Made by a program: the position numbers and the translations under genes
Assembly (NCBI GenBank): GCA_040081265.1
Contig: JBEBGV010000001.1
Location: 200,559 to 264,558 of the forward strand
Direction of reading: 5' to 3'
Source: Vicinamibacterales bacterium
GTDB taxonomy: Bacteria; Acidobacteriota; Vicinamibacteria; Vicinamibacterales; UBA2999
Length of the DNA: 64,000 bases
Part shown: in pieces, positions 1-64,000 of the stretch
Numbering within the stretch: the stretch's first letter is position 1
Layout of the letters: each line of letters opens with the position of its first letter
The notes under the pieces: generated by a model
The model's input: only the letters and a program-made list of their open reading frames with translations
The model's database searches: none
What the model was told of the DNA's origin: nothing

Positions 1-1236
1 CGGTGCTTTGCCCGCTTCGTGTCTCGCGAGCTGGGCACACCGAGCGCACGGGCCGACGCCTTCCGCGTCTACGTAGATGCCGAACGCTGGTGGCTCGAGG
101 ACTACGCCCTCTACCGAGCCCTGCATGCCCTGCACGGCAGCCCCTGGTCTGAGTGGCCGGAGCCGATCCGTCAACGTGATCCGGCGGCGCTCGAGGCAGC
201 CAGAGTGTTGCTGGAACGCGACATCGCCTACCGCAAGTATCTGCAGTGGGTGGCTGGCGAGCAGTGGCGCCAGGCGCGGGCTGCCTGCCAGGATGTTCGA
301 CTCTTCGGCGACATGCCGTTCATGGTGAGCGCTGACAGCGCCGACGTCTGGGCGCGCCAGGACGAATTCCGGCACGACGTCTCGGTGGGGGTTCCTCCTG
401 ATGCGTTCAGCGAGACGGGGCAGGACTGGAAGCTGCCGCTCTATCGGTGGGACGTCTTCGCTGCGCGCGACTTCGACTGGTTGCGGCACCGAGCCAGGCG
501 TTACGCGGCGCTGTACGACGGGTATCGAGTGGATCACCTGGTGGGCTTCTATCGCACGTACTTCCGGCCGCACGACGGGTCGCCTGCAGCGTTCTCACCC
601 GAAGAACAAGGTGAGCAGGAACAGTTGGGCGAGCGAGTGCTCGGTGTCTTCCTTGAGTCCGGTGCGGAGATCATCGCCGAGGACCTTGGTGTCATCCCGG
701 ATTTTGTCCGGGCGTCGCTTGCCCGGCTGACAATGCCGGGCTACAAGGTGTTCCGGTGGGAGCGCCAGTGGCACACGGCCGGTGAGCCCTTCATCGATCC
801 TGTCGACTACCCACCGGTATCGGCTGCCACCTCGGGTACACACGACACCGAGCCCATGGTCATCTGGTGGGAGGCGGCATCGCAGGACGAGCGCGAAGCC
901 GTGCTCGCGGTGCCGTCGATTCGCGCGCGTGTCACCGCCGAGGTTGCCGCCGCCGCTCTGACCGCTCCCTCGCTCGACCCGGTTGTCCGCGAGGCGCTGC
1001 TCGAAAGCCTGTTCGTGGCAGGCTCGAACTACCTGATCCTGCCCATCGGCGACGTGTTCGGCTGGCGCGACCGGATCAACCAGCCGGCGACGGTGGGCCC
1101 TGCGAACTGGACCTGGCGACTTCCGTGGCCGAGCGAGCGTCTAAGGGTGGAACCCGAGGCTCTGGCGGTCTCCGTCAGGCTCGGATCGTGGTCGGTGCGC
1201 CATGGACGCGCGCTTCCAACAGGAGAGCTTCAATGA
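1..1236 (+). CDS. malQ: 4-alpha-glucanotransferase (amylomaltase, GH77); N-terminus lies outside the window
   Basis: ORF 19..1236 stays open in the same frame back to base 1. GH77 catalytic-region motifs are present: RVDHLVGF, AEDLGVIP, SGTHDT. Confidence 0.9.
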   Translation, partial: RCFARFVSRELGTPSARADAFRVYVDAERWWLEDYALYRALHALHGSPWSEWPEPIRQRDPAALEAARVLLERDIAYRKYLQWVAGEQWRQARAACQDVRLFGDMPFMVSADSADVWARQDEFRHDVSVGVPPDAFSETGQDWKLPLYRWDVFAARDFDWLRHRARRYAALYDGYRVDHLVGFYRTYFRPHDGSPAAFSPEEQGEQEQLGERVLGVFLESGAEIIAEDLGVIPDFVRASLARLTMPGYKVFRWERQWHTAGEPFIDPVDYPPVSAATSGTHDTEPMVIWWEAASQDEREAVLAVPSIRARVTAEVAAAALTAPSLDPVVREALLESLFVAGSNYLILPIGDVFGWRDRINQPATVGPANWTWRLPWPSERLRVEPEALAVSVRLGSWSVRHGRALPTGELQ

Positions 1237-1859
1237 TTCGTCGAGCATTCTTCGCCGTCGTTCTCGTTTCCATTTCGGCCGCCACGCTCATGGCTCAGGC
1301 GGGTCCGACCGGCTGGAAGCTCAGGATCGACGAGAGCACTTCCGCCTCCGATCCCGACGGGTCCGGTTCCGTCCGGTTCACTTCGACCAACGGGGGAGTC
1401 AGGGCAGTGACCCCGCAGGCAGCGGTGTTCTGGCAGCCCGTCGCGACGGCGACAGGCACGTACACGCTCAAGGGCACCTTTGCGCTCAACGAACCGAGTA
1501 ATCACTCGAACTATTACGGTCTCGTGTTGGGCGGACGTAATCTGGATTCGGCGGCCCAGAGCTACGTGTACTTCACCGTCGCCCAGAACGGCACCTGGCT
1601 GCTGAAGAAACGGCAAGGCGAGGTGGCCAGCGACGTGACACCGCGTGGATCGACCGCGGCCATCCGGCGGCCTGACGCGGGCGGCAAGTCCAGCAACGAT
1701 CTCGAGGTGCGAGTCGGCAACGCCAACGTGGACTTCGTCGTCAACGGCACGATCGTGCACTCGACGCCCAGGGCCGCCATTGCCACTGATGGCCTCTACG
1801 GCATGCGCGTGAATCACTTCCTCGACGTGACGGTGACGGGCCTGGCGGTGACAAGGTAG
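1233..1859 (+). CDS. Secreted beta-rich protein, ConA/LamG-type (DUF1080-like) jelly-roll suspected
   Basis: Internal ATG of ORF 867..1859. Signal peptide MIRRAFFAVVLVSISAATLMAQA. The ATG overlaps the malQ TGA (ATGA at 1233-1236). The fold assignment is by eye only. Confidence 0.5.
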   Translation: MIRRAFFAVVLVSISAATLMAQAGPTGWKLRIDESTSASDPDGSGSVRFTSTNGGVRAVTPQAAVFWQPVATATGTYTLKGTFALNEPSNHSNYYGLVLGGRNLDSAAQSYVYFTVAQNGTWLLKKRQGEVASDVTPRGSTAAIRRPDAGGKSSNDLEVRVGNANVDFVVNGTIVHSTPRAAIATDGLYGMRVNHFLDVTVTGLAVTR

Positions 1860-1892
1860 GACCGACGTCCATTCCTGCCGGGGAGCTCGGCG

Positions 1893-3599
1893 CTACGACT
1901 TTCTGGCGATCCTGGCCCAGGTGTCCTTGAGCGTCACCGTACGGTTGAAGACGGGCGCTTCGGGACGGGAGTCAGGGTCGACCGCGAAATAGCCTTGACG
2001 CTCGAACTGGAAGCGCGCGCCGATGGGGGCGTCGGCGAGATGAGGCTCCACGATGGCGTTGGTGATGCGATCGAGCGACGCGGGGTTGATATCGGTCAGC
2101 GGATCTCGGCCACCGGCCTCAGGGTCCTCGGAATTGAAGAGCCGGTCATAGAGCCTCACCTCGGCGGGTCTGCCCGTGCGAGCCGAGACCCAGTGGATGG
2201 TTCCTTTGACCCGTCGTGCCGCCGATTCACCGTTCAATGACTCGCGATCGATCGTGCATCGCAGTTCGGTGACCAGCCCCGAGTTGTCTTTGATCACGCG
2301 CTCGCACTTCATGATGTAGGCATAGCGGAGCCTCACCTCGGTGCCGGGGGAGAGGCGGAAGAATTTCTTCGCCGGCACCTCCATGAAGTCGTCGCGTTCG
2401 ATGAAGATCTCGCGCGCGAACGTCACTCGCCTCGTGCCAGCCGAGGGGTCCTCCGGGTTGTTCACGGCCTCGATCTCCTCGACTTCGTCCTCGGGGTAGT
2501 TCTCGATCACAACCTTGAGCGGACGGAGGACAGCCAAGGCGCGCGCGGCACGTCGGTTCAAGTCCTCTCGCACGGTGTGTTCGAGGAGCGCCATGTCGAT
2601 GACGTTTGCCTTCTTGGCCACTCCGATGCGGGCGCAGAACTCGCGAATCGCTTCGGGGGTGTAACCGCGTCGCCTGAACGCCGCGATCGTGGGCATCCGG
2701 GGGTCGTCCCAGCCGGCGACCAGCTTCTGCTCAACCAGCGCGAGGATCTTGCGCTTGCTCATCACCGTGTAGTTCAGGTTGAGACGCGCGAACTCGATCT
2801 GCCTGGGGCGTGACCTGAACTCTGGAGCTTTGTCGCGGAGATTGTCGACGAACCAGTCATACAGCGGTCGGTGATCTTCGAACTCCAGCGTACAAACCGA
2901 ATGCGTGATGCCCTCGAGCGCGTCCGAAATCGGGTGCGCATAGTCGTAGGTCGGGTAGATGCACCAGGCCGAGCCCGTCCGGTGGTGATCGGCATGGCGA
3001 ATGCGGTAGATCGTCGGGTCGCGCATGTTGATGTTTGGCGACGCCATGTCGATCTTGGCGCGCACGACGTGCGTGCCGTCAGGGAACTCTCCAGCGCGCA
3101 TGCGCGCAAACAGGTCGAGGCTCTCCGCGACCGGCCGATCCCGGTACGGACTGTTTCGGCCCGATTCGGTCAGCGTGCCTCGATGCTCGCGGATCTCGTC
3201 GGCGCTCAAACTGTCGACATACGCCTTGTCCGCCTGAATCAGTTCGGAGGCGTAGCGATAGAGGAGCTCGAAGTAGTCCGACGCGAAGTAGAGGCCGGTC
3301 CACGTGAAGCCCAGCCAGCGTACGTCGGCTTCGATCGCGTCGACGTATTCGGTGTCCTCTCTGGTCGGGTTCGTGTCGTCGAATCGAAGGTTGCAGGAGC
3401 CGGAAAAGTCCTGCGCGATACCGAAGTTCAGGCAGATCGACTTGGCGTGGCCGATGTGGAGGTATCCGTTGGGTTCAGGGGGAAACCGGGTGTACACCTG
3501 CCCACCGTGTCTGCCCGCCTCCTGGTCCGCAGCGACGATCTCGCGAATGAAATCCTGTGCCGGGGCGGGCGTTGCGGTGTCCGGGTCGGTGGGTGTCAC
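1893..3599 (-). CDS. glnS: Glutaminyl-tRNA synthetase
   Basis: 568 aa. Class I HIGH motif ([12 protein letters not shown]), KMSKS-like VMSKRK, and GlnRS-type N-terminal FIREIV. Confidence 0.95.
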
Positions 3600-3611
3600 G
3601 GCACCCTGATC

Positions 3612-4820
3612 TTATACGGGCTCGGATTCCTCTGCGATGGCCCCTTCCGGCAGACCCATCAGCCCAGCCTGCCTGAGCACACGCGGCACGGTGTCGATCG
3701 GTTCGAGCACCGGCAATTCGTCGGCGGTCGTGATGTCGAGTTCCCGGAGTCGGCGGGCGCTCACCATGACGCGAGACTCCAGCGAGCCAGCGGCGCTGTT
3801 GTAGGCCTGGACCGCGCCATCCAGCCTCCGTCTGACATCGTCGAAGTGACCTGCGAAGGTGGCGAGACGATCGTGCAGGTCGCGGCCCAGCCTGGCGACC
3901 TCCCGGTAGTTCTCGGTGAGACGATCCTGGCGCCACGAGTGGGCGACGGTGGTGAGCAGTGCGATCAGGGTGATTGGACTGGCCAGCAGGACCCGGCGCT
4001 CGAGACCGTACTCGATGAGCGACAGATCGTGCTGGAGGGCGCTGCTGAACAACGTCTCGCCGGGCAGGAACATCACCACCATTTCCGGCGAGTTACCCAG
4101 CGCGTCCCAGTAGGCCTTGCTTCCGAGTTTCTCCATGTGATCGCGCACCTGCCGCGCGTGCGCCTGGAGTCGGAGTGTCCGCCCGGTGTCGTCTGGTGCT
4201 TCCTGGGCATCGAGAAACGCATCGAGTGGAGCCTTCGCGTCAACCACCAGCTGCTTGCCGCCAGGCAGGTAGACGACCACGTCGGGTCGCACGCGACCGA
4301 TGTCGCCAGCGAGTGTGCGCTGTTGGTCGAAGTCGCAGCGCTCGAGCATGCCGGAGAGTTCGATGACGCGACGCAGCTGCATCTCGCCCCAGCGCCCCCG
4401 GGCTGACGGCGTCCGCAGAGCCTTGGCAAGTGTCTGTGTCGCAGCGCCCAGCGAGGTCACCTGGGATGTCAGCCGCGCGAACGAGTCGATGCGTTCGCGC
4501 TCCGCTTCGCTGAGTCGCGCCTCGACCTTGCGGAGCGTGTCGGTCATCGGCCGCACGAGCGTGTCGATCGCCGCCTGTCTGGCCTGGAGCTGCGATTGAG
4601 CGTCGCGTTGAAGACCGTCGAAGGACGTGCGCGCGAGGTCGAGAAACGCCGAGCTGTTGTCGTGAAGCGCATCGGCGGCTGCAGCGCGAACCGTCTCGGC
4701 AATCTGCGTTCGTGCCTCTTCACGGGCCCGGCGCGCGCCGGCGCTCACGATAACCGTCGCAATGATCGCTCCGACGGCAGTGCCGAGGGCGACGGCGATG
4801 ACCAGCAGCAGCAGATTCAT
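3612..4820 (-). CDS. rmuC: DNA recombination protein RmuC
   Basis: 402 aa. N-terminal TM helix, long coiled-coil region, then an RmuC-type C-terminal domain (GRWGEMQLRRVIELSGM, MFLPGE). Confidence 0.85.
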   Translation of the reverse strand: MNLLLLVIAVALGTAVGAIIATVIVSAGARRAREEARTQIAETVRAAAADALHDNSSAFLDLARTSFDGLQRDAQSQLQARQAAIDTLVRPMTDTLRKVEARLSEAERERIDSFARLTSQVTSLGAATQTLAKALRTPSARGRWGEMQLRRVIELSGMLERCDFDQQRTLAGDIGRVRPDVVVYLPGGKQLVVDAKAPLDAFLDAQEAPDDTGRTLRLQAHARQVRDHMEKLGSKAYWDALGNSPEMVVMFLPGETLFSSALQHDLSLIEYGLERRVLLASPITLIALLTTVAHSWRQDRLTENYREVARLGRDLHDRLATFAGHFDDVRRRLDGAVQAYNSAAGSLESRVMVSARRLRELDITTADELPVLEPIDTVPRVLRQAGLMGLPEGAIAEESEPV

Positions 4821-4839
4821 TCAGCCACGGGTGTTGCGT

Positions 4840-6441
4840 TCACGGGCCGCCGCGGCGCGCGTTGCGCGGCTGAGGCAGCACCTTGCGCGGCAGCAGCTCC
4901 TCCCGGTTAGCGGCCTGATAGGCGAATGACGCGATGATGACCGAGTTCTTCATCATGTCTTCGGCCTGCACGCGTTCGAACACGTCCATGTTGGTGTGAT
5001 GCGACAGCGCGTTGTACTCGAGACGGTCCTGGACAAACTGAAAGCCGGGGAGGCCGACGCGGTCGAACGACGCGTGGTCCGTGCCGCCGACCCCGCGGAT
5101 GGCAAGCGTGGTCATGCCGAGGCTGCGAAGAGGCTCCATCCACGCGCTGAACACCGGACGCACCGCCTCGTTCCCCTGGGTGTAGACGCCGCGAATAGCG
5201 CCCGACCCGTTGTCCATGTTGAAGTAGACGGAAAGTCTGGCGTGCGCCGGCTTGAGCTGCATCGTGTCGACGTCGGCAAAGTGTTCGGCAACATACGCGG
5301 CCGAGCCGAGCAGTCCCTGTTCTTCTCCCGTCCAGAGCGCGAGCCTGACGGTGCGCCGCATCCTGAGACCGGTGGCCTTGAGAATGCGCATGGCCTCCAT
5401 CATGGCCGCCGAGCCGGCCGCGTTGTCGGTCGCGCCTGTGCCGGCTGTCTCCGAATCGAAGTGAGCGCCGAGCATCACCACTTCGTCGGCCTTGTCAGTG
5501 CCCCGGATCTCCGCGACGATGTTAAAGGCGTCGAGGGTGTCCTCGGTGAAACGGTTCCGCATGTCGATCGACACCTTCACCGCGACATTGCGCTCGACGA
5601 GGCGGACCAGGCGGTTGTACTGCTCGGTCGCGACATAGACTTGCGGCACGACGGCCGGGGAGTTCGGCTGCCGCGTAAGCTCGTAGGCACCGGTCATGAC
5701 GACGCCCCGGTCACCACGGCCGTTGCCCGGGATGAGTGCCGCCAGCGCCCCCTCTGACTGATAGAAGGTCATGCGCTTCAGGCGGATGTTCGGATCCGGG
5801 GGAGGGCCGGCCGCGGCGTTGCCGCGTCCGCGGGCACCACCACCCCGTACGGGCTCGGACTGCAGCTCCCTCAGTTCCTCGTCGGTGAAGCGAAGGCCGC
5901 GCGCCGCGTCCGGCAAGGGGACATCGACCGCATCAAAGATGAGGACGATCTTCCCGGCGAGCTTGCCGCGGAACTTTTCCATGTCCTGGTCGTTGTTGAC
6001 GACGGCGAGGACGACATCGGCCGTGACCGGCCCGGAGGTGCCAGGCGTCCATGCCCGGGGATAGGCAATGAGCGGCGACACGGTCGGCGCCACGACCTGT
6101 GCGGCGAACTGCTCGTTGGTCCAGCCCCGACCAAAGGGCCCCCACTTTTCTTCAGCGACGCCGCTGAGGCCCCACGACGACAACCGCTCCCGGGCCCACG
6201 TGGCAGCGGCCCGGATTTCTGGCGAATTCGTCAGTCTCGGGCCATGGACGTCGGTCAGATTCCAGACCAGCTCCATCACCTGTGAGCGTTGCAAGCCCTC
6301 GGTCTTGATGCGTCCGATGGCGTCGAGATCAACGCGTTCCGATACCAGCGACGCAGCCGTTTGCGCCTGCGGAACTGCGAAGAGTGACGCGACGAACATC
6401 GTCGTGCCGAGGAGGAAGGTCGCGAGAAATCGTGTCGACAT
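4840..6441 (-). CDS. Secreted M28-family aminopeptidase with PA-like insert
   Basis: Signal peptide. Zn-ligand motifs LGAHFDS, GATDNAAGSAAMME, WTGEEQGLLGS. Confidence 0.8.
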   Translation of the reverse strand: MSTRFLATFLLGTTMFVASLFAVPQAQTAASLVSERVDLDAIGRIKTEGLQRSQVMELVWNLTDVHGPRLTNSPEIRAAATWARERLSSWGLSGVAEEKWGPFGRGWTNEQFAAQVVAPTVSPLIAYPRAWTPGTSGPVTADVVLAVVNNDQDMEKFRGKLAGKIVLIFDAVDVPLPDAARGLRFTDEELRELQSEPVRGGGARGRGNAAAGPPPDPNIRLKRMTFYQSEGALAALIPGNGRGDRGVVMTGAYELTRQPNSPAVVPQVYVATEQYNRLVRLVERNVAVKVSIDMRNRFTEDTLDAFNIVAEIRGTDKADEVVMLGAHFDSETAGTGATDNAAGSAAMMEAMRILKATGLRMRRTVRLALWTGEEQGLLGSAAYVAEHFADVDTMQLKPAHARLSVYFNMDNGSGAIRGVYTQGNEAVRPVFSAWMEPLRSLGMTTLAIRGVGGTDHASFDRVGLPGFQFVQDRLEYNALSHHTNMDVFERVQAEDMMKNSVIIASFAYQAANREELLPRKVLPQPRNARRGGP

Positions 6442-6477
6442 GTGCGCGCCTCGTCAGGTTCCCCGCAGTCTAGCAGG

Positions 6478-6483
6478 TATAAT
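6478..6483 (+). promoter_or_regulatory. -10-like TATAAT hexamer 11 nt upstream of the DUF1015 ATG, with no Shine-Dalgarno between them
   Basis: The sequence reads gcaggTATAATttccttttctcATG. The -35 region is poor. Confidence 0.3.
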
Positions 6484-6494
6484 TTCCTTTTCTC

Positions 6495-7712
6495 ATGGCT
6501 GACCTTTTTCCATTCCGTGCTCTCCGTCCGACACCTGCCTCAGCGGCCCAGGTGGCTGCTGTCCCCTATGACGTTGTGAACGCGGAGGAGGCCGCGGCGC
6601 TGGCCGCGGGGAACCCGCTCAGTTTTCTTCACGCGTCCAGGGCCGAAATCGACCTGCCCGGCGACACCAATCCTTACGGGGATGCTGTCTACGCAAAAGC
6701 GAGCGAGAATTTCGCAGCGTTGCGGACCGCCGCTCCCCTGGTTGTCGAGGACGCACCAAGTCTCTACGTTTACCGCCTGCAGATGGGCGAACACGTGCAG
6801 ACCGGCGTGGCGGCCTGTTTCTCCGGCGACGAATACGATCGCGACCTCATCAAGAAGCACGAGCGAACGCGTCGTGACAAGGAAGACGACCGGACACGTC
6901 ACATGGTGGGATTGCGCGCGCAGACGGGCCCTGTGTTTCTGACGTACAAGTCCGAAGCCGCCGTCGACGCGGTGGTGGCCAGAACAACGACGAGTGGCCC
7001 GCTCTTCGACTTCACGGCGCCGGACGGCGTGCGCCACACGCTGTGGCGCGTCGCGTCTGCTGACAACGCGGCGCTGGTTGCAGCGTTCGCTCTGGTGCCG
7101 GCACTTTATATCGCCGATGGGCACCATCGAGCGGCGAGCGCAGCGCGCGTCCGCCAGCATCTAAAGGATGCCGGCGAAGCGCCGGGCGAGCGGGATACGT
7201 TCCTGGCGGTAGCGTTCCCTGACGATCAAATGCAGGTTCTCGCCTACAACCGGGTCGTCAAGGATCTGGCCGGCTACACGCCCGACACACTGCTTGCGGC
7301 TCTTCGCGACAAGCTGATCGTGAAGGATGGTCCCGCTACGCCGGTCTCCAAGGGCGAGGTAGCAATGTTCCTTGCTGGTCGGTGGTACACGCTGCTGCTG
7401 GCCGAAGCCCCCGCTGGCAGCGACGCGGCCAGCCGTCTCGACGTCAGCCGGTTACAGGATCAAGTGCTCACCCCGCTTCTCGGTATCGGCGACGTGCGCA
7501 GCGACAAACGCATCGATTTCGTGGGTGGGGCACGTGGCACCGCCGAACTCGAGAAACTCGTCAGTTCCGGCAGGCATGCCGTCGCGTTCTCCATGTTCCC
7601 GGTGAGCGTGGACGACCTGATGGCGATCTCCGATGCCGGCGGCATCATGCCGCCCAAGTCAACCTGGTTTGAGCCGAAGCTTCGCGACGGCCTGCTCTCG
7701 CATCTCATCTGA
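6495..7712 (+). CDS. DUF1015 family protein
   Basis: 405 aa. The N-terminus FPFRALRPTPASAAQVAAVPYDVV and internal YIADGHHR match what I recall of the DUF1015 family. Confidence 0.75.
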   Translation: MADLFPFRALRPTPASAAQVAAVPYDVVNAEEAAALAAGNPLSFLHASRAEIDLPGDTNPYGDAVYAKASENFAALRTAAPLVVEDAPSLYVYRLQMGEHVQTGVAACFSGDEYDRDLIKKHERTRRDKEDDRTRHMVGLRAQTGPVFLTYKSEAAVDAVVARTTTSGPLFDFTAPDGVRHTLWRVASADNAALVAAFALVPALYIADGHHRAASAARVRQHLKDAGEAPGERDTFLAVAFPDDQMQVLAYNRVVKDLAGYTPDTLLAALRDKLIVKDGPATPVSKGEVAMFLAGRWYTLLLAEAPAGSDAASRLDVSRLQDQVLTPLLGIGDVRSDKRIDFVGGARGTAELEKLVSSGRHAVAFSMFPVSVDDLMAISDAGGIMPPKSTWFEPKLRDGLLSHLI

Positions 7713-7723
7713 AAGGCTCGTTT

Positions 7724-8815
7724 ATGACTACAGCGACCAAGATCTTCAATTTCTCCGCCGGTCCGGCGGTGCTTCCTGCGGCCGTGCTCCTGGAGGCGCA
7801 GCGGAACCTCGTTGCGTTGCCGGGCGTCGGCATGTCGGTGATGGAGATCAGCCATCGGTCGAAGGCGTTCGAGGATCTGCTCAACAAGGCAGTGGAGGAT
7901 ATCCGGGCGCTGGCTGGCATTCCCGCCAACTACAAGGTGCTGATGCTGCAGGGTGGCGCAAGCCTCCAGTTCTCGATGGTACCGATGAACCTGCTGACCC
8001 CGGGGGCGACGGCCGACTATATCGACACGGGTTCCTGGGCAGAGAAGGCGATCAAGGAAGCCAAGCGAGTCGGCACCATCAATGTCACCGGCTCGACCAA
8101 AGCCGACAACTACAACCGGATTCCGGCGGCCAGTGAACTGGCGCTCACCGCGGGCGCTGCCTATGTCCACCTGACGACCAATAACACCATCGAGGGAACC
8201 GAGTGGCAGTCGATGCCCGATGTCGGCGAGGCGCCGCTCGTCGCAGACACCTCCTCCGACATGTTCAGCGGCCCGATTGACGTCTCGCAGTTCGGCCTGA
8301 TCTACGCCGGCGCTCAGAAGAACCTGGGCCCGTCGGGCGTGACCCTGGTCATCATTCGTGAGGACCTGCTGGCGCGTTCACAGAAGACGCTGCCGACCAT
8401 GCTCAACTATGCGGTGCATGCTGAGAACGGCTCTCTCTACAACACCCCGAACACGTTCGGCATCTACATCCTCGGGCTGACGATGGCGTGGCTGCGGAAC
8501 CTGGGTGGCCTTCCCGCCATTGGGGCGTTGAACAAGCGCAAGGCCGGGAAGCTCTATGCGGAGATCGATCGCTCCGGCTTCTACCGCGGCACCGCGGAGA
8601 AGGCCAGCCGTTCCCTGATGAACGTCACCTTCCGTCTCGGAACCGAGGAACTGGAAAAGCGCTTCGAGAAGGAAGCCACCGCCGCGGGCCTCGATGGTCT
8701 CAAGGGGCATCGGTCGGTGGGCGGGATGCGCGCCTCGATCTACAACGCCTTTCCAGAGGACGGAATCGACGCGCTTGTATCGTTCATGCAGGAATTCGAG
8801 CGCAAGAACGGATGA
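7724..8815 (+). CDS. serC: Phosphoserine aminotransferase
   Basis: 363 aa. FNFSAGPAVLP N-terminus, SHRSKAF, class V aminotransferase layout. Confidence 0.93.
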   Translation: MTTATKIFNFSAGPAVLPAAVLLEAQRNLVALPGVGMSVMEISHRSKAFEDLLNKAVEDIRALAGIPANYKVLMLQGGASLQFSMVPMNLLTPGATADYIDTGSWAEKAIKEAKRVGTINVTGSTKADNYNRIPAASELALTAGAAYVHLTTNNTIEGTEWQSMPDVGEAPLVADTSSDMFSGPIDVSQFGLIYAGAQKNLGPSGVTLVIIREDLLARSQKTLPTMLNYAVHAENGSLYNTPNTFGIYILGLTMAWLRNLGGLPAIGALNKRKAGKLYAEIDRSGFYRGTAEKASRSLMNVTFRLGTEELEKRFEKEATAAGLDGLKGHRSVGGMRASIYNAFPEDGIDALVSFMQEFERKNG

Positions 8816-8822
8816 GGCCCCT

Positions 8823-9224
8823 ATGACGGTTGAATATCGCAGCGGTGAATCCGCTTTGTCCCCGCAGTCGTTCATCGAGCTGGCGCGACGAATCTGGCCT
8901 CGCGACTATGACACTGGTCTGACCGCTGCTGCGCTGGCGAAGACGACCAACATCGGGGCGTGGTCTGGCGATCGCCTGGTCGGCTCGATCCGCATCCTGT
9001 CGGACGGCTGCTTCTTCAGCACCATCCCCGAGGTGATGGTCGATCCCGAGTTCAGGCGCCAGGGCATCGGTGGCGAGCTCCTCAAGCGGGCCCTCGATCT
9101 GGCGCCGGGAGGCACGCTGTTTCTCGGTGCCCAGCCAGGCCAGGAACGCTTCTTCGAAACCGCAGGCTTCCGCCGGGGCCCTGCCGGCTACGTCGGTCGC
9201 CGCGCGGCTACTGCGTCGGCGTAG
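8823..9224 (+). CDS. GNAT family N-acetyltransferase
   Basis: Internal ATG (8823) of ORF 8694..9224, which starts after the serC stop. Acetyl-CoA loop RRQGIGGELLKRAL. Confidence 0.7.
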   Translation: MTVEYRSGESALSPQSFIELARRIWPRDYDTGLTAAALAKTTNIGAWSGDRLVGSIRILSDGCFFSTIPEVMVDPEFRRQGIGGELLKRALDLAPGGTLFLGAQPGQERFFETAGFRRGPAGYVGRRAATASA

Positions 9225-10524
9225 GCCGTGCTGGCCGGCGGCGACGTCGGCGACGCCGACGGGCCGGCTGTTCACCCTCAGGTGGAGGTGTCTGCGCGGC
9301 TGCAGCTTCGATGAAGCCACGCCAATGCTCCACCACCTCCGGCGACTCACCATGGATCTCCAGCCAGGTGAGCGCGTCGGGAAACGCCCCACGATGAATC
9401 AGCGCCTGCCGTGCCCTGGGCGACAGCCCCGGATCGACCAGTCGCTTCTGCAGCGACAGGATGTGTCGCAGGTGCTCCACGTCACGGCGGGCAAGTGGCA
9501 GCATGCCTAGCGAGATGCGCGGTTCCTTCCGCGGGTCGTCGAGCACCTTGCCGTGCGGCAGGGGCGCGCGGAGAGGATGGTTCAGTGGCACCAGGAGAGA
9601 GCCGAGCAGGATCGCATTGCTGAGGGTTGCCGGAGCGTCGTCGAAACGCCGGCGATAGCTGTCGAGCGCGGCCAGCGACTGCCACAGGCTGTCGCTGGCA
9701 CCACGCTGGAGATCGGGCGACATCGATTCGAGCAGCCGTCGCTCGGCCATCAACCGAAACGCACGCTCCGCCGAGCCTGTGCGGAGCAGTTTGTAGAACT
9801 CTTCGATCAGACGGGCCGGCGCGCTCTTGGCGATCTCGTCCCGGTGTACGGCGATCGCCTCGTCAATCGGCGGATCGATCGTGAAGTCGAGCCGCGCCGC
9901 CATGGCAATCGCGCGGAGCATCCGTACCGGGTCTTCCCGAAAGCGCTCGTTCGGATCGCCGATGCAGCGCACCAGCCCGGCTCTGAGGTCTTCGAGCCCG
10001 CCGGCGTAGTCGATGATCGAGAAGGATCCGATGTCGTAGAAGAGGGCGTTGATGGTGAAGTCCCGTCTGAACGCGTCCTCTTCGGGCGTGCCGAAGGTGT
10101 TATCACGATGGACCAGACGCTCGCCGGCGCCGTCGGCCCCCTGACCCTCAGCCATTCCCCCGGCCCTGGATTCGGGACCCGGCTCGGCCGCCAGCTCCTC
10201 GGCTGTCACCTGGCGCCTGAATGTGGCCACCTCGATGTTCTTGGTCCCGAACCGGACGTGCGCCAGGCGAAAACGTCGCCCGATAATCCAGCAGTTCCGG
10301 AAGAGTTTCTTGACTTCGTAGGGGTGGGCGGACGTCCCGATGTCGAAGTCCTTCGGGCGCCGGCCGAGGAGGAGGTCACGGACGCTGCCGCCGACGAGGT
10401 ACGCGACGTGGCGGTGTTCGTGCAGGCGGTACAGCACCTTCAGCGCGTCGGGATCGACCAGTTTTCGGGAAAGAGTGTGCGCGTCTCGCGGCACCACCAG
10501 GGGTTCGCCCATGCTTCTCGGCAT
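9208..10524 (-). CDS. pcnB: Poly(A) polymerase I (tRNA nucleotidyltransferase superfamily)
   Basis: ORF 9208..11445 trimmed to MPRSMGEPLVV. Motifs YLVGGSVRDLLLGRRPKDFDIGT and FRNCWIIGRRFRLAHVRFG closely resemble E. coli PcnB. The C-terminal tail has nine consecutive Arg. Confidence 0.8.
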   Translation of the reverse strand: MPRSMGEPLVVPRDAHTLSRKLVDPDALKVLYRLHEHRHVAYLVGGSVRDLLLGRRPKDFDIGTSAHPYEVKKLFRNCWIIGRRFRLAHVRFGTKNIEVATFRRQVTAEELAAEPGPESRAGGMAEGQGADGAGERLVHRDNTFGTPEEDAFRRDFTINALFYDIGSFSIIDYAGGLEDLRAGLVRCIGDPNERFREDPVRMLRAIAMAARLDFTIDPPIDEAIAVHRDEIAKSAPARLIEEFYKLLRTGSAERAFRLMAERRLLESMSPDLQRGASDSLWQSLAALDSYRRRFDDAPATLSNAILLGSLLVPLNHPLRAPLPHGKVLDDPRKEPRISLGMLPLARRDVEHLRHILSLQKRLVDPGLSPRARQALIHRGAFPDALTWLEIHGESPEVVEHWRGFIEAAAAQTPPPEGEQPARRRRRRRRRPARPTPTQ

Positions 10525-10587
10525 TGTAGCGGACCAGGCACACGTTCTTCCGAATCGGGCGCGGCCGCAGTACCATCGGTGCTGCCG

Positions 10588-11394
10588 ATGGCCCGCCAAA
10601 TTGCGTTCGTGGTGCTGGTTAGCCTGCTGCATGTCAGCCCGGCATGGGCCGCCGATCCGCCGGCACTCGTCAAAGCCCACGCGCTCTACAACGCCGGGGA
10701 TTTCGAGGGTGCGATTCAGGTGGCCGCGCCCCTTGCGCAGCAGGCCACCGCGGCCGATGCCGTCGCGCTGCTCATCGGTCGCGCTCGCCTTGAACAGTAC
10801 CGCCAGAGTGCCGATGTCACGGTACTCGAGGACGCTCGCGTGGCCCTCTCGTCGGTGAAGGGCTCGGCACTGCCTCCTCGCCAGCAGGTCGAGCTGCTGA
10901 TCGGCATGGGGCAGACCCTCTACTTCGGCGACGTCTTCGGGGGCGCCGCCGAGCTGTTCGACTCCGCGCTCGGTCGCGGGGAGCTTCTGAGCGAACGCGA
11001 TCGCGGAGCGCTCCTCGACTGGTGGGCTACGTCGCTTGATCGGCAGGCCCAGCTTCTGTCGCCAGACCTTCGTCGGCCTGTGTTCGATCGCATCGCCGCA
11101 CGCATGGAAACTGAGCTGCGTCAGGATCCCGGCAGCGGGCCGGCCAACTACTGGCTGGTCGTTGGTGCACGAGGCGTCGGAGATGTGGTGCGAGCCTGGG
11201 ATGCGGCGGTTGCCGGCTGGGTCCGCGCCGCCCTGAATCCGACGTCGGTGGCGACCGTCCGCGCTGATATCGACCGGCTGGTGACCGAAGCGCTGGCGAT
11301 CGAGCTCGGACGCAGTCGTGGCGGCCCGGAACCACAGGACGCCATCAACGCGACCCGAGCGGACTGGGAACTGGTCAAGAGCCAGTGGAAGTAG
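10588..11394 (+). CDS. Secreted helical (TPR-like) hypothetical protein
   Basis: Internal ATG of ORF 9553..11394. Signal peptide MARQIAFVVLVSLLHVSPAWA. Divergent from pcnB. Confidence 0.5.
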   Translation: MARQIAFVVLVSLLHVSPAWAADPPALVKAHALYNAGDFEGAIQVAAPLAQQATAADAVALLIGRARLEQYRQSADVTVLEDARVALSSVKGSALPPRQQVELLIGMGQTLYFGDVFGGAAELFDSALGRGELLSERDRGALLDWWATSLDRQAQLLSPDLRRPVFDRIAARMETELRQDPGSGPANYWLVVGARGVGDVVRAWDAAVAGWVRAALNPTSVATVRADIDRLVTEALAIELGRSRGGPEPQDAINATRADWELVKSQWK

Positions 11395-11401
11395 CGACCC
11401 G

Positions 11402-14206
11402 CTAACCTTTTGCGTCCCGCCAGTTGTCGGCGGTTCCCACATCAACCGTCAGAGGCACGTGCAGGGCAACGGCTCCCTCCATTGCCTCCCGAACGAGCTC
11501 GGCGGCGGAAGACGCTTCCTCCTCAGGTGCTTCGAACAGCAATTCGTCGTGAACCGTCAGGATCATGCGCGTGTGCAGGCGACGTGACTCGAGTTCACGT
11601 GCGACGTCGATCATGGCGCGCTTGAGAATATCCGCAGCGGTGCCCTGAATCGGCATGTTGACTGTTTCGCGTTCGGCGCGCGACCGAATCTGACCGTTGT
11701 TGCTGTTCAGGTCAGGCACCAGGCGGCGCCTGCCGAAGAGCGTGCTCACGACCCCCGTGTCACGTGCGTGCTGAACGGTCGAGTCGATGTACGCCCGCAC
11801 TTTCGGGAAGCCGGCAAAGTACGCCTCGATGAACTCCTGTGCCGCCTCCTTGGTCACGCCGATGTCTTTGGACAGCGTGAAAGCGGTCTTCCCGTACAAC
11901 AAGGCGTAGTTGATGATCTTGGCGCGACGGCGCAGCTCGTGTTTGCCGAGTCCGCTCGACTCACCGAACACCTTGGCTGCCGTCCGGTCGTGTATGTCCT
12001 CGTTGGCTCTGAACGCGTCAATGAGCGTGTCTTCCTCTGCCAGGTGCGCCAGCACCCGCAGCTCGATCTGGGAGTAGTCCGCTGAGATCAGTACATGGCC
12101 GGCCGATGCAACAAATGCGCGACGGATTTCCCGGCCGAGCTCAGTGCGAATCGGGATGTTCTGGAGGTTCGGGTCGGAGCTGCTCAATCGTCCCGTCGCG
12201 GCCACGGCCTGGTTGAAGCTGGTGTGCACGCGACCTGTCCTGGGATTCACCAGCAGCGGTAAGGCGTCGATGTAGGTGCTCTTCAGTTTGTGCAGGCCGC
12301 GCCAGTCGAGAATCAGTCGCGGCAGCTCGTGCGAAAGCGCCAGCTCTTCGAGAACGTCCACCGAGGTTGACGCCGACTTTGTCTTTCCCGTCTTCCTGAG
12401 CGCCGGCAGTTTGAGTTTCTCGAACAGCACGTCGCCGAGCTGCTTCGGTGAGTTGACGTTGAACACTTCACCCGCGAGCTCGTAAATGCGTGCGCTCGTT
12501 GAGGCGAGCTCCTGTTCAAGATGCCTGGACTGTGCTGCGAGGGCAGCGACGTCGACTTTGATTCCGGCGCGTTCGATCTGAACCAGGACCGGGACCAGGG
12601 GCAACTCGAGATCCCGATACACGGTGTCCAGCTGATCCGACTTCAATCGCGGTTCGAGATGAGAGGACAGCTGGAGGGCCAGGTCTGCTCGTTCGCCCGC
12701 AAAGGCGAGGAGCGAGTCGGGCGTGAGCTGCTCAATCGGCGTCGCCTTTGCGCCACGGCCGCACACGTCCTCCTGACTCAACGCACGATAGTTCAGATAC
12801 TCCAGCGCCAGGTCCTCGACGGTGTGGCCGCCAAGACGTGTGGCGTCGAGGACATAACTCTCGAGCATCGTGTCTGATGTCAGGCCGGCGACCAGCACGC
12901 CGTGTTCGGCGAGCACGAGGGCGTCCCACTTCAGATCGTGCGCAACCTTGCCGATCGTTGCGTCTTCGAGCAGGGGCTTCAGGTGCGTGAACGCAACCGC
13001 CGTAGCAAGCTGCGTCGTCGGCTCCGCGACGCTCAGCAGATCACCATGGCCGTCCTCACCCTCATGTCCGAGCGGCAGGTAGCGAGCCCATCGATCTCCG
13101 GTCGAGAACGCGATACCGAGAACGGCCGCGCGCATGGCCGAGGGGCCGTCGGTCAGGACCCGCATGCCGAACCGGCCGGCCTGACGAAGCGTAGCCACCA
13201 GTGCCATCAGGTCAGCTTCCGTGACGACCAGCCGGTAATCACGGCTGACGTTGTCGGCGGTGGGAGCGAACTCGTTCATGAGCGTCCGGAATCCGAGCTT
13301 CGAGAAGAGGTCGTAACACCGCTCACGCGACGGCCCCTGATATCTGATTGCCTCCGGCTGGAATTCGACCGGCACGTCGGTTCGGATCGTCACGAGCTCA
13401 CGGCTTCTGAGTGCCAGGTCGCGATGGGTTGTCAGCGCCTCGCGCTGTTTTGGCTTCACCTCCGAGAGCCGCTCATACATCGCATCGATGCCGCCAAAGG
13501 CGGTCATCAGATCGATCGCGCCCTTCTTTCCAATGCCCGGAACACCAGAGACGTTGTCGCTGGTGTCGCCGACCAGCGCCAGGACGTCCACGACCTGAGA
13601 CGGCAACACTCCGAACTTTTCCACCACCCCGGGTGCGTCGTACCAGATTCCGTCATCCCGCGGATCGAAGACGCGTACCCCGTCGCGCACGAGCTGGAAG
13701 AAGTCCTTGTCGATGGACACGATCGCCACGTCGTTGCCGTGTTCCGCAGCTAGCTTCGTCAACGTCCCGATCACATCGTCGGCCTCGTACCCCCGGGCAG
13801 TGACGATCGGGACGCCCAGGGCCTCGCACGCCTCGTGCACCCAGGCCGTCTGCTCCGCGAGATCGTCCGGCATCGCCACCCGGTTGGCTTTGTAGTCGGC
13901 AACGATTTCGTCGCGGAAGGTCGGGCCCTTCAGGTCAAACGACGCGGCGATATAGGTGGGGCGGTGGTCGGCGATGAGCTTGCGCAGCATCGTGACAAAC
14001 ACGTAGACGGCGTGCGTCGTCTGTCCCTCCTGGTTTGACAGGCCCTTGCCGCGAAACGCGTGGTAAGCGCGGTACATCTGGGAACTGCCGTCGATCAGGA
14101 ACACAGTAGGGCGTGGCACCGATATATCATTGCCCGATATGCCCCTTCGCGGCGTGCGTGCACGCATGGCGCTCATCGCCGGAATCCTCGCGTGCGCGGT
14201 CTTCAC
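11402..14206 (-). CDS. polA: DNA polymerase I
   Basis: 5'-nuclease N-terminus FLIDGSSQMYRAYHA, a 3'-5' exonuclease-like middle region, and a pol domain (DYSQIELRVLAH, QGTAADI). The start is uncertain: candidates are ATG 14206, ATG 14176, ATG 14167 and GTG 14119. Confidence 0.93.
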   Translation of the reverse strand: MKTAHARIPAMSAMRARTPRRGISGNDISVPRPTVFLIDGSSQMYRAYHAFRGKGLSNQEGQTTHAVYVFVTMLRKLIADHRPTYIAASFDLKGPTFRDEIVADYKANRVAMPDDLAEQTAWVHEACEALGVPIVTARGYEADDVIGTLTKLAAEHGNDVAIVSIDKDFFQLVRDGVRVFDPRDDGIWYDAPGVVEKFGVLPSQVVDVLALVGDTSDNVSGVPGIGKKGAIDLMTAFGGIDAMYERLSEVKPKQREALTTHRDLALRSRELVTIRTDVPVEFQPEAIRYQGPSRERCYDLFSKLGFRTLMNEFAPTADNVSRDYRLVVTEADLMALVATLRQAGRFGMRVLTDGPSAMRAAVLGIAFSTGDRWARYLPLGHEGEDGHGDLLSVAEPTTQLATAVAFTHLKPLLEDATIGKVAHDLKWDALVLAEHGVLVAGLTSDTMLESYVLDATRLGGHTVEDLALEYLNYRALSQEDVCGRGAKATPIEQLTPDSLLAFAGERADLALQLSSHLEPRLKSDQLDTVYRDLELPLVPVLVQIERAGIKVDVAALAAQSRHLEQELASTSARIYELAGEVFNVNSPKQLGDVLFEKLKLPALRKTGKTKSASTSVDVLEELALSHELPRLILDWRGLHKLKSTYIDALPLLVNPRTGRVHTSFNQAVAATGRLSSSDPNLQNIPIRTELGREIRRAFVASAGHVLISADYSQIELRVLAHLAEEDTLIDAFRANEDIHDRTAAKVFGESSGLGKHELRRRAKIINYALLYGKTAFTLSKDIGVTKEAAQEFIEAYFAGFPKVRAYIDSTVQHARDTGVVSTLFGRRRLVPDLNSNNGQIRSRAERETVNMPIQGTAADILKRAMIDVARELESRRLHTRMILTVHDELLFEAPEEEASSAAELVREAMEGAVALHVPLTVDVGTADNWRDAKG

Positions 14207-14900
14207 GTCATCGTGCGGGCGGTTGTTGAAGAAGGACTACGAGTACGAAGAAGAGCTGTATCTGGCCCTCGACGGATCAGCCACTCTCAATGTCAACGCG
14301 TCAGTTGCGTCGCTCGTAGCGCTTCGCGGCGCAGATCTTCCCGTCGATCCTCGGGCTCGCGTCGACCGGGAGCGCGTGCGCGCGCTCTTCTCTGGTCCAG
14401 GCGCGGTGGTCCGTGTGAGCCTCTCGCGGCGTGACGGGCGTCGCTTCGTGCACGCCAGTGTGGACGTCGACGATGTCCGCACCCTGCGCTCGCTGGCGCC
14501 CTTCAACTGGTCCTCATATCAGTTTGATCGTCAGGCAGATGTCTTTGACTACCACCAGGTGGTCGGCGCGGCGCGCCGGGCCGACGTCGCAAACGTCGGC
14601 TGGACGGGCGCGGAGCTCGTGGCCTTCCGGATTCACGTGCCCAGCAAGATCCCGTTTCACAATGCACCGTCGCGTCGGGTCGAGCGCGGCAACATCCTCG
14701 AATGGGAACAGCCGCTGACAGAGCGGCTGGAGGGAACCCCGATCGACATTCAGGTGCAGATGGACGCTCAGTCCATCCTGTCGCGCACGCTGCTGCTCTT
14801 CGGTTCGACGATTCTGGCGGCGGCGGCCACCTTTGCCATTGTCATCTGGTGGGTGGTCCGCCGCGGTCGTGGTCCGTCGGTCGTCGAATCACGCTCATAG
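14130..14900 (+). CDS. Putative lipoprotein with a C-terminal TM anchor (hypothetical)
   Basis: Lipobox-like AVFTSSC after MALIAGILAC, and a C-terminal helix LLLFGSTILAAAATFAIVIWWVV. The start is probably 14166 rather than 14130. It overlaps the annotated polA 5' end divergently. Confidence 0.45.
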   Translation: MPDMPLRGVRARMALIAGILACAVFTSSCGRLLKKDYEYEEELYLALDGSATLNVNASVASLVALRGADLPVDPRARVDRERVRALFSGPGAVVRVSLSRRDGRRFVHASVDVDDVRTLRSLAPFNWSSYQFDRQADVFDYHQVVGAARRADVANVGWTGAELVAFRIHVPSKIPFHNAPSRRVERGNILEWEQPLTERLEGTPIDIQVQMDAQSILSRTLLLFGSTILAAAATFAIVIWWVVRRGRGPSVVESRS

Positions 14901-15443
14901 CTTCTCGAGTTCCTCGCGTGCCTCTGCCGTAGTCTTCAGGTCGTTGGTGAACTTGAACGACGGGAATGCGCCCGCGATCGACTGCGCGATCATCCGGTCA
15001 ACGTTGTTGTGGACGACGCCTTCGAGCGTGACACGCCCGTGCTCGACGATGATGTGAATGGGCGGGTTGACACGCGATCCGTAACCGTAGAAGTTCGAGT
15101 TCGAGTAGATCGCCCGCGCGATCCGGAATCGAAGCTCGTCGTCGAACTGCGACACCGGCAACACGTCGATCTTGTTGCGGACCGCGGCGACACCGCGCAC
15201 CTTGGCGACGCGCTCGCCGATGGCGTCGCGCTTGTAGGGCATGGTGACCTTTCCGGTGAGCTCAACGACGCCGTTGTTGAGCCGAGCGTGGACGCTGTCG
15301 AAGATCGAGAAGTGCGGGTACTTCAGAACCTGACTCTGGACCTGCTTGAACAGTTCGTAGTCAGTCGAGTCGGCGGCGAAAGCCGGAGCGCTCAGCGCCA
15401 ACACCAGCGCTGCGATGGTCGTGATTCTTCCGAACATGTGCAA
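14895..15443 (-). CDS. BON domain-containing periplasmic protein (OsmY-like)
   Basis: Signal peptide plus two BON-like repeats (VVELTGKV...RDAIGERVAKVRGVAAVRNKI and RVTLEGVVHNNVDRMIA). Confidence 0.75.
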   Translation of the reverse strand: MHMFGRITTIAALVLALSAPAFAADSTDYELFKQVQSQVLKYPHFSIFDSVHARLNNGVVELTGKVTMPYKRDAIGERVAKVRGVAAVRNKIDVLPVSQFDDELRFRIARAIYSNSNFYGYGSRVNPPIHIIVEHGRVTLEGVVHNNVDRMIAQSIAGAFPSFKFTNDLKTTAEAREELEKL

Positions 15444-15601
15444 CCTCCTGGACGCTCATCACGCCAACTCGAGGCGGACCCGAGTCAAGCGATCCACGTC
15501 CCGGCACGAGTCAGGGCAAGGATGTTGCCAGTGCGTGAGCGTCGGAAAATCGTTCCGATCAAGAAGCCGTCTCGCGTGGCGTCCGCGGGAGAGGACGCCG
15601 A

Positions 15602-16336
15602 TCAGAGCAGCAGCATCGTCGCAACCCCGGCGCCGATGAGCAGGAGCTGGCGAAGTGATCCAGCGTCGGTGCGGCCGCGGTGCAGATCGGGGATGAGGTC
15701 GGACATCGCAACGTAGATGAAGCTCGAGGCTGCGAGGACCAGCACATACGGGATCGCGCGCGGCAGGAAGTCCAGCGCCACAAACGACGCCAGGGCGCCC
15801 ACAGCGCTGGCGCAGCCGGACAGCGCGTTCATCAGCAGCGCGCGCTTTCGCGAGTAACCCTTGTGAAGGAGTATCGCGAAGTCACCGACTTCCTGCGGGA
15901 TCTCGTGCGCGGCGACGGCGAGGGCCGTGCTCACACCCAGGGGTACAGAGGCGATCACCGCCGCCCCGATCACCGCCCCATCGACGAAGTTGTGGAACGT
16001 GTCACCGGCCAGGACGACGAACGCGCTACCCTCGTGCACTTCGCAGTCGTGGGTGTGGCAGTGCCGCCAGAGCACCAGCTTCTCGAGCAGGAAGAACAGC
16101 AGGATGCCGGCGAGCAGTGTCGAGAAGACGCTGGTCGCGGGGAGCTGATCGAGCGTGGCCGGCAGCATGTCGAGCATGGCGACGCCGAGCAGCGCGCCCA
16201 CCGCGTAGCTGATCAGCCATGGGACCAGGCGCGATCGAAGCGCGTCGTTGAACAGCAGAACGGAGGAGGCGACGAACAGGCCGCCAAGTCCGCCCAGGAG
16301 GCTGAGCCCCAGGGCGATGAGGATGGGCGATGACAC
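15602..16336 (-). CDS. ZIP family metal cation transporter (ZupT-like)
   Basis: Polytopic, with the signature AAHEIPQEVGDFAILL and a His-rich loop HCHTHDCEVHEG. Confidence 0.85.
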   Translation of the reverse strand: MSSPILIALGLSLLGGLGGLFVASSVLLFNDALRSRLVPWLISYAVGALLGVAMLDMLPATLDQLPATSVFSTLLAGILLFFLLEKLVLWRHCHTHDCEVHEGSAFVVLAGDTFHNFVDGAVIGAAVIASVPLGVSTALAVAAHEIPQEVGDFAILLHKGYSRKRALLMNALSGCASAVGALASFVALDFLPRAIPYVLVLAASSFIYVAMSDLIPDLHRGRTDAGSLRQLLLIGAGVATMLLL

Positions 16337-16358
16337 GCCGCCCGATCATAGCAAGCGC

Positions 16359-17393
16359 TCAGCCGGGCGCCACGTATCCTCGGCGCGCCCGCACCAGCAG
16401 GCTCCCTCCCCGGACGCTGACCCGAATCGTGTGCCACCGGCCGTCCCGCCGGTCGGGGCTGACATAGCCCAGGGTGTACTGCCGGCTCAATTCGTCCGCA
16501 ATCCGTGACGTAGCCGCGTCCAGGTCGCCAAACCCTCTGACCACCTCGGTGCGGCCGCCCGAATCGTCGGTGATTGACCGCAAGGCGTCGGCGTTCACTC
16601 GGTCTCCTGGCGGAGAGGGCCACCGACCTTGCCCGCCACCGACGATTTGGGGGAACGGAAACGGCACACGTCCTCCAGGACGGCCAGGAACGGGAATGGG
16701 AAAGGGAAACCGTGGGGTCGTGCGGGTTGGCGGACGGACGGTCCGCGTGGTCGAGCTGCCGTCCACACCGAGCGCGTAGACCAGCACTTCGGTCTCCCGA
16801 ATCATCTGCCGCACCTGTCCCAGGGTCAGCCTGCTGTTGGTGTCGTTGCCGTCTGAGATCACAAGGAGGGCCTTCTTGCGGTTTGTTCCCATCCCGGCGA
16901 TCGGCAATGCGTTGGCCAGGGCGTCGTACATGGCGGTCCCGCCTGTGGAGGTTGCGCGTCGGACCGCCCTCAGGATCGACGTCTTTTCCCGTGTCCACCC
17001 CTGCAGAAGGTCAGACGTCGCCGAGAACTGCATGAAGAACACCTCGTCCTCGGGGCCGAGGAGGCTAATCAGTCGATCGATGGCGCTCCGAGCCGACGCC
17101 ATCTTGTCCTCTGTCATGCTGCCGCTGACGTCGAGGAGGATCCCGAGGCTGACCGGTACCCTCTCCGCGGCGAAGTAGGCGATGTCCTGCCGCTGACCGT
17201 CATCAAAAACAGCAAAGTCTTCCTGGAGGAGGTCTGGCACAAAGCGGCCGTCGTCATCAGTGACGGTGGCGGTGACGTTGATGAGCTCGATGCCTCCGCG
17301 AATGGGGCCGTCCTGCGCCCCCAGGACCCCGGAAGCCGGGCCTGCAATGAGGATGGCGAAGACGAGAGCGAAGGCGGAGGGTCGCAAACGCAT
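16359..17393 (-). CDS. Secreted VWA (von Willebrand A) domain protein, acidobacterial VWFA-related type
   Basis: Signal peptide. MIDAS motif LLDVSGSM. C-terminal beta region YTLGYVSPDRRDGRWHTIRV. Confidence 0.75.
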   Translation of the reverse strand: MRLRPSAFALVFAILIAGPASGVLGAQDGPIRGGIELINVTATVTDDDGRFVPDLLQEDFAVFDDGQRQDIAYFAAERVPVSLGILLDVSGSMTEDKMASARSAIDRLISLLGPEDEVFFMQFSATSDLLQGWTREKTSILRAVRRATSTGGTAMYDALANALPIAGMGTNRKKALLVISDGNDTNSRLTLGQVRQMIRETEVLVYALGVDGSSTTRTVRPPTRTTPRFPFPIPVPGRPGGRVPFPFPQIVGGGQGRWPSPPGDRVNADALRSITDDSGGRTEVVRGFGDLDAATSRIADELSRQYTLGYVSPDRRDGRWHTIRVSVRGGSLLVRARRGYVAPG

Positions 17394-17405
17394 GAAGCCA
17401 CCTGC

Positions 17406-17431
17406 GGCAGGGCAAAAGCCCTGCCCTTTTG
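17406..17431. other. GC hairpin GGCAGGGC-AAAA-GCCCTGCC followed by CTTTTG on the + strand
   Basis: An 8-bp perfect stem read directly from the sequence. It lies between the methyltransferase-like stop and the VWA start (both minus strand), immediately 5' of the VWA Shine-Dalgarno AGGTGG. Confidence 0.4.
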
Positions 17432-17512
17432 TCGAAGTGAAACGCGTGTGTCGCGCCCACCGCCTGTGCCCGACGTGACCGGTTTACAGGTCGATGGCGC
17501 CGCTCAAAGAGG

Positions 17513-18061
17513 TCAGGCTTTCAGCCCCTCGGTGAAACGCAAGCCTTCAAGTTCGCCGACGACCCGAACCGGACGAAAGCCCGCCGCCGTCAGAGCCTCG
17601 GCGGCCACGTTCGCCGGTGTTGCGGGAGACGGCCGCAGGAGCGCACCCAGACCGCTCTTCGGCCCTGGGGTAATGACCACCATCCGTCCACCCGGGCGGA
17701 GAACGCGAAGGCACTGCTTCAGCGCATCGACCGACACACCCGGCACGCGCTCACCCACCGCCACGCGAATCCCATGGACCACGACGACGTCGAATGACGC
17801 ATCGGGATAGGGGAGGGCTTCGAGCGAGGTCTCCGAAACGTCAATCAGGGCACCTGCCCGAGCCGCTGCCGTCCTCGCTCTGGCAGCGCCACTTTCATCT
17901 CGAACCGCCACTGCGGCAGAGCCCGAGAGTCCAACCTTGGCCGCGATGGCGCCGGCCACGTCGGGGTCATCAACCCCAATCTGCAGCAACCGCTCGCCCA
18001 TGCGTACACCGGTCATCGTGATGGGGAGCGGCTCACGAGCCTTGGTCTTTCGCAAAAACAT
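17513..18061 (-). CDS. Class I methyltransferase-fold protein with a degenerate SAM motif I
   Basis: ORF 17513..18124 trimmed to MFLRKTK so that it does not overlap ino1. Methyltransf_11-like ...ASFDVVVVHG...LRPGGRMVV. The motif I position reads LLQIGVDDP. Confidence 0.45.
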   Translation of the reverse strand: MFLRKTKAREPLPITMTGVRMGERLLQIGVDDPDVAGAIAAKVGLSGSAAVAVRDESGAARARTAAARAGALIDVSETSLEALPYPDASFDVVVVHGIRVAVGERVPGVSVDALKQCLRVLRPGGRMVVITPGPKSGLGALLRPSPATPANVAAEALTAAGFRPVRVVGELEGLRFTEGLKA

Positions 18062-18093
18062 TACAGAATGTGTGGATGATATGATGCCTGATT

Positions 18094-19407
18094 GTGACTT
18101 CTCCAGCGAACATTGCTCCCGCACGCGGCAAACTGGGCGTGCTGCTCGTAGGTCTCGGCGCCGTCGCGACCACCACCATTGCCGGCGTCATGGCGATCCG
18201 CAAGGGCCTCGCCTCGCCGATTGGCTCGCTCACCCAGATGGGCACCATTCGCCTCGGTAAGCGAAGCGAAGGCCGCTCTCCCAAGATCAAGGACTTCATC
18301 TCGCTGGCCGACCTGAACGACATCGTGTTCGGCGGCTGGGACATCTTCGAAGACGACTGCTACGCGGCAGCCAGAACCGCCGGCGTACTCGAGCCGGCCC
18401 AGCTCGACCAGATTCGCGCCGAGCTCGAAGCCATCCGGCCGATGCCGGCTGTTTTCGACCAGCGTTACGTCAAGCGGCTGCAGGGGCCCAACGTCAAGAA
18501 GGGCAAGAACAAGATGGACCTGGCCGAGCAGGTCATTGCCGATATCCGAGCCTTCAAGGCGAAGCACGGCTGCGACCGGCTCGTGATGGTGTGGACCGGC
18601 AGTACGGAAGTCTTCATGAAGGAAGGCCCCGTGCACGCGACGATCGCCTCCTTTGAGAAGGGGCTCGAGGCCAGTGACGACGCCATTCCATCGAGCATGG
18701 TGTACGCCTACGCTGCGCTGCGCGAGGGGATTCCATTTGCGAACGCGGCGCCGAACCTGACCGCCGATGTACCGGCGATGCTGCAGCTGGCGGCGAAGAA
18801 CGGTTCGCCGCTGGCCGGCAACGACATGAAGACGGGCCAGACGCTCATCAAGACCGTCATTGCCCCCGGTCTCAAGGCCCGCCTGCTCGGGGTCAAGGGC
18901 TGGTACTCGACCAATATTCTCGGCAACCGCGACGGCGAAGTCCTCGACGATCCGGAATCGTTCAAGACCAAGGAAGAGAGCAAGAAATCGGCGCTGGACT
19001 ACATTTTCCAGCCCCACCTCTACCCGGAGTTGTATGGCGATCTCACCCACGTGGTACGTATCAACTACTACCCGCCGCGTGGTGACAACAAGGAAGGCTG
19101 GGACAACATCGATCTGATCGGGTGGCTTGGCTATCCGATGCAGCTGAAGATCAACTTCCTGTGCCGCGACAGCATCCTGGCTGCGCCGATCGTGCTCGAT
19201 ACCGCGCTCTTCCTCGACCTGGCCCGGCGCGCTGGCCTGTCCGGCATTCAGGAATGGCTGTCGTTCTACTACAAGGCGCCGATGCACGCCCCGGAGGTCT
19301 ATCCGGAGCACGACCTCTTCATTCAGCTCATGAAGTTGAAGAACACGCTGCGCTATCTGCAGGGTGAGGAACTCATCACCCACCTCGGTCGCGAGTACTA
19401 CGACTGA
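18094..19407 (+). CDS. ino1: myo-Inositol-1-phosphate (inositol-3-phosphate) synthase
   Basis: 437 aa with a GTG start. GVLLVGLGAVATT Rossmann N-terminus, NILGNRDGEVLDDPESFKTKEESKKS, and GWDNIDL motifs typical of MIPS. Confidence 0.9.
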   Translation: MTSPANIAPARGKLGVLLVGLGAVATTTIAGVMAIRKGLASPIGSLTQMGTIRLGKRSEGRSPKIKDFISLADLNDIVFGGWDIFEDDCYAAARTAGVLEPAQLDQIRAELEAIRPMPAVFDQRYVKRLQGPNVKKGKNKMDLAEQVIADIRAFKAKHGCDRLVMVWTGSTEVFMKEGPVHATIASFEKGLEASDDAIPSSMVYAYAALREGIPFANAAPNLTADVPAMLQLAAKNGSPLAGNDMKTGQTLIKTVIAPGLKARLLGVKGWYSTNILGNRDGEVLDDPESFKTKEESKKSALDYIFQPHLYPELYGDLTHVVRINYYPPRGDNKEGWDNIDLIGWLGYPMQLKINFLCRDSILAAPIVLDTALFLDLARRAGLSGIQEWLSFYYKAPMHAPEVYPEHDLFIQLMKLKNTLRYLQGEELITHLGREYYD

Positions 19408-19434
19408 GTCGGTATCACACGCCTGGGCAGCGCA

Positions 19435-19923
19435 ATGCTTGTGCCGGCACTCCTCGGCGGCCTGTTTGTGGGGGTGCTTTCCGCGCTCCCGTTCGTCAGC
19501 GTCGCCAACTGCTGCTGCATCTGGATCTTCACGGGCGGTCTGTTGTCAGCGTGGCTGCTGCAGCAGAATGAGCAGCAGCCGATAGGCGCAGGCCGCGGCG
19601 CGTTCGCCGGGTTCTCGGCTGGAGCGATCGGCGCCTTCGTCTGGCTCATCGTGACGGTGGCGCTCGATCCCATCGTCGCGCCATTCCAACAGCAGATGCT
19701 GGCGAGCCTCGCACCCAATGCGAGCGACCTGCCCCCTGAAGTGCAGTCGGCGTTCGAGTCGCTGTCGGAGCCCGGGTCTGCCGCCGTTCGGTTTGCGGTT
19801 GGCTTTGTTGCGCAGGGATTCACCGGCGCCGTCTTTTCGACGCTCGGCGGCCTCGTCGGCAGCAACATCTTCCGCCCCCCGAACGCGCCAGTCACTCCAC
19901 CGCCACTGCCGCCGGTTTCGTGA
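19435..19923 (+). CDS. Small polytopic membrane protein (hypothetical)
   Basis: 162 aa, 27 nt after ino1. About four hydrophobic helices, a VANCCCIW motif and a Pro-rich tail. Confidence 0.45.
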   Translation: MLVPALLGGLFVGVLSALPFVSVANCCCIWIFTGGLLSAWLLQQNEQQPIGAGRGAFAGFSAGAIGAFVWLIVTVALDPIVAPFQQQMLASLAPNASDLPPEVQSAFESLSEPGSAAVRFAVGFVAQGFTGAVFSTLGGLVGSNIFRPPNAPVTPPPLPPVS

Positions 19924-19999
19924 ACGCTGCTGGCATCCGCGCAGCGTTCGCCGTTGCACCGTTGGGATCCGATTCGTCTGCCCGTGCACTCCGGCACCG

Positions 20000-21298
20000 A
20001 TGAAGAAGCCGCTGTCTGACCGTCGCCCGTGGCTGGCGGTGGCGCGGGCGTATGGTCGAGCATTCTGGACCCGCAACCATCTGCCGCCGGGCGATCTCGT
20101 TGACATCGACGAACAGGAACGCCGACGGCGAACGATGCTCCTCGACCGCGCCGCGCGCTACGGTCCTGTGTTCAAAGGGCTGATGGAGCGCCGGCTGACG
20201 GTCTGCGTGGTCGGTCACGAGCGGGGTCGGCGGTTACTCAAGGACCACGCAGCGGATCTTCGCCCGGTGACGATTCAGCTCGAGTCGTTGTTTCCCAACG
20301 GCTTCATGCGTGGGATGCAGGGCGAGGTCCACCGTGACTATCGCAGAGCCCTGGTACACGGGATCGGTGCGCTTGATTTCGATGTCCTGACGCCACGAAT
20401 CGAGGGGTGCGCCGACGCGGCGCTGGCGGCCTATGCGGACGCTCCGGCACCAGCCTCGCCTCAGGCCTGGGCGGGCACGCTGGCCCAGATCGCCGCCAGT
20501 GCACTGATCACGATCTTCTTCGGACCTGACCCCGCCCATCCAGCGCACGCACGCCTCCTTGCCGCCTACCATCGGCTCGGACCGCATGGTGTCGTGTGGA
20601 CCATCTCAACGCGCCAGGTCGAGGCGTATCAGGCGCTGTGCGCAGAACTCGCTGCCCTTGACGTTGACGCCGGTGGTTTGCTGGGCCACCTGCGGGCACA
20701 GGGCAACGTGGATGACACGCTGCTCGGCAACCTGGTGTACATGGTGGAACTGGGCCGCTATGACTTGCGTGGTCTGCTGCGCTGGATCTCGCGTTATGCC
20801 GCAGACCATCCCGCCTGGCTCGAGCGTATCGCGATGGAGGCCGCAGGCCATGCTGGTGCGGTCAGCGGGAAGTCCGTCGCAGAAGCGTTCGTACTCGAGA
20901 CGCTGCGCATGGACCAGAGCGAACGGTTGATGCGTGACGTTCGGCGCGAGTTCGTCTTCGACGGGTGGCTGGTTCCCCGGGGTTCGTTGGTGCGGGTGTG
21001 CATGTGGGAAGCACACAAAGAGCCACAGTCCTTTCGGCAGCCGTTCGTGTTCGACCCGGCGCGATTTCTTGGTGACGGCCTTGCGACAGACCGATTTTCG
21101 CCATTCGGCCTCGATCATCACCACTGCCCGCTGGCCGGCCCGTCGGTTGAAGTCGCGGTCGCCTTCCTGCGCGCGCTGGCGCGCAATTACGTTGTCGACG
21201 GTCGCAATTTCGAACCGGCCGTGCGCGGACCCTATCACTGGGAGCCATCCACGAAGTTCGAAGTCACCTTGAAGCGCAACGGCGGGTCGGCTCATTGA
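20000..21298 (+). CDS. Cytochrome P450 (divergent)
   Basis: ORF 19718..21298 trimmed to MKKPLSD (ATG 20000). ExxR (ETLR), FDPARF, and Cys-ligand loop FSPFGLDHHHCPLAG. Confidence 0.8.
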   Translation: MKKPLSDRRPWLAVARAYGRAFWTRNHLPPGDLVDIDEQERRRRTMLLDRAARYGPVFKGLMERRLTVCVVGHERGRRLLKDHAADLRPVTIQLESLFPNGFMRGMQGEVHRDYRRALVHGIGALDFDVLTPRIEGCADAALAAYADAPAPASPQAWAGTLAQIAASALITIFFGPDPAHPAHARLLAAYHRLGPHGVVWTISTRQVEAYQALCAELAALDVDAGGLLGHLRAQGNVDDTLLGNLVYMVELGRYDLRGLLRWISRYAADHPAWLERIAMEAAGHAGAVSGKSVAEAFVLETLRMDQSERLMRDVRREFVFDGWLVPRGSLVRVCMWEAHKEPQSFRQPFVFDPARFLGDGLATDRFSPFGLDHHHCPLAGPSVEVAVAFLRALARNYVVDGRNFEPAVRGPYHWEPSTKFEVTLKRNGGSAH

Positions 21299-23955
21299 AC
21301 GAACGTCCGGACCACATCGTCGCCTGCTTTGCGGAACGAGTCGCAGAGGCGCCTGGGGCCGTGGCGGTCGTGGACGAGGACGGTGCCACCTCGTACGCCG
21401 CACTCGCCGCGCGCGCCGACGCCGTGGCTCGACACCTGCTCTCGGAAGGGCTCGTAGCCGGACAGCCGGTGGGCGTCTGGATGCGCCGCCGCGCCGAGCT
21501 GGTGGCCGTCCTGCTGGGCGTGATGAAGGCCGGGGGCGCTTATGTGCCCTGCGATCCCGAGGATCCGCCCGACCGCGTGCGCCGCATGCTCGACTCATGC
21601 GGCAGCGCGCTCGTCGTCGGCGATCCAGCGCTGCTGGAGGCATTGCAGGCGGAGTGCGTCACAGCCGCCGGTACCTCGCCGCGCGGGCTCGACCCGGACA
21701 CCATCCCCGCGCTTCCTGTCGGCGTCGCACCGGTGCTCTGTGCCGAAGGAGGCTCGCGGCTCGCCTATCTACTGTTCACGTCGGGCAGCACCGGTGATCC
21801 GAAAGCCGTCGAGGTCGAGCACCGGCAGGTGCTGGCGCTGCTGCGATCGGCGTGCGAGCTGCTGGGATTCGGTCCTCGTGACCGCTATCTGGCCGCGTCG
21901 ACTATTGCCTTCGACGCCTCGATTACCGAGTTGTTCCTGCCCCTGGTCACGGGCGCCAGCCTGTTGCTGCGTGACCGAGGCATCCTGTTGGAGCCACGAC
22001 GCCTCGCCCAGGAGGTGCGCGATTGCGGCGTGACCGTGGTGCAGACGGGACCCTCGGTGTGGTCCGTCATACTGGCCGAGGTACCCGACTTTCCGCGCGT
22101 GCGTGTCGCGATCACGCACGGCGAGGCGGTATCGCCAGAGCTGGCGCGACGCTTGTGCACATACGGAGAGGAGGTCTGGAACCTCTACGGTCCCACTGAA
22201 ACGACCGTGTGGGCGACGGGTTTCCGGCTCTCACCCGACGCCGGTGCGACGCTGTCACCGATGTCGGCGCCCATCGGACGGCCGCTGGCTCATGTGCGCG
22301 CCCACGTCGTCGATGAGCACGGCAAAGCCGTTCCAGACGGGACCGAAGGGGAGTTGTGGCTCGGCGGGCCGAGCGTCGCGCGCGGTTACCGCGACAACGA
22401 TGCACTGACGCGTGAGCGCTTCGTCGAGTTCGGCGGGGAGCGTGTGTACCGCAGCGGTGATGTCGTCGTCCGCGACGTCCACGGCGTCCTGCACTACTTC
22501 GGCCGCAACGACGACCAGATGAAGGTGCGCGGCATTCGTGTCGAGCCGAGCGAGGTCGAGGCCGCGATCCTGCGCGACTCGCGGGTGGCGCACGCAGCGG
22601 CAACCTGGTTTCCGACACCGGGCGGCACCAGGGCCATCGTGGCCGCGGTGGTGCTTCGCCCCGGCGTAACCTGTCGAGCGAAAGACCTGCACGAGAATCT
22701 GGCGACGCGCCTGCCCGCACCGATGATCCCGGCACGGTTCGTGTTCTTGACCGACCTGCCGTTGACGACCAGCGGCAAAGTAGATCGCAAGGCTATCAGG
22801 CAGCGTGCAAGCGCTTCCGGAGGAGAGGCGACGCCCGGACTGTCGAACGAAGGGACTCAGCAGCAGCCACCAAGCCGCATACTGACCGGCACCGAGCGTG
22901 TAGTGAGTGGCGTATGGCGGCGTCTGCTCGGCGTGGAATCAGTCGAGGCCGACGATCACTTCTTCACGGTCGGTGGTGATTCGCTGACCGCGGTGCAGAT
23001 GATGGTCGAGCTCGAAGGGCGGTTTGGTCTCGTTCTGCCCGTTCACCTCGCGTTTGAGGCGCCGACCCTTGAAACTCTGTCCGCGCGCATCGACGCTCAG
23101 CTCGAGCTGAGTGACGACGAAATCATCAATGACTTCGTCTATCCGCTGGTGCCTTCCGGAAGTGGTCCGCCGATGTTTTTCAGCGGCGTCGACTTGTCAC
23201 TGGCGCGTCGCGGACTCTGGACGGTGCCCTGCCCGTTGTTCGCGATCACGAACTGGGCAAAAGGCAGTGGATTCGTCCGCATGAAGTCGATCGAGGGCGT
23301 GGCGGCATCGCACCTGGCGCGCGTTCGCGGTGTCCAGCCGCATGGGCCGTATCGGTTTGGCGGTTACTCGCTCGGCGGGTTGATCGCGCTAGAGATGGCG
23401 CACCAGGTACGCGCCGCCGGTGAAGAGGTCGAGTTGCTGTTTCTGCTCGACCCGATGGCCCCGCTCGCTGTGGTCACGCCGGGCGCTGAACGCGCGCCGG
23501 CGCTCACGCGTCCCTCACTGGCGTTCCGGGTCGCCCGTCGAGTGTCGCGAGTGGCGAAGGGGCCAGGAGCTGCAGGATGGCCGCGCTGGTTTGGGTTGAT
23601 GGCACCTGTCCATCTGAGCGAGATCGTCGGGTGGTACCGTTATCTGGCGGTTCACTATTATCTGCGACACCCGAACCCGGTCTGGCGTGCACTCTTCCCA
23701 GCCAACCGCTGGCGGGCGTTCTGGGTCGCCGCACGACGGATGGTCTGGTGGTATTCGGCGCGCCCGTACGACGGTCGTGTGCTGGCGGTGTTCTGTGAGC
23801 AGGGCGAGCGTGGGCAGGTATGGGAATCCCTGCTCGGAAAGGAAGCTACGCGGCTCTCGCTGGACGCTCCCCACCTGGAGTTGTTCCAGGAACCGGCAAT
23901 CGGTCAATGGATGAAGTGGTTGTCCGAGTTCGTCACCGATCACGGCGTGCAATAG
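21295..23955 (+). CDS. Stand-alone NRPS module: adenylation, thiolation (PCP) and thioesterase domains
   Basis: TTG start overlapping the P450 TGA (TTGA). A-domain cores: MKAGGAYVPCDP, LLFTSGSTGDPKAV, FDASITE, NLYGPTETT, GELWLGGPSVARGY, YRSGDVV, GRNDDQMKVRGIRVEPSEVE, SGKVDRKAI. PCP: FFTVGGDSLTAVQM. TE: GYSLGG...LDP...APHLELF. There is no C domain. Confidence 0.9.
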   Translation: MNERPDHIVACFAERVAEAPGAVAVVDEDGATSYAALAARADAVARHLLSEGLVAGQPVGVWMRRRAELVAVLLGVMKAGGAYVPCDPEDPPDRVRRMLDSCGSALVVGDPALLEALQAECVTAAGTSPRGLDPDTIPALPVGVAPVLCAEGGSRLAYLLFTSGSTGDPKAVEVEHRQVLALLRSACELLGFGPRDRYLAASTIAFDASITELFLPLVTGASLLLRDRGILLEPRRLAQEVRDCGVTVVQTGPSVWSVILAEVPDFPRVRVAITHGEAVSPELARRLCTYGEEVWNLYGPTETTVWATGFRLSPDAGATLSPMSAPIGRPLAHVRAHVVDEHGKAVPDGTEGELWLGGPSVARGYRDNDALTRERFVEFGGERVYRSGDVVVRDVHGVLHYFGRNDDQMKVRGIRVEPSEVEAAILRDSRVAHAAATWFPTPGGTRAIVAAVVLRPGVTCRAKDLHENLATRLPAPMIPARFVFLTDLPLTTSGKVDRKAIRQRASASGGEATPGLSNEGTQQQPPSRILTGTERVVSGVWRRLLGVESVEADDHFFTVGGDSLTAVQMMVELEGRFGLVLPVHLAFEAPTLETLSARIDAQLELSDDEIINDFVYPLVPSGSGPPMFFSGVDLSLARRGLWTVPCPLFAITNWAKGSGFVRMKSIEGVAASHLARVRGVQPHGPYRFGGYSLGGLIALEMAHQVRAAGEEVELLFLLDPMAPLAVVTPGAERAPALTRPSLAFRVARRVSRVAKGPGAAGWPRWFGLMAPVHLSEIVGWYRYLAVHYYLRHPNPVWRALFPANRWRAFWVAARRMVWWYSARPYDGRVLAVFCEQGERGQVWESLLGKEATRLSLDAPHLELFQEPAIGQWMKWLSEFVTDHGVQ

Positions 23956-23976
23956 CCCGTTGTATGCTGTCGGCTC

Positions 23977-25941
23977 ATGGCCGACCCGAAGCCCCCCGTT
24001 GAGATCGCAGATCTTCTTCAGGAAGATCGACGTTTTCCCCCTCCCGGCGAATTCACGGCGCACGCAACGATCAACGATGCGAGTGTCTATGATCGCGCCG
24101 ACCGCGACCCCGAAGGCTTCTGGGCCGGCTTCGCGGCGGAACTCGAGTGGTCCACCCCGTGGACGCAAGTGCTCGACTGGAAACCTCCGCATGCGAAGTG
24201 GTTTGTCGGCGGCAAGCTCAACGCGTCGGTCAACTGCGTCGATCGCCACGTCCGCGGCCCGCGCCGGAACAAGGCGGCCATCATCTGGGAAGGCGAGCCA
24301 GGCGAGCGGCGCACGCTCACGTACTTCGATCTCTATCGTGAAGTCAGCCAGTTCGCCAATGCATTGAAGTCGCTCGGGGTGAAGCGCGGCGACCGTGTCG
24401 CGCTGTACCTGCCCCTCATTCCCGAGCTCGCCATTGCGATGCTCGCCTGCGCACGCATCGGGGCGGTGCACTCGGTCGTCTTTGGCGGCTTCAGCTCAGA
24501 GTCGCTGCGCGACCGCATCAACGATTCCCACTGCACGCTGCTTGTGACAGCCGACGGTGGATGGAGGCGGGGACAGGTTGTTCCGCTCAAGCAGATGGCC
24601 GACGAGGCCCTGAAGGACACGCCTTCGATCAGGAACGTCGTGGTCGTCCAGCGGCTGCACGGCATGCCGTCCCAGGTACACATCAAGGAGGGCCGCGACC
24701 ACTGGTATCACCGTCTGATGCAGGACGCATCCTTCGACTGCGCGCCGGAAGCGATGGACGCGGAGGACATGCTCTATATCCTCTACACGTCGGGCACGAC
24801 GGGAAAACCGAAAGGCATCGTACACACGACCGGCGGATACATGGTCGGGACCTATGCGACCACCAAGTGGGTCTTCGACCTGAAGGACGAAGACGTCTAC
24901 TGGTGCACGGCGGATCTTGGATGGGTCACCGGGCACAGCTACGTCGTCTATGGCCCGCTGGCCAACGGTGCGACGGTGTTGATGTACGAAGGCGCGCCAG
25001 ACTGGCCAGACAAGGGGCGATTCTGGCAGATCATCGAGCGCTACGGCGTGACGGTGTTTTACACTGCGCCCACCGCCATTCGTGCGTTCATGCGCTGGGG
25101 AACGCAGTGGCCGGAAGCGCGCAACCTGTCGAGTCTGCGCCTGCTCGGCTCGGTCGGCGAGCCGATCAATCCGGAAGCCTGGGTCTGGTATCACCGATAC
25201 ATCGGCGGTGAACGTTGCCCGGTTGTCGACACGTGGTGGCAAACCGAGACGGGTGCGATCATGATCAGCCCGCTTCCGGGCATCACCAGCACGGCGCCGG
25301 GATCGGCCACGCGTCCGTTCCCCGGCATCAAGGCCGAGATCAAGAACGACAAGGGCGATTCGCTGTCCTCGGGGGGCGGACTCCTGGCGATCACGCGGCC
25401 GTGGCCGTCGATGCTTCGCGGTATCTACGGCGATCCTGAGCGTTACGTGACGCAGTACTGGAGTCGATGGACCCCGGATATCTACTTCACGGGCGATGGG
25501 GCGAAGCTGGATCAGGACGGCTTCTTCTGGCTCCTTGGCCGTGTCGACGACGTGCTGAACGTTGCCGGGCACCGCATCGGAACCATGGAGGTCGAGAGCG
25601 CGCTGGTCGATCATCCGCGCGTGGCGGAGGCTGCCGTGGTGGGACGGCCGCACGAAATCAAGGGTCAGGCAGTGGCTGCATTCGTCACGGTCAAGGAAGG
25701 CACGGTGGTGTCGGAGTTGCTGGTCGCCGAACTCAAGGAGCACGTCGTCAAGAAGATCGGTGCCATCGCGCGTCCTGACGACATCATCTTTGCGGCTGAC
25801 CTGCCCAAGACCCGGTCCGGCAAGATCATGCGTCGATTATTGCGTGACATCGCCGAAGGCAAGGCCCTGGGCGACACCACGACGCTGGCCGACCCTGCGG
25901 TTGTGGCGCGGTTGAAGGAGCAGTACCAGGACGAGCATTAG
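23977..25941 (+). CDS. acs: Acetyl-CoA synthetase (acetate--CoA ligase)
   Basis: 654 aa. [25 protein letters not shown], and a canonical Acs N-terminal region. Confidence 0.95.
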
Positions 25942-25977
25942 GGAACGATCGGTACGGAGGGTTCGTAGAGGGTAGCC

Positions 25978-26664
25978 ATGGCACTGATCGAGACGCGGGA
26001 CCTCTGGAAGACCTATACGATGGGCTCTGAAGAGATTCACGCCCTGCGAGGGGTATCGATCGCCATCGAAAGTGGGGAGTACGTGGCGATCATGGGGCCC
26101 TCAGGCTCTGGCAAGTCGACCCTGATGAATCTGATTGGGTGCCTCGATACGCCGAGCCGGGGGAGCTACCTGCTGAACGGCAAGCAGGTCAGCGAGATGA
26201 ACGACAACGAACTGGCGCGGATTCGGAACGAGGAGATCGGGTTCGTGTTCCAGACCTTCAATCTCCTGCCGAGGGCGTCAGCACTGCACAACGTCGAGTT
26301 GCCGCTCATCTATGCCGGCGTGTCGAGCCGTGAGCGGGCGCAGCGGGCGAAAGAGGCACTCGAGCGCGTCGAACTGGGCGAGCGCGTGAATCACAAGCCC
26401 AACGAATTGTCGGGCGGTCAGCGTCAGCGTGTCGCCATCGCTCGTGCACTGGTCAACAACCCGTCCATCCTTCTGGCCGACGAGCCTACTGGAAACCTCG
26501 ACTCGAAGACCGGCAACGAAATCATGGCGCTCTTCGCTCGACTCCACTCTGCCGGGAACACAATCATCGTCGTGACCCATGAGCCCGACATCGCGGCCCT
26601 GGCGCACCGCGCCGTCTATATCCGCGACGGGCAGGTCGAAAAGGACGTCCGCCAGGCGGCCTGA
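25978..26664 (+). CDS. ABC transporter ATP-binding protein, MacB/LolD/FtsE-like, with no adjacent permease
   Basis: Walker [10 protein letters not shown], signature LSGGQRQR, Walker B ILLADEPT. Confidence 0.9.
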
Positions 26665-26707
26665 GCCCAGACTGGATGCAGGCCCGGTCCGCAGGAGCCG
26701 GCGTTCG

Positions 26708-27586
26708 TTACACCGCCGCCCAGTGTCCAGGCTCCACTTCTCGTAACCCCGCGTCGGGATCGAAGGAGGACATGTCCAGCGTCCGCCGCGTCCGCCGCGC
26801 GTCCGGGTCGAGCGTTGGCACCGCGCTGAGCAGGGCCGTTGTGTACGGATGCGCGGGTGACGCGAAGATCGACGCGGTAGCACCCATCTCGACGATCCGG
26901 CCACGATACATGACCGCTACCCGCCCGCACACTTCCCGCACAAGCCGCAAGTCGTGCGCAATAAAGAGGAAGGTCAGGTTGAGCTGCTGTTGGAGTTCGA
27001 CCAGAAGCTCGACCACCTGCGCCTGGATCGACACGTCGAGGGCCGAGACCGCCTCGTCGGCAATGATCAACGCCGGGTTGAGTGCCAGGGCACGCGCGAT
27101 GCCGATGCGTTGACGCTGCCCGCCGCTGAACTGGTGTGGATATCGCGTGACGTGGTCGGACTCGAGTCCAACCAGACGAAGCAGGTCAGTGACACGAGCC
27201 CGCCGTTGCTCGGGTGACCCGACCTCGTGAATGACCAGTGGCTCCTCGATGATGTCGCCGACGCGCATGCGCGGGTTGAGCGAGGAATAAGGATCCTGAA
27301 ACACGATCTGCATGTCGCGTCGCAACGCGCGCATCCGTGACGGCGAACAGGCGACAACGTCCTCCCCACGGAAGAAGATCTCGCCTCCGGTCGGCTCAAC
27401 CAGTCGCAGGATGCAGCGACCGATGGTGCTCTTGCCGCTGCCCGACTCACCGACCAGTCCGAACATCTCACCCTCGGCGATCGCAAACGAGACGTCCTCG
27501 ACAGCGCGAACGATGGTCGGCGCTGTGAGGATCCCTCTCCTGCGCGTGAAGTGCCTGGTGAGACCGCGAACCTCGAGGAGCGGCAT
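26708..27586 (-). CDS. Oligopeptide/dipeptide-type ABC ATPase (OppF/DppF-like)
   Basis: ORF 26708..27694 trimmed to [26 protein letters not shown]-terminal PAHPYT motif. Confidence 0.85.
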
Positions 27587-27590
27587 CGAC

Positions 27591-28373
27591 TCAGCGCACT
27601 CCTGGAACGGCGGCGAGCAGACGACGCGTGTACGCGTGGGCGGGTTGTCGAAGAATCTGTCGGACCTCCCCTTCTTCGACCACCGCCCCGGCATACATCA
27701 CCACCACCCGATCGGCCATCTCGGCAATGACGCCAAAATCGTGCGTGATGAGCATCAACGCCAGGTTGAACTGGGCTTTCAGGTCCCGCAGCAGGTCAAG
27801 CACCTCGGCCTGGATGGTGACATCAAGGGCCGTCGTCGGCTCGTCGGCGATGATGAGCGACGGACGGCAGGCCAGGGCGACGGCGATCATGACCCGCTGG
27901 CGCATCCCGCCAGACAGCTGATGCGGGTAGTCACGCAACCGACTGGCTGCGTCCGGGATCCTCACGGCTTCGAACAGCTCTATTGCTCTGGCTCGAGCGA
28001 CCCGCCTGGTGGCGCCGTGCACGGTAAGTGCTTCGGCAATCTGGTCGCCGACACGCATCACCGGGTTGAGCGCCGTCATCGGCTCCTGAAAGATCAAGGC
28101 GATGCGCGATCCCCGCAGCCCCCTCATCTCCCGTTCTGGAAGTGCGAGCAGGTCCTGACCGTCGAAGGCAATCCGGCCGCTCTCGATGTGAGCAGCTGGC
28201 GGCAACAGTCGCATCACGGCGAGCGCGCTGATCGACTTGCCGCTACCGGACTCTCCGACAACGCCCAGCGTCTCGCCCGCTGATACGCTGAAGCTCACGT
28301 CCTCAACGGCGCGAACCTGTCCCCGTGACGTGGGGAACGTCACCGTCAGATGGTTGACCTCGAGTAGTGGCAT
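27591..28373 (-). CDS. Oligopeptide/dipeptide-type ABC ATPase (OppD/DppD-like)
   Basis: [33 protein letters not shown]. Its stop is 4 nt before the OppF-like ATG. Confidence 0.85.
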
Positions 28374-28390
28374 GAGGGCGTCGGATCCCG

Positions 28391-29929
28391 CTACGTGGGC
28401 TGTTCGCCGAAGACGCCTCTGAGCACGTCAGCGATCTCGCCCAGCGTGGCGTCAGCCTCAACGGCTCCGATGATCGGGATCACGAGATTTCTCCCGGACA
28501 GAGCTGCGTCGCGTACGACGGCGATGGCACTCTGCCAGGCGGCCCTGGGCCGCCGGGCGCGCACGTGCGCGACGCGTTCGATCTGGCGACGTTCGACTGC
28601 GGAATCGAGGCGAAACACGCGCAGGCGCGGGCGTCGGTCGTCGTCAACATACCGGTTCACCCCGACAATGACCGACGCGCCTGAGTCGACAGCCTGTTGC
28701 GCACGATAAGCGGACTCCTCGATCTGTCTCTGGATGAACCCGCTTTGGATTGCCGCCAGCGTGCCGCCTGCGGCCTCGATGCCCGCCAGGACCCGGAGCG
28801 CGCCATGCTCGATCTCATCGGTCAGCGTCTCGACGGTGCGGGACCCACCGACGGGATCGACCGTGTTGGCCACGCCGGTCTCATGCAGCAGGATCTGCTG
28901 GGTCCTGAGCGCGATCGTCGCGCTCTCCTCGGTCGGCAGCGCAAGCGCCTCGTCGCGACCGTTGCAGTGCAGCGACTGCGCGCCGCCCAGCACCGCCGAC
29001 AGAGCCTGGATGGCGACGCGGACGATGTTGTTGTCGGGTTGCTGGGCAGTGAGCGTACTGCCGGCGGTCTGCGCGTGGCAGCGAAGCTGTTGCGCGCGAG
29101 AATCGGTCGCCCCGAACTGGTCTCGCATGGTGCGCGCCCAGAGGCGCCGGGCGGCTCGGAACTTGGCGATCTCGGTGAAGAAGCCGTTGCCCGCGCTGAA
29201 GAAGAACGAGATGCGCTGGCCCACCAGGTTCACGTCGAGGCCGGACCTTACGGCGGCGTCGACATACGTCGCCGCATTCGCCAGAGTGAAAGCGACCTCC
29301 TGCTCCGCGGTCGCGCCAGCCTCACGGATGTGATAGCCGCTGATCGAAACAGGATGCCAGCCCGGAATGTCTGTGGCGCAGTAGCTGATGAGATCGGTGA
29401 CCAGCCGCAGCGACGGTTCGGGCGGGAAGATGAACGTGCCGCGCGCGATGTACTCCTTCAGAATGTCGTTCTGGAGCGTTCCAGCCAGCGATGCAGGCGA
29501 GAGACCTCGTCGCCGCGCCAAGGCGACGTACATCGCAAGCAGGATGATCGCCGTCGCGTTGATGGTCATCGAGGTGGAGACGGCGTCGAGCGGGATCCCG
29601 TCGAACAGTTCCTCCATGTCATCGAGTGAGTCGATCGCCACGCCAACGCGCCCCACCTCTCCGGCGGCCAGGGGATGGTCTGAGTCGTAGCCAATCTGCG
29701 TCGGAAGGTCGAAAGCGACGCTCAGGCCGGTAACGCCCTGCGCAAGAAGGTAGCGGTAGCGCTGGTTCGACTCAGCCGCGTCCGCGAACCCCGCATACTG
29801 GCGCATCGTCCAGGGTCGACCGCGGTACATGTCGCGGTGAACGCCCCGCGTGAAAGGGAACTCGCCCGGCTGTGGTGGGCTGTCCGACGAAGGCATGGCC
29901 GATTCTACCTGCCTCCGGCGTCGGGCCAC
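28391..29929 (-). CDS. Methylmalonyl-CoA mutase family, catalytic (large) subunit only
   Basis: [25 protein letters not shown] and the rest of a TIM-barrel mutase domain. No B12-binding domain is present in the ORF. The start is 29929 or 29896. Confidence 0.85.
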
Positions 29930-29935
29930 GGGTGC

Positions 29936-30868
29936 TTAGCGACGCAGGAATGCTTCGGAGACCGAACGCCCGGTGACGTCGCGTGGTAATTGCACGCCGA
30001 GGAGCAACGCAGCCGTTGCTGCGGTGTCCACGGTCGCCACAGTCGAGGTGAGCTGCCGTCCGCTGACGATGGCCGGTCCGGCGATGATCCAGGGGATGGT
30101 GGTATCCGCCGGTTCTTCTGCCCCGTGCTCGATGCCATGGCCGCCATGGTCCGCGGTGAGAATCACTGTCGTGTCGTTCGGCAGCCAGGCGAGCAGGCGT
30201 CCCACGGCCTGGTCCGCACGGCGGACGGCGTCCAGATAGGGAGCTGACATCCACTTCGAGGTGTGTCCGGCCAGGTCCACTCCTGGCAGGTGGACAAAGA
30301 TGAGATCGGGCCGGGCAGCCGTGATCACCATCGTTGCCTGCAGAACCACATCGTCATCGCCGAGGCTGCTGAGCAGCCACGTGTCGCAGGCCCCAGTGTC
30401 ACGGAAGGTCGCGAACTTGTCTTTGCCGACGACCATCGCGGTCCTGAGTCCGTGCGCTCGAGCGGCGCTGAAGAGTGTTGGAACCGGCAAGGTACCCTGC
30501 GTCGGCGCGTACTCGTTCCACCAGATTCCGTGCACTTCAGGTGCGTAGCCGGAAAGCATCGACGCATGCGATGGCAGGGTGGTTGCCGGCAGGACGGTCT
30601 GCGCTCGCCACGTGTACGCCCCCCGGTCAGCCAGCGAGAGAATGTGCGATGCTCCGGCCTGGGCCAGTGCGTCTGGACGCAGCCCATCGATCGAGATGAT
30701 GGCCACACGGCCAGGTGTGGGTCCCGGAGTCGATGTCGCCACCGAGACCGAAACCGCGGGTGTCGCGGCGGGCAGCCCGGAGGGGCTGACCACTGAGTTG
30801 CCACCGCAGGACACCAGGAACATGGCTCCCGCCAACATTGGCAGGGCAAGCGTCGCTCGGCGTGTCAT
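29936..30868 (-). CDS. Lipoprotein nucleotide pyrophosphatase/phosphodiesterase (NPP, alkaline-phosphatase superfamily)
   Basis: ORF trimmed to MTRRATLALPMLAGAMFLVSCGG (lipobox). SIDGLRPD metal site, nucleophile motif PATTLPSHASMLSG, and TADHGGH. Confidence 0.78.
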   Translation of the reverse strand: MTRRATLALPMLAGAMFLVSCGGNSVVSPSGLPAATPAVSVSVATSTPGPTPGRVAIISIDGLRPDALAQAGASHILSLADRGAYTWRAQTVLPATTLPSHASMLSGYAPEVHGIWWNEYAPTQGTLPVPTLFSAARAHGLRTAMVVGKDKFATFRDTGACDTWLLSSLGDDDVVLQATMVITAARPDLIFVHLPGVDLAGHTSKWMSAPYLDAVRRADQAVGRLLAWLPNDTTVILTADHGGHGIEHGAEEPADTTIPWIIAGPAIVSGRQLTSTVATVDTAATAALLLGVQLPRDVTGRSVSEAFLRR

Positions 30869-30907
30869 GGTGCAGGAAGTGGGAAGGTGTCGGCCAGTAT
30901 AGGCGGA

Positions 30908-30951
30908 AGTGTGCACTGTGGACCGTTCGGACCAATGCCAGCCTGCACACT
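30908..30951. promoter_or_regulatory. Inverted repeat AGTGTGCA-N28-TGCACACT enclosing the direct repeat GGACC-N4-GGACC
   Basis: Read directly from the sequence. It lies in the divergent NPP/porin intergenic region. Confidence 0.3.
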
Positions 30952-31019
30952 TTTGCGCATGATTACTGCGGATTTTTCACGCTGACGAAAGGTCGCCTGG
31001 ATGTCGATAAATGTAAGCA

Positions 31020-32294
31020 GTGCGACTGCTCCTGATCGGCATCCTCGTTGCCTTCGGTGTGCCGACGGCCTCCGCCCAGGAGCCAGACCCCGGCGGATCG
31101 CAACGGGGCAGCGCGACGCAGGGTAGCGATGTCTCGTCGCGAACTCCGTGGAACGGTACCGTGCACTTCGGGCCGCTGATCATCGACCCTGAGGTTCGGC
31201 TTGACAGCGACTGGCGCCGCTCCAAACCGGCATCGTCGCAGGATGCCGACAATGACCTTCTTCTGTCTGGCAAGCGGGTCGGCTTCGATGCGCGCCTGGG
31301 AAAGCGGTTTGGATTCGAGATCAGCGCTGACCTGACCTCGTCGACACCCTGGCGCAATGTGCGGGCTGACTACCGCCTTCCCGCTGGCGTCACGGTGACG
31401 GCCGGACAGTTCAAAGTGCCTTTCAGCCTCGATGGTGCGCGCAGCGCGCTGGAGCGTGACTTTGTTTTCCGCTCGAGGCTCGCCGATGCATTTTCGATGG
31501 GTCGAGACCGCGGGGTCACGCTCGACACGCGCTTCTGGCGAAAGCGCCTCACCGTTGACGGCGGTCTGTTCGCAAGAGATGGAGACCGGACCGCCAGTGA
31601 CTCTGGCGTGACTGGCGGAGCCGGTCTGACTGGCGTCGGCCGGGTCACCATCACACCACTGTCGAGACGTCGCGGAATCCTCAAGGACTTGCGGATTGGT
31701 GTCAGTGGCGCCAGTAGCCGCCTCGAGGCGCGTCGGTCCGAACTGACGCCACGTACCGTTGCTGGCCAGGAACTCACCCCGGCGCTGTACTGGGCCGAGG
31801 GCCGGCGGACTCGCGCCGGCCTCGACGTGCGCTGGCGTCCAGGTCCGGTGTCGCTGGCCGCTGAGTATCTCAGGGTTGCTGACGAGCGACATGGCCAGGG
31901 GAACGGCAATGAAGATCTGGCACCACTCACGGGATCCGGATGGTTTGTCGAAGGAACCTGGCTGCTGACCGGCGAGGACAAGGCCAAGAACCAGCGCCCC
32001 CGACGACCGCTGCTGGCGGGAGGCGTGGGCGCACTGGAACTGGTCGGGCGCGTAGAACGCGCTTCAATCGGCGAGCGCGGGATGGTCGCGGCCTTCGCGG
32101 GCAGTCCTCGCGCTCCGCACGCGGCCTTGAGCGGCGTGCGGGTGTTCACCGCAGGCATCAACTGGTACCCGGCCGCCGGCGCCCGGGTGCAGTTCAACGT
32201 GGTCGGCGAAACTATTGACGGCGCGACCGCCTCGTCTCTCCGCGGAATATCAACCGTGCTCACGAGCGCGGTGCGGTTTCAGCTGTTTCTATGA
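31020..32294 (+). CDS. Phosphate-selective porin O/P family outer-membrane protein
   Basis: GTG start and signal peptide ...GVPTASAQ. TAGQFKVPFSLDG motif, alternating beta pattern, and an aromatic C-terminal end (RFQLFL). Confidence 0.7.
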   Translation: MRLLLIGILVAFGVPTASAQEPDPGGSQRGSATQGSDVSSRTPWNGTVHFGPLIIDPEVRLDSDWRRSKPASSQDADNDLLLSGKRVGFDARLGKRFGFEISADLTSSTPWRNVRADYRLPAGVTVTAGQFKVPFSLDGARSALERDFVFRSRLADAFSMGRDRGVTLDTRFWRKRLTVDGGLFARDGDRTASDSGVTGGAGLTGVGRVTITPLSRRRGILKDLRIGVSGASSRLEARRSELTPRTVAGQELTPALYWAEGRRTRAGLDVRWRPGPVSLAAEYLRVADERHGQGNGNEDLAPLTGSGWFVEGTWLLTGEDKAKNQRPRRPLLAGGVGALELVGRVERASIGERGMVAAFAGSPRAPHAALSGVRVFTAGINWYPAAGARVQFNVVGETIDGATASSLRGISTVLTSAVRFQLFL

Positions 32295-33499
32295 GCATCC
32301 TGCCGAAGGTTCGGGCACTGGTCGTCGGCGTCCTCCTCGTCCCGGCACTGGCTTCTGCTCAGACCTCGGATGAACTCTTTGCGCCAGACGTCCTCCACGA
32401 CGTCTTCCTGCGGATCAATACCCGCGACCTCGAGGAGCTGCGCGCCAGCTACGACCTCAACACCTACTACCCAGCCGACATTCAGATTGGTACCGAGGTC
32501 GCCCGCAACGTCGCCATCCGTTCACGCGGACGCGCGAGCAGGAACCCGTCGAAGCTGGGGCTGCGGGTTGATATTGACCACTTCGTGGCCGACCAGACCT
32601 TCTTCCACCTGAACTCGCTGGTGCTCGACAACTTCGTGCAGGACCCCTCGATGCTGCGCGAGCACGCGGCCATGGCGCTGTTCACGCGGATGGGCCAGGC
32701 GGCGCCGCGCACCGCCTTCGGCCGCCTCTTCATCAACGACGAGTACCAGGGCGTTTACGGTCTGGTCGAGGAGCCCAACGAAGCTTTCGTTTCCAGGCAT
32801 TTCGGTGCCGACAAGGGGTATCTCTTTGAGTACCACCGGATCGGGCCTTACTACTTCGACGATCTCGGGGAAGACCTGGCGACCTATCAGGCGCTTTTCG
32901 AACCGCGCACTCAGGAGCGCGCCGCACCGAATCTGCTTTACGCTCCGTTAAGGGAACTGGTCAGGGGCGAGGATGGTGAGAGCCTCAACGACTGGCGGGC
33001 GCGAGTGTCAGCGTATCTGGACCTCAACGAGCTCGTCACGATCGTCGCCATCGAGGAGTTTTTGTCCGAGTACGACGGCCTCACCGGCTATGCCGGTGCG
33101 AACAACGTCTACATCCACCGTCCCAAAGGTTCAGAACGGCACGTGTTCATCCCCTGGGATAGAGACCAGTCGTTTTTTGACGTCTACTCGCCGATCTACC
33201 TCCGGGCGAACGAGAACCGGCTGGTTCGCCAGGCACTGGCCTTTCCGGACCTCAACGCGTTCTACCTTGCGCAGGTCGCTGAAGTCGCTCGCATCAGCGG
33301 CGATGGCGACTGGCTGCAGCGTGTCATCCAGCGGGCCGACGCCCTGATCGCGCCGTCGGCGAAGGCAGACCCGCGGAAACCGTTCACCGTTGACGAGCGT
33401 GAAGGCGCTGTTCGGGGTCTCGTCGACTTTGCCCAGCGCAGATCAGAGCTCGTGCTCGAGCAGATACGCCAGCTTCCTCCTCCCGCAGTCCAGCCCTGA
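32291..33499 (+). CDS. Secreted CotH kinase family protein
   Basis: The ATG overlaps the porin TGA (ATGA). Signal peptide VVGVLLVPALASAQ. CotH-like blocks LFINDEYQGVYGLVEEPNEAFVSRHFG and NNVYIHRP...FIPWDRDQSF. Confidence 0.75.
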   Translation: MSILPKVRALVVGVLLVPALASAQTSDELFAPDVLHDVFLRINTRDLEELRASYDLNTYYPADIQIGTEVARNVAIRSRGRASRNPSKLGLRVDIDHFVADQTFFHLNSLVLDNFVQDPSMLREHAAMALFTRMGQAAPRTAFGRLFINDEYQGVYGLVEEPNEAFVSRHFGADKGYLFEYHRIGPYYFDDLGEDLATYQALFEPRTQERAAPNLLYAPLRELVRGEDGESLNDWRARVSAYLDLNELVTIVAIEEFLSEYDGLTGYAGANNVYIHRPKGSERHVFIPWDRDQSFFDVYSPIYLRANENRLVRQALAFPDLNAFYLAQVAEVARISGDGDWLQRVIQRADALIAPSAKADPRKPFTVDEREGAVRGLVDFAQRRSELVLEQIRQLPPPAVQP

Positions 33500-33523
33500 C
33501 GCCTGCAGTACAATCGGCGACCG

Positions 33524-35419
33524 GTGACTCGGCAGCCGTTCGTGATTCTTCTCGACGTGCTCGCCGCCGCCCTCGTGGGGCTCGTGGTCATCGTCATCGA
33601 CACCGGCGGGTTCGTTGTTCGCGGCGCCGACTTTCGTCTGTCTGTCCAGACGCCGACGCGCGCGCTCGTTGCGCTCGGAATCGTGATTCTGGCGCGGGCC
33701 GTCTTCTTTCGCAGCAGTGGACTGCTGGGAATGTCGCTGTCACGGTGGCGACAGGCGCTGCTTGCGCCGACTCGGACTGACCACTCCCAGACCAGCGCAG
33801 CACCTGGTCGATGGCGACGCGCTCTGATTGCGGCGCTGGGCCTCGCTCTCGGAACAGCCGCGCTCCTGCACGAGCAGGTGCTCCACCCATATTCGGTGCC
33901 CGACCATGGTGATCCCCTGTTCTCAGTGTGGCGGATGGGGTGGGTAACTCATGCGCTCGCGACCGACTCGGCTCAACTGTTCAACGCGAATATCTTTCAC
34001 CCTCTTCAGCTGACGCTCACCCTGTCAGACCCGATTGTGCTGCCTGCGCTCGCGGGCGTGCCGCTGCGGCTACTCGGCTTCCACCCGGTTGTTGTCTACA
34101 ACCTGCTGGTGTTCTCCGCATTCTGGTTGTCCGGAGTAGCGACCTACCTGCTCGTCGAGCGGCTGACGGGCTCAGCGCGCGCCGCCTTTGTCTCTGGCCT
34201 GATCTACTCGACCTGCGCGTTTCGACTGGACCACTACAGCCACCTTGAACTGCAGATGACGCAGTGGATGCCGTTCGCCCTCCTGGCGCTGCACATGTTG
34301 ATCTCGACCGGCCGCTGGCCGTATGCCTTCGGACTGGCCCTCGCAGGCGTCGCGCAACTCTACTCGGGCATGTACTACGCTGTGTTCTTCCTCGTCTATG
34401 CGACCGTGATCGGCATTGGCATGGTCCTGGTACAGCGACCTTCAGTGAGGGTGCTCGCGCTGCCCGTGGTGTGTGCGACGGTGCTGGCTGGCGGCCTGGC
34501 GGTGCCGATGGTGCGCACGTTCACCGCGGCCGAACCCATCAAAGGCGAGCGATCCGTTGACGAGATCAGAAAGTACAGCGCAACCCCGATCGACTACGGC
34601 CGCCCCAACCGGATGAGCGCGGCGTGGAAGGATCGTCTGCTGCCATGGATCCCCGAGCGCTCGCTGTTTCCGGGCGCCGCGCCGCTCGTCTTCGGCGCGC
34701 TTGGCCTGGTGCCCCCCCTTGGCGCGATCCAGCTTGTTTACGCGGCCGGCCTCTTTACGTCGGTTGACGGCTCCTTCGGGTTGAACGGGCTGGTCTATCC
34801 GTATCTTCATCGATGGTTGTCGCCCTTCCGCGGCTTGCGATCTCCTGCGCGCTTCGGAGCGATTGTGAGCTTGACGCTCGCGATACTCTCTGGTTTCGGT
34901 GTTCGACGACTCCTGGACCGATGTCGATCGCACTCACCTGCCAATGTTGTCTTCAGCATCGTGATCGCCGCGGTGATGCTCGATGCCTGGCCCTCGCTTG
35001 GGCTGATCCCGGTCTGGCCTGAGCCACCCCGGATCTACACCTCGCTCGAGGGCAGATCAGATGTCGTGCTGGCGGAGTTTCCCGTTGTGCCAGGTGACGC
35101 TGCGTACAACGCGCCTTACATGTACTTCTCACTGTCGCATTGGGCGAAGACCGTCAATGGCTACAGCGGATTCATTCCGCAGTCGTACCTCGACGTGGCA
35201 CCGACTCTCTGGGCATTTCCGTCCGATGAGTCGTTGGCGGTGTTGCGGCGCCGGGGCGTCACCCACGTCACGATGAACTGTGGCCTGCGATACGTGCAGA
35301 TTGCCGAGTGCGAAGCAAGGCTCGCCCGGATGCACGCGATGGCGGGGCTGGAACTGGTCACCGAGGCCCAGTGGGAGAAGGAGCGCGTGGCGCTGTTCGC
35401 GCTCACCCCGCTGCCGTGA
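33524..35419 (+). CDS. Large polytopic membrane protein, GT-C-like glycosyltransferase suspected
   Basis: 631 aa with a GTG start. It has at least 10 hydrophobic helices, an early loop VPDHGDPLFSVWRMGW, and a soluble C-terminal domain. The family assignment is tentative. Confidence 0.4.
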   Translation: MTRQPFVILLDVLAAALVGLVVIVIDTGGFVVRGADFRLSVQTPTRALVALGIVILARAVFFRSSGLLGMSLSRWRQALLAPTRTDHSQTSAAPGRWRRALIAALGLALGTAALLHEQVLHPYSVPDHGDPLFSVWRMGWVTHALATDSAQLFNANIFHPLQLTLTLSDPIVLPALAGVPLRLLGFHPVVVYNLLVFSAFWLSGVATYLLVERLTGSARAAFVSGLIYSTCAFRLDHYSHLELQMTQWMPFALLALHMLISTGRWPYAFGLALAGVAQLYSGMYYAVFFLVYATVIGIGMVLVQRPSVRVLALPVVCATVLAGGLAVPMVRTFTAAEPIKGERSVDEIRKYSATPIDYGRPNRMSAAWKDRLLPWIPERSLFPGAAPLVFGALGLVPPLGAIQLVYAAGLFTSVDGSFGLNGLVYPYLHRWLSPFRGLRSPARFGAIVSLTLAILSGFGVRRLLDRCRSHSPANVVFSIVIAAVMLDAWPSLGLIPVWPEPPRIYTSLEGRSDVVLAEFPVVPGDAAYNAPYMYFSLSHWAKTVNGYSGFIPQSYLDVAPTLWAFPSDESLAVLRRRGVTHVTMNCGLRYVQIAECEARLARMHAMAGLELVTEAQWEKERVALFALTPLP

Positions 35420-35436
35420 GCAGCGGGGACGCGGGG

Positions 35437-36291
35437 CTACTTGATGACAGGCTGACGAAACGCCGTGACCACGTAGACCAGCACCGGGGTTGGATCGCCG
35501 TGGACCCTCGCGGGTCGGAATGCGAGTCGCCGCACGGCGTCGAGCGAGGGTCCGTCGAGGCCGGGTGACGATCGCACGACCTGAGCGTCGACGATCGTTC
35601 CGGTGGTGCCTACTCGCAGTTCCGTGAGTACGACGCCATCAAAGAGCGACTGCGGCGGATAGAGAGGCATCATCAACGGCACGGCCGGGCCGGGGACCCC
35701 CTGCGAGGGAGAGCCGACGTCTTTCGGCATCTCGCCGAGGGTTATGGGAAAGAGGGCCGGTGGCCTGAAGAGTCCGACGACAAGGACTCCAGATTCTACA
35801 GCCCGTTGCGTCATGCGGTCGATTGGCTGACCAGGTGGGACTGCGTCTGCGTCCTCAGCAGGCTTGAACTGCCAGCCACGCACCGTGGCGATCATCTCCC
35901 GCGTAAAGGGCGGGGTATCGCGCAACGTGATGATGTCTGCCACACGTCCGCCGTTGTCGACGATGAGTTCGAGGACAACTTCGCCGCCGCTCACGGCTTC
36001 CACGGGAATTCGCGGCAGCGCGCCCCCCTGAAAGGTCGCCGGGGTCACTGCGACGCGACGCGCGGCGAGATCTCCATCGTCAACCGACGCTGCTGTGGAA
36101 GGCGTTGAAGTGCCGAACGAGGACAGACCTTGCTCGGATGTAAGGTCGTCGTTGGTGAGCACGCGTGCCGGCGACGCAAGGGCCCTCCTGCGGGCGGCCT
36201 CATCCTGGGCGAGCTGTCCAAGCGACTGGGCGAGAGACGCCGTTGCGTTCAACAGCAACAGCAGGCCGACGATCGCGATGCTCGATTTCAT
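35437..36291 (-). CDS. Secreted protein with two TonB-C-like domains
   Basis: Start chosen at MKSSIAIVG, with GAGGTGA 5 nt upstream. Two repeats resemble the TonB C-terminal fold (GEVVLELIVDNGGRV...; GVVLTELRVGTTGTIVDAQVV...). Confidence 0.5.
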   Translation of the reverse strand: MKSSIAIVGLLLLLNATASLAQSLGQLAQDEAARRRALASPARVLTNDDLTSEQGLSSFGTSTPSTAASVDDGDLAARRVAVTPATFQGGALPRIPVEAVSGGEVVLELIVDNGGRVADIITLRDTPPFTREMIATVRGWQFKPAEDADAVPPGQPIDRMTQRAVESGVLVVGLFRPPALFPITLGEMPKDVGSPSQGVPGPAVPLMMPLYPPQSLFDGVVLTELRVGTTGTIVDAQVVRSSPGLDGPSLDAVRRLAFRPARVHGDPTPVLVYVVTAFRQPVIK

Positions 36292-36375
36292 GCGGCTCAC
36301 CTCAGAGACCGATGATTGCACCGGCCACCTGCGGTCGCAAGCTCGTCAGACGTCAAAAACGTGGTCGGCCGGCAC

Positions 36376-37041
36376 TTACGGTACCGTCAGTATCTTCCTT
36401 CCCTGCAGCACCGCCTCGGTCAGGACGAGCGGCACGGCCCAGCAGAACCAGCTCGCGGCAGCGATCTGCTCTTGTGCGGTGCCCACCTGCATCGCCGCCA
36501 GCAGGATGGTCAACGCGCGAAAACTGACAAAGCCTGTCGTCACCACGTAGCTGCGAATCATCCACTCTTTGTGCTGCTCGAAGAGTTGGCGTTTGATGGC
36601 GACAAACGCGAGGCTCGTGGTGATGACCCACGCGGTGGCGAGCCCGGCGAGCCCGAAGCCGAAGACCCACCCGCCATCGGTGTTGAACGCGAGGTAGTAA
36701 CCTGCGACTGCGCTGATCGCGACTGCGGCCATGTACGCGACACCGACCCGGCGATGCACCGCCATCCGTCGATCGCTCAGTCCCAACCACAACTGCACCG
36801 GGCCCGTGAGCAATGCGACGATGCCGGTACTGATGTGGGCGAGCAGCCACCATCGTCTTGGCCGGTAGTCACCGAAGCGCGCCTCCGACAGGGTGAAATA
36901 GGGAAGCGCGGCAACGCTGATGAAGAGGATGCCCACGATGCCCACGAGCCAGAGAACCACCATAGTTCCGCGCAGCGCAGGGCGAGCGGCGGTAAGGGTC
37001 ACACTCATATGCGGACGGATTCTTCCACAGTTGGCGACCAT
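36376..37041 (-). CDS. DUF2306-like membrane protein
   Basis: About six TM helices. WWLLAHISTGIVALLTGPVQ and HRRVGVAYM motifs. The start is uncertain (37041, 37008 or 36963). Confidence 0.5.
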   Translation of the reverse strand: MVANCGRIRPHMSVTLTAARPALRGTMVVLWLVGIVGILFISVAALPYFTLSEARFGDYRPRRWWLLAHISTGIVALLTGPVQLWLGLSDRRMAVHRRVGVAYMAAVAISAVAGYYLAFNTDGGWVFGFGLAGLATAWVITTSLAFVAIKRQLFEQHKEWMIRSYVVTTGFVSFRALTILLAAMQVGTAQEQIAAASWFCWAVPLVLTEAVLQGRKILTVP

Positions 37042-37087
37042 TCAAATTGGGGCATCTGACAGTGTTCTCTTTTGTCGATGACAGCGA

Positions 37088-37116
37088 TTGACACTCCAGA
37101 TCCCGCTTCCTACAAT
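37088..37116 (+). promoter_or_regulatory. Consensus sigma-70 promoter TTGACA-17 nt-TACAAT
   Basis: TTGACA at 37088-37093, a spacer of exactly 17 nt, and TACAAT at 37111-37116. TGACAG/TGACAC repeats lie immediately upstream. Confidence 0.6.
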
Positions 37117-37122
37117 GTCCCT

Positions 37123-37249
37123 GCCTCGATGAGGCTAAACCCTTTCAGATGCACAGATTAGGCGCTCGATGGGAAGTGGATCTCCCCGGTCCGCGAACAT
37201 CGGGAGCCGCCGCGGATCCCAGCCGTCGGCGGGTGTGAGAGGAGCAGAC
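37123..37249 (+). promoter_or_regulatory. Structured 5' leader (unknown class) of the 37250 ORF
   Basis: Verified stems: CTCCC (37182-86) with GGGAG (37202-06), and CCGCCG (37207-12) with CGGCGG (37227-32). An alternative pairing is GGATC (37178-82) with GATCC (37215-19). The Shine-Dalgarno GAGAGGAG follows. Confidence 0.35.
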
Positions 37250-37552
37250 ATGGATGACGTCGTGAACCGGTTCGCGAAAGAGCTGGCCGACGCGATCGCC
37301 GCTGCCATCGCCGACAACCCGCAGGTGGAATCGTGCCGCAACCGCGCGCGCGATGCCGGCTACGACATGCGGGTTACGCTCGAAGCCGTGGTGGGATTCG
37401 TCAATCGCAGTACGGGCACGGCGGTGACCAAGGTGACGACGCCGGCACGGGTGTTACCGGCGCGTCGTCACTTCGAACTCACCACCAATGATCGACGGTT
37501 TCTGCGCTCGCTCCGCATCGGTGCGGACGAGGCGAAAGAAGCGGTTGAATAA
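37250..37552 (+). CDS. Hypothetical 100-aa protein
   Basis: ATG preceded by GAGAGGAG-N5. No motif recognised. It forms the C-terminal part of ORF 37169..37552. Confidence 0.5.
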   Translation: MDDVVNRFAKELADAIAAAIADNPQVESCRNRARDAGYDMRVTLEAVVGFVNRSTGTAVTKVTTPARVLPARRHFELTTNDRRFLRSLRIGADEAKEAVE

Positions 37553-37557
37553 GGCGA

Positions 37558-38307
37558 CTAGTTGACGGTGCGGCCCTGGTTGGCAACAGCCGCGGCCGCC
37601 CGCTTCACCGCCTCCGCATCGCCCAGATAGAACTTCTGCAGCGGCTTCAGCTCGTCGTTGAGCAAGTACACGAGCGGAACTCCGGTGGGGATGTTCAGCT
37701 CCACGATCTCTTCTTCTGACACGTTGTCCAGATACTTCACCAGCGCGCGCAGGCTGTTGCCGTGCGCAGTGATCAGTGTCCGCTGCCCGGCCCTGATGCC
37801 TGGAGCGATGGTGTTGTGCCAATAGGGAAGAAAACGCGCCACGGTGTCCTTCAGCGACTCGGCGAGCGGGATTTCGTGTTTCTTGAGAGACGCGTAGCGT
37901 CGGTCGTGTGAGGGGTGACGCGGATCTTCAGCGGTCAGCGGCGGCGGAGGAATGTCGTAGCTGCGCCGCCAGATCTTGACCTGCGCCTCGCTGTGCCTGG
38001 CGGCGGTCTCGGCCTTGTTGAGGCCCTGCAATGCCCCGTAGTGACGCTCGTTCAGGCGCCAGGATCGCTGCACCGGAACCCAGAGGAGGTCCATCTCATC
38101 GAGCGCCATCCACAGGGTGCGGATGGCGCGCTTCAACACGGAGGTGTGGGCGACGTCGAACTCGAACTTCTCCGCGGCCATCAGGCGCCCTGCTTCGCGC
38201 GCCTCCGCCCGGCCCTTGTCGCTGAGGTCTACGTCGGTCCAGCCGGTGAAGCGGTTTTCCTGATTCCACGTGCTCTCGCCGTGACGGAGCAGAACGAGTC
38301 GATACAT
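37558..38307 (-). CDS. gpmA: 2,3-bisphosphoglycerate-dependent phosphoglycerate mutase
   Basis: [10 protein letters not shown] catalytic His motif, 249 aa, and [11 protein letters not shown]. Confidence 0.93.
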
Positions 38308-38321
38308 GAGCGTGTGCGGTC

Positions 38322-41005
<2,684 letters not shown>

Positions 41006-41113
41006 GCGCGAACGGGCCGTCCGAACCTGAAAGGGGAACCGAAGCAGCATGATACCACGCGACTGAACCGGTAAGCGGGCCACATCTCCATGCGATCCAG
41101 TAATTTAAGAGCG

Positions 41114-41143
41114 TTGACTTGCCTTTGGGAGAATGCCTATGAT
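41114..41143 (+). promoter_or_regulatory. Sigma-70-like promoter TTGACT-18 nt-TATGAT
   Basis: Read directly from the sequence. About 75 nt upstream of the ATG at 41219, in an AT-enriched divergent region. Confidence 0.45.
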
Positions 41144-41218
41144 CAGCCGGTTCTGCTCCTGCCAGGGCGGGAGTGTCTCTATTAGATTCCGCGAGATTTT
41201 CAAGTGAGGCATGGGGTC

Positions 41219-42337
41219 ATGAATATTCGTCGAGTCGTCACGCTGTCCATGGCCCTTGTGGTCTTCGCGAGCGCGACATCAACACTGTTGGCGCAGCGAG
41301 GGGGCCGTGGTGGCGCTCCGAACGTGGCCGCGCAGCGTGAGGAACAGCAGCGCAACAAGAATCAGCAGGCCGACGTCGTAGCGATCAACCAGATGCTGGC
41401 GGCGGCAACCACCGCGCAGCCGGTGAGTCCGACGAGCACGGCGGCCGACGAGCAGCAGGGCGCCGTCAAGGTCACCTGGGAGATGAACCACTTCATCAAG
41501 GGCCAGGGTGGGCTGGCGTACGTGCCGTTCACCATCGTGGTCGACCGGGCGGCGCTGACGTCGGAAAAGGTTGTCGTGACCCTGCGCGCGGTCAACAAGA
41601 ACGCGCCAGCAGCCCCGGCCGCGGCGGCCCCTCCAGCCGACAACCGCAATAACCGCAATCAGCCTGCTGCCGCGCCCGCGCCGATGTACGCCTGGAACGA
41701 CTTCGACTTCTTGTCCCTCAAAGACGATGGCAAGGTGTCGCGGGCGATGATGCTGCCAGCGGGCGACTACGACCTGTTCGTCGTTGTCAAGGATCAGTCA
41801 AACGGTGACAACAAGCAGATGCCGAAATCGGGCATGCTCCGCAGGAAGCTCTCGGTGCCTGATTTTTCGAAGACCGAGCTCATGACGAGCAGCGTGCTCC
41901 TGGGCGGCATCGATGAACTGCCCTCAGCCCTCCCAGCCAATCAGCAGCGCGAGAACCCCTACACGTTCGGGCCCATGAAGGTGACCCCGACGGTGAACGG
42001 CAAGTTCGCGAAGACCTCAGAGCTGGCGCTCATCTTCTGGATCTATGGCGCTGGAACTGACGCGATTTCGCGCCGTCCGAACCTGACGGTCGACTACAGC
42101 TTCTACCAGAAGAACGCGGACGGTACCGAGAAGTACTTCAACAAGACCGCGCCTCAGGAGCTCAACTCGATGACGCTGCCGCCGGAGATGGATGGCAGCA
42201 CGGGACTTCCCGGAGTCATGTCTGTGCCGATGATGGTGTTCCCGGCCGCCGACTACCGGCTCGAGATCAAGGTGTCAGACAAGGCGTCGGGCAAGACGGT
42301 GACGCAGAATCTGAACTTCACAGTGAACCCTTCGTAG
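41219..42337 (+). CDS. Secreted hypothetical protein with a low-complexity Ala/Pro/Asn linker
   Basis: Signal peptide MNIRRVVTLSMALVVFASATSTLLAQ. Linker APAAPAAAAPPADNRNNRNQPAAAPAP. The flanks are beta-rich. Confidence 0.5.
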   Translation: MNIRRVVTLSMALVVFASATSTLLAQRGGRGGAPNVAAQREEQQRNKNQQADVVAINQMLAAATTAQPVSPTSTAADEQQGAVKVTWEMNHFIKGQGGLAYVPFTIVVDRAALTSEKVVVTLRAVNKNAPAAPAAAAPPADNRNNRNQPAAAPAPMYAWNDFDFLSLKDDGKVSRAMMLPAGDYDLFVVVKDQSNGDNKQMPKSGMLRRKLSVPDFSKTELMTSSVLLGGIDELPSALPANQQRENPYTFGPMKVTPTVNGKFAKTSELALIFWIYGAGTDAISRRPNLTVDYSFYQKNADGTEKYFNKTAPQELNSMTLPPEMDGSTGLPGVMSVPMMVFPAADYRLEIKVSDKASGKTVTQNLNFTVNPS

Positions 42338-42342
42338 CTGCA

Positions 42343-44241
42343 ATGTCGAACGCCGGAGGTATGCCCATGACCCGTCTGATCGCCTGCTGCCACGTTGCGC
42401 TCGCGGTGTCGATGGCTGGGACCACCCCGGCGTTTGCTCAGTTCTCGGCGCGGACGGCGCCGTCCCTCATTCGGCAGATCGCGGCGACGACCCAGGGCGA
42501 ACTCCGCGGGTCTGTGCTCGATGACCGTCGCCTCCCGCTTTCTGGCGTAGTTGTCTCCGCGGTGGGTTCGACCAGTGCCTTCGCGGTGACCGAGCGCGAC
42601 GGATCCTTTGTCGTCAAGAATCTTCCCGCCGGGCCGTACCTGGTCCGCGTGCACCTTCAAGGGTACCTGGCGCCGCGTGCACGCGTCGTTCAGGTCAATG
42701 GCGGCACGCAGCAGGTGTCGGCAATCTCGATGACGCCCAGGGAGGGCTCCGGCCGTCAGGTGCTCGAAGCGGGCGTTGGCGGCAGCCAGGAGCGCAGGGA
42801 CGGCGAGACCGCTGAACCCACCATCGATCGCAGCGAGGTGGCCTGGCGGTTACGGCATCTGAAGCGCAGCGTCCTCAAGGACGTCGATGAAGAGTTGTTC
42901 GTGGACGACGACAGCGAGGTCGTGGCAGGGGGGTGGACTCCCGCATATGGCGCCCGCCAGACAACGGTTGGCGGGTGGCTTACGGAGCTGCCGTTCTATG
43001 GCCGCGTGGACCTGCTGACGAGTACGTCGTTTGACCGTCCGCAGGATCTGTTCAGCCTTGATCTGGCTGCTCCCGTCGGCGTCACATCCCTGGCGCTGGC
43101 CGCGCCGATCGGGGCGGGTGACTGGTCGGTGCAGGCCGGGCTGACGCAGGGCGACATCGCGTCGTGGATTGTGTCGAGTTCGTTCGCACGCCGTGGTCCA
43201 ACGGCTCATCACTACGAGGCGGGAATTTCGTACGGTGCCCAGAGGTACATGGGTGGCAACGCCTATATGCTGGCCGCCTACTCTGACGGCAGCAGGAACG
43301 TGGGTGAGATCTACGCGACCGATCGCTGGTCAGCGAATCGTCATCTCGAAGTGAACTACGGTGCGAAATACGCGCGCTACGACTATCTGAATCATCGCGG
43401 TCTGTTGAGCCCGAGCCTGAGCGTGACCATCACCCCGGATCTCGAGAGCAGCCTTCGCCTGAATGCCTCGGCGTCCCGTCGTGAGATGGCCCCCGGTGCT
43501 GAAGAATTCCTGGCTCCCAGCACGGGGCCGTGGATGCCGCCACAGCGCACCTTCTCGCCGCTTTCTCGCCGCAGCGGGTTCGAGCGTGAACGTGTCGACA
43601 CGATCGAGGTGAGCGCCGAGCGGCAGTGGGCGGGCGATTTCATGATCGGCGTCCGTGCATTCAAGCAGGAAGTCGATGGTCAGGTCGTCACGCTGTTTGG
43701 GCTCGCGAATGCGAACTCTCCGGTCGCTGGTGTCGGGCACTACTACGTGGCCTCGGTTGGCGACTTCGACGCGCGTGGGTGGGGCCTGAGCGTGACTCGG
43801 AAGATGCTCGACGGTGTGCGCGCCTCGGTCGACTATACGGTGACCGACGCCACGTGGGGACGAGCGGGCACGGATGCGCTGCTGCTCTCGAGAGTCGCCG
43901 GCTCGACCGTCCGCAGCGATACTGAGCGCACATACGACTTGAAAGCGGCGGTCGAGAGTGAGCTCCCGCAGACCGATACCCGTTTTTTCGTGGTCTACAA
44001 GATCAACTCCGGGTTTGCCTCACCCGACAGAAGCGCGCCGCAGCGCAACGTCGGCGCCCGGTTCGACGTGCAGGTCAATCAGGGGCTCCCATTCCTGAAC
44101 TTCGCCACATCCCAGTGGGAGATGCTCGTTGCGGTCCGCAATATGTTCAGGGATGGTCTGAGCGACGCATCGGTCTACGACGAACTCCTGGTGCTGCGGG
44201 CTCCCAAGCGGATCATCGGCGGCCTCACCGTCCGTTTCTAG
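42343..44241 (+). CDS. Outer-membrane beta-barrel protein with an N-terminal CarboxypepD_reg domain
   Basis: Signal peptide ...TTPAFAQ. GSVLDDRRLPLSGVVVSAVGSTSAFAVTERDGSFVVKNLPAGPYLVRV. The C-terminus is GGLTVRF. No obvious TonB box or plug was recognised. Confidence 0.6.
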   Translation: MSNAGGMPMTRLIACCHVALAVSMAGTTPAFAQFSARTAPSLIRQIAATTQGELRGSVLDDRRLPLSGVVVSAVGSTSAFAVTERDGSFVVKNLPAGPYLVRVHLQGYLAPRARVVQVNGGTQQVSAISMTPREGSGRQVLEAGVGGSQERRDGETAEPTIDRSEVAWRLRHLKRSVLKDVDEELFVDDDSEVVAGGWTPAYGARQTTVGGWLTELPFYGRVDLLTSTSFDRPQDLFSLDLAAPVGVTSLALAAPIGAGDWSVQAGLTQGDIASWIVSSSFARRGPTAHHYEAGISYGAQRYMGGNAYMLAAYSDGSRNVGEIYATDRWSANRHLEVNYGAKYARYDYLNHRGLLSPSLSVTITPDLESSLRLNASASRREMAPGAEEFLAPSTGPWMPPQRTFSPLSRRSGFERERVDTIEVSAERQWAGDFMIGVRAFKQEVDGQVVTLFGLANANSPVAGVGHYYVASVGDFDARGWGLSVTRKMLDGVRASVDYTVTDATWGRAGTDALLLSRVAGSTVRSDTERTYDLKAAVESELPQTDTRFFVVYKINSGFASPDRSAPQRNVGARFDVQVNQGLPFLNFATSQWEMLVAVRNMFRDGLSDASVYDELLVLRAPKRIIGGLTVRF

Positions 44242-44286
44242 CTCCTCGACTCTAGTCCGCTGGTCTACGGGTCCTGCCGCACGCGA

Positions 44287-44326
44287 CCGAATCCGACCCG
44301 ATTCGGGATAATGGATGCGCTATCCC
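44287..44326. promoter_or_regulatory. Two adjacent palindromes: CCGAATC-N6-GATTCGG and GGGATA-N10-TATCCC (candidate activator sites)
   Basis: Read directly from the sequence. About 100-130 nt upstream of the -24/-12-like element. Confidence 0.3.
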
Positions 44327-44358
44327 GTATCTTGAACGACCGGCGAGGCTGAGTGGTA

Positions 44359-44406
44359 GGATCCCCGTTAAACAACTGATTTTTATTGGTTTATCTGGCG
44401 GGATCC
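44359..44406. promoter_or_regulatory. GGATCCC...GGGATCC inverted repeat bracketing an AT-rich island with an IHF-like site
   Basis: The core is cgttaaacaactgatttttattggtttatctggc. The minus strand of 44369-44381 reads AATCAGTTGTTTA, which fits WATCARNNNNTTR. Confidence 0.3.
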
Positions 44407-44417
44407 CGGGAGGGCCG

Positions 44418-44433
44418 CGGTACGTCGTTTGCT
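44418..44433 (+). promoter_or_regulatory. Sigma-54 (-24/-12) promoter-like element CGGTACGTCGTTTGCT
   Basis: Compared with TGGCAC-N5-TTGCW, the GG and GC are correctly spaced, the -12 TTGCT is perfect and the -24 hexamer has two mismatches. It lies 69 nt upstream of the kinase GTG. Confidence 0.4.
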
Positions 44434-44501
44434 GATTTCCACCAGTTGGTCGTTGTCTCGCCGGGGCGGTTTGGGCTTTCACCTGCGGTAGAACGTTCAC
44501 T

Positions 44502-47417
44502 GTGACCACAAGTCGGCTCTCAGGCGGCGCGACCCCAGCCTCACGGTGGGGGCATTCGGCAATCCCAATTGTCGTCACGGCGTTACTGGTCTGCCTGGGC
44601 CTGGCCAACGTCGCCGCGCTGGCCACCTGGCGAGAGGTTGAGGATGGCGTCCTCTGGCGCCTGAGCCCCGAAGGCGTGACCGCCTTCGAAATTGCCCCGA
44701 ACACACCGGCCGCCCAGGTCGGTCTCGAGCCGGGGGACCTTCTCCTGGCCGTCGACGATCGCGCCGTTCAGGACGTCGCTGACGTCGGTGACGCTCTGGC
44801 CGGCGTCGGACCGGGTGAATCGGTTCGATACACGGTCCTGCGCCTCGGCACTCGAGAAGTGCTGGACGTGCGGCTCGCACCCATCCCCAACGCGTCGGGC
44901 GCCCTCTATTTCCTGCTCGCAGCCGTCGGCATCTTCAGCCTTCTCGTGGGTGCCGCCGTCAGATTGCGACGCCCCTTCGATCAGGCCACCCTGCACTTCT
45001 TCTGGCTGTCGGCGGCGTTTTTCGGTCTCTTCACCTTCTCATTCAGCGGACGCCTCGACCGTCTGGACTGGGTGTTCTACTGGGGCGACGTCACCGCCAC
45101 GCTGCTGCTGCCCCCGCTTTTCCTGCATTTCACCCTTGTCTTCCCGGAGCGCACGCGCCGCTGGACCTATCGCGTCCTGGGACGGTCGGTGCTCCCGCTC
45201 ATCTACGTGCCTGCGGCGATCCTGGCCACCGCGCGCATCGTCGCGGTGCTGCGAAGCGCCTCGGACGCGTCGGCGTTCATCCGCGTGGTCGAGATGCTCG
45301 ATCGGCTCGAGCTCTCGTATATGGCGCTCTGCTTCATCATGGGGCTGGCCACCCTCAGCTTCGCGGCCGGCGAGGTCCGTTCGATCACCGGGCGGCGGCA
45401 GCTGCGATGGATTGCCTGGGGCACAGCCCTTGGCGTGGGGCCGTTTGCGTGCGGCTACGCGATACCTTACGCGCTCGGCGTGGAACCATCGCTTCCAATG
45501 CAGCTCTCGGTCATCCCGATGAGCCTGATTCCCCTGTCGTACGCGTCGGCGCTGGTCCGCTACCGCCTGCTCGACATCGAAATCATCGTCAAGCGCGTCT
45601 TCGTGTACGCCGTAGCGCTCGCCGCGGTGCTGGCGATTTATGTCGTGCTGCTCGAGGGCGCCGACCGCGTGTATCGCACAGGCGAGGGCGGTCGCGACTG
45701 GATCATCGTCGTTCTTGCGATGCTGGTGGCTGTCTTGCTGGCGCCGCCGGTCAAGGGCGCCGTCCAGACGATGCTCGATCGTCTGTTCTATCGCGACCGC
45801 TACGACTACAGGCGTGCGCTGGTGGGTTTTGCCCGGGACCTCAACAGCGATCTCGACCTGCATCGGCTGGCAGACCGGCTCGTCGGCAGGGTTGTCGACA
45901 CGCTCCTGGTCGACCGCATGGCGCTCATGCTCGCTGATGAAATCACCACACACTTCGGATCCATTCGCGCGTCAGGCTTCGGCGATCACCATCCACCCGC
46001 CATGCACCGGATGTCAGGTGTCGGCGGCCGGCTGAGTGAAGGGCACATCGTGACCCTCGACGACCCGGTTGCCGTCAGCCGGTTTGCGGTCGAGGAGATC
46101 GAGTTCTGGCGGGACGCAGGTCTCTACTACTTCGTACCGTGCGTGGCCAACGACGGTGCGATGGCGGTGCTGGCGCTCGGGCGCAAGTCGTCCGGGGAGC
46201 CGCTGAACAGCGAAGACATCGGTCTGCTCACGGCGGTCGCCGGGCAGATGGCGACCGCGCTCGAGAACGCGCGCCTCTACCGACAGCTCCACGTGAAGGC
46301 CCAGGAACTGGACCGGCTTCGCACCTTCAACGAGAACATCCTCGAGTCGCTCGACAGCGGTCTGCTGGTGCTCGATCTCGACGATCGCATTGTGCGCTGG
46401 AATACCGCCCTCGAGGAGATGTACGGCCTTTCCCGAGTCGAGGTCAGCGGGCGTCGTCTGGGTGAGGTGTTCGACGCTGCCTTCGTCGAAACGGTCATCG
46501 CGGCCCGTCGTCAGGGATCGGGCGCCATGGCGAGGGCCCGGACCGTCCTCACCGGGCGAGGAACCGCGCAGGGACGTTCGATGATTCTCACGCTCGCGGT
46601 GGTTCCGCTCCGCTCGGCTGACGATGGTGGCCGGACGACCACGGCGGGGACGATCGTGCTGCTCGAGAACGTGACCGAACGCGTGCAGCTCGAAGAGCAG
46701 TTGCAGATCTCCGAAAAGATGGCGTCGATCGGCTTGCTGGCAGCTGGCGTCGCTCACGAAGTCAACACGCCGCTGACAGGCATTTCGAGCTTCACACAGA
46801 TGTTGCTCGAGGGTGCAAGCCCTGACGATCCACGCACGCGTCTCCTCGAGAAGATCGAACGTCAGACGTTCAGGGCAGCCAAGATCGTCAACAGCCTCCT
46901 GAACCTGTCGCGGCCCGTCGCTGGTGGTGCCACCGACGTGGCGCCGGTCGACCTCAATACGGTCATCACCGACGTTCTCTCGTTACTCGAACACCAGTTC
47001 GAGCTATGCCGTATCAAAGTGCGTCGCGAGCTCCACCCCGATCCGGTGCCGGTGCTGGGGACCGAGTACAAGCTGCAGCAGGTGTTCCTGAATCTCTTCC
47101 TCAATGCGAAAGACGCCATGCCCAAGGGGGGCTGGCTGTCCATTTCCACGAGCGAGGACGCCGGACGCATCACCGCTGAGGTCAGCGACACGGGGTCTGG
47201 TATCCCGGCCGACCACCTGTCCCGGATCTACGACCCGTTCTTCACGACCAAGGTGATTGGACAGGGAACGGGTCTCGGGTTGTCGATCTCCTACGGCATT
47301 GTCCGCGAGCACAATGGCACCATCGACTGCGAAAGTTCGCTCGGACAGGGCACGCGATTCATGATCGGATTTCCCGCGGTGCAGGCCGAGCGCGGGTTGC
47401 GCGCCGCGCAACGCTGA
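44502..47417 (+). CDS. Sensor histidine kinase: TM, PDZ, multi-TM, GAF-like, PAS, HisKA and HATPase domains
   Basis: 971 aa with a GTG start. PDZ-like GLEPGDLLLAVDDRAV...VRYTVLRLG between TM1 and roughly eight further helices. H-box VAHEVNTPL, N-box LNAKDAMP, G1 DTGSGI, G2 GTGLGLS. Confidence 0.85.
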   Translation: MTTSRLSGGATPASRWGHSAIPIVVTALLVCLGLANVAALATWREVEDGVLWRLSPEGVTAFEIAPNTPAAQVGLEPGDLLLAVDDRAVQDVADVGDALAGVGPGESVRYTVLRLGTREVLDVRLAPIPNASGALYFLLAAVGIFSLLVGAAVRLRRPFDQATLHFFWLSAAFFGLFTFSFSGRLDRLDWVFYWGDVTATLLLPPLFLHFTLVFPERTRRWTYRVLGRSVLPLIYVPAAILATARIVAVLRSASDASAFIRVVEMLDRLELSYMALCFIMGLATLSFAAGEVRSITGRRQLRWIAWGTALGVGPFACGYAIPYALGVEPSLPMQLSVIPMSLIPLSYASALVRYRLLDIEIIVKRVFVYAVALAAVLAIYVVLLEGADRVYRTGEGGRDWIIVVLAMLVAVLLAPPVKGAVQTMLDRLFYRDRYDYRRALVGFARDLNSDLDLHRLADRLVGRVVDTLLVDRMALMLADEITTHFGSIRASGFGDHHPPAMHRMSGVGGRLSEGHIVTLDDPVAVSRFAVEEIEFWRDAGLYYFVPCVANDGAMAVLALGRKSSGEPLNSEDIGLLTAVAGQMATALENARLYRQLHVKAQELDRLRTFNENILESLDSGLLVLDLDDRIVRWNTALEEMYGLSRVEVSGRRLGEVFDAAFVETVIAARRQGSGAMARARTVLTGRGTAQGRSMILTLAVVPLRSADDGGRTTTAGTIVLLENVTERVQLEEQLQISEKMASIGLLAAGVAHEVNTPLTGISSFTQMLLEGASPDDPRTRLLEKIERQTFRAAKIVNSLLNLSRPVAGGATDVAPVDLNTVITDVLSLLEHQFELCRIKVRRELHPDPVPVLGTEYKLQQVFLNLFLNAKDAMPKGGWLSISTSEDAGRITAEVSDTGSGIPADHLSRIYDPFFTTKVIGQGTGLGLSISYGIVREHNGTIDCESSLGQGTRFMIGFPAVQAERGLRAAQR

Positions 47418-47429
47418 GGCGGCACTCCT

Positions 47430-48884
47430 ATGGCAACCAAGGGCACCATCCTCGTCATCGACGACGAGGAAATCATGCGCGAGATTCTCGACGCCCTGCT
47501 GACGCGGGAAGGCTACAGCGTGAGCCTGGCCAGCGATGCGGCGGCCGGGCTCGAACTTGCACGCACCTCGTCATTCGACGCAGCGGTCGTGGACGTGATG
47601 ATGCCCGGCATGGACGGCATCACTGCGCTCGACGAGTTGAAGAAGATCGACGAAGAGCTGCCGGTGCTGATGATCACTGCCTTTGCGTCAGTCGAGAACG
47701 CCATCGCCGCGATGAAGCGTGGGGCGTTCGACTACATCACCAAGCCTTTCAAGAACGACGAGGTGCTGATCGTCGTCCGCAACGCTGTCGAGCGACGGCG
47801 ACTGGTGGACGAGAACCTCGCCCTCAAGCGGAATCTCCAGGCCAAGTCCCAGAATTTCGCCGGAATCATTGGACGCAGCTCGCGGATGAAGGAGGTCTTC
47901 GACCTCATTCTCCAGGCGGCACCGAGCCGCTCAACGATCCTGATTACCGGAGAAAGCGGCACGGGCAAGGAACTTGTCGCTCGCGCCATTCACACCCATT
48001 CGCCTCGGGCCGAGCGTTCGTTCGTCACCGTGAACTCGGGTAACCTGCCACCCGATCTGCTCGAATCCACCTTGTTTGGGCACGTCAAGGGTGCATTCAC
48101 CGGCGCCGCCTACTTGAAGAAGGGCCTCTGTGATCTCGCCGACAAGGGCAGCATCTTCTTCGACGAAATCGGGAACGTACCCGTCGAGACCCAGGCGAAG
48201 CTCCTGCGCGTCATCCAGGAGCGCGAGTTCATGCGGCTCGGCGGAATGGAGACCATCAAGGTCGATACGCGTATCGTTGCCGCGACCAACTGCGACCTGA
48301 AAGAGATGGTAGAAGAGGGCACCTTCCGCGAAGATCTCTACTACCGCCTGCACGTCATCAACATCTACCTGCCTCCGCTGCGTGAGCGCAAGGACGACGT
48401 GCCGCTGCTTGTTCATCACTTTCTCGAGAAGTACGCCGAAGAAAACAACCGACGTGACCTGGAGCTGACCCCGGAAGCGCTCGACGTGCTGACCGACTAC
48501 AACTGGCCCGGCAACGTGCGAGAGCTGGAGAACGTCATCGAACGTGCGGTCGTGTTGAGCGCGGGTGCGCGCATCGGCACCGAGCTGATCCCTGAGCACG
48601 TGCGTACGCCGCAGGGCTTTCAGATTCCGAGGTTTGTCGTCCCGCCAGAAGGGATTTCGTTCAAGGACGTCGTCACCAATGTTGAGAAGCGCCTGATTGA
48701 GTCGACGCTCGAGGCGGCTGGCGGTGTTCAGAAGCGGGCAGCGGAGCTGCTCGGCATCAAGCCGACCACGCTGAACGAAATGATCAAGCGCTACGAAATC
48801 GGACCGCGGCGGCGAAAGTCTGGCGAGGACGATGGGAGTGTCGCGTCGAGAACACGGTCGTCGACGCAGACGAACCGCGAGTAG
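47430..48884 (+). CDS. Sigma-54-dependent response regulator (NtrC family enhancer-binding protein)
   Basis: Receiver domain (DDEE...VVDVMMPGMDG...KP), AAA+ domain (GESGTGKE, GAFTGA, RVIQEREF, ATN), and a Fis-type HTH (QKRAAELLGIKPTTLNEMIKRY). Confidence 0.92.
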   Translation: MATKGTILVIDDEEIMREILDALLTREGYSVSLASDAAAGLELARTSSFDAAVVDVMMPGMDGITALDELKKIDEELPVLMITAFASVENAIAAMKRGAFDYITKPFKNDEVLIVVRNAVERRRLVDENLALKRNLQAKSQNFAGIIGRSSRMKEVFDLILQAAPSRSTILITGESGTGKELVARAIHTHSPRAERSFVTVNSGNLPPDLLESTLFGHVKGAFTGAAYLKKGLCDLADKGSIFFDEIGNVPVETQAKLLRVIQEREFMRLGGMETIKVDTRIVAATNCDLKEMVEEGTFREDLYYRLHVINIYLPPLRERKDDVPLLVHHFLEKYAEENNRRDLELTPEALDVLTDYNWPGNVRELENVIERAVVLSAGARIGTELIPEHVRTPQGFQIPRFVVPPEGISFKDVVTNVEKRLIESTLEAAGGVQKRAAELLGIKPTTLNEMIKRYEIGPRRRKSGEDDGSVASRTRSSTQTNRE

Positions 48885-48885
48885 C

Positions 48886-50157
48886 TCACGATCGCTTGAC
48901 GCGGCCGATCAGGCGTTCGAACCGACCGAGCACCGCTTCCCAACGCAACTGCTGTCGCGCGTACTGCCGGCCGCTCTCACCCAGACGTTCACGCAGCCTG
49001 GTGTTGGTCATCATCGTGCGCAGCCCGTCGGCGAATTCTTCCCCGTTGGCGTAATACAGGCCACCGCCGGATCGTCGACAGTGTTCGACGGCGGCGGTGT
49101 TGCGCGCGCTTGCCAGGACAGGCGTGCCGACCGCCAGGCTTTCGAGCACTGACTGCGACAGCAGGTCATCGGATGCCGGCGCCATGGTGACGTCGGCGGC
49201 TTCGTACGCGAACATGCGATCGCGAACCGGCAGCACGCCAGCCAGCCTGACGCGGGGATTCTCAGGCACGTTCACCATCTTCGCGCCCATGAGTACGAGC
49301 GTGGTCTCGCTGTCGTGCTGGGAGTATGACTCGAAGTACTCCAGCATCTCCTCGGCGCCGTTGTCGGCCTCGAGGCGTCCGTCGTAGAGCGCCAGGGGAC
49401 CGTAGAGTCGATGTCGGCGCCGGAAGGGAACGCCACGGCCAGAAAGATAGTCTGGCGCCTCGAGTGGCTCCTCATCCGTCGACAACTCGTCGTCGGGTGT
49501 CACGACGTCGTTGGGATCCTGCTGGTGCCTCGGGTAGGCGAGCTGCTGCGCGGGCTCGATACCGATGCCGACCACTTCTTCGTACGCGCTGGCGCCCGGC
49601 ATGAACGCCTGCAGGATCGGCCGCTCAGCGGCAGAGAAGAGGCCCGTGCCCCGGGCTGACGCGATCAGATCGGCCCAGAGTCCGAACCGAAGGCTGGGGC
49701 GGCACTGGAGGTACGGGAAGAGAACGCTGCGGTCAGGCGCGATTGGCAGTCCATGGACGGTCGTGGCGTGCTGGAGCGAGAAGAACACGATGGCGTCGTA
49801 CTGCTTGTGTTGCCGCTTGAGGAAATCAAGCAGCCCGGGGGCAGTTGGCCCATACTGGGCGACCCAGTCGAGCTCCTCTGTCCGCGAATGCGGGGCGCTC
49901 CTGAGAACGCTGGTGATCAGCCGGAATGCTTCTCGATCGTGCGGCTGGCTGACCGCAAATCGGCGCACCAGGACACCGCGCACCTTGTCGGCTCCCTCGG
50001 CGTAATCGTTCTTCCATGTCAGCGGGTCCGGGGCGCAGGTGGTCAGGACGTCGACGTCATGGCGTTCGACCACGTGCTCGGCAAGGAGACGGCAAGCGTG
50101 TTCCGGGCCGGCGGGAATCTCGGCGCCGTAGCGCGGGGTGATGAAGGCAAGTCTCAC
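48886..50157 (-). CDS. Glycosyltransferase family 4 (GT-B)
   Basis: GTG start overlapping the upstream stop (GTGA). Paralogous to the next gene (RYG.EI..G.E...R.LAEH......V.VLTTCA). C-terminal E..ESL....LE motif region. Confidence 0.8.
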   Translation of the reverse strand: MRLAFITPRYGAEIPAGPEHACRLLAEHVVERHDVDVLTTCAPDPLTWKNDYAEGADKVRGVLVRRFAVSQPHDREAFRLITSVLRSAPHSRTEELDWVAQYGPTAPGLLDFLKRQHKQYDAIVFFSLQHATTVHGLPIAPDRSVLFPYLQCRPSLRFGLWADLIASARGTGLFSAAERPILQAFMPGASAYEEVVGIGIEPAQQLAYPRHQQDPNDVVTPDDELSTDEEPLEAPDYLSGRGVPFRRRHRLYGPLALYDGRLEADNGAEEMLEYFESYSQHDSETTLVLMGAKMVNVPENPRVRLAGVLPVRDRMFAYEAADVTMAPASDDLLSQSVLESLAVGTPVLASARNTAAVEHCRRSGGGLYYANGEEFADGLRTMMTNTRLRERLGESGRQYARQQLRWEAVLGRFERLIGRVKRS

Positions 50158-51458
50158 GGGCGACCGAACATCCTTTCAGGACGCACCGGACCGGCCGGAA
50201 GCGCCGCGACCACGTCTGCAGCTGGCGGTTTGTCGAGGCGCCGCCTGGCGAACCAGCCAGGAATGGCCTCCATGGTTGAACGCTGAGGTTCTGATCCGAG
50301 ACGGGAGAACATGTCGAGATAGGCGCGTTCAATGACCGGCCAGCTGTAGTGCCTCTCGTAGTACTGCTGTCCGCGTCTTCCCAGTTCGGCCGCCATCACC
50401 GGGTTATCGAGCAGGGTGTCCAGCACGCCGGCGAACTCGGCTGCGTTCTGATAATACAGCCCCGCGCCGCTTCGCAGACACTGGCCGACCAGCACGTCGC
50501 ATTTCCCATTGGCGACGACCGGCCGCCCCAGAGCCCAGGCCTCGAGCGCCACCATCGAGAGGCTCTCGAAATAGGAAGGCATGACCAGAGCCTCGCTGCC
50601 GGCGATGACGTCGAACTTGTCCTGATCGCTGACAAATCCCAGGTGACGAATTCGGGGGTGCGCCGGAATCTCAACTACCGGCGTTCCGATGAGCACCAGG
50701 GTCAGGTCGCGCCCGGTCTGCGTGAGGAACCGTTCGAAGTGGTTGAAGAGCTCGGGAAACCCCTTGTTCGCGTCGATGCGACCCACGTAGACCACGTAGG
50801 GCGTGTGGAGGGTGAACCGCTGACGGGCCCGTTCCGCCGACCACTCGGGCGGGAGCTCAGAGCCCACTCCCACGACAACGCCTGGCACCTCATCGTTGTT
50901 GGCGATGCCGCGAATGAGCGCGCGCTCCTCTTCGGAGTTGTACATGATGGCGCGCACACCCCGGAACACCGCCGGCATCACCGACAACCCCAGGGAGGGC
51001 TCTCTCTCAGCGGTCGGAATGAGCACCGCCCGGGACGGCACCAGACGCGCGCCATGATAGGCGTGGTGGTAGCGGACGCTGAACAGCAGGACGAAATCGA
51101 ATTCGTCTCTGCCAGCCGACAAGCGCTCGAGCAGACCTCGGCTGAGGGGACCCTCGCTGTCCAGCCACAGCAGTTCATCCTGAATGGAATGGACGTGCTG
51201 AAAGACCTGCTTCGATCGACGGGAGAAGTCGAACGCCTCACGTTCGCGGCTGACGGAAAAGCGCTCCACCACGATGCCGTTGACCCGATCCTCGCCGGCT
51301 GGCAGCTCGTTGCGCCACGTGATGTAGTCGCTGGCGCACGTCGTCAGCACTCGTACCTCAGCGTGGTGAGCGAGGTGTTCAGCGACGTAACGCGCGTGGA
51401 GTTCGGCGCCACCGTTGATCTCCACGCCGTACCGCTGCACGACGATCGCCAGTTTCAT
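50154..51458 (-). CDS. Glycosyltransferase family 4 (GT-B)
   Basis: MKLAIVVQRYGVEINGGAELHARYVAEHL..., ...MPSYFESLSMVALEAWALGRPVV. Confidence 0.8.
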   Translation of the reverse strand: MKLAIVVQRYGVEINGGAELHARYVAEHLAHHAEVRVLTTCASDYITWRNELPAGEDRVNGIVVERFSVSREREAFDFSRRSKQVFQHVHSIQDELLWLDSEGPLSRGLLERLSAGRDEFDFVLLFSVRYHHAYHGARLVPSRAVLIPTAEREPSLGLSVMPAVFRGVRAIMYNSEEERALIRGIANNDEVPGVVVGVGSELPPEWSAERARQRFTLHTPYVVYVGRIDANKGFPELFNHFERFLTQTGRDLTLVLIGTPVVEIPAHPRIRHLGFVSDQDKFDVIAGSEALVMPSYFESLSMVALEAWALGRPVVANGKCDVLVGQCLRSGAGLYYQNAAEFAGVLDTLLDNPVMAAELGRRGQQYYERHYSWPVIERAYLDMFSRLGSEPQRSTMEAIPGWFARRRLDKPPAADVVAALPAGPVRPERMFGRP

Positions 51459-51488
51459 CGTGAGCCGGGGTCGCCCGCCTTCAGGGCC

Positions 51489-52625
51489 TCAGGATGCGGA
51501 TCCTGACGAACCCGGTTCCTCGGGGGGTAGCGCAGCCGCGGGTGCATCGTTGACGACCTCGTCTCTGGCCGACGATGCCGAGTACTGCGGGGCTTCGGTT
51601 TCCGTGACCGGCGTCTGTTCGTCACCGCTGTCTGCGGACTCGTCGCTCTGATCGTCGGCATCGTCTTGTTCGGCCCCCTGCGGGGAGAACTGGCCAGAGG
51701 CCGCCGAGTTGCCCTCAACAGACGCTCCACCGCTCCGCCGGCCTCGCCGCCGCCGTCGCCGTCTGCGCTGACCTTCGGTCCCTGCGCCCTCGCTGGAGCC
51801 GACGGCTGGAGCGAGCGCGCCCACTCCGGGCTCCGGGGGGGCAGCTGCTGGGGGTGCCTGAGGTGTTGCCACGGGCACGTATGAGTCCTGGCTGGCCCGC
51901 TGGTTGTGGCGTTGCGGCGCCGGGGCTGCTTCAAGGCTGCGAACACGGCGGTCCGCGAAGTCCACTCTGGTTGCGAGGGACTCCACCTTCAACGTCAACG
52001 CCTGGAGTTCAATACTCAGCCTGGCGGATTCCGTGACGACGCGCTTGAGCAGTTCGAAGTGCAGGGCATTCCATTCAGCCTGCTGCTGGGCGCGCTCGTT
52101 CTCCCGCGATGCGTGCTCCGCATTCAGACGAGCCTGGGTATTCAGTGCGTGCACGATCGTGTTGGGATTGAAGAACAGCCTGAGGAGCGGATTCAGCAGC
52201 TTCCGGATGGTTCTCAGCAGTCCCCGATGTGTGTCGTACAGCGTTGAGTCTTCAAACGTGAACGCGGGTTCGGAAGACTCGGGTGCCAGCTCACGCGAAG
52301 GCCTGGTGCCGGCGGCCTTCCGTAACTGTTCAAGGAGGCTGGGGTTGACGTTGCGAGGGTCGAGGATAGCTTCGAGTCTCCGTGCCGCGAGCTCGCTGAC
52401 CTGCTGGGTTGAGAGGTCGATGCCGTGGCGGTGCGCGATGCGGGCGCGGATGTCGCGCATGATCTGCTCGACGTCAACGTGCTCGGAGCGCGCAGCCTGG
52501 GGTTCGTTGCTCTGCGACGCCCGCGGCTCCTGGCTGCCCTGAGGGCGCCGATCGGGGCGGCGACCACGGTTGAAGTGCCCGCGGCGTCCCCGTCCTTGCC
52601 CGCCGCTTTGCTGATTTTGTTCCAT
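51489..52625 (-). CDS. Hypothetical protein: RGG/Arg-rich N-terminus, central coiled coil, Arg run then an acidic disordered tail
   Basis: 378 aa. GGQGRGRRGHFNRGRRPDRR; VDVEQIMRDIRARI; heptad-like QQQAEWNALHFELLKRVVTESARLSIELQALTLKVESL; RRRRRRRRGRR; DDADDQSDESADSGDEQ. Confidence 0.5.
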   Translation of the reverse strand: MEQNQQSGGQGRGRRGHFNRGRRPDRRPQGSQEPRASQSNEPQAARSEHVDVEQIMRDIRARIAHRHGIDLSTQQVSELAARRLEAILDPRNVNPSLLEQLRKAAGTRPSRELAPESSEPAFTFEDSTLYDTHRGLLRTIRKLLNPLLRLFFNPNTIVHALNTQARLNAEHASRENERAQQQAEWNALHFELLKRVVTESARLSIELQALTLKVESLATRVDFADRRVRSLEAAPAPQRHNQRASQDSYVPVATPQAPPAAAPPEPGVGALAPAVGSSEGAGTEGQRRRRRRRRGRRSGGASVEGNSAASGQFSPQGAEQDDADDQSDESADSGDEQTPVTETEAPQYSASSARDEVVNDAPAAALPPEEPGSSGSAS

Positions 52626-52664
52626 GTCGGTACGTAGGCCGGACTGTGTCCCGGCGGCGCCTTT

Positions 52665-53789
52665 CTAGTATCGCCTGAAGAGAGCTCCCCACTCGGTTTT
52701 CATGAAGTCACGGATACGCGACTGACCGACGGTGGGATACCACATGTAGTCGTGATAGATGTTGGACGCCATCGGCGCCCAGGCCACGAGCGGCGAGTGG
52801 AGCAGGATGCGCTCGAGCGGCCGAAGGAAGCCACGCCGAATCATCTGATCGCCCCAGATCACCAGGGACCGGCGGGTTTCGAATCCGAAGTTCTCGTGTG
52901 AGACATCGTCGCCGACCAGTTCGATGTTGGCCGGATCGGCGATGCCCAGTCCGCGTTCGTGAGCCATGCGCAGGAACGGAATCGACATCGGGTCAAATCC
53001 CATCAGCTTGGCGGCGACGGCGTCAATGGCGACCGAGTCGGTGGCCGCCAGGATCAGGTTCTTCACCCGTGGAATCATCGTACGTGGTCCGGCGCCGTCG
53101 CCGGCGATGGTGCCGTCCATGACCGTGAAGACCGACGGGTGCAGCTCGCGCTGCATGTAGAGCAGGTCCACGAGGACCTCGTGCATGTATTTGTGCGCGT
53201 AGTGACGCACCTCACGGAGCAGCCCGCCGAAGGAATTCTTGACCGAGCCGGTCATCACCGCGTGGCCGTGCGTCTTGACCGTCGGCAGGTGCAGGATCTG
53301 GCGACCCGGATAGATGGTCGGAATCTGAATGCCGTCGGGGAAGATGTGATTCAGCTTCAGGAGCGGGCTCTTGAACTTGTAGATCTGCCACTCGACTTCC
53401 GGAAGCGGAGTGAAGGTGAGCCGGTGTTTCGCCAGGACAGGTTCCCAGCGGTTGTTGCGACAGCCTTCGCGCGGATTGGTGACGACGGTCTTATTTTCGA
53501 TCGGGATGAGGCGCGCGCGGTCGAATCCGTCGGCGAGCATCTTGGATAGAACACCGTCGACCTGCCACGGCTCTGACGAGCACGCCGGGAAATACTTCGT
53601 CCACGACAGGTTCAACTTGATGAGCGTGTCGACCTCGCGTGACAGCGTATTCCGGTACTGAGCCAGGTCCATCAGACGCGCGTAGTCTTCGATGATCGTT
53701 TCGGGGCGCGTCCGTATGACCGCCACCCGCGCACTGCGCGGGGGAGTCGTCGTGACGGGGCCTGATGGCGCTTCAAGGGTGCCTGGCAT
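52665..53789 (-). CDS. DUF362 domain-containing protein
   Basis: KLNLSW...PAC, KTHGHAVMTGSVKNSFGG, MDGTIAGDGAGP and ATDSVAIDAVAAKLMGFDP match my recollection of DUF362. Confidence 0.7.
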   Translation of the reverse strand: MPGTLEAPSGPVTTTPPRSARVAVIRTRPETIIEDYARLMDLAQYRNTLSREVDTLIKLNLSWTKYFPACSSEPWQVDGVLSKMLADGFDRARLIPIENKTVVTNPREGCRNNRWEPVLAKHRLTFTPLPEVEWQIYKFKSPLLKLNHIFPDGIQIPTIYPGRQILHLPTVKTHGHAVMTGSVKNSFGGLLREVRHYAHKYMHEVLVDLLYMQRELHPSVFTVMDGTIAGDGAGPRTMIPRVKNLILAATDSVAIDAVAAKLMGFDPMSIPFLRMAHERGLGIADPANIELVGDDVSHENFGFETRRSLVIWGDQMIRRGFLRPLERILLHSPLVAWAPMASNIYHDYMWYPTVGQSRIRDFMKTEWGALFRRY

Positions 53790-53805
53790 GGTGTGGTAGA
53801 GGAAA

Positions 53806-54729
53806 TCAGCGACCGAGTGGCGAGTAGAGCACGAGTACGACGCTCAGTCCCCAGAGACCGACACAGAGCAGCAGCGGCCGATCCGACAGGAGCAGCGCGG
53901 ATGGGCTTCCCCCCTCGCGTTTGAGGTGCACCAGATAGAGATAGCGGAAGATGCCGTAGAGCACAAACGGGATTGTGGCCGTCAACCGGGTGGTGCCCAG
54001 TTTGGCCTCGGTTTCCGGACTGATCGCGTAGAAACAGTAGGCTACCAGCGTCGAGGCCGTAACGACACCAATCATCTGGTCCAGGAGGTAAGGGGAATAC
54101 TCCTGAAGGATGGGCCGATGGCCCGAAGCCCCGGTGGTCAGGATGGTCAGCTCGTGACGGCGCTTGCTGAGCGCCAGGAAGAGCGCGAGCAGGGTGGTGC
54201 AGACGAGCAACCACTCGCTGATCGGCACATTGACCGCGATCGCCCCCGCTGCGGCTCTCAGCACGAAACCAGCGGCGATAACCAGGACGTCGACGATCAC
54301 GATGTGTTTGAAGACCACCGAGTACATGGTCAGCAGGACCGCATAGGTCAGCGCCACGGCGGCAAGCCGCCAGCTCATCAGAGCCGCGCCTGTGAGTGAC
54401 GCCCCAATGAGAACGATCGCCGCGATCAGTGCGGTCCCTGGCGCCAGCGCCCCCGATGCCAGAGGACGGTGTTTCTTGAGGGGGTGGGCCTGATCAGCCT
54501 CGCGATCGGCGATGTCGTTGCACAGGTAGACCCCGCCTGAGAGGCCGCAGAAGATGACAAAGGTGGCGACGGCCGCCAGCACAGCCGCGGGCTCGTCGAG
54601 GCGCTGCCCGAAGAGCAGGCCGGCGAAGACGAACAGGTTCTTGGTCCACTGCCCGGGTCGTATCGAGCTGAGGAGGAGAACCGGTAGGGACCGCCGCGGT
54701 CCAGGCGACGGGGAGTCGCCCTGGCCCAC
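53806..54729 (-). CDS. UbiA-family polyprenyl-phosphate phosphoribosyltransferase (decaprenyl-phosphate 5-phosphoribosyltransferase-like)
   Basis: GTG start. RPGQWTKNLFVFAGLLF and NDIADREADQAHPLKKHRPLASG. About nine TM helices. Confidence 0.72.
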   Translation of the reverse strand: MGQGDSPSPGPRRSLPVLLLSSIRPGQWTKNLFVFAGLLFGQRLDEPAAVLAAVATFVIFCGLSGGVYLCNDIADREADQAHPLKKHRPLASGALAPGTALIAAIVLIGASLTGAALMSWRLAAVALTYAVLLTMYSVVFKHIVIVDVLVIAAGFVLRAAAGAIAVNVPISEWLLVCTTLLALFLALSKRRHELTILTTGASGHRPILQEYSPYLLDQMIGVVTASTLVAYCFYAISPETEAKLGTTRLTATIPFVLYGIFRYLYLVHLKREGGSPSALLLSDRPLLLCVGLWGLSVVLVLYSPLGR

Positions 54730-54733
54730 GGGG

Positions 54734-55081
54734 CTATGCCTTGGCAGTGAAGCTGCGGACGGCGTCTGCTTCGCTGTCGTACGTCTCGAACACGGTCAGA
54801 AGCTTCGTGATCGCGAGCAGGTCCGTAATGCGCTTCGTGAGGTTCAGCAGCTTCAGCTGACCGCCCTCACGGGTCACCGTCGTGTAGGTCCGGACGATTT
54901 CACCAAGGCCGGCGCTGTCGATGTACGGCACATCGGCCAGGTTGAGCACGATCTTGCGGCGGCCCTGGCTGGCCAGGCTGTTGATCTTGTCTTTCAGGAG
55001 CTCGTCGCCCTCACCGAGCGTCATCTTGCCCTTGAGATCGAGCAGGGTGACATCCCCCGCCGACCGTTCCTCGATCTGCAT
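54734..55081 (-). CDS. STAS-domain anti-sigma-factor antagonist (SpoIIAA/RsbV-like)
   Basis: 115 aa. Conserved phospho-serine motif YIDSAGLGEIV. Its stop is 4 nt before the UbiA-family start. Confidence 0.85.
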   Translation of the reverse strand: MQIEERSAGDVTLLDLKGKMTLGEGDELLKDKINSLASQGRRKIVLNLADVPYIDSAGLGEIVRTYTTVTREGGQLKLLNLTKRITDLLAITKLLTVFETYDSEADAVRSFTAKA

Positions 55082-55148
55082 GCCCGTTAGTCCTCGAATT
55101 GACGTTCTGAGCCCGCGATTCTAACACACGCAAGACAGGCCAGACCGG

Positions 55149-55164
55149 GGCCACACGCGTGCCG
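55149..55164 (-). promoter_or_regulatory. Sigma-54 (-24/-12)-like element CGGCACGCGTGTGGCC (minus strand)
   Basis: GGCACG gives a near-perfect -24, the -12 reads TGGC (one mismatch to TTGC), and the spacing is correct. It lies about 70 nt upstream of the STAS ATG. A TGtTAGAAT extended -10 (55118-55126) lies downstream as an alternative. Confidence 0.3.
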
Positions 55165-55192
55165 CATGCAGCTCTGGCCTGGCCCGAATCAG

Positions 55193-55211
55193 AGGTCGCA
55201 CGATGCGACCT
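55193..55211 (-). terminator. Hairpin AGGTCGCA-CGA-TGCGACCT downstream of the zinc-ribbon gene
   Basis: 8-bp perfect stem 32 nt after the stop. The following U-tract is weak (CTCTGATTC), so intrinsic-terminator status is uncertain. Confidence 0.3.
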
Positions 55212-55242
55212 GACTGGTTTGGAGTTCGCGCGTCCGACGTGA

Positions 55243-55542
55243 TCAGGCTCCGGCGAACTTACGTTGCTGGAAGCACTCCTTGCAGAACACCGGTCGGCCT
55301 TGCGTGGGACGGAAGGGCACCGTGGTTTCCTTGCCGCACGCCGAGCAATTGGTGGTGGTTTCCACTCGACCCTGACCCGACGGACCGGCTGACACCCGGT
55401 TGGCCCGTTTAGCCTTGCACGCCTTGCACCGTTTCGGTTCGTTCTTGAACTGCTTGTCGGCAAAGAACAGCTGTTCTCCAGCCGTCCAAATGAAATCCGA
55501 CCCGCAGTCCACACACGCTAGGGACTTGTCTTGGAACTCCAT
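55243..55542 (-). CDS. Double zinc-ribbon protein (four CxxC pairs)
   Basis: 99 aa. C10xxC13...C39xxC42 and C67xxC70...C87xxC90. Lys/Arg-rich linker. 44 nt downstream of rpsU. Confidence 0.7.
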   Translation of the reverse strand: MEFQDKSLACVDCGSDFIWTAGEQLFFADKQFKNEPKRCKACKAKRANRVSAGPSGQGRVETTTNCSACGKETTVPFRPTQGRPVFCKECFQQRKFAGA

Positions 55543-55586
55543 CGCCTCGCCACCTTTGTGCTCAGTCGGTCGAGCTCCAACGCGCC

Positions 55587-55784
55587 TTACTCCGTTTCGC
55601 GCCGGAGCTTCTTGCGGTTACGCTTTCGCGCCAGAGCCTGCTTGGCTCGGCGTTTATCACCTGGCTTCAAATAGAAGGAGTGCTTCTTGATGTCCTTGAT
55701 GATGTCTTCCTGCTGCACCTTCCGCTTGAACCGACGAAGAGCGCTCTCGATTGACTCGCCCTCTTGAATCTTGACTTCAGCCAC
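55587..55784 (-). CDS. rpsU: 30S ribosomal protein S21
   Basis: 65 aa with a GTG start. SIESALRRFKRKVQQEDIIKDIKKHSFYLKPGDKRR. Confidence 0.93.
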   Translation of the reverse strand: MAEVKIQEGESIESALRRFKRKVQQEDIIKDIKKHSFYLKPGDKRRAKQALARKRNRKKLRRETE

Positions 55785-55827
55785 GCCCGAACACCCCCTC
55801 TATTGGCTTGGTGGCCACGGCCCTTAG

Positions 55828-55867
55828 ACAGGGCACCCGTGTATCTAGGCCCTTAGAAGGGCCCTGT
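55828..55867 (-). promoter_or_regulatory. Structured element in the rpsU 5' leader
   Basis: On the + strand, ACAGGGC (55828-34) pairs with GCCCTGT (55861-67) and encloses GGCCCTT-AG-AAGGGCC. GGCCCTTAGA occurs twice (55819-55828 and 55849-55858). Confidence 0.35.
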
Positions 55868-55874
55868 GTAGTCT

Positions 55875-55901
55875 TTTACAAAGTGCTGAACATGTTAGAC
55901 T
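55875..55901 (+). promoter_or_regulatory. Candidate purD promoter: TTTACA-15 nt-TGtTAGACT (extended -10)
   Basis: Read directly from the sequence. The spacer is short, and it sits back-to-back with the rpsU promoter. Confidence 0.3.
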
Positions 55902-55918
55902 ACCACAGGCAGGCGCGG

Positions 55919-55947
55919 ATTCTAGGCGCAACAGGCCCCCACGTCAA
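55919..55947 (-). promoter_or_regulatory. Sigma-70-like promoter TTGACG-17 nt-TAGAAT for rpsU
   Basis: The minus strand reads tttgaTTGACGtgggggcctgttgcgccTAGAATccg. It predicts a leader of about 128 nt. Confidence 0.5.
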
Positions 55948-55970
55948 TCAAATACTCGGGCTCCCACCCC

Positions 55971-57263
55971 ATGAAGATTCTGGTCGTCGGCGGCGGCGGC
56001 CGCGAGCATGCCCTGGTCTGGGCACTGACTCGCGAACGCGACGTCACCGTTCTCTGTACTCCGGGTAATCCCGGCATCGCCGCCCTCGCTCCCTGCGCAT
56101 CTGTCCCGGTCACCGACCCGGATGCTCTCGCTTCCCTGGCCGAGCGCGAAGCAGTGGACCTCACCGTGATCGGCCCGGAACTGCCGCTGAGTCTAGGAGT
56201 TGCGGACACGTTCACCGAACGCGGGCTGAGGGTGTTCGGGCCAACGCGCGCGGCCGCCGCACTCGAGTGGAGTAAGGCGTTTGCCAAGGACTTCATGGCG
56301 AGACATCGGGTCCCGACCGCCGGATTCAGAATCTGCCACTCGGCCGGCGAGGCGCTTGCCGTGCTTTCGTCAGGCGAACTGGGTTACCCCATCGTCCTGA
56401 AGGCCGACGGCCTCGCTGCCGGCAAGGGCGTGGTGATCGCTGAGACCCGTGCGATCGCCGACCAGGCAGTCCACGACCTGATGGTTGCCCGCCGCTTCGG
56501 GGAGTCAGGCGACACCCTGGTGCTCGAGGAGTTTCTCGTTGGCGACGAAGCCTCGTACTTCGTCGTCGCCGACGGTGCCGACTTCGTTCGCCTGTCCTCG
56601 GCGCAGGACCACAAGCGAATCTTTGACGGCGACAGAGGCCCCAATACCGGTGGCATGGGTGCGTTTGCGCCGAGCCCTCTCCTGACATCTCAAATGGAGC
56701 AGCGGGTCGTCGACGAGATTGTCGTCCCTGTCCTCCAGGGAATGGTCGACGAAGGCCGCCCGTTCCGCGGCTTTCTCTACGTTGGCCTGATGATGACCTC
56801 ACATGGCCCGAAGGTCGTCGAGTTCAACGTTCGGTTCGGCGACCCCGAAGCGCAGGTCATCCTGCCGATGCTCGCCGAGCCGCTGTCGACGCTGCTGCTG
56901 GATGCCACATCTGGCCAGCTGTCATCGCGAGCCGCACGCTTCTCGACGGACAAGTTCGTCGGTGTGGTGCTCGCCTCCGGGGGTTATCCCGACTCAGCCG
57001 ACAACGGGAAGGTGATTACCGGGCTGGCCAACGCCGCGGCCGTGCCAGACGCGCTCGTGTTTCACGCCGGTACAGCTGAAAGCGATAGCCATGTCGTGAC
57101 GCACGGCGGCCGGGTCCTCACCGTTGTTGGTCGTGGCACGACCTACGAGCAGGCGATCGAGGTGGCGTACCGTGCCGCAGGCCGGATCCGCTTCGAGCAC
57201 ATGCAGCTCCGCACTGACATCGGACGCAAGGCGCTGACCGCAGTCTCTCAGTCCCCGGTTTAG
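55971..57263 (+). CDS. purD: Phosphoribosylamine--glycine ligase
   Basis: MKILVVGGGGREHALVWAL and an ATP-grasp core, 430 aa. Confidence 0.95.
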   Translation: MKILVVGGGGREHALVWALTRERDVTVLCTPGNPGIAALAPCASVPVTDPDALASLAEREAVDLTVIGPELPLSLGVADTFTERGLRVFGPTRAAAALEWSKAFAKDFMARHRVPTAGFRICHSAGEALAVLSSGELGYPIVLKADGLAAGKGVVIAETRAIADQAVHDLMVARRFGESGDTLVLEEFLVGDEASYFVVADGADFVRLSSAQDHKRIFDGDRGPNTGGMGAFAPSPLLTSQMEQRVVDEIVVPVLQGMVDEGRPFRGFLYVGLMMTSHGPKVVEFNVRFGDPEAQVILPMLAEPLSTLLLDATSGQLSSRAARFSTDKFVGVVLASGGYPDSADNGKVITGLANAAAVPDALVFHAGTAESDSHVVTHGGRVLTVVGRGTTYEQAIEVAYRAAGRIRFEHMQLRTDIGRKALTAVSQSPV

Positions 57264-57270
57264 ACGCGCA

Positions 57271-58536
57271 ATGAAGTACAGCGTCGTGACGTTCGGCTGC
57301 CGTGTGAATCAGGCGGACTCGCTCGTGATCGAGGAGACGCTGCGCAGCCGTGGAGGGCAGGCGGTGTCGCCCGCCGATGCCGACCTGGTGATCGTGAACT
57401 CCTGTTCTGTGACCGCAACAGCTGATCAGGGGACGCGACAGACCATCAGGCGCATCGCCCGTCAGAATCCAGCTGCGCGAGTGGTCGTCACGGGGTGCTA
57501 CGCGACTCGTCGTTCCCATGAGGTCGCCGCGCTTCCTGGTGTGATTCGCGTGGTCACCAACGGCGAGAAGGACGCCTGGAGCGCCATTCTCGACGAGTGT
57601 CCCCCGGTTGACCCCGCGCGTTTCGGCGACGGAGAAGGGCCGTGCGGTTCGTCGCTGCAACCTGGTGTGGCCGGCCGAACGGCGCTCACACTACGGGTGC
57701 AGACGGGATGCAGCGAGCCCTGCAGTTACTGCATCATTCCGACCACGCGCGGGCGTGGGCGTTCCAAGCCGTTTTCCACCGTCGTTCGGGATATCGACCG
57801 GGCACTCGACGCCGGCTACAGAGAGATCGCCATCACCGGAGTTCATCTTGGTTCGTACGGCCGCGACCTGGGCAACGGCGATTCTTTGACGTCCCTGGTT
57901 GAGCACCTCGCGAGTCGGCGCGAGGACGTACTTTTTCGCATCAGTTCACTCGAACCGATGGACTGCACGCCTGAGATCGTTGCCGCTGTAGCCGGGTCGC
58001 GGCGTCTTGCGCCGCACTTCCACCTGCCACTCCAGCACGGCAGCGACGAAGTGCTTCGGGCCATGCGACGTCCCTACACGGCTGCAACGTTCGAGCGCCT
58101 CGTGCACAGCATTCACGATGTGTTGCCGTGGGCGGCGATCGGGTCTGACCTGATCGTTGGCTTTCCAGGGGAGAGCGAGCAGGATGCGCTGGCGACCGAG
58201 CGGGTAGTCTCGGGGTTGCCGCTCTCTCACCTGCACGTGTTCCCGTACTCCGACCGTCCGGGTACGACCGCGTCACGTCTGTCCGGCAAGATCGACGGCA
58301 TGGCCGTGCGCGCGCGCGGACAGCGACTGCGAGCGATCGGTGCGCGGCTGTCCCGCTGCTTCCGGCAGTCGCAGGAAGGCTCGTGTCGGCGTGCGCTGGT
58401 GGTCGACGATGGCCGTTCGGCCGTGACCGACAACTATCTCAAGGTGCCGTTGCCAGAGCCACACCCGCGGAACACGTGGGTCGAGGTGACCATTCCACCG
58501 GCAACCGGCGACGGGCAACCAGCAACTAGTTTCTGA
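57271..58536 (+). CDS. mtaB: Radical-SAM methylthiotransferase, MiaB/MtaB family (MtaB-like)
   Basis: N-terminal VTFGCRVNQADS, radical SAM CSEPCSYCIIP, and a C-terminal TRAM-like region. Subfamily assignment rests on size and architecture only. Confidence 0.75.
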   Translation: MKYSVVTFGCRVNQADSLVIEETLRSRGGQAVSPADADLVIVNSCSVTATADQGTRQTIRRIARQNPAARVVVTGCYATRRSHEVAALPGVIRVVTNGEKDAWSAILDECPPVDPARFGDGEGPCGSSLQPGVAGRTALTLRVQTGCSEPCSYCIIPTTRGRGRSKPFSTVVRDIDRALDAGYREIAITGVHLGSYGRDLGNGDSLTSLVEHLASRREDVLFRISSLEPMDCTPEIVAAVAGSRRLAPHFHLPLQHGSDEVLRAMRRPYTAATFERLVHSIHDVLPWAAIGSDLIVGFPGESEQDALATERVVSGLPLSHLHVFPYSDRPGTTASRLSGKIDGMAVRARGQRLRAIGARLSRCFRQSQEGSCRRALVVDDGRSAVTDNYLKVPLPEPHPRNTWVEVTIPPATGDGQPATSF

Positions 58537-59617
58537 TCAGCAACGCCATCTGCTGCGCGGCGGACCTGGCGGTGCCGCCTTCGACGATCAACTGGCCGCA
58601 GGCAGCGCGGATGTCCCGTCCCCTGCTCTTCCTCACCGACACCGTCAGGTGATGATCGGCAAGGATCTGCGCGAAGCGGTCGACTCGTTCGTCACTCGGG
58701 CGCTCGAACGGAATACCCGGTGCCGGATTGAGGGGGATCAGGTTGACTTTGGCCTTGATGTCGCCGAGCAGCTTCACGAGGCGGCGTGCATCCTCAGGTG
58801 TGTCGTTGACACCAGCGAGCATGACGTACTCGAAGGTGATCCGGCTGCGGTTCTTCAGCGGAAAGCGACGGCACGCCTCGAGGATGGCGGAGAGCGGATA
58901 CTTGCGGTTGGGCGGGACGAGCGCCGTTCGCTGCTCTTCGGTTGTGGCGTGCAGCGAAATGGCCAGGTTTGGCATCAGAGGCTCGTTGGCAAGCCGCTCG
59001 AGTCCCGGGACGATACCCACTGTTGACAAGGTGATGCGGCGTGGCGAGATGTGCAGGCCGTGCTCGTCGTGCAGCATCCGCAGCGCTTTCATGGTGGCGT
59101 CGTAGTTGTGCAACGGTTCGCCCATCCCCATCAGTACGATGTTGAAGGACGTGGTGAGCAGGCCCGTAGCCGCGGCGAGTACCCGGACCTGCCCTGCAAT
59201 CTCACCTGCTGTCAGGTGGCGCACCAGGCCCATCTTGCCAGTGAGGCAAAAAGCGCACGCCATGGCGCAACCCACCTGGGTCGAGACACAGAACGTCATG
59301 GCCGGCGTGTCGGGGATGAAGACCGATTCGATGCGCTTCCCGTCGGCCAGTTCGAGGACCAGCTTTCGCGTTCCGTCGGTGGAGACTTCGTCGTTGACGA
59401 CGCGCGGCGTGGAAACCTGGAAGTTTGCTTCCAGCACAGCTCGCAGCGCCTTCGACAGGTCGGTCATGGCGGAGAAGTCCGTCACGGCACGGCGGTGCAC
59501 CCACCGGAAGAGCTGGCGGGCGTGGAAACGTTCGAAGCCGTGGGCCTCGAGCGCAGCCTCGAGCTCGCTGCGTTCCAGTTCGGCGATGTTGAGCAGGGCT
59601 GACATGACCATCCGCAT
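58526..59617 (-). CDS. rlmN: 23S rRNA/tRNA (adenine-C2)-methyltransferase RlmN
   Basis: FHARQLFRWV, radical SAM GCAMACAFCLTG, and a C-terminal CGQL. It overlaps mtaB convergently by 11 nt. Confidence 0.9.
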   Translation of the reverse strand: MRMVMSALLNIAELERSELEAALEAHGFERFHARQLFRWVHRRAVTDFSAMTDLSKALRAVLEANFQVSTPRVVNDEVSTDGTRKLVLELADGKRIESVFIPDTPAMTFCVSTQVGCAMACAFCLTGKMGLVRHLTAGEIAGQVRVLAAATGLLTTSFNIVLMGMGEPLHNYDATMKALRMLHDEHGLHISPRRITLSTVGIVPGLERLANEPLMPNLAISLHATTEEQRTALVPPNRKYPLSAILEACRRFPLKNRSRITFEYVMLAGVNDTPEDARRLVKLLGDIKAKVNLIPLNPAPGIPFERPSDERVDRFAQILADHHLTVSVRKSRGRDIRAACGQLIVEGGTARSAAQQMALLIRN

Positions 59618-59704
59618 TCTCTGCCCAAAGGGGTTTTGATTGCGACTGTGCCGGCAGGCATGCTATGATCGGCGCGTTCTTCTAATCACCTGTCTGTCAA
59701 CGAG

Positions 59705-61033
59705 TTGCAGCAGTTTTGGTGCTCGTTTCCGGACCCGACCTCGTTGCCCCAAGCGCATTCCGTGTCTGATGTAGCGATTGTTCGCGACGTCCTCCCGAGT
59801 GGTCTCCGTGTCCTCACGGAGCGGATGCCTCATGTCCGCTCGGTGAGCATCGGCGTCTGGCTGAAGCGCGGCTCCCGTCACGAGTCCGCCGAACGAAGCG
59901 GAATCGCCCACTTCGTCGAGCACATGCTCTTCAAAGGCACCGCATCTCGATCGGCCGAAGACATCGCGCAGACGATGGATTCGATCGGCGGGCAGATGGA
60001 CGCCTTTACCGCCAAGGAATACGCCAGCTATTACCTCAAGGTGCTCGACGAGCACGTGCCGCTTGCCATCGATGTCCTGTCCGACATCGTCATGAACCCG
60101 GCGTTTCGGGATGACGACATCGCGCGGGAAAAGAAGGTCGTGCTCGAAGAAATCAAGATGGTCGAGGACACCCCCGACGATCTGGTGCACGAACTCTTCA
60201 CTGAGAACTTCTGGGCGAATCACCCCCTGGGGCGGCCGATTCTGGGGGTGCCGGAGACGGTCGAGGCGCTCGACGCGGGCGCCCTCCGACAGTATTTCGA
60301 GAACGTCTACACCGCGCCGAACCTGATTGTGGCCGCCACGGGCAACATTGAACACGGGCACGTTCGTGATCTTGTTGCGCGGGCGTTCGACAAGGTGTCG
60401 AGCCGGAACACGCCGGTCGTAGAGTCAGCCCCGCACGTCATCCCCCGCATCATCATTCGCAGCAAAGAGCTCGAGCAGAGTCACGTGTGCCTGGGCACGA
60501 GTGGCTATCAGCAGGACCACGACGATCGCTACGCGAGCTATGTCCTGAACACGATCCTCGGCGGTTCGATGAGCTCGAGGCTGTTTCAAAACGTGCGGGA
60601 GAAGCGGGGCCTGGCCTATTCGGTGTTCAGTGGCCTGAGCGCCTATCGGGATGCCGGGTCAATGACGGTGTATGCGGGATGCGCCAATGACGCGGTGAGC
60701 GAGCTGATCGATGTCGTCGTGGCCGAGTTGCGGAAGGTGAAGGATGAACCTCTGCCTCAGGCCGAGCTGCAGCGGGCCAAGGATCACCTCAAGGGCAGCC
60801 TGATGCTGAACCTCGAGAGCACGTCCAGCCGCATGTCGCACCTGGCGCGACAGGAAATCTACTTCGAGAAGCAGTTCGGACTCGATGAGACGCTGCAGGG
60901 CGTGGGTGCTGTCACGGGCGAGGATGTCCAGCGCGTGGCGTGCGACCTCTTTGCAGACGGCCGCCTGGCCGCCACCGTCCTTGGTGCCGTGAACGGATTG
61001 ACGATTCCTGCCGAGCGTTTGTCACTGGGATGA
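59705..61033 (+). CDS. M16 family zinc peptidase (insulinase-like)
   Basis: HxxEH motif GIAHFVEHMLFKG. The start is TTG 59705 or, more typically for this family, GTG 59762 (VSDVAIVRDVLPSGLRV). Confidence 0.85.
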   Translation: MQQFWCSFPDPTSLPQAHSVSDVAIVRDVLPSGLRVLTERMPHVRSVSIGVWLKRGSRHESAERSGIAHFVEHMLFKGTASRSAEDIAQTMDSIGGQMDAFTAKEYASYYLKVLDEHVPLAIDVLSDIVMNPAFRDDDIAREKKVVLEEIKMVEDTPDDLVHELFTENFWANHPLGRPILGVPETVEALDAGALRQYFENVYTAPNLIVAATGNIEHGHVRDLVARAFDKVSSRNTPVVESAPHVIPRIIIRSKELEQSHVCLGTSGYQQDHDDRYASYVLNTILGGSMSSRLFQNVREKRGLAYSVFSGLSAYRDAGSMTVYAGCANDAVSELIDVVVAELRKVKDEPLPQAELQRAKDHLKGSLMLNLESTSSRMSHLARQEIYFEKQFGLDETLQGVGAVTGEDVQRVACDLFADGRLAATVLGAVNGLTIPAERLSLG

Positions 61034-62355
61034 TCACCAGATATACCCACCCCGAGATGGGTCGCCTCTGGAGCGACCAGCACAAGTACGAAACGTGGCT
61101 GCAGGTCGAGACGGCTGCTGCCGAAGCGATGGCCAGGGCCGGGATGGTTCCGATGGATGCCGCGCGCGACATCCGGGTGAAGGGCGGATTCGACATCGCG
61201 AGGATCGAAGAGATCGAGCAGGTCACGCAGCACGATGTCATCGCCTTCACGACTGCGGTAGCCGAACACGTCGGGCCGTCGGCTCGCTGGCTGCACTTCG
61301 GGATGACCTCGTCCGACGTGATTGATACCGCGCAGGCGCTCCAGATGCGGGCGTCGTGCGACCTGATCATTGTCAATCTGCAGCGCCTGATGGAGGCGGT
61401 TCGGGTGCGGGCGATGGAACACGAACGCACCCCCATGATCGGGCGGACGCACGGCGTGCACGCCGAGCCGATGACGTTCGGGCTCAAACTCGCGCTCTGG
61501 TACGCCGAGCTGTCCCGGGATCTCGAGCGGATGATGCGGGCGCGACGGGTGATATCGGTCGGCATGTTGTCCGGTGCTGTGGGTACCTTCGCGCACCTGC
61601 CCCCGTCGATTGAGGCGGACGTCTGTCGCACGCTCGGCCTCGAGCCGGCGCCGGTGGCCTCGCAGGTGATCCAGCGCGATCGTCACGCCGAGCTGATGAT
61701 GGCGATTGCGATCACCGGCTCGTCGCTCGAGAAGTTCGCCCTGCAGATTCGAGGTTTGCAGAAGACAGAGATCGGCGAAGTCGAGGAGCCGTTCGCCAAG
61801 GGCCAGAAGGGCTCTTCGGCCATGCCCCACAAGCGCAATCCGATCGTCTGTGAGCAGATCGTCGGGTTGGCCCGCCTGCTGCGGGGAAACGCCCACGCCG
61901 CCCTCGAGAACAACGCGCTCTGGCAGGAGCGTGACATTTCGCACTCCTCTGTTGAACGCGTGATCATTCCCGACAGCTTCATCGCCCTCGACCACATGTT
62001 GCGGCGGTTCACCCGCGTGGTGTCCGGGATGGTGGTGTATCCGGAGCGCATGCGCGAGAACCTCGATCGTTCACGCGGGGTCGTCTTTTCGGGTACCGTG
62101 CTGCTCGAACTGGCCAGCCGAGGCGTCTCGCGCGAACAGGCCTACGAGTGGGTGCAGCGCAACGCGATGCGCGCGTTTCACGAGAAGCGCGACTTCAAAG
62201 ACCTTCTGCTCGCAGACGGCGACGTCATCGGCGTGCTGTCGGCCGCTGACATCGAGCGAGCCTTTGATCTCGACGAGCAGCTCAGGCACATCGCCGAGGT
62301 GTTCGCGCGGGTATTCGCGACCGAGCCGGCGGCTGTCGGCGCCACAAGTTCATAA
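61030..62355 (+). CDS. purB: Adenylosuccinate lyase
   Basis: The ATG overlaps the peptidase TGA (ATGA). MITRYTHPEMGRLWS and the signature GSSAMPHKRNP. Confidence 0.93.
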   Translation: MITRYTHPEMGRLWSDQHKYETWLQVETAAAEAMARAGMVPMDAARDIRVKGGFDIARIEEIEQVTQHDVIAFTTAVAEHVGPSARWLHFGMTSSDVIDTAQALQMRASCDLIIVNLQRLMEAVRVRAMEHERTPMIGRTHGVHAEPMTFGLKLALWYAELSRDLERMMRARRVISVGMLSGAVGTFAHLPPSIEADVCRTLGLEPAPVASQVIQRDRHAELMMAIAITGSSLEKFALQIRGLQKTEIGEVEEPFAKGQKGSSAMPHKRNPIVCEQIVGLARLLRGNAHAALENNALWQERDISHSSVERVIIPDSFIALDHMLRRFTRVVSGMVVYPERMRENLDRSRGVVFSGTVLLELASRGVSREQAYEWVQRNAMRAFHEKRDFKDLLLADGDVIGVLSAADIERAFDLDEQLRHIAEVFARVFATEPAAVGATSS

Positions 62356-62369
62356 AGGGAGTAAGCGCC

Positions 62370-62642
62370 ATGCGCGTCCGTGTCTATGTCACCCTCAAGC
62401 CGTCGGTGTTCGATCCGCAGGGAAAGACGGTGACCGACGCGTTGCATTCACTCGGGTACGGTGCCGTGGGCGACGTGCGTCAAGGCAAGTTTTTCGAGCT
62501 GGAGGTCCAGGCCGCCACAATTGACGAGGCGAAGCAGATAGCCTCGGAGGCGGCCCGAACGGTCCTTGCCAACCCGGTGATCGAAACCTTCCGGATTGAA
62601 GTTGACACCCCGGTTGCGGCCGGGGCCGGAGCCGGGCTGTGA
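62370..62642 (+). CDS. purS: Phosphoribosylformylglycinamidine synthase subunit PurS
   Basis: 90 aa. [17 protein letters not shown]. Confidence 0.9.
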
Positions 62643-63349
62643 AGTTCGCCATCGTCGAGTTCCCGGGGTCGAACTGTGACCATGATGCGTATCACGCGGT
62701 AAAGCACGTGCTCGGACACGACGCCGAATTCGTGTGGCACAAGGACACGGGTCTCAGGGGCGCCGACGTAGTGGTACTGCCTGGCGGGTTCTCGTATGGC
62801 GACTACCTGCGGACCGGAGCAATTGCCCGGTTCTCCCCGATCATGCGCGCTGTCTCGGAGTTCGCGGCGGCTGGTGGGCCGGTCATCGGCATTTGCAACG
62901 GCTTCCAGGTGCTGCTCGAGGCTGGTCTGCTGCCCGGCGCTATGCTGCGGAACCGAAGCGTGAAGTTTCAGTGCGAGTTCGTTCACGTTCGCGTTGAGCA
63001 CACTGACACGCCCTTCACCGCGGCCTGCAGTCCAGGCCAGGTCCTGAGGCTTCCGATCGCTCACGGCGAGGGGAACTACTACGCCGAGCCCGACGTGCTC
63101 GAACGACTCGAGCGCCAGCGGCAGGTCATTTTCCGATACGCGACACCCGACGGTGCGGTGACCGACGCCGGGAATCCGAATGGCTCGATCAACAACATCG
63201 CGGGCATCTGCAGCGAGAAGCGAAACGTCCTCGGACTGATGCCCCATCCCGAGCGCGCCTGCGAGGCTGCCCTTGGCGGTGCCGACGGTCTCTATGTGTT
63301 GGAGTCAATTGTGAAGAGCGTGTCCTCGGGCGCGGTGATGGCCGGATGA
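62639..63349 (+). CDS. purQ: Phosphoribosylformylglycinamidine synthase, glutaminase subunit PurQ
   Basis: GTG start overlapping the pur[36 protein letters not shown]. Confidence 0.93.
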
Positions 63350-64000
63350 CGACGACCGAATTGATCACCGACAGCGTGCTCGAGCGGCACGGTTTGAAGC
63401 GCGACGAGTACGAGCGCATTCTCGAGATGATGGGCCGCGAACCGACGATGACCGAGCTCGGCATCTTCTCGGTCATGTGGTCCGAGCACTGCAGTTATAA
63501 GAGCTCGCGGGTGCACCTGAAGACCCTTCCGACAACCGGTACGCGGGTGCTTCAAGGCCCGGGCGAGAATGCCGGGGCGGTCGACATCGGCGAGGGTCTC
63601 GCCGCGGTCTTCAAGATCGAATCCCACAACCATCCATCGTTTATCGAGCCCTATCAGGGCGCTGCGACGGGTGTTGGCGGCATCATTCGCGACATCTTCA
63701 CGATGGGCGCTCGTCCCATCGCGCTGCTCAATTCTCTCCGGTTCGGTCCTCCCGAACTGCCGCTGGTGCGGCGCACGCTTTCAGGTGTGGTGGCGGGCAT
63801 TGCCGGCTACGGCAACAGCATTGGCATTCCGACCGTTGGCGGAGAGATCGGGTTCGACGAAAGCTACACGGGCAATCCCCTCGTCAACGTCTTCTGCCTG
63901 GGGATTTCTCGAGCCGACGAGATTATCAAGGGCACTGCCTCCGGTGCGGGCAATCCTGTCTACTACGTTGGCGCCAAGACCGGACGCGACGGCATCCATG
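63346..64000 (+). CDS. purL: Phosphoribosylformylglycinamidine synthase subunit PurL (C-terminus outside window)
   Basis: The ATG overlaps the purQ TGA (ATGA). My own translation gives [54 protein letters not shown]. The frame stays open to the window edge, which is why it is absent from the ORF track. Confidence 0.9.

Follow-up and report, generated by a model that had tools for sequence, protein, structure and literature searches.

The question raised by this locus is what a P450 and a stand-alone A-T-TE protein, encoded by overlapping genes, could make together. The pair lies in a window of 64 kb, the whole stretch of DNA that was analysed, and consists of the following features.

20000–21298, + strand: cytochrome P450 gene encoding 432 aa, from a small, deeply divergent family (Pfam, AF2 model, homologue alignment)
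20726–20764, + strand: I-helix segment GNLVYMVELGRYD, residues 243–255, in place of the usual (A/G)Gx(D/E)T acid-alcohol motif
20897–20908, + strand: K-helix ETLR (ExxR), residues 300–303, within ETLRMDQSER
21095–21139, + strand: Cys-ligand loop FSPFGLDHHHCPLAG, residues 366–380, with Cys376 at 21125–21127
21295–21298, + strand: TTGA in which the P450 stop and A-T-TE start codons overlap, indicating translational coupling (direct sequence read)
21295–23955, + strand: stand-alone A-T-TE NRPS-like protein, 886 aa, NCBI MEQ1756873.1 (four Pfam domains)
21328–22779, + strand: adenylation domain, code DATQIHLVWK (TIGR01733, core motifs)
22903–23091, + strand: carrier (thiolation) domain, phosphopantetheine site Ser563 in GGDSL at 22972–22986 (PF00550, E=5.6e-15)
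23137–23952, + strand: type I thioesterase, Ser692 (GYSLGG), Asp719 (LLDP) and His860, with an extended five-helix lid (PF00975)

The overlap described in the initial annotation was verified directly in the sequence, with the P450 TGA at 21296–21298 and the A-T-TE TTG at 21295–21297. Its statement that the 64 kb contain no condensation domain, second module or other NRPS/PKS gene also held: tblastn with a C-A-T protein and the A-T-TE protein returned only the A-T-TE gene itself and Acs, and Pfam run on 30 ORFs of the window (28 other genes and two reading frames without hits), together with translations read by eye, gave housekeeping and envelope functions only. No XDH (xanthine-dehydrogenase) gene was found in the window, and no redox partner (ferredoxin or reductase), phosphopantetheinyl transferase or product consumer near the cassette. 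The pair does sit between ino1 and acs as annotated, with a 162-aa membrane ORF (19435–19923) separating ino1 from the P450; the position is without significance because neither neighbour is conserved, and both are incidental. The literature searched held no experimental data on any member of the family.

For the A-T-TE protein, Pfam assigned AMP-binding (12–365), AMP-binding_C (420–495), PP-binding (537–599) and Thioesterase (648–739) domains. The adenylation core motifs, GGDSL and GYSLGG/His reported from the translation were all located (A3–A8 and A10, Ser563, Ser692, Asp719 and His860), and the A domain scored 368.8 bits with the amino-acid adenylation model TIGR01733 (cutoff 317.4). The Asp of the FDAS motif had been taken to suggest an amino-acid substrate; this residue, Asp235, is invariant together with Lys517 in 114 family members, W331 is likewise invariant in the family, and the specificity code extracted by alignment to GrsA, DATQIHLVWK, was nearest to glycine and cysteine codes. 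These features support an alpha-amino acid as the predicted substrate, not an aryl or fatty acid. The pocket is very small, with Gln at position 278 and a polar Thr/His at position 301, and positions 239 and 301 depart from canonical glycine codes. The carrier GGDSL and the catalytic triad columns of the thioesterase are conserved in the family, whose homologues of about 890 aa share 45–66% identity across phyla. The thioesterase AF2 model (pLDDT 90.2) matched best in Foldseek to the bifunctional TE 7crn, NocB TE, Pks13 TE, AB3403 and EntF (TM 0.55–0.62). Ser692 and His860 lie 168 residues apart, compared with roughly 120–135 residues in the SrfA-C, EntF and Fen TEs; the insertion noticed earlier is an extended five-helix lid whose Trp/Arg richness is only partly conserved.

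The P450 is held by the ORF at 19718–21298, and the homologue alignment begins at the ATG at 20000, a start consistent with the lengths of 112 aligned homologues. The ETLR, FDPARF (residues 351–356) and Cys-loop motifs of the initial annotation were all found in this product. PF00067 covered only its C-terminal part (residues 294–376, E=1e-15); the AF2 model (pLDDT 87.6) matched P450 structures in Foldseek with a probability of 1.0 and TM 0.65–0.72. A phmmer search of 1.84 billion representatives gave only 1734 matches at E<=1e-3. Judged by its sequence, the P450 is a member of a small, deeply divergent family.

In the I-helix, G243, N244, M248, E250, R253 and D255 were invariant among 48 homologues, and Y247, V249, G252 and Y254 were at least 90% conserved. 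Two registers, one residue apart, can be read, with the acid-alcohol pair at Y254-D255 (HMMER vs CYP17) or D255-L256 (hhalign vs P450cam); in neither is the alcohol position occupied by Thr or Ser. The Thr of the O2-activating pair is also missing from several P450s that carry out coupling or dehydrogenation. In the homologue alignment, E300 and L302 of the K-helix were invariant and R303 was at least 90% conserved, while P368, F369, G370, L371, D372, H374, C376 and P377 of the Cys loop were all invariant; the canonical Gly positions Cys-4 and Cys+2 are Asp and Leu/Phe throughout the family. The oddities MVELGRYD and CPL are therefore present as first described, but as the family-wide traits GNL(I/V)YMVExGRYD and CP(L/F), not as local mutations. 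The conserved polar or aromatic residues include R104, H111, E250, R253, D255, Q306–R309 and H413, with Y412/W414 at least 90% conserved; from P450 topology we take all of these to lie in substrate-recognition regions.

A kinship with the structurally solved carrier-dependent beta-hydroxylases was not borne out: the two compared, OxyD and P450sky, did not appear among the sequence or profile matches to the PDB. The nearest solved structures were CYP120A1, CYP90B1, CYP11A1, CYP2A6 and CYP51, and by fold CYP2D6; CypX ranked about 58th in the profile search (E=1.7e-9), on par with generic P450s. Beyond membership of the superfamily, nothing relates the P450 to the known carrier-dependent P450s whose structures have been solved, and because none of these emerged from the PDB sequence, profile or fold searches, a carrier-binding surface is not inferable by homology.

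Synteny in relatives, an issue left to follow-up, proved extensive. In an ENA metagenome contig (L001), in Horticoccus (Verrucomicrobiota) and in a deltaproteobacterial MAG, the P450 gene lies directly 5' of the A-T-TE gene and overlaps it by 4 nt, with wholly unlike flanks in each. Paired loci were found in Acidobacteriota, Verrucomicrobiota, alpha-, beta- and gamma-proteobacteria, Gemmatimonadota, Actinomycetota and others, again with unrelated flanks. An A-T-TE gene follows about 80% of close P450 homologues and lies directly downstream on the same strand in about 46 of the 80 genome loci found by P450 profile; only 12 main-clade loci with enough downstream sequence are without it. Of 42 loci scored, among them about 38 genuine adjacent pairs, 22 had an NTGA overlap, and most of the others had a candidate start -10 to +21 nt from the P450 stop. 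Identities of the two proteins to the window pair were correlated (r=0.83, 36 loci), and at least 22 P450 and A-T-TE database matches fell on contigs of equal size. The genes can thus be regarded as a functional unit, as first proposed: they are tightly juxtaposed, co-inherited and co-evolving, and in other organisms an NRPS module is fused to a P450 of this family. With no condensation domain or further NRPS gene in the window and different flanks in every genome examined, the cassette is a self-contained, horizontally mobile two-gene unit spread through at least eight bacterial phyla.

The fusions are C-A-T-TE-P450 single polypeptides (P0253, P0266 and P0398) that carry a P450 of the same family, 40–43% identical in P0253 and P0266. 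Pairing, co-evolution and gene fusion tie the P450 family to NRPS modules. In two loci (L024 and L021) the A-T-TE is fused to C-A(Val)-T-TE with the triad of the first TE intact, an architecture that fits loading, tailoring and handing on better than dimerisation and release; in another (L006), a C-A(Thr)-T gene is convergent with the cassette. The only recurrent neighbours across loci were the P450, the A-T-TE and an XDH-family enzyme; the last adjoins the P450 in 13 of 83 loci, spread over several phyla, and is often translationally coupled to it. The XDH enzyme class hydroxylates N-heteroaromatics. The XdhB-type domain of one such locus (L019) scored 962 bits (cutoff 849.5), in the tree the XDH-linked P450s are nested within the NRPS-linked set, and other purine-catabolic genes were not recurrent among the P450-locus neighbours. 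Some 12 P450 genes of the main clade have no NRPS gene next to them, and several of these are in xdhC-xdhAB-P450 operons; the P450 can thus occur with no carrier protein encoded beside it. Some unpaired P450s adjoin transporters, namely an SNF symporter, TonB-dependent receptors, EamA and an amino-acid-binding protein.

The reading favoured here, with a rough probability of 0.45, is that the carrier takes up a small alpha-amino acid, which the dedicated P450 then oxidises and the thioesterase sets free. The A domain would adenylate a small alpha-amino acid suited to a glycine- or cysteine-like pocket and transfer it as a thioester to Ser563, where the co-translated P450, as the dedicated partner of the synthetase, would oxidise it. 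Given so small a pocket, classical beta-hydroxylation and attack on nitrogen or on C-alpha/C-beta would be equally likely, and the glycine-like code renders the former doubtful. Glycine itself cannot be beta-hydroxylated, so a free beta-hydroxy amino acid becomes only one of several possible products. The Ser-Asp-His thioesterase would then free the product or, given a downstream module as in L024, pass it on. The product is probably a small oxidised amino-acid-derived molecule; we infer this product, the chemistry, the electron or oxidant source and P450 action on a carrier-bound instead of a free substrate.

The main rival, a tentative possibility, is iterative dimerisation followed by tailoring, an NRPS-like counterpart of the YvmC/CypX, Rv2275/CYP121 or aspergillic-acid-type pathways. 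The aminoacyl group would be parked on Ser692, the carrier reloaded and the homodipeptide cyclised to a diketopiperazine or pyrazinone; the P450 would oxidise the free heterocycle, and an XDH-type molybdenum hydroxylase would add a hydroxylation in some genomes. Such a route would account for a two-gene, self-contained cassette without a consumer of a free modified amino acid, for an XDH-family enzyme as the only recurrent third partner and for P450 genes without an adjacent carrier. It is also consistent with the many conserved polar and aromatic residues in the presumed substrate-recognition regions, with the missing I-helix Thr and with a TE that resembles oligomerising or cyclising TEs (EntF, 7crn) as closely as hydrolytic ones. 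However, no sequence signature marks a dimerising TE, the P450 bears no specific resemblance to CYP121 or CYP134, the fusions of NRPS modules with a P450 point to action on an assembly line, and the internal TE of the A-T-TE-C-A-T-TE proteins is hard to square with dimerising and releasing.

The same proteins, with their intact first triad, would also fit a thioesterase that is mainly an aminoacyl transferase, delivering the tailored residue to another carrier or a condensation module whose gene lies elsewhere, or to a common cellular nucleophile, not to water. The CmaE and SyrC shuttles are precedents, as is the Pks13 TE, which transfers to trehalose; this acyltransferase is among the best fold matches of the unusually large-lidded TE, and the convergent C-A(Thr)-T gene points the same way. 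Yet no acceptor protein lies near the cassette in the window or in most loci, and inositol is not indicated as acceptor because the ino1 neighbour is not conserved. This role is unlikely. Least probable of those weighed is a part in nitrogen or purine salvage or catabolism, with the P450 acting on a free, XDH-linked polar metabolite (e.g. urate or a ureide-pathway amino acid) and the A-T-TE thioesterifying the resulting or a related small amino acid for further conversion. The bona fide xdhC-xdhAB-P450 operons with the XdhB-type score of L019, the nesting of the XDH-linked P450s and the transporters beside some unpaired ones are in its favour, but no further purine-catabolic gene recurs, the window is without XDH, and we know of no case in catabolism of carrier tethering at the cost of ATP.

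Carrier loading, oxidation and release, the favoured sequence of events, has its closest parallels in the carrier-dependent systems NovH/NovI, NikP1/NikQ/NikP2, BpsD/OxyD/Bhp and P450sky, which oxidise aminoacyl-S-carrier substrates. Like the window cassette, these have a stand-alone A-T loading unit for an alpha-amino acid (the window A domain retains Asp235 and Lys517), a dedicated P450 encoded alongside and a hydrolytic alpha/beta-hydrolase. In contrast, the window cassette fuses loading, carrier and release in one protein, its pocket is glycine- or cysteine-like and not Tyr/His-like, its P450, compared with OxyD and P450sky, comes from an unrelated, deeply divergent family that has no I-helix Thr, and the cassette type occurs in at least eight phyla, not inside a larger gene cluster. 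The cyclodipeptide synthase (CDPS) cassettes YvmC/CypX, which yields pulcherriminic acid, and Rv2275/CYP121, which yields mycocyclosin, are also minimal, widely transferred pairs of an amino-acid-condensing enzyme and one P450 with a non-canonical I-helix. Their CDPS is tRNA-dependent, whereas activation in the window is by an ATP-dependent NRPS-like enzyme; the window P450 has no specific sequence relationship to CYP121/CYP134, and dimer formation by the A-T-TE is putative.

The A-T-TE architecture without a condensation domain is shared with the non-reducing NRPS-like enzymes TdiA, atromentin synthetase, RalA and EchA (PMC9047271). These join two aromatic alpha-keto acids, whereas the window family keeps the invariant, alpha-amino-pairing Asp235 and a very small pocket. 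The window family is, in addition, always partnered with a P450. A glycine-type A pocket, an oxygenase and a terminal thioesterase also occur in glycine-extension/oxidative cleavage modules with a monooxygenase (MOX) domain, where DILQLGMIWK is the common code of the MOX-associated Gly A domains (PMC12283262); there the oxygenase is an integrated domain of a multimodular line that acts on peptidyl-glycine, whereas here it is a separate P450. The window cassette also differs in having no condensation domain or upstream chain and in code positions 239 and 301. AB3403 of Acinetobacter baumannii (PDB 4zxh) ranked among the best sequence matches in the PDB for the whole A-T-TE protein (2.9e-81, residues 10–729); it is likewise a single module, and it is also a fold match for the TE. 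Its substrate we take to be glycine. As a stand-alone C-A-T-TE, AB3403 differs in possessing a condensation domain and in lacking a P450 partner, and the C-A-T-TE-P450 fusions P0253 and P0266 are nearer to it in architecture than the window protein is.

The P450 gene is contained in a longer open reading frame, and the alignment of its homologues begins at an ATG that gives a protein of 432 aa. Its stop codon overlaps the start codon of the gene for an 886-aa single-module protein related to non-ribosomal peptide synthetases (NRPS), composed of adenylation, carrier and thioesterase parts (A-T-TE).

Features of the gene pair and its immediate neighbours (P450 motifs were located in the translation)
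19435-19923, forward strand: 162-aa predicted membrane protein, weak match to DUF5518
19718-21298, forward strand: open reading frame containing the P450
20000-21298, forward strand: P450 gene, 432 aa, beginning with ATG
P450 residues 300-303: ETLR, the K-helix ExxR motif
P450 residues 351-356: FDPARF, the PERF-like motif
P450 residues 366-380: Cys-ligand loop FSPFGLDHHHCPLAG, with Cys376
21296-21298: TGA stop codon of the P450 gene
21295-21297: TTG start codon of the A-T-TE gene
21295-23955, forward strand: A-T-TE gene, 886 aa
23977-25941, forward strand: acs

The 886-aa protein, whose database copy is MEQ1756873.1 from a Vicinamibacterales (Acidobacteriota) MAG, matched the Pfam families AMP-binding, AMP-binding_C, PP-binding and Thioesterase, and exceeded the NCBIfam cutoff for amino-acid adenylation domains. 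Of the adenylation core motifs, A3-A8 and A10 were located, as were GGDSL (Ser563), GYSLGG (Ser692), Asp719 and His860. The two overlapping genes of the initial annotation were thus borne out, with its named motifs, the TGA/TTG junction and the four Pfam domains.

Proteins of the A-T-TE family are ~890 aa long and 45-66% identical to the window copy, with members named from Verrucomicrobiota, Deltaproteobacteria, Gemmatimonadales, Halioglobus and Actinomycetota. For three of three inspected (an ENA metagenome contig, Horticoccus and a deltaproteobacterial MAG), a P450 gene was found directly upstream with its stop overlapping the NRPS start, and the flanks of these three pairs had nothing in common. 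A P450 profile scan of genomes, one per species, gave 80 loci, and in ~46 of them the next gene downstream, in the same orientation, is an A-T-TE. In the main P450 clade (identity of at least ~38%), counting only loci that extend far enough downstream, just 12 were without one. The NTGA overlap was present in 22 of the 42 loci scored; for most others, a candidate start was found between -10 and +21 nt. Identity to the window P450 correlated with identity to the window A-T-TE (r=0.83, 36 loci). The window pair clustered with its counterparts in Burkholderiaceae, Lysobacterales and Gemmatimonadaceae, to which it is 60-66% identical, a grouping that indicates that the two genes moved together from phylum to phylum. 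Judged from these sequence comparisons, the P450 and A-T-TE genes form a conserved, mobile two-gene unit. Chance adjacency and a pseudogene were also considered, and were ruled out by the conservation, the co-evolution and the intact catalytic residues.

The other window genes are of housekeeping or envelope type only, and include GlnRS, PolA, PcnB, ino1, Acs, ABC ATPases, glycosyltransferases, pur genes and a methylmalonyl-CoA mutase-family protein. Pfam searches on 30 ORFs (28 other genes and two matchless frames), together with reading of the translations, revealed no other NRPS or PKS gene within the 64 kb, and tblastn against the window, taking a C-A-T protein and the A-T-TE as queries, returned only the A-T-TE gene itself and the adjoining acetyl-CoA synthetase. 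When ORFs from 83 loci with P450 relatives were clustered all against all, the only recurrent families were the P450, the A-T-TE and a xanthine dehydrogenase (XDH)-family enzyme. The small membrane ORF, ino1 and acs were rejected as pathway members, as none recurs beside the pair in the 83 loci; any relevance of ino1 and acs to the pair is therefore not upheld. In the window genome the membrane ORF stops 77 nt before the P450 gene and acs begins just 22 nt past the A-T-TE stop. Because of this spacing, the membrane ORF, the pair and acs may be co-transcribed, neither neighbour being conserved elsewhere. Between 19.3 and 26.8 kb, no promoter or terminator signal exceeded the shuffled background. 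The initial annotation had described a coupled, self-contained cassette, and this description held up on the conserved pairing, the unlike flanks and the lack of other NRPS/PKS genes in 64 kb; the synteny check proposed with it showed the pair to be co-conserved in relatives from several phyla.

Some single loci with P450 relatives (L numbers) were recorded separately. At L025:6294-11218, a main-clade P450 gene without an NRPS partner was preceded by an IS110-family transposase and followed by a helix-turn-helix (transposase-like) ORF, and insertion sequences may have broken up this cassette. In a Casimicrobiaceae MAG (L006:9362-13532), the gene after the P450 showed similarity to T and TE only, with no A domain detected, and a C-A-T gene with the Thr code DFWNIGMVHK was convergent to it. 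Following the pair were two other genes of amino-acid metabolism, a cis-3-hydroxy-L-proline dehydratase (L001:10935-12038, on the ENA contig; equivalog score 636, cutoff 500) and a TauD-family dioxygenase (L003:10797-11648), the best weak match of which was the isonitrile enzyme ScoE; both were non-recurrent. The P450s of L019, L022 and L029, from records titled Akkermansia muciniphila, grouped with Opitutaceae/Verrucomicrobia sequences, the L019 and L022 contigs having ~60% G+C, and that of L038, from a record titled Klebsiella pneumoniae, grouped with Actinomycetota sequences. The public organism labels of these four records look wrong.

PF00067 covered only the C-terminal quarter of the P450 (E=1e-15). 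An AF2 model built from 48 homologues had a pLDDT of 87.6 and a pTM of 0.89, and Foldseek against the PDB returned CYP2D6, CYP120A1, CYP11A1 and CYP17 at probability 1.0, with TM scores of only 0.65-0.72. Most residues of Cys376, ETLR and FDPARF were invariant in the 48 homologues. Based on the predicted fold, the Cys loop, the ExxR and the PERF-like motif, the protein is a cytochrome P450, with haem binding predicted. Its family appears small and isolated at the sequence level, with 1734 matches at E<=1e-3 and 314 at E<=1e-30 (phmmer, 1.84 billion representative proteins). The nearest PDB structures were CYP120A1, CYP90B1, CYP11A1, CYP2A6 and CYP51 by sequence or profile, and CYP2D6 by fold. 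CypX was matched at a generic level only (E=1.7e-9, rank ~58 in the PDB profile search), and the NCBIfam matches, to ApyO and to a P450 associated with cyclodipeptide synthases (CDPS), fell far under their cutoffs and were set aside as uninformative. Kinship with enzymes of the OxyD and P450sky type, which had been suggested earlier, was not recovered: neither protein, the structures of which are deposited in the PDB, was among the 61 phmmer PDB matches (E<=0.01), the best 60 of 178 PDB profile matches or the best 50 fold matches, a comparison that covered these two proteins of the carrier-dependent type. Among distant relatives with 36-38% identity, the database proteins P0289 (731 aa), P0307 (715 aa) and P0348 (619 aa) carry an N-terminal domain of ~295 aa with weak glycosyltransferase-type Pfam matches (Caps_synth, Gb3_synth, Gly_transf_sug DXD). 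A separate group of relatives, 500-526 aa long, has an N-terminal extension of ~80 aa.

To read the A-domain specificity code, the family was aligned to GrsA, the sequence of which was checked via its canonical code DAWTIAAICK. The method was considered validated because, for neighbouring modules elsewhere, it recovered the textbook DFWNIGMVHK of Thr as well as a Val code. The code was DATQIHLVWK in the window protein and DIAQITLVWK in most of the family, with D235, W331 and K517 invariant in 114 sequences. The highest-scoring PDB sequence matches of the A-T-TE included LgrA module 2, DhbF module 1 and AB3403, with a small margin over other A domains; the A domains of these three are glycine-activating. 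The nearest published codes were those for glycine (DILQLGMIWK) and cysteine (DLYNLSLIWK) (PMC12283262, also the source of a threonine reference code). In both, L322, I/V330 and W331 form the bottom of a shallow pocket; the residues at 239 (Ala/Thr) and 301 (Thr/His) depart from both. Since the code is glycine-/cysteine-like yet different at these two positions, the predicted substrate is specified only as a small, possibly polar alpha-amino acid. Aryl, fatty and alpha-keto acids were ruled out by the invariant Asp235 and the small pocket. The initial annotation's proposal of an amino-acid substrate thus agrees with the invariant Asp235/Lys517 and the small glycine-/cysteine-like pocket, and the code it asked for, DATQIHLVWK, is not that of an aryl or fatty acid. 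The thioesterase, C-terminal to the carrier domain, matched PF00975 and has a conserved Ser692-Asp719-His860 triad. Its AF2 model (pLDDT 90.2) is an alpha/beta-hydrolase with a five-helix lid.

Two segments of the P450, GNL(I/V)YMVExGRYD in the I-helix and PFGLDxHxCP(F/L) at the Cys ligand, were invariant or nearly so across the family. The oddities noticed earlier in both regions are therefore real, conserved family traits. The Cys loop is atypical in having Asp at Cys-4 and Leu/Phe at Cys+2. An I-helix acid-alcohol pair, (D/E)-T, is typical of the P450 superfamily without strictly defining it. In this family the pair is missing and LGRYDL is found instead, with no Thr or Ser in either register: the gapless HMMER alignment to CYP17 places Y254-D255 at the acid-alcohol positions, and the hhalign alignment to P450cam places D255-L256 there. 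Canonical proton-assisted O2 activation is consequently unlikely to work as usual. A natural peroxygenase, with Asp255 at the Thr position like the engineered Thr-to-Glu enzymes (PMC9541349), was weakened as a candidate by hhalign, which assigns the acid position to Asp255 and the Thr position to Leu256; the idea was kept only within the unconventional-oxidant reading discussed below. Many polar and aromatic residues were also invariant, including R104, H111, E250, R253, D255, Q306-R309 and H413, which by P450 topology presumably fall in substrate-recognition regions. Their conservation in the alignment suggests a small polar substrate. No ferredoxin or reductase gene was linked to the P450 in any locus examined.

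An XDH-family Mo/FeS/FAD enzyme adjoined the P450 in 13 of the 83 loci, from Verrucomicrobiota, Gemmatimonadota and Gammaproteobacteria, among them L001 and L005, where the window pair has its closest relatives; no XDH gene was present in the 64-kb window.

Loci with an XDH gene beside the P450 gene
Directly upstream of the P450, same strand: L019-L024, L029, L037 and L039 (L019:3379-9317, L022:3352-9290, L024:1186-13115, L037:792-5896, L039:1210-7268)
XDH end overlapping the P450 start: L021, L024, L029 and L037
Divergent from the P450: L001:3120-8004 and L005:1290-6184
Convergent with the P450: L036 and L044

In L024, xdhAB, the P450 and the NRPS gene form a single operon, and xdhC-xdhAB-P450 operons without any NRPS gene also exist, their XdhB part scoring over the equivalog cutoff. 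The XDH-linked P450s were nested among the NRPS-linked ones in a neighbour-joining tree and so belong to the same family. Possibly, the XDH serves as an electron donor or peroxide source for the otherwise partnerless P450, or as a hydroxylase of an N-heterocyclic product.

The P450 was also found fused to NRPS modules, and the A-T-TE to a second module.

Fusion genes
L084:10001-15169: P0253, 1722 aa, single-polypeptide C-A-T-TE-P450
L085:4892-9955: P0266, 1687 aa, single-polypeptide C-A-T-TE-P450
L024:6396-13115: A-T-TE-C-A(Val code DAFWLGGTFK)-T-TE, one reading frame, verrucomicrobial MAG
L021:3978-8348: the same domain order, putatively one gene, in a second verrucomicrobial MAG

P0253 and P0266 are encoded on separate contigs, their P450 domains are 40-43% identical to the window P450, and P0398 (1704 aa) is a near-identical member of the P0266 cluster. 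An assignment of the two 1700-aa proteins as XDH-P450 fusions was discarded on their domain content. Their A codes are hydrophobic (DVFFVGGVFK and DVIFMGAVWK), and their short thioesterase has a Cys nucleophile (GxCxG) in place of Ser. The codes indicate that the P450 family serves NRPS modules with different substrates, which in turn suggests either chemistry on or close to the backbone or generic carrier-domain docking. At L085, the fusion gene comes after three SnoaL-like genes. In the verrucomicrobial fusions the internal thioesterase triad is intact. The recurrence of this domain order in a second MAG makes an assembly artefact unlikely, and the architecture fits a sequence of loading, tailoring and handing on.

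The best-supported mechanism is on-line oxidation of the tethered amino acid by the P450 followed by thioesterase-mediated release, at a probability of about 0.45, because of the fusions, the internal-thioesterase architecture and the obligate pairing; the natural fusions are, as sequence evidence, the strongest new indication that P450 and NRPS work jointly, and they alone lend support, of an indirect kind, to the putative turnover of the aminoacyl-S-carrier by the P450 in place of the free amino acid. Alternatively, the A-T-TE could make a homodimeric heterocycle that the P450 would then tailor, as in CDPS/P450 cassettes. Such an order would suit the self-contained cassette, the polar P450 pocket, the link to XDH and those P450 genes that have no carrier gene beside them, but the internal thioesterase and the C-A-T-TE-P450 fusions speak against it, and it was judged unlikely. 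The closest solved relatives of the modelled thioesterase, namely 7crn (a bifunctional epimerising/cyclising TE), the NocB and Pks13 TEs, AB3403 and EntF (TM 0.55-0.62), do not discriminate between hydrolysis, cyclisation and transfer; that the domain is mainly a transferase was considered improbable. A place for the pair in purine or nitrogen salvage, as the NRPS-free xdhC-xdhAB-P450 operons would favour, was thought very improbable. A beta-hydroxy amino acid, the kind of product made by the precedents named in the initial annotation, is wrong or unproven here.

In a further reading, the P450 family might be a new kind of oxidase docked on NRPS modules that draws its oxidant or electrons from an unconventional supply, for which an XDH-type Mo/FeS/FAD enzyme would perhaps be the dedicated redox partner or in-situ peroxide source. 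The translational coupling of xdhB and P450 in several phyla, the lack of a linked ferredoxin or reductase and the missing O2-activating Thr allow this reading, which is nevertheless doubtful. If true, the P450 and A-T-TE would yield a very widespread small metabolite from a glycine-/cysteine-like amino acid. Candidates would be an amino acid oxidised at N or C-alpha, or else a chelator or signal of the hydroxylated pyrazine or hydroxamate type.

The intact pair has an unusually wide distribution, which takes in Acidobacteriota, Verrucomicrobiota, Gemmatimonadota, Actinomycetota, three classes of proteobacteria and further groups, and its retention across many phyla suggests a product with a general, transferable benefit. 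At 4 kb and two proteins, it comes close to the minimum size for an orphan biosynthetic system that could be expressed and solved, and the cultured carriers Horticoccus sp. 23ND18S-11 and Paraglaciecola sp. MB-3u-78 offer experimental access. The C-A-T-TE-P450 fusions give direct evidence of coupling and a ready-made system for studying P450 docking on an assembly line. The conserved non-canonical I-helix and Cys loop imply that the P450 chemistry and the oxidant source may be new; should the XDH link reflect electron or peroxide supply, it would represent a new class of P450 redox partnership.

A full-text literature search found no characterised family member and no paper giving the family's specificity codes, and comparison was made with three kinds of known system. 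The NovI/NikQ/OxyD/P450sky-type systems likewise have an A-T loading protein for an alpha-amino acid encoded beside a P450. However, the window P450 is outside the clade of OxyD and P450sky, the two members compared, and the window pair does not lie within a larger cluster consuming the modified amino acid. Non-reducing NRPS-like enzymes of the TdiA/RalA type have the same A-T-TE architecture without a condensation domain, but their alpha-keto-acid A domains have lost Asp235 and have a large aromatic pocket, whereas the window family retains Asp235 (114 sequences) and in the window A domain L322, V330 and W331 close the pocket, a feature of the glycine and cysteine codes. Compared with CDPS/P450 cassettes, the window system uses an ATP-dependent A-T-TE and not a tRNA-dependent CDPS, and its P450 has no close kinship to CYP121 or CYP134; by analogy, a relationship of working alike is possible. 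The cassette is classed as putative carrier-linked P450 tailoring, carried out by an unrelated P450 family with a fused A-T-TE.

Follow-up and report, generated by a model that had tools for sequence, protein, structure and literature searches.

A phylum-wide PDZ-headed polytopic histidine kinase of Acidobacteriota, paired with a sigma-54 activator, as a possible sensor of outer-membrane barrel tails

ComP-like quorum-sensing kinases of Firmicutes keep both termini inside and carry a first transmembrane helix (TM1), an extracytoplasmic PDZ domain of ~80 aa, and nine further transmembrane helices (PMC9620489; PMC3353171). The PDZ domain of ComP is the proposed binding site of ComX (PMC9620489; PMC3353171), and the combination of PDZ, HisKA_3, and HATPase_c has been listed as a family (Muley et al. 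2019; PMC6411480). PrsK/PrsR is the PEP-CTERM regulatory two-component system, modeled by TIGR02916/TIGR02915 (Haft et al. 2006; PMC1569441). We analyzed a 64,000-nt stretch (the window) of contig JBEBGV010000001.1 from a soil acidobacterium of the order Vicinamibacterales, in which a membrane sensor kinase and a sigma-54 activator are encoded side by side (Table 1). A comparison showed that the kinase has the same TM1–PDZ–nine-helix sensor layout as Bacillus ComP and the TCS-15 kinase of S. mutans NCTC11060. Because this layout is described for ComP, the use of a PDZ domain as the extracytoplasmic sensor of a kinase has a precedent (PMC3353171; PMC9620489; PMC6411480).

Table 1. Features of the locus, in window coordinates
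Feature	Position	Strand	Basis
Sigma-70-like promoter TTGACT-18-TATGAT, before the secreted-protein/barrel pair	41114..41143	+	Consensus scan only, 10/12
377-aa protein, first gene of the upstream pair	41204..42337	+	No family match
Outer-membrane barrel protein, 632 aa	42343..44241	+	CarboxypepD_reg domain; weak TonB-receptor barrel match (Pfam)
Upstream activator site 1, ATTCGGGATAATGGAT, palindrome RTYCAA-N4-TTGRAY	44301..44316	.	15 bits
Upstream activator site 2, ATCCCGTATCTTGAAC, 21 bp from site 1	44322..44337	.	13.7 bits
AT-rich spacer, activator sites to promoter	44367..44396	.	Read from sequence
Sigma-54 -24/-12 element, CGGTACGTCGTTTGCT, ~70 nt ahead of kinase start	44418..44433	+	10/12 consensus
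Sensor histidine kinase, 971 aa	44502..47417	+	GTG start; Pfam, NCBIfam, AlphaFold
TM1 (aa ~20-42), N terminus cytoplasmic	44559..44627	+	Hydropathy; AlphaFold helix 12-42; positive-inside count
PDZ domain, HtrA/DegS type (aa 45-125), predicted periplasmic	44634..44876	+	Pfam, PDB, AlphaFold, Foldseek
Nine-helix membrane bundle (aa 134-418)	44901..45755	+	AlphaFold helices
GAF domain (aa 452-587), juxtamembrane motif DRLFYRDRYDYRRAL just before	45855..46262	+	Pfam
PAS domain (aa 610-708)	46329..46625	+	Pfam PAS, 43.1 bits
Transmitter: HisKA (aa 745-805) + HATPase_c (aa 855-959)	46734..47378	+	Pfam
NtrC-class sigma-54 activator, 484 aa	47430..48884	+	Pfam Response_reg, Sigma54_activat (226.5 bits), AAA_lid_14, HTH_8

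From its N to its C terminus, the kinase consists of TM1, PDZ, nine transmembrane helices, GAF, PAS, HisKA, and HATPase. Hydropathy and the AlphaFold helices place nine helices after the PDZ and ten overall, instead of the roughly eight first counted after the PDZ; the GAF-like, PAS, H-box, and ATPase motifs noted at that stage were all recovered by Pfam (GAF, PAS, HisKA, and HATPase_c). H752, within HEVNTPL of HisKA, is invariant in the homologue alignment, and Foldseek matched the transmitter to kinase-core structures, ZraS among them. Over 88 homologues, K+R amounted to 17.3 in the predicted inner loops and 6.6 in the outer loops. This charge distribution and two AlphaFold models bear out the periplasmic PDZ proposed earlier: The N terminus is predicted to lie inside, and the PDZ, flanked by TM1 and the nine-helix bundle, on the periplasmic side. 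The GAF, PAS, and HisKA/HATPase transmitter are cytoplasmic. The kinase has conserved GAF and PAS domains, and the top full-length matches of the kinase core are AtoS-/ZraS-like, as would be expected if the decisive input (a metabolite, redox state, or second messenger) were cytoplasmic and the extracytoplasmic part only an anchor. We regard this as quite improbable, given that the 420-aa, highly conserved PDZ-plus-bundle module far exceeds the needs of an anchor and that no cofactor motif was identified in either the GAF or the PAS domain.

Two Pfam models exceeded their cut-offs (27 bits each) on the segment taken for a PDZ domain, PDZ_2 at aa 55-125 (42.5 bits) and PDZ_6 at aa 64-114 (41.6 bits), confirming that identification; the domain is of the HtrA/DegS type. 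Its closest sequence match in the PDB was a DegP-like PDZ (54.6 bits), the top matches being the PDZ domains of DegP, DegS, and an RseP homologue. AlphaFold modeled the domain with a pLDDT of ~90, and the top Foldseek fold was the DegS PDZ with YQF/YRF peptides bound (rmsd 1.4–1.8 Å, ~86 residues). Seven residues (D48, G49, W52, G58, G78, D79, and Y110) were invariant or nearly so among the 88 homologues, with conservation peaking in the D48, G49, W52 loop and strand, the would-be carboxylate holder.

The kinase is a single-copy core gene, with one orthologue in each of the 41 genomes of the order (46%–73% identical over the N-terminal 450 aa) and in 237 of the 301 genomes of the phylum. Annotation of the orthologues was generic throughout, and our literature search found no study of any member of this acidobacterial PDZ-kinase group. 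The concern that the architecture might prove to be a common, characterized family is thus half right: It is common, phylum-wide, but uncharacterized. The activator, previously read as an NtrC-class regulator with GAFTGA, starts 12 nt past the kinase, and Pfam and the motif itself agree with that reading; its parts are a receiver domain with D55, an AAA+ domain with GAFTGA, and a Fis-type HTH. The closest NCBIfam models were AtoC, NtrC, ZraR, and PrsR, every score being below cut-off. The kinase adjoined a sigma-54 activator in each of 20 loci drawn from across the phylum. The kinase–activator pair is real, is found in most Acidobacteriota, and usually lies beside an outer-membrane barrel gene.

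The conserved linkage to that barrel gene is a new finding. The GGLTVRF end noted for the upstream barrel was found in the protein encoded at 42343–44241, and the link to the kinase turned out stronger than proposed: Across the phylum, the gene immediately before the kinase, in the same orientation, encodes a homologous barrel with a hydrophobic-x-Phe end at 48 of 76 loci, the C termini following GG[ILV]x[ILVF]xF. The 377-aa protein that precedes the barrel had no match in Pfam and NCBIfam searches; of the 11 same-class loci sampled (L022–L031), 10 have a homologue at the equivalent place, and loci outside the class do not.

Also new is the promoter region. A sigma-54 promoter of its own precedes the operon, and a pair of palindromic sites lies ~100 nt upstream; this layout is conserved phylum-wide. 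The GG and GC of the -24/-12 element are correctly spaced, and 19 of the 21 orthologous loci, together with 39 of another 55, had an equivalent element scoring at least 9/12 (background rate, 0.126 per 550 nt). Using a matrix derived from the 21 orthologous promoters, we located site 1 at -117 relative to the -24/-12 16-mer, a spacing kept in the orthologues; apart from these two sites, the 5.3-Mb genome has no tandem pair of the palindrome, site 2 being the partner of site 1. The AT-rich spacer is a possible DNA-bending site. The source genome encodes 28 activators of the sigma-54 NtrC type, and from co-conservation only we infer that the palindromes belong to the kinase-linked one. Tandem activator sites and a sigma-54 promoter ahead of the operon imply autoregulation. 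A genome search for activator targets found none beyond the operon itself.

Sensing of outer-membrane protein C termini by the PDZ would, by analogy with DegS, be plausible. We tentatively favor, at somewhat less than an even chance, a PDZ-headed polytopic kinase with a ComP-like layout, a distantly PrsK-like membrane/GAF core, and an NtrC-type sigma-54 partner that senses barrel tails. The PDZ would hold an exposed peptide C terminus in its canonical groove, formed by the loop E-D-G-V-x-W, strand beta1, and helix alpha2; the likeliest ligand would be the hydrophobic-x-Phe end of barrel proteins that have yet to assemble in the outer membrane, first and foremost the product of the gene just upstream. 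Binding would move the PDZ against the bundle, and the signal could pass from TM10 through the YDYR juxtamembrane helix, GAF, and PAS to the DHp helices, changing how H752 is phosphorylated. Once the phosphoryl group had passed to D55 of the activator, an AAA+ ring would assemble at the tandem sites, and the ring would open the operon's own sigma-54 promoter (positive feedback) and the promoters of further target genes. Since a hydrophobic-x-Phe tail is a general feature of outer-membrane proteins, it fails to single out the upstream barrel; the PDZ loop did not covary with the penultimate residue of the barrel, and at the 28 of 76 loci that lack an adjoining barrel the PDZ motif was just as conserved.

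Positive autoregulation is typical of quorum circuits. Together with a sensor layout equal to that of ComP, whose PDZ is proposed to bind ComX (PMC9620489; PMC3353171), it could point to a ComP-like quorum-sensing receptor for a secreted, possibly modified, signalling peptide. We find this improbable: No small pheromone or modification gene adjoins the kinase, the conserved neighbor being a barrel of 570–760 aa, and the kinase is a single-copy core gene with 46%–73% identity and a near-invariant PDZ loop. Pheromone receptors, by comparison, usually diversify.

A resemblance to PrsK/PrsR had also been suggested, and it stands as a distant likeness. Kinase residues ~343-607, including LFYRDRYDYRRAL and the GAF domain, align to positions 205-476 of the PrsK model (48.6 bits). 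PrsK and the kinase are both polytopic and share a GAF-like domain and a juxtamembrane segment of the YDYR type; the PrsK-like part runs from the last transmembrane helices (~TM8 onward) through the juxtamembrane motif to the GAF domain. Both systems have a tandem REC–AAA+–HTH sigma-54 activator and often nearby glycosyltransferases; the kinase differs in its extra PAS and in the absence of a PrsT neighbor. The pair is not a PrsK/PrsR system, with scores of 115 for the kinase (PrsK cut-off 300) and 391 for the activator (PrsR cut-off 503). Nor does the distribution of the kinase across genomes track that of exosortase, which was found in only 65 of 301 genomes, many kinase-bearing genomes having none. 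It is thus very improbable that the pair takes the functional place of PrsK/PrsR in acidobacteria and controls PEP-CTERM protein and exopolysaccharide genes, even though no other kinase in the genome matches the membrane/GAF part of the PrsK model and the pair has glycosyltransferase neighbors and shares the genome with one exosortase and ~10 PEP-CTERM ORFs, several with sigma-54-like elements. That exosortase lies on another contig near two other activators, no kinase-type activator site was found upstream of the PEP-CTERM genes, and no TPR (PrsT-like) gene occurs among the kinase neighbors. As noted before, exosortase and PEP-CTERM genes are absent from the window.

The nine-helix bundle is the most conserved portion of the N-terminal half of the kinase, more so than the PDZ, and holds most of its invariant polar and aromatic residues (H165, D189, Y193, Q300, W303, Y319, and P322). 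Pfam HisKA_7TM, which corresponds to TM2–TM8 of the kinase orthologues, was detected on three of them (P0273, P0322, and P0321; 33.6–50.5 bits, cut-off 28.6, aa 135-355) but not on the window kinase itself, and gave a genome-level match in the Bacillus subtilis control genome. The bundle, rather than the PDZ, may be the real sensor. It could respond to a membrane-embedded or lipid-linked cue (e.g., a polyprenyl-linked glycan intermediate or bilayer stress), leaving the PDZ as only a cap, dimer contact, or partner dock. In HtrA PDZ domains, the carboxylate loop has a hydrophobic residue at the position of the Asp of the kinase PDZ, so binding of a free C terminus may be absent here. Alignment arithmetic suggests that the PrsK model begins near TM2, so PrsK, homologous from ~TM8 through the GAF, would be without a TM1–PDZ head. 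The bundle had no match among the best 50 solved folds, and in the class glycosyltransferase genes lie downstream. We rate a bundle sensor as somewhat unlikely all the same, since a PDZ with a groove-entrance motif intact across the whole phylum is hard to square with a passive cap, and the equivalent domain of ComP is the proposed ligand site (PMC9620489).

Set against the known systems, the kinase departs from ComP below the shared sensor: ComP lacks GAF and PAS domains, carries a HisKA_3 transmitter, is partnered by the NarL-type ComA, and adjoins the pheromone genes comQ/comX, whereas the acidobacterial kinase has GAF–PAS–HisKA, an NtrC-type sigma-54 partner, an outer-membrane barrel neighbor, and a diderm phylum as its setting. 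AtoS/AtoC and ZraS/ZraR, of the NtrB/NtrC family, gave the top full-length matches for transmitter and activator, with all scores below the equivalog cut-offs and with sensor parts unrelated to the one described here. The envelope-stress sensor proteases DegS and AlgW likewise have a periplasmic PDZ of the HtrA type; DegS PDZ domains bound to outer-membrane protein tails (YQF, YRF) are the top fold matches, and hydrophobic-x-Phe tails are present as candidate ligands. The loop motif is Y-I-G-I in DegS and E-D-G-V in the kinase, where peptide binding is putative, and the output of DegS is proteolysis of an anti-sigma factor, whereas that of the kinase is a phosphorylation system and sigma-54 transcription.

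Profile searches bore out the sequence-only reading of this locus as a PDZ-bearing histidine kinase followed, 12 nt downstream, by a sigma-54 enhancer-binding regulator. The kinase passed two Pfam PDZ models (PDZ_2 at aa 55–125, 42.5 bits; PDZ_6 at aa 64–114, 41.6 bits; cut-off of 27 for both), and its remaining domains were GAF (aa 452–587), PAS (610–708), HisKA (745–805), and HATPase_c (855–959). The H, N, and G boxes can be read in the sequence (HEVNTPL, NLFLNAKDAM, DTGSGI, and GTGLGL), which identifies a class I (HisKA) sensor histidine kinase, and these motifs were invariant or nearly so among 88 homologues. The partner gene, here called the activator, had Pfam matches to Response_reg (107 bits), Sigma54_activat (226.5 bits), the AAA+ lid, and the Fis-type HTH_8 (46 bits). 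With a readable D55 acceptor and GAFTGA motif, it has all the features of an NtrC-class enhancer-binding regulator. It adjoined the kinase in 20 out of 20 loci across the phylum.

Features of the kinase operon and its surroundings (window coordinates)
Feature	Position (nt)	Strand	Remarks
Histidine phosphatase, enolase, and GlgC-like nucleotidyltransferase genes	37558–41083	−	upstream of the kinase
377-aa protein	41204–42337		conserved within the class only
Barrel (outer-membrane protein gene)	42343–44241	+	CarboxypepD_reg and weak TonB-barrel match
Putative activator site 1	44301–44316		palindrome RTYCAA-N4-TTGRAY, 16 bp
Putative activator site 2	44322–44337		palindrome RTYCAA-N4-TTGRAY, 16 bp
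−24/−12 element CGGTACGTCGTTTGCT	44418–44433		about 70 nt before the kinase start codon
Kinase ORF	44502–47417	+	GTG start, 971 aa
Activator ORF	47430–48884	+	484 aa
CGGCACGCGTGTGGCC region	55118–55164	−	CGGCACGCGTGTGGCC at 55149–55164; upstream of STAS gene ending at 55081

Hydropathy placed a first transmembrane helix (TM1) at aa ~20–42 and nine more hydrophobic segments within aa 134–418. An AlphaFold2 model based on an 88-sequence alignment (pLDDT 83.8 for the whole protein; pLDDT 85.9 and pTM 0.79 for aa 1–450) reproduced these ten helices and gave a well-defined PDZ domain (pLDDT about 90). The multi-TM region that the sequence-only reading had seen after the PDZ was thus confirmed, with its count corrected from about eight helices to nine; we refer to these nine helices as the bundle. 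Across the 88 homologues, predicted cytoplasmic loops each carried a net charge of +1.2 to +2.1, and predicted short periplasmic loops −1.5 to +0.4, with a total of 17.3 K+R residues inside versus 6.6 outside. The GAF, PAS, and transmitter domains are necessarily cytoplasmic, and with nine helices lying between these domains and the PDZ, the latter is periplasmic. Hydropathy, the modeled helices, and the loop charges all agree with this placement, which had been proposed from the sequence.

By sequence, the closest relatives of the PDZ among solved structures were the PDZ domains of DegP, DegQ, DegS, and RseP homologues (best score of 54.6 bits in PDB). The best fold matches of the N-terminal model were DegS PDZ domains with bound outer-membrane protein (OMP) peptides (YQF and YRF), and the DegS PDZ superposed on that of the kinase with an rmsd of 1.4–1.8 Å over ~86 residues (24%–26% identity). 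Profile and structure therefore both support the suspected PDZ, with a DegS-type fold. All of the 50 best PDB matches to the N-terminal model were PDZ domains, leaving the bundle fold with no match among them, and the full-length model matched kinase cores only. Conservation within the PDZ of the 88 homologues was highest at D48, G49, and W52, followed by G58, G78, D79, L81, D94, and Y110; the first three are positioned in the loop and strand expected to hold the peptide carboxylate. HtrA proteases have ELGI or YIGI in this loop; the kinase has a similar E47-D48-G49-V50, but with Asp at the first hydrophobic position.

The kinase is common and has received only generic annotation. A word-indexed search returned >3800 hits; each of the top 120 was a full-length match with 68%–86% identity and the same domains, and the only names they carried were "ATP-binding protein", "PAS domain S-box protein", or "NtrC family sensor kinase"; a look-up of its cluster likewise gave generic names only. 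Using the N-terminal 450 aa as query, we found one full-length orthologue per genome in all 41 genomes of the order and a match over residues ~20–450, mostly in single copy, in 237 out of 301 genomes sampled phylum-wide. A library of 50%-identity representatives contained 366 matching clusters at E ≤ 1e-30 and 2748 at E ≤ 1e-10. Kinase orthologues of other classes also had PDZ hits, and several passed the HisKA_7TM model over TM2–TM8. A related-locus search with the single kinase protein recovered uncultured Vicinamibacterales-type MAGs only, and our literature search turned up no publication about this acidobacterial kinase.

In some genomes of the order, additional kinase paralogues accompany the orthologue (genome:contig G031:C9, G031:C4, G030:C8, G030:C7, and G020:C33; 861–995 aa, 28%–32% identical over residues ~58–447), so the PDZ-bundle module appears to have been duplicated in places. 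Several public MAGs labeled Bifidobacteriaceae, Cyanobacteriota, or Acidimicrobiia held a Vicinamibacterales-type copy of the gene at 55%–59% identity (loci L083, L084, L089, L090, L095–L097, L100, and L103), which suggests mislabeled or contaminated bins.

A homologue of the barrel gene lay directly upstream of the kinase, on the same strand, in 18 of the first 21 loci and in 30 of 55 further loci of other classes (48/76 overall). Barrel homologues end in GG[ILV]x[ILVF]xF, the penultimate residue often being R, K, Q, or N. Searches of NCBIfam and of PDB sequences returned nothing useful for the barrel or for the neighboring 377-aa protein, and the convergent glycosyltransferases, like the 377-aa protein, are conserved within the class only. 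There is no terminator-like site after the barrel gene, making read-through into the kinase operon possible. At one locus (L023:11356–13054) the barrel gene is split into two overlapping ORFs, reflecting a frameshift or an assembly error. In several classes there are loci where enolase is no more than about 7 kb away from the kinase, probably an old housekeeping synteny.

Matches to the −24/−12 pattern are no commoner within the window than expected by chance; what makes the element upstream of the kinase convincing is its conservation across orthologous loci. Immediately ahead of the kinase, 19 of 21 loci had an element scoring at least 9/12 (at least 10 in all nine loci of other classes), as did 39 of 55 further loci; the background rate is 0.126 per 550 nt. 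About 95–135 nt farther upstream, two or three palindromes of the RTYCAA-N4-TTGRAY type, 20–21 bp apart, were present in almost all of the initial 21 loci and in 31 of the additional 55. An NtrC-type activator is expected to have its sites arranged in this way. Because the motif and its spacing are conserved along with the activator, we infer that the palindromes are bound by the operon's own activator and that the operon is self-activating.

We scanned the 5.3-Mb genome with an activator-site matrix built from 21 promoters, and the only tandem pair of sites was the operon's own. Single sites near sigma-54-like elements yielded weak leads, namely three ~1000-aa CarboxypepD_reg outer-membrane genes. 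These paralogues (contig positions C28:39396–42400, C28:42789–45900, and C146:72500–76400) have a common upstream layout, consisting, in this order, of a palindrome-like site containing CTTGAAT, ATTTCYTAA, GGAACGGATTTYGCT (GG-N10-GC spacing), and a long leader, a candidate sigma-54 or ECF promoter. Promoter type alone cannot assign targets, since the genome encodes 28 sigma-54 activators. The neighboring STAS-glycan operon was considered as a target and rejected: its −24/−12-like CGGCACGCGTGTGGCC is absent from the three orthologous loci with intact upstream sequence (L022, L024, and L025), all of which have an extended −10 motif, TGTGYTARAAT, instead. This operon therefore looks sigma-70-driven.

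Under the mechanism we propose, the PDZ would bind a peptide by its C-terminus, the most plausible ligand being an unassembled outer-membrane barrel with its tail exposed; the signal would travel via the bundle, the YDYR helix, and the GAF and PAS domains to H752; and the phosphorylated activator would drive the operon's own promoter together with other targets. The conserved E-D-G-V motif is consistent with, rather than proof of, the working peptide groove that this predicts, and 47 pairs of PDZ loop and barrel penultimate residue showed no covariation pattern. The main rival makes the highly conserved bundle the true sensor and the PDZ an accessory. In its most far-reaching form, the proposal of tail recognition by the PDZ would make the pair a core OMP-assembly monitor of Acidobacteriota, in which the PDZ would capture hydrophobic-x-Phe tails, whether from the co-encoded barrel or from any uninserted one, and directly trigger self-amplifying sigma-54 transcription without proteolysis or an anti-sigma factor. 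We advance this form tentatively and consider it rather unlikely. If true, it would combine an input resembling that of DegS with the output of a two-component system, in a major phylum of soil bacteria, and a PDZ reading OMP tails would mean that envelope-stress sensing has been solved in a second way that needs no proteolysis.

In soil, Acidobacteriota rank among the most abundant bacteria, and to our knowledge almost none of their signaling systems have been studied. Here, about four out of five genomes of the phylum have a single-copy two-component system with a defined sensor layout, a sigma-54 promoter that is conserved and putatively self-activating, and a partner gene for an outer-membrane protein, likewise conserved. 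Our analysis establishes how the system is built, that the PDZ faces outward, that kinase and activator are paired, that the sigma-54/activator-site region is conserved, and that the barrel gene is linked to the pair. Experimenters are offered an entry point in the form of a small soluble PDZ, a 16-bp palindrome, and a promoter usable as a reporter.

The pair had also been likened to PrsK/PrsR, the two-component system that regulates PEP-CTERM genes. Homology holds for the YDYR segment and the membrane/GAF region; family membership does not, as both proteins fall below the curated NCBIfam cut-offs (kinase versus TIGR02916 [PrsK], 115.2 bits, cut-off 300; regulator versus TIGR02915 [PrsR], 391.5 bits, cut-off 502.6). 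No protein of the genome passes TIGR02916. Residues ~343–607 of the kinase align to positions 205–476 of the PrsK model (48.6 bits, E = 5e-13), and among the 48 genome hits to this model the kinase is the only one to match its membrane/GAF part. Alignment arithmetic puts the start of the PrsK model near TM2, so PrsK presumably lacks the TM1-PDZ head. Neither a PrsT-type TPR lipoprotein nor an exosortase was found among the ten genes neighboring the pair. Across the phylum, the kinase is present in 237/301 genomes versus 65/301 for exosortase (PF09721), and many genomes have the kinase only. The system is related to PrsK only distantly; it does not belong to that family and is probably not a functional equivalent.

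The genome does hold one exosortase, on contig C135 (PF09721, 259.8 bits), and about ten PEP-CTERM ORFs. Two PEP-CTERM genes lie about 4–5 kb from the exosortase (region C135:81340–87705), preceded by good sigma-54-like elements (TGGCGCTCGAATTGCT and TGGCTGTTGACTTGCT). PEP-CTERM genes were rejected as activator targets: several have sigma-54-like elements, and none has a kinase-type activator site.

A PDZ sensor on a kinase has already been described and is hence not new (PMC3353171, PMC9620489, PMC6411480). A Streptococcus mutans kinase has a PDZ with one TM helix N-terminal and nine C-terminal to it, a layout called characteristic of ComP-like kinases (Song et al. 2012, PMC3353171). Modeling in 2022 gave ComP, the Bacillus quorum-sensing kinase, ten TM helices with an extracellular PDZ between TM1 and TM2; this PDZ resembles those of CtpB, DegS, and AlgW and is the proposed binding site of ComX (PMC9620489). 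The combination of PDZ, HisKA_3, and HATPase_c has been listed as a family (Muley et al. 2019, PMC6411480). Judging the ComP side from these published descriptions, both types of kinase have TM1, an extracytoplasmic PDZ, and nine further TM helices. They differ downstream of the membrane, where ComP-like kinases have HisKA_3 and a NarL-type regulator, whereas ours has GAF-PAS-HisKA (PF00512) and an NtrC-type sigma-54 activator. They also differ in their neighbors: pheromone and modification genes of the comQ/comX type adjoin ComP-like kinases, whereas ours has none, its upstream genes encoding the 377-aa protein and the 632-aa barrel. An indirect link between the two is Pfam HisKA_7TM (PF16927, cut-off 28.6), which has no match in the window kinase even at E ≤ 10 and matches orthologues at 35%–37% identity with 33.6–50.5 bits across TM2–TM8. 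We rate the system as real, common, and uncharacterized, a ComP/PrsK-like polytopic kinase with an HtrA-type PDZ. Even if its PDZ does not read OMP tails, it brings sensors of the ComP and PrsK types together in a single larger family of polytopic kinases, PDZ-headed or headless.

Follow-up and report, generated by a model that had tools for sequence, protein, structure and literature searches.

In every characterised system that builds polyprenyl-phosphate-linked ribofuranose, dephosphorylation at the 5' position is obligatory, and the enzyme responsible is mostly either part of the synthase polypeptide or encoded next to it (PMC11127046). The mycobacterial 5'-phosphatase is a PAP2 enzyme (Rv3807c), and in Citrobacter ORF15 it is a fused HAD 'PRP' domain. 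Polyprenyl-P-ribofuranose donors that are used without DprE1/E2 have already been described (PMC11127046), so that the missing DprE1/E2, which the original prediction stressed for the locus presented here, does not by itself set it apart. The structure paper on Rv3806c reports that its phosphoribose-binding residues are absent from ordinary UbiA prenyltransferases, and these residues can thus be regarded as diagnostic (PMC10994848).

The locus originates from a soil acidobacterium of the Vicinamibacterales and is contained in a stretch of 64,000 nt (the window). Its operon consists of six minus-strand ORFs (48886-55081) with gaps of 4, 16, 39 and 30 nt and, between the final two genes (the GT4 pair), a 4-nt overlap that reads GTGA on the minus strand. 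A sigma-54 EBP gene converges on the operon; its stop (48884) and the operon end (48886) are 1 nt apart. The translations contain DSAGLG (STAS), plus RPGQWTKN and NDIADREADQAHPLKKHRPLASG, and coordinates and translations bear out the genes, spacing, motifs and convergent regulator as they had been described from the sequence. In the order of transcription the genes are:

54734..55081, minus strand: STAS-domain protein of the anti-sigma-factor-antagonist type, 115 aa (PF01740, E=1.3e-16; TIGR00377, 71.8 bits against a cut-off of 53.45)
53806..54729, minus strand: probable UbiA-superfamily polyprenyl-phosphate 5-phosphoribosyltransferase (PPPRS/DPPRS type), 307 aa (NF008977, PF01040); core gene 1
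52665..53789, minus strand: DUF362-family protein, 374 aa (PF04015); core gene 2, candidate tailoring enzyme
51489..52625, minus strand: Acidobacteria-specific coiled-coil protein, 378 aa, without Pfam or NCBIfam match
50154..51458, minus strand: GT4-family (GT-B fold) glycosyltransferase, 434 aa (Glyco_trans_1_4, E=2.4e-17; Glycos_transf_1, E=8.7e-15; no NCBIfam model at its cut-off)
48886..50157, minus strand: second GT4-family glycosyltransferase, 423 aa (Glycos_transf_1, E=4e-11), paralogue of the first (33% identity over the full length, E=7e-69)

Upstream lie two co-directional genes, a zinc-ribbon gene (55243-55542) and rpsU (55587-55784), and as the sole sigma-70-like promoter match (55947-55919) is found beyond them, the transcription unit may exceed six genes. 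Pfam searches of the six operon proteins and 30 other large window ORFs recovered neither a FAD_binding_4/ALO oxidase nor an SDR partner, GT-C, RsbW-type kinase or PP2C, and the absences listed in the original prediction hold for these ORFs; nor does the window contain a flippase.

Judging from its sequence, the UbiA homologue is very probably a PRPP-dependent phosphoribosyltransferase. It scores 301.9 bits on NF008977 (cut-off 234) and aligns over its full length with M. tuberculosis Rv3806c (8j8j, E=2e-35). Nine of the 12 PRPP-binding residues of Rv3806c are kept, i.e., both 5'-phosphate contacts K28 and Y70 (here K30 and Y68), the Mg ligands N73 and D77 (N71 and D75) and the pyrophosphate contacts R22, K87, R90, Y138 and K143 (R24, K85, R88, Y136 and K141), and three are replaced (Y157 by Phe, Q135 by Leu, K208 by Pro). 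Nearly all complete sequences among 47 DUF362-adjacent UbiA genes, archaea included, retain the conserved contacts. An ordinary prenyltransferase (quinone, haem or lipid), and hence no lipid-linked pentose, might be argued from the Pfam match, which is to the generic UbiA family only, and from the loss of Gln135, a ribose-O3 contact; moreover, NF008977 is labelled 'equivalog' and we know of no biochemical test for the clade of this homologue. However, quinone, haem and GGGP prenyltransferase models give it just 17-47 bits, it keeps the Rv3806c-specific contacts to 5'-phosphate and pyrophosphate, and near relatives adjoin DprE1/DprE2-like pairs, which leaves an ordinary prenyltransferase barely credible and the predicted Rv3806c-type assignment well founded.

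Among 80 genome loci (species representatives), 48 have the UbiA gene within 5 kb of a DUF362 orthologue, as a rule immediately upstream, co-directional and < 100 nt away, and such loci span > 15 phylum-level lineages of Bacteria (e.g., Acidobacteriota, Rokubacteria, Aminicenantes, Krumholzibacteriota, Planctomycetota, Clostridia, WOR-3 and Actinomycetota) and Archaea (five DPANN groups). The reverse test, starting from UbiA and using, as for all loci, crude gene calls (longest non-overlapping ORFs), placed DUF362 downstream in 31 of 65 assessable metagenome loci, directly so in 28 (gaps of -21 to 79 nt). About half of the related UbiA loci are without DUF362, and ca. 20 DUF362 loci with full flanks are without UbiA (Chloroflexota, Ignavibacteria, Zixibacteria). 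The two genes are strongly co-conserved, in both search directions; a lack of such co-conservation is what the original prediction had named as refuting it. The pair is, however, the only conserved functional unit, and not the six genes as had been envisaged: the genes for the STAS protein, the coiled-coil protein and the two GT4 enzymes are companions of limited taxonomic range, which join it only in Vicinamibacterales-type loci. The STAS gene precedes UbiA in all of these (L001, L003, L005-L010, L067) and is missing from this position elsewhere; the partner-switching control proposed for it finds no support beyond adjacency. The 378-aa protein, also confined to these loci among those compared, has 1862 homologues, and the 120 listed are all without Pfam domains or informative names. 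Its N-terminus is basic and disordered, its helical core (ca. residues 56-232) is conserved, and its tail, again disordered, holds a run of Arg that is invariant (R290-R297, save Gly295); its AF2 model (pLDDT 60.8 overall, > 90 at 160-220) shows an 80-residue helix (154-233) between disordered ends. The 434-aa GT4 is missing from some relatives, with only one GT4 in L001 and L067.

The DUF362 protein (PF04015, E=1.6e-20) is without signal peptide or transmembrane segment, and its AF2 model (pLDDT 92.4, pTM 0.91) has a LarA-like two-domain fold. The Foldseek check called for by the original prediction returned LarA-family racemases/epimerases as all of the best 12 PDB matches (probability 0.95-1.0). 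Bacterial and archaeal relatives show 49-83% identity, and 69 positions are >= 97% conserved in 81 orthologues, K172, T173, H174, K184, N185, R195, H196, H199 and H203 among them. Inteins, which typically target catalytic motifs, interrupt orthologues precisely at the K172/T173 junction of the invariant K-T-H motif. Also conserved in the subfamily is a helical extension at the C-terminus (residues 309-373) that is rich in aromatic residues, including Y345, W350 and W367. The N-terminal domains of DUF362 and LarA belong to a common Pfam clan, CL0471 (PMC11770544), and genuine LarA proteins score 26.1 on the DUF362 HMM, for which the gathering threshold is 24; the window protein gives no match to Lar_N or LarA_C even at E<=10. 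Two profile alignments of low significance (E=0.07 and 0.35) match His174 and Lys184 of LarA, with identical spacing, to the invariant H174 and K184 of DUF362, but only two of the seven LarA signature residues have conserved counterparts: Asp72 is replaced by Ser, His108 by Val, Lys298 by a non-conserved His and Arg75 by a variable Lys, and the Ni ligand His200 falls within a LarA-specific insertion. A canonical LarA was rejected, as the rest of the nickel-pincer signature is missing. In a general clustering of locus neighbours no recurrent LarB, LarC or LarE cluster emerged beside DUF362, and the presence of the orthologue in DPANN archaea with small genomes also counts against a LarA-type reading with its cofactor genes.

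DprE1-like (FAD_binding_4 + ALO) and DprE2-like (adh_short) pairs adjoin UbiA in L147, L156, L158 and L160, and L115 has the DprE1-like gene only. All five loci are without DUF362 and no such pair occurs in any of 114 DUF362-containing loci, a mutual exclusion based on five loci, without phylogenetic correction. Directly downstream of UbiA in L147 and L158, the pair fills the very slot of DUF362, in agreement with the predicted placing of DUF362 where a modifier of the lipid-linked sugar would be expected.

We consider it likely that DUF362 acts in the same pathway as UbiA, on the UbiA product. A housekeeping role apart from this product, with adjacency reflecting co-regulation or genome organisation only, could be read from the Chloroflexota locus L082 (DUF362 gene between rpoD and an RNase D-like gene), from Krumholzibacteriota-type loci (before ispE-spoVG-prs-L25-pth), from its place after rpsU in Vicinamibacterales, and from the full-flank loci without UbiA close by; very high conservation and inteins are also features of many housekeeping enzymes. 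Yet same-strand adjacency (gaps of 1-100 nt) recurs across all those lineages, archaea included, in both search directions, DUF362 sits inside an overlapping UbiA/GT-C/SMR operon in L064 and L084, and even without UbiA its neighbours are exopolysaccharide genes (e.g., XrtA/PEP-CTERM loci in Ignavibacteria and Zixibacteria), so we hold a housekeeping role to be highly unlikely. Quite unlikely, too, is a non-catalytic partner of UbiA (head-group chaperone, scaffold or regulatory subunit) in an operon that makes polyprenyl-P-ribofuranose(-5-P) for direct use, like the Citrobacter O1 type. Three-component systems of this epimerase-free kind are described (PMC11127046), most LarA catalytic residues are gone from DUF362, and the C-terminal extension could dock on the membrane or UbiA; against this stand the conservation from Bacteria to Archaea of a dense His/Lys/Arg/Asp cluster typical of an active site and the intein within the K-T-H motif. 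Moreover, DUF362 is not a general UbiA subunit, since the related UbiA enzymes manage without it in about half of the cases.

It is also rather unlikely, in our view, though a serious alternative, that DUF362 is the missing 5'-phosphatase acting on polyprenyl-P-ribose-5-P, which would leave plain polyprenyl-P-ribofuranose as donor. This reading draws on the obligatory dephosphorylation, for which known systems mostly have an enzyme fused with the synthase or encoded beside it (PMC11127046): the UbiA-DUF362 module has no 5'-phosphatase, HAD or PAP2 genes are not recurrent near the pair, and the UbiA genes (ca. 300 aa) are without a fused phosphatase domain. The abundance of His, Asp, Lys and Arg among the invariant residues (H167, H174, H196, H199, H203, H217, D208, D225, D251, D256, K58, K172, K184, R195 and R236 in 81 orthologues) would fit a metal-dependent, phosphate-binding phosphohydrolase. 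However, all characterised proteins of related fold are hydride-transfer racemases/epimerases, we know of no phosphatase with a DUF362/LarA-like fold, and DUF362 excludes DprE1/E2 pairs instead of accompanying them, even though DprE1/E2 systems need a phosphatase too. The nested 4Fe-4S domains of other DUF362 proteins (PMC7955657) hint at redox chemistry in the family, and fit this better than hydrolysis.

The reading we prefer, at a probability of roughly 45%, is a pathway for pentofuranose donors whose tailoring enzyme is new, has the LarA fold and may be an epimerase. The membrane UbiA enzyme would, with good support from homology, move 5-phosphoribose from PRPP onto polyprenyl phosphate at the cytoplasmic face, yielding polyprenyl-phospho-beta-D-ribofuranose-5-phosphate. 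The soluble DUF362 protein may then bind the phosphoribosyl head group and remodel it before export, the likeliest chemistry being that one of the ring hydroxyls, at C2' or C3', undergoes either redox-neutral inversion or oxidation; epimerisation or oxidoreduction as its reaction is tentative, at somewhat less than even odds. Judging from related loci, a small DMT/SMR-, EamA- or LPG_synthase_TM-type protein could flip the product, and a GT-C glycosyltransferase would transfer the sugar from the flipped donor to an envelope glycan. Genes of the SMR-like, EamA and LPG_synthase_TM types recur beside the pair, and other neighbours are surface-polysaccharide genes; in L064 the genes for UbiA, DUF362, a GT-C (PMT_2) and an SMR-like protein follow one another with a gap of 13 nt and then two overlaps of 4 nt, L084 shares this gene order, and in the archaeal loci L059 and L065 the GT-C gene directly follows DUF362. 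The two cytoplasmic GT4 enzymes probably build or prime the acceptor glycan as lineage-specific extras. Of the originally predicted lipid-linked pentose pathway with another tailoring step, the UbiA type, the co-conservation of DUF362 and its LarA fold are favourable, while the epimerase itself is still something we infer. UbiA-DUF362 looks like an undescribed route to lipid-linked pentose donors for cell-surface glycans, in which the ring-hydroxyl remodelling that the SDR epimerase ORF13, or DprE1/DprE2, carries out in known systems would fall to DUF362.

The conserved unit of this operon is the UbiA-DUF362 pair and not its six genes together. The original prediction had treated all six as one unit, and this view was given up, as the STAS gene, the 378-aa gene and the GT4 pair join the core pair only in Vicinamibacterales-type loci, with the exceptions of a GT4a-like gene in one related locus (L049) and of four Ignavibacteria/Zixibacteria loci in which a 241-aa STAS protein is encoded a few kb away from DUF362. 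The names of close homologues place the window in Vicinamibacterales (Acidobacteriota). The layout itself is exactly as predicted: intergenic gaps of 4, 16, 39 and 30 nt, an overlap of the two GT4 genes in GTGA, and a convergent gene for a sigma-54 enhancer-binding protein (EBP) that ends at 48884, 1 nt from the operon. Pfam and NCBIfam searches confirmed the predicted families, and the two GT4 enzymes are paralogues (33% identity, E=7e-69).

Genes of the operon and their family matches
54734-55081, minus strand: STAS protein, family confirmed by Pfam/NCBIfam
53806-54729, minus strand: UbiA-superfamily protein, family confirmed by Pfam/NCBIfam
52665-53789, minus strand: DUF362 protein, Pfam PF04015
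51489-52625, minus strand: 378-aa protein, no family match in Pfam or NCBIfam
50154-51458, minus strand: first GT4 glycosyltransferase (GT4a), Pfam
48886-50157, minus strand: second GT4 glycosyltransferase (GT4b), Pfam

Upstream of the STAS gene and on the same strand lie a treble-clef zinc-ribbon gene (55243-55542, minus strand; zf_Tbcl plus a CxxC-x17-CxxC domain) and rpsU, encoding ribosomal protein S21 (55587-55784, minus strand), an order that is kept in all Vicinamibacterales-type loci. The sole sigma-70-like promoter match is found upstream of rpsU (55947-55919), and thus the transcript may exceed six genes. The convergent kinase and EBP were considered as PrsK/PrsR of a PEP-CTERM system and rejected, both scoring below the cut-offs. 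Other parts of the window hold unrelated genes, i.e., a set at 18094-25941 (myo-inositol-1-phosphate synthase, a P450-like protein, a stand-alone adenylation-thiolation-thioesterase protein and an acyl-CoA synthetase) and a phosphate-selective porin adjoining a CotH-family kinase at 31020-33499.

The UbiA homologue (307 aa) scores 301.9 bits against the decaprenyl-phosphate phosphoribosyltransferase model NF008977 (cut-off 234) and 220.9 bits against NF008978 (cut-off 207), and its residues 13-295 match Mycobacterium tuberculosis Rv3806c (8j8j) full-length (E=2e-35). Models of quinone, haem and GGGP prenyltransferases reach only 17-47 bits, so that a grouping with quinone or haem enzymes was not found. 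The cryo-EM structure of Rv3806c lists the PRPP contacts, and its phosphoribose-binding residues are not common to ordinary UbiA enzymes (PMC10994848). Nine of these 12 contacts are kept in the window protein (R22, K28, Y70, N73, D77, K87, R90, Y138 and K143 of Rv3806c), as they are in nearly every complete sequence among 47 DUF362-adjacent UbiA proteins, archaeal ones included. The Mg2+ ligands Asn73 and Asp77 belong to an NDxxDxxxD motif (window N71, D72, D75 and D79) that is retained in essentially all 47, the exceptions being a single Tyr at D81 and alignment gaps where ORFs are truncated. The pyrophosphate cluster Arg22, Lys87, Arg90, Lys143 and Tyr138 corresponds to R24, K85, R88, K141 and Y136, and the 5'-phosphate contacts Lys28, Tyr70 and Tyr157 to K30, Y68 and F155; Phe at the Tyr157 position also occurs in some mycobacteria (PMC10994848). 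Gln135, which contacts ribose O3, and Lys208 are not kept (L133 and P206), and both columns vary among the DUF362 neighbours; they are minor contacts, Q135A keeping 30% activity in Rv3806c (PMC10994848). Owing to the NF008977 score, the Rv3806c alignment and the kept PRPP contacts, PRPP-dependent transfer of 5-phosphoribose to polyprenyl phosphate is a well-supported assignment at the sequence level, as the original prediction had proposed for this subfamily, and it is very improbable that the protein is not a phosphoribosyltransferase.

DUF362 orthologues show 83-90% identity to the window copy in the 120 metagenome proteins listed among the matches, and 49-83% in 80 species-representative genomes; an exact look-up of the window protein gave no hit. 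These 80 genomes include bacterial hosts from Acidobacteriota, Rokubacteria, Zixibacteria, Krumholzibacteriota, Aminicenantes, Ignavibacteria, Planctomycetota, Clostridia, Latescibacterota, WOR-3 and Chloroflexota, and archaeal hosts from Woese-, Alti-, Aenigmat-, Nanohal- and Parvarchaeota and Methanosarcinales. Related loci were scanned with a 10-sequence alignment, a set of 39 sequences being too divergent for this purpose; genes in the fetched loci were called by a crude heuristic, and neighbours were clustered from a non-overlapping ORF set, without which antisense and overlapping ORFs polluted the clustering in this high-GC DNA. In 48/80 genome loci DUF362 has a UbiA gene of the same clade no more than 5 kb away, usually directly upstream, on the same strand and with a gap below 100 nt, and UbiA-free DUF362 loci are either short contigs or coherent lineages (Chloroflexota, Ignavibacteria and Zixibacteria). 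The reverse search, of metagenome contigs with the UbiA alignment, recovered DUF362 downstream in 31 of 65 assessable loci, in 28 of them directly downstream with gaps of -21 to 79 nt. The expected co-conservation of DUF362 with UbiA is thus seen in both directions. Taxon labels of MAGs are sometimes wrong: three contigs labelled Acidimicrobiia or Bifidobacteriaceae (L005, L009 and L010) display the complete Vicinamibacterales synteny, from the rpsU-side genes through the GT4 genes, with DUF362 at 76-83% identity to the window copy, and are probably mis-binned.

Several loci hold additional genes beside the core pair. One archaeal contig (L068:1626-9065) carries three DUF362 paralogues, with a GT2-like and a FAD amine-oxidase-like gene between the first and second and two LPG_synthase_TM (flippase-like) genes between the second and third. 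In five Krumholzibacteriota-type loci ispE directly follows UbiA-DUF362 (at about 9-13 kb in L022, L043, L047 and L050; 2-6 kb in L048), and in several of these spoVG, prs (PRPP synthetase), L25 and pth members come next. We considered this GHMP kinase as a PRPP-using beta-RFAP-synthase-like enzyme and discarded the idea, as it is IspE, part of the housekeeping ispE-spoVG-prs-L25-pth block. The nearby PRPP synthetase belongs to the same block and therefore lends the pathway only weak support; that MEP-pathway and PRPP-supply genes adjoin an enzyme using polyprenyl phosphate and PRPP may be coincidental.

Sequence searches of the PDB with the DUF362 protein and its profile returned noise only. 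A model computed with AlphaFold2 from 39 diverse homologues (pLDDT 92.4, pTM 0.91) gave a clearer picture: all of the top 12 Foldseek hits in the PDB are LarA-family nickel-pincer racemases/epimerases (among the entries 9eia, 4nar, 7s91, 9q3j, 9q3k, 6d6z and 5huq), with probabilities of 0.95-1.0, E values of 1.4e-4 to 8e-3 and TM scores of 0.34-0.42, so that the model appears to adopt the two-domain LarA fold. Pfam places DUF362 and the N-terminal domain of LarA in one clan, CL0471 (PMC11770544). The two Pfam families also overlap at the sequence level, since nickel-dependent Loigolactobacillus lactate racemases (P0395, P0396 and P0399) match the DUF362 HMM over residues 82-245 with 26.1 bits against a gathering threshold of 24. 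The window protein matches only PF04015, with neither Lar_N (PF09861) nor LarA_C (PF21113) detected even at E<=10, and the relation is one at clan level (CL0471).

The LarA signature comprises D72, H108, H174 and K298 for catalysis and R75, K184 and H200 for the cofactor (PMC7583248). Its equivalences in DUF362 come from weak local profile alignments (E=0.07 and 0.35) without coordinate superposition, the global hhalign alignment being nonsensical. In these alignments window H174 and K184 fall on the catalytic His174 and the cofactor-tethering Lys184 with the same 10-residue spacing, and both are kept in 80-81 of 81 orthologues. Asp72, His108 and Lys298 align to S62, V102 and H277, none of which is the LarA residue (S62 is invariant, H277 is not conserved), and Arg75 aligns to the variable K65, which is Lys in 56/81 sequences. 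The nickel ligand His200 lies in a LarA-specific insertion of the alignment; invariant H196, H199 and H203 are nearby, unaligned to it. The family has its own invariant set (C70, W75/Q76, N99/T101, H167, K172-T173-H174, K184-N185, R195/H196/H199/H203, D208, D225, R236, D251/D256 and H346) and, at its C terminus, an aromatic-rich helical extension. General clustering of the neighbours in 163 loci produced no recurrent larB, larC or larE cluster. From the model and these alignments we conclude that DUF362 is a sister family with a LarA fold and probably a partly shared active-site loop, and not a member of the nickel-pincer LarA family.

Inteins interrupt the invariant K-T-H motif of DUF362 exactly between K172 and T173 in at least six homologues (P0122, P0123, P0141, P0143, P0146 and P0147), corresponding to about 53271-53276 of the window, minus strand. 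Their N-exteins end in ...HLPT(V/M/I)K, the inteins begin with Cys1 and end in HN, and Thr or Cys follows at position +1; most of the inteins carry LAGLIDADG homing-endonuclease domains. A further homologue (P0129) is also intein-bearing. Intein insertion sites are usually catalytic motifs, and we know of no report of inteins in the DUF362 family. The long homologues had also been considered as UbiA fusions, an explanation replaced by intein insertion in all except P0184 and P0216, which are probable chimeric predictions.

The place of DUF362 beside UbiA can also be taken by other genes. A DprE1-like (FAD_binding_4 plus ALO) and DprE2-like (adh_short) pair accompanies UbiA in four loci (L147, L156, L158 and L160), all without DUF362 and in L147 and L158 directly downstream of UbiA, and another locus (L115) has the DprE1-like gene only; none of the 114 DUF362-containing loci holds such a pair. 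A hand-calculated Fisher test of this exclusion, ignoring phylogeny, gives ~0.03 within the metagenome sample and ~0.002 when all UbiA-containing loci are pooled. The original prediction had put DUF362 in the slot of a modifier of the lipid-linked sugar, and the slot itself holds up, being the one occupied by DprE1/DprE2-like genes in L147 and L158; DUF362 may be an epimerase. In two UbiA loci without DUF362 (L098:1504-3012 and L105:4825-6315) a ~500-aa radical-SAM protein, which may be a third alternative tailoring enzyme, is encoded directly downstream of UbiA. In L064 UbiA and DUF362 are followed by genes for a PMT_2-type GT-C and an SMR-like four-helix protein, the junctions being one gap of 13 nt and two overlaps of 4 nt; the order is the same in L084, and in the archaeal L059 and L065 a PMT_2 GT-C directly follows DUF362. 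These GT-C proteins have no sequence match in the PDB. Genes for SMR-like, EamA and LPG_synthase_TM proteins, all candidate flippases, recur beside the core pair. Other neighbours of the pair or of DUF362 are WecA/WcaJ-type initiating transferases, a Wzy_C protein, GT2/GT4 enzymes, UDP-glucose dehydrogenase, NAD epimerases and XrtA/PEP-CTERM exopolysaccharide genes.

The absences named in the original prediction were also found by Pfam, which detected no DprE1-type oxidase, SDR partner, GT-C, RsbW-type kinase or PP2C phosphatase among the operon proteins and 30 further large window ORFs. Neither a FAD_binding_4/ALO oxidase and SDR reductase beside the synthase nor a dedicated flippase is present in the operon or these scanned ORFs, and the flippase and GT-C of this genome must be encoded outside the operon. 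As predicted, the operon has no phosphatase gene, and UbiA has no additional HAD PRP or PAP2 domain. A His_Phos_1 gene at 37558-38307 adjoins the enolase gene and is probably a phosphoglycerate mutase.

Most likely, the UbiA-DUF362 pair makes a lipid-linked pentose donor: UbiA would produce polyprenyl-P-ribose-5-P, and DUF362 would remodel the head group of this product on the cytoplasmic side. Since DUF362 is tightly associated, in both search directions, with a phosphoribosyltransferase whose product can be predicted, we can propose a concrete substrate for it. The original prediction of a lipid-linked pentose pathway with a different tailoring step is in accord with the UbiA homology and the conserved pair, while the chemistry of DUF362 is what we infer. 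Hydride-transfer epimerisation or oxidation at C2' or C3' is our favoured reading (a probability of about 0.4), since the only characterised relatives of the fold are hidden-redox epimerases, the slot is shared with DprE1/DprE2 in a mutually exclusive manner, and other DUF362 proteins carry nested Fe-S domains (PMC7955657). More tentatively, and with some doubt, DUF362 could be a single-polypeptide, metal- or pincer-cofactor-dependent LarA-fold epimerase/oxidoreductase acting on lipid-linked phosphoribose, which would replace DprE1/DprE2 and give polyprenyl-P-arabinofuranose or another non-ribose pentose.

The main rival is that DUF362 is the otherwise missing 5'-phosphatase. Dephosphorylation is an obligatory step, the phosphatase is in most cases a fused domain of the synthase or the product of an adjacent gene, and HAD and PAP2 genes are not among the recurrent neighbours of UbiA-DUF362; set against the LarA-type fold and the exclusion of DprE1/DprE2, we regard this reading as unlikely. 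Both hydride transfer and phosphatase activity are more likely than the readings in which DUF362 has no catalytic part in the pathway: an accessory role is distinctly unlikely, and an unrelated housekeeping protein, a reading at odds with the bidirectional association with UbiA, is improbable.

The remaining genes of the operon concern a single lineage, the two GT4 enzymes and the coiled-coil 378-aa protein being lineage additions. The 378-aa protein has 1862 homologues, apparently in Acidobacteria only, of which the 120 listed have neither Pfam domains nor informative names. Its AlphaFold2 model, of poor overall quality, has disordered ends and an 80-residue helix, in line with the disordered coiled-coil nature predicted for it. 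The helical core (roughly residues 56-232) is well conserved, and R290-R297 is invariant except for Gly295 within an otherwise variable disordered tail. The STAS protein scores 71.8 bits against TIGR00377 (cut-off 53.45) and has the DSAGLG motif; no cognate anti-sigma kinase or PP2C phosphatase was found in the scanned window ORFs or in the annotated relatives L001 and L003, and nothing beyond adjacency supports the partner-switching control that had been proposed.

The absence of DprE1/DprE2 alone is not novel, given that direct use of polyprenyl-P-ribofuranose is already published (PMC11127046). What appears to be new is the UbiA-DUF362 module, the wide range of bacteria and archaea that have it, and the LarA fold of the protein encoded by its second gene. 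Searches of the literature on DUF362 and COG2006, and on nickel-pincer together with polyprenyl, turned up neither functional work on the family nor a connection to UbiA. PF04015 is large (5358 cluster representatives match the window protein at E<=0.001), and the UbiA association gives this domain of unknown function a testable function. If DUF362 is an epimerase/oxidoreductase, it would be a third, unrelated tailoring solution for pentofuranose-donor pathways, the first member of the LarA superfamily to act on a sugar-lipid and a first function for a large part of PF04015, extending LarA-fold chemistry from small hydroxy acids to lipid-linked sugars. Should it replace DprE1/DprE2, many uncultured bacterial phyla and DPANN archaea would make polyprenyl-P-arabinofuranose or another non-ribose pentose, and pentofuranose-decorated envelopes would be much commoner than is now recognised. 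Since DprE1 and Rv3806c are drug targets in tuberculosis, alternative solutions to the same step are of mechanistic interest. The module is distributed over abundant soil Acidobacteria, over candidate phyla and over DPANN archaea, organisms with practically unstudied surfaces, and this suggests an envelope glycan component so far unrecognised in them.

Among known systems, the LarA superfamily (NPN-dependent 2-hydroxyacid racemases/epimerases; DUF2088 or Lar_N plus LarA_C) resembles DUF362 in its predicted two-domain fold, its clan, a weak reciprocal sequence signal and, going by the weak profile alignments, the invariant His and Lys at His174 and Lys184. DUF362 differs in having no Lar_N or LarA_C match, missing or ambiguous counterparts of Asp72, His108, His200 and Lys298, a variable Lys for Arg75, its own invariant set and C-terminal extension, and a presumed lipid-linked sugar phosphate substrate instead of a 2-hydroxy acid. 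The STAS protein is like SpoIIAA/RsbV-type partner-switching proteins in being a single domain that passes TIGR00377 with a DSxGLG serine motif; unlike in those modules, no cognate anti-sigma kinase or PP2C phosphatase was found in the 64-kb window, and its position beside a glycan-lipid gene pair is an undescribed arrangement of one lineage only.

Known pentofuranose-donor systems consist of a synthase of the UbiA type, a 5'-phosphatase, a flippase, a GT-C and, optionally, an epimerase, which is either DprE1/DprE2 or the SDR protein ORF13 (PMC11127046). The three-component side-chain systems of Citrobacter youngae O1/O2 (Kelly et al., PNAS 2024; PMC11127046) share with ours a UbiA-type phosphoribosyltransferase with the same catalytic motifs as entry enzyme, the GT-C (added in L064, L084, L059 and L065, with a small putative flippase too in L064 and L084) and possibly an optional auxiliary enzyme that alters the identity of the pentose. 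Unlike in them, no HAD phosphoribose phosphatase is fused to the synthase of UbiA-DUF362; SMR-like, EamA or LPG_synthase_TM proteins are the flippase candidates instead of a MATE protein, the GT-C matches Pfam PMT_2 where the Citrobacter-type comparison family is GT136, and the auxiliary gene is the LarA-fold DUF362 instead of ORF13 or DprE1/DprE2. The window operon itself encodes two GT4 enzymes and neither a flippase nor a GT-C. The mycobacterial decaprenyl-phospho-arabinose pathway (Rv3806c, Rv3807c, DprE1/DprE2 and Emb/Aft GT-C) starts with an enzyme homologous over its full length, with PRPP, Mg and 5'-phosphate contacts kept and the same first product expected, and likewise has its tailoring gene directly beside the synthase. 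It differs from the acidobacterial case in that no DprE1 (FAD), DprE2 (SDR) or PAP2 phosphatase was found in the window, the Gln135 contact to ribose O3 is not kept, DUF362 and DprE1/E2-like pairs are mutually exclusive beside related UbiA genes, and the host is a Gram-negative-type acidobacterium. Overall, the differences lie in the tailoring enzyme and in there being no recognisable phosphatase, and by analogy the module would work like the three-component pentofuranose systems and, at its first step, like the mycobacterial pathway.
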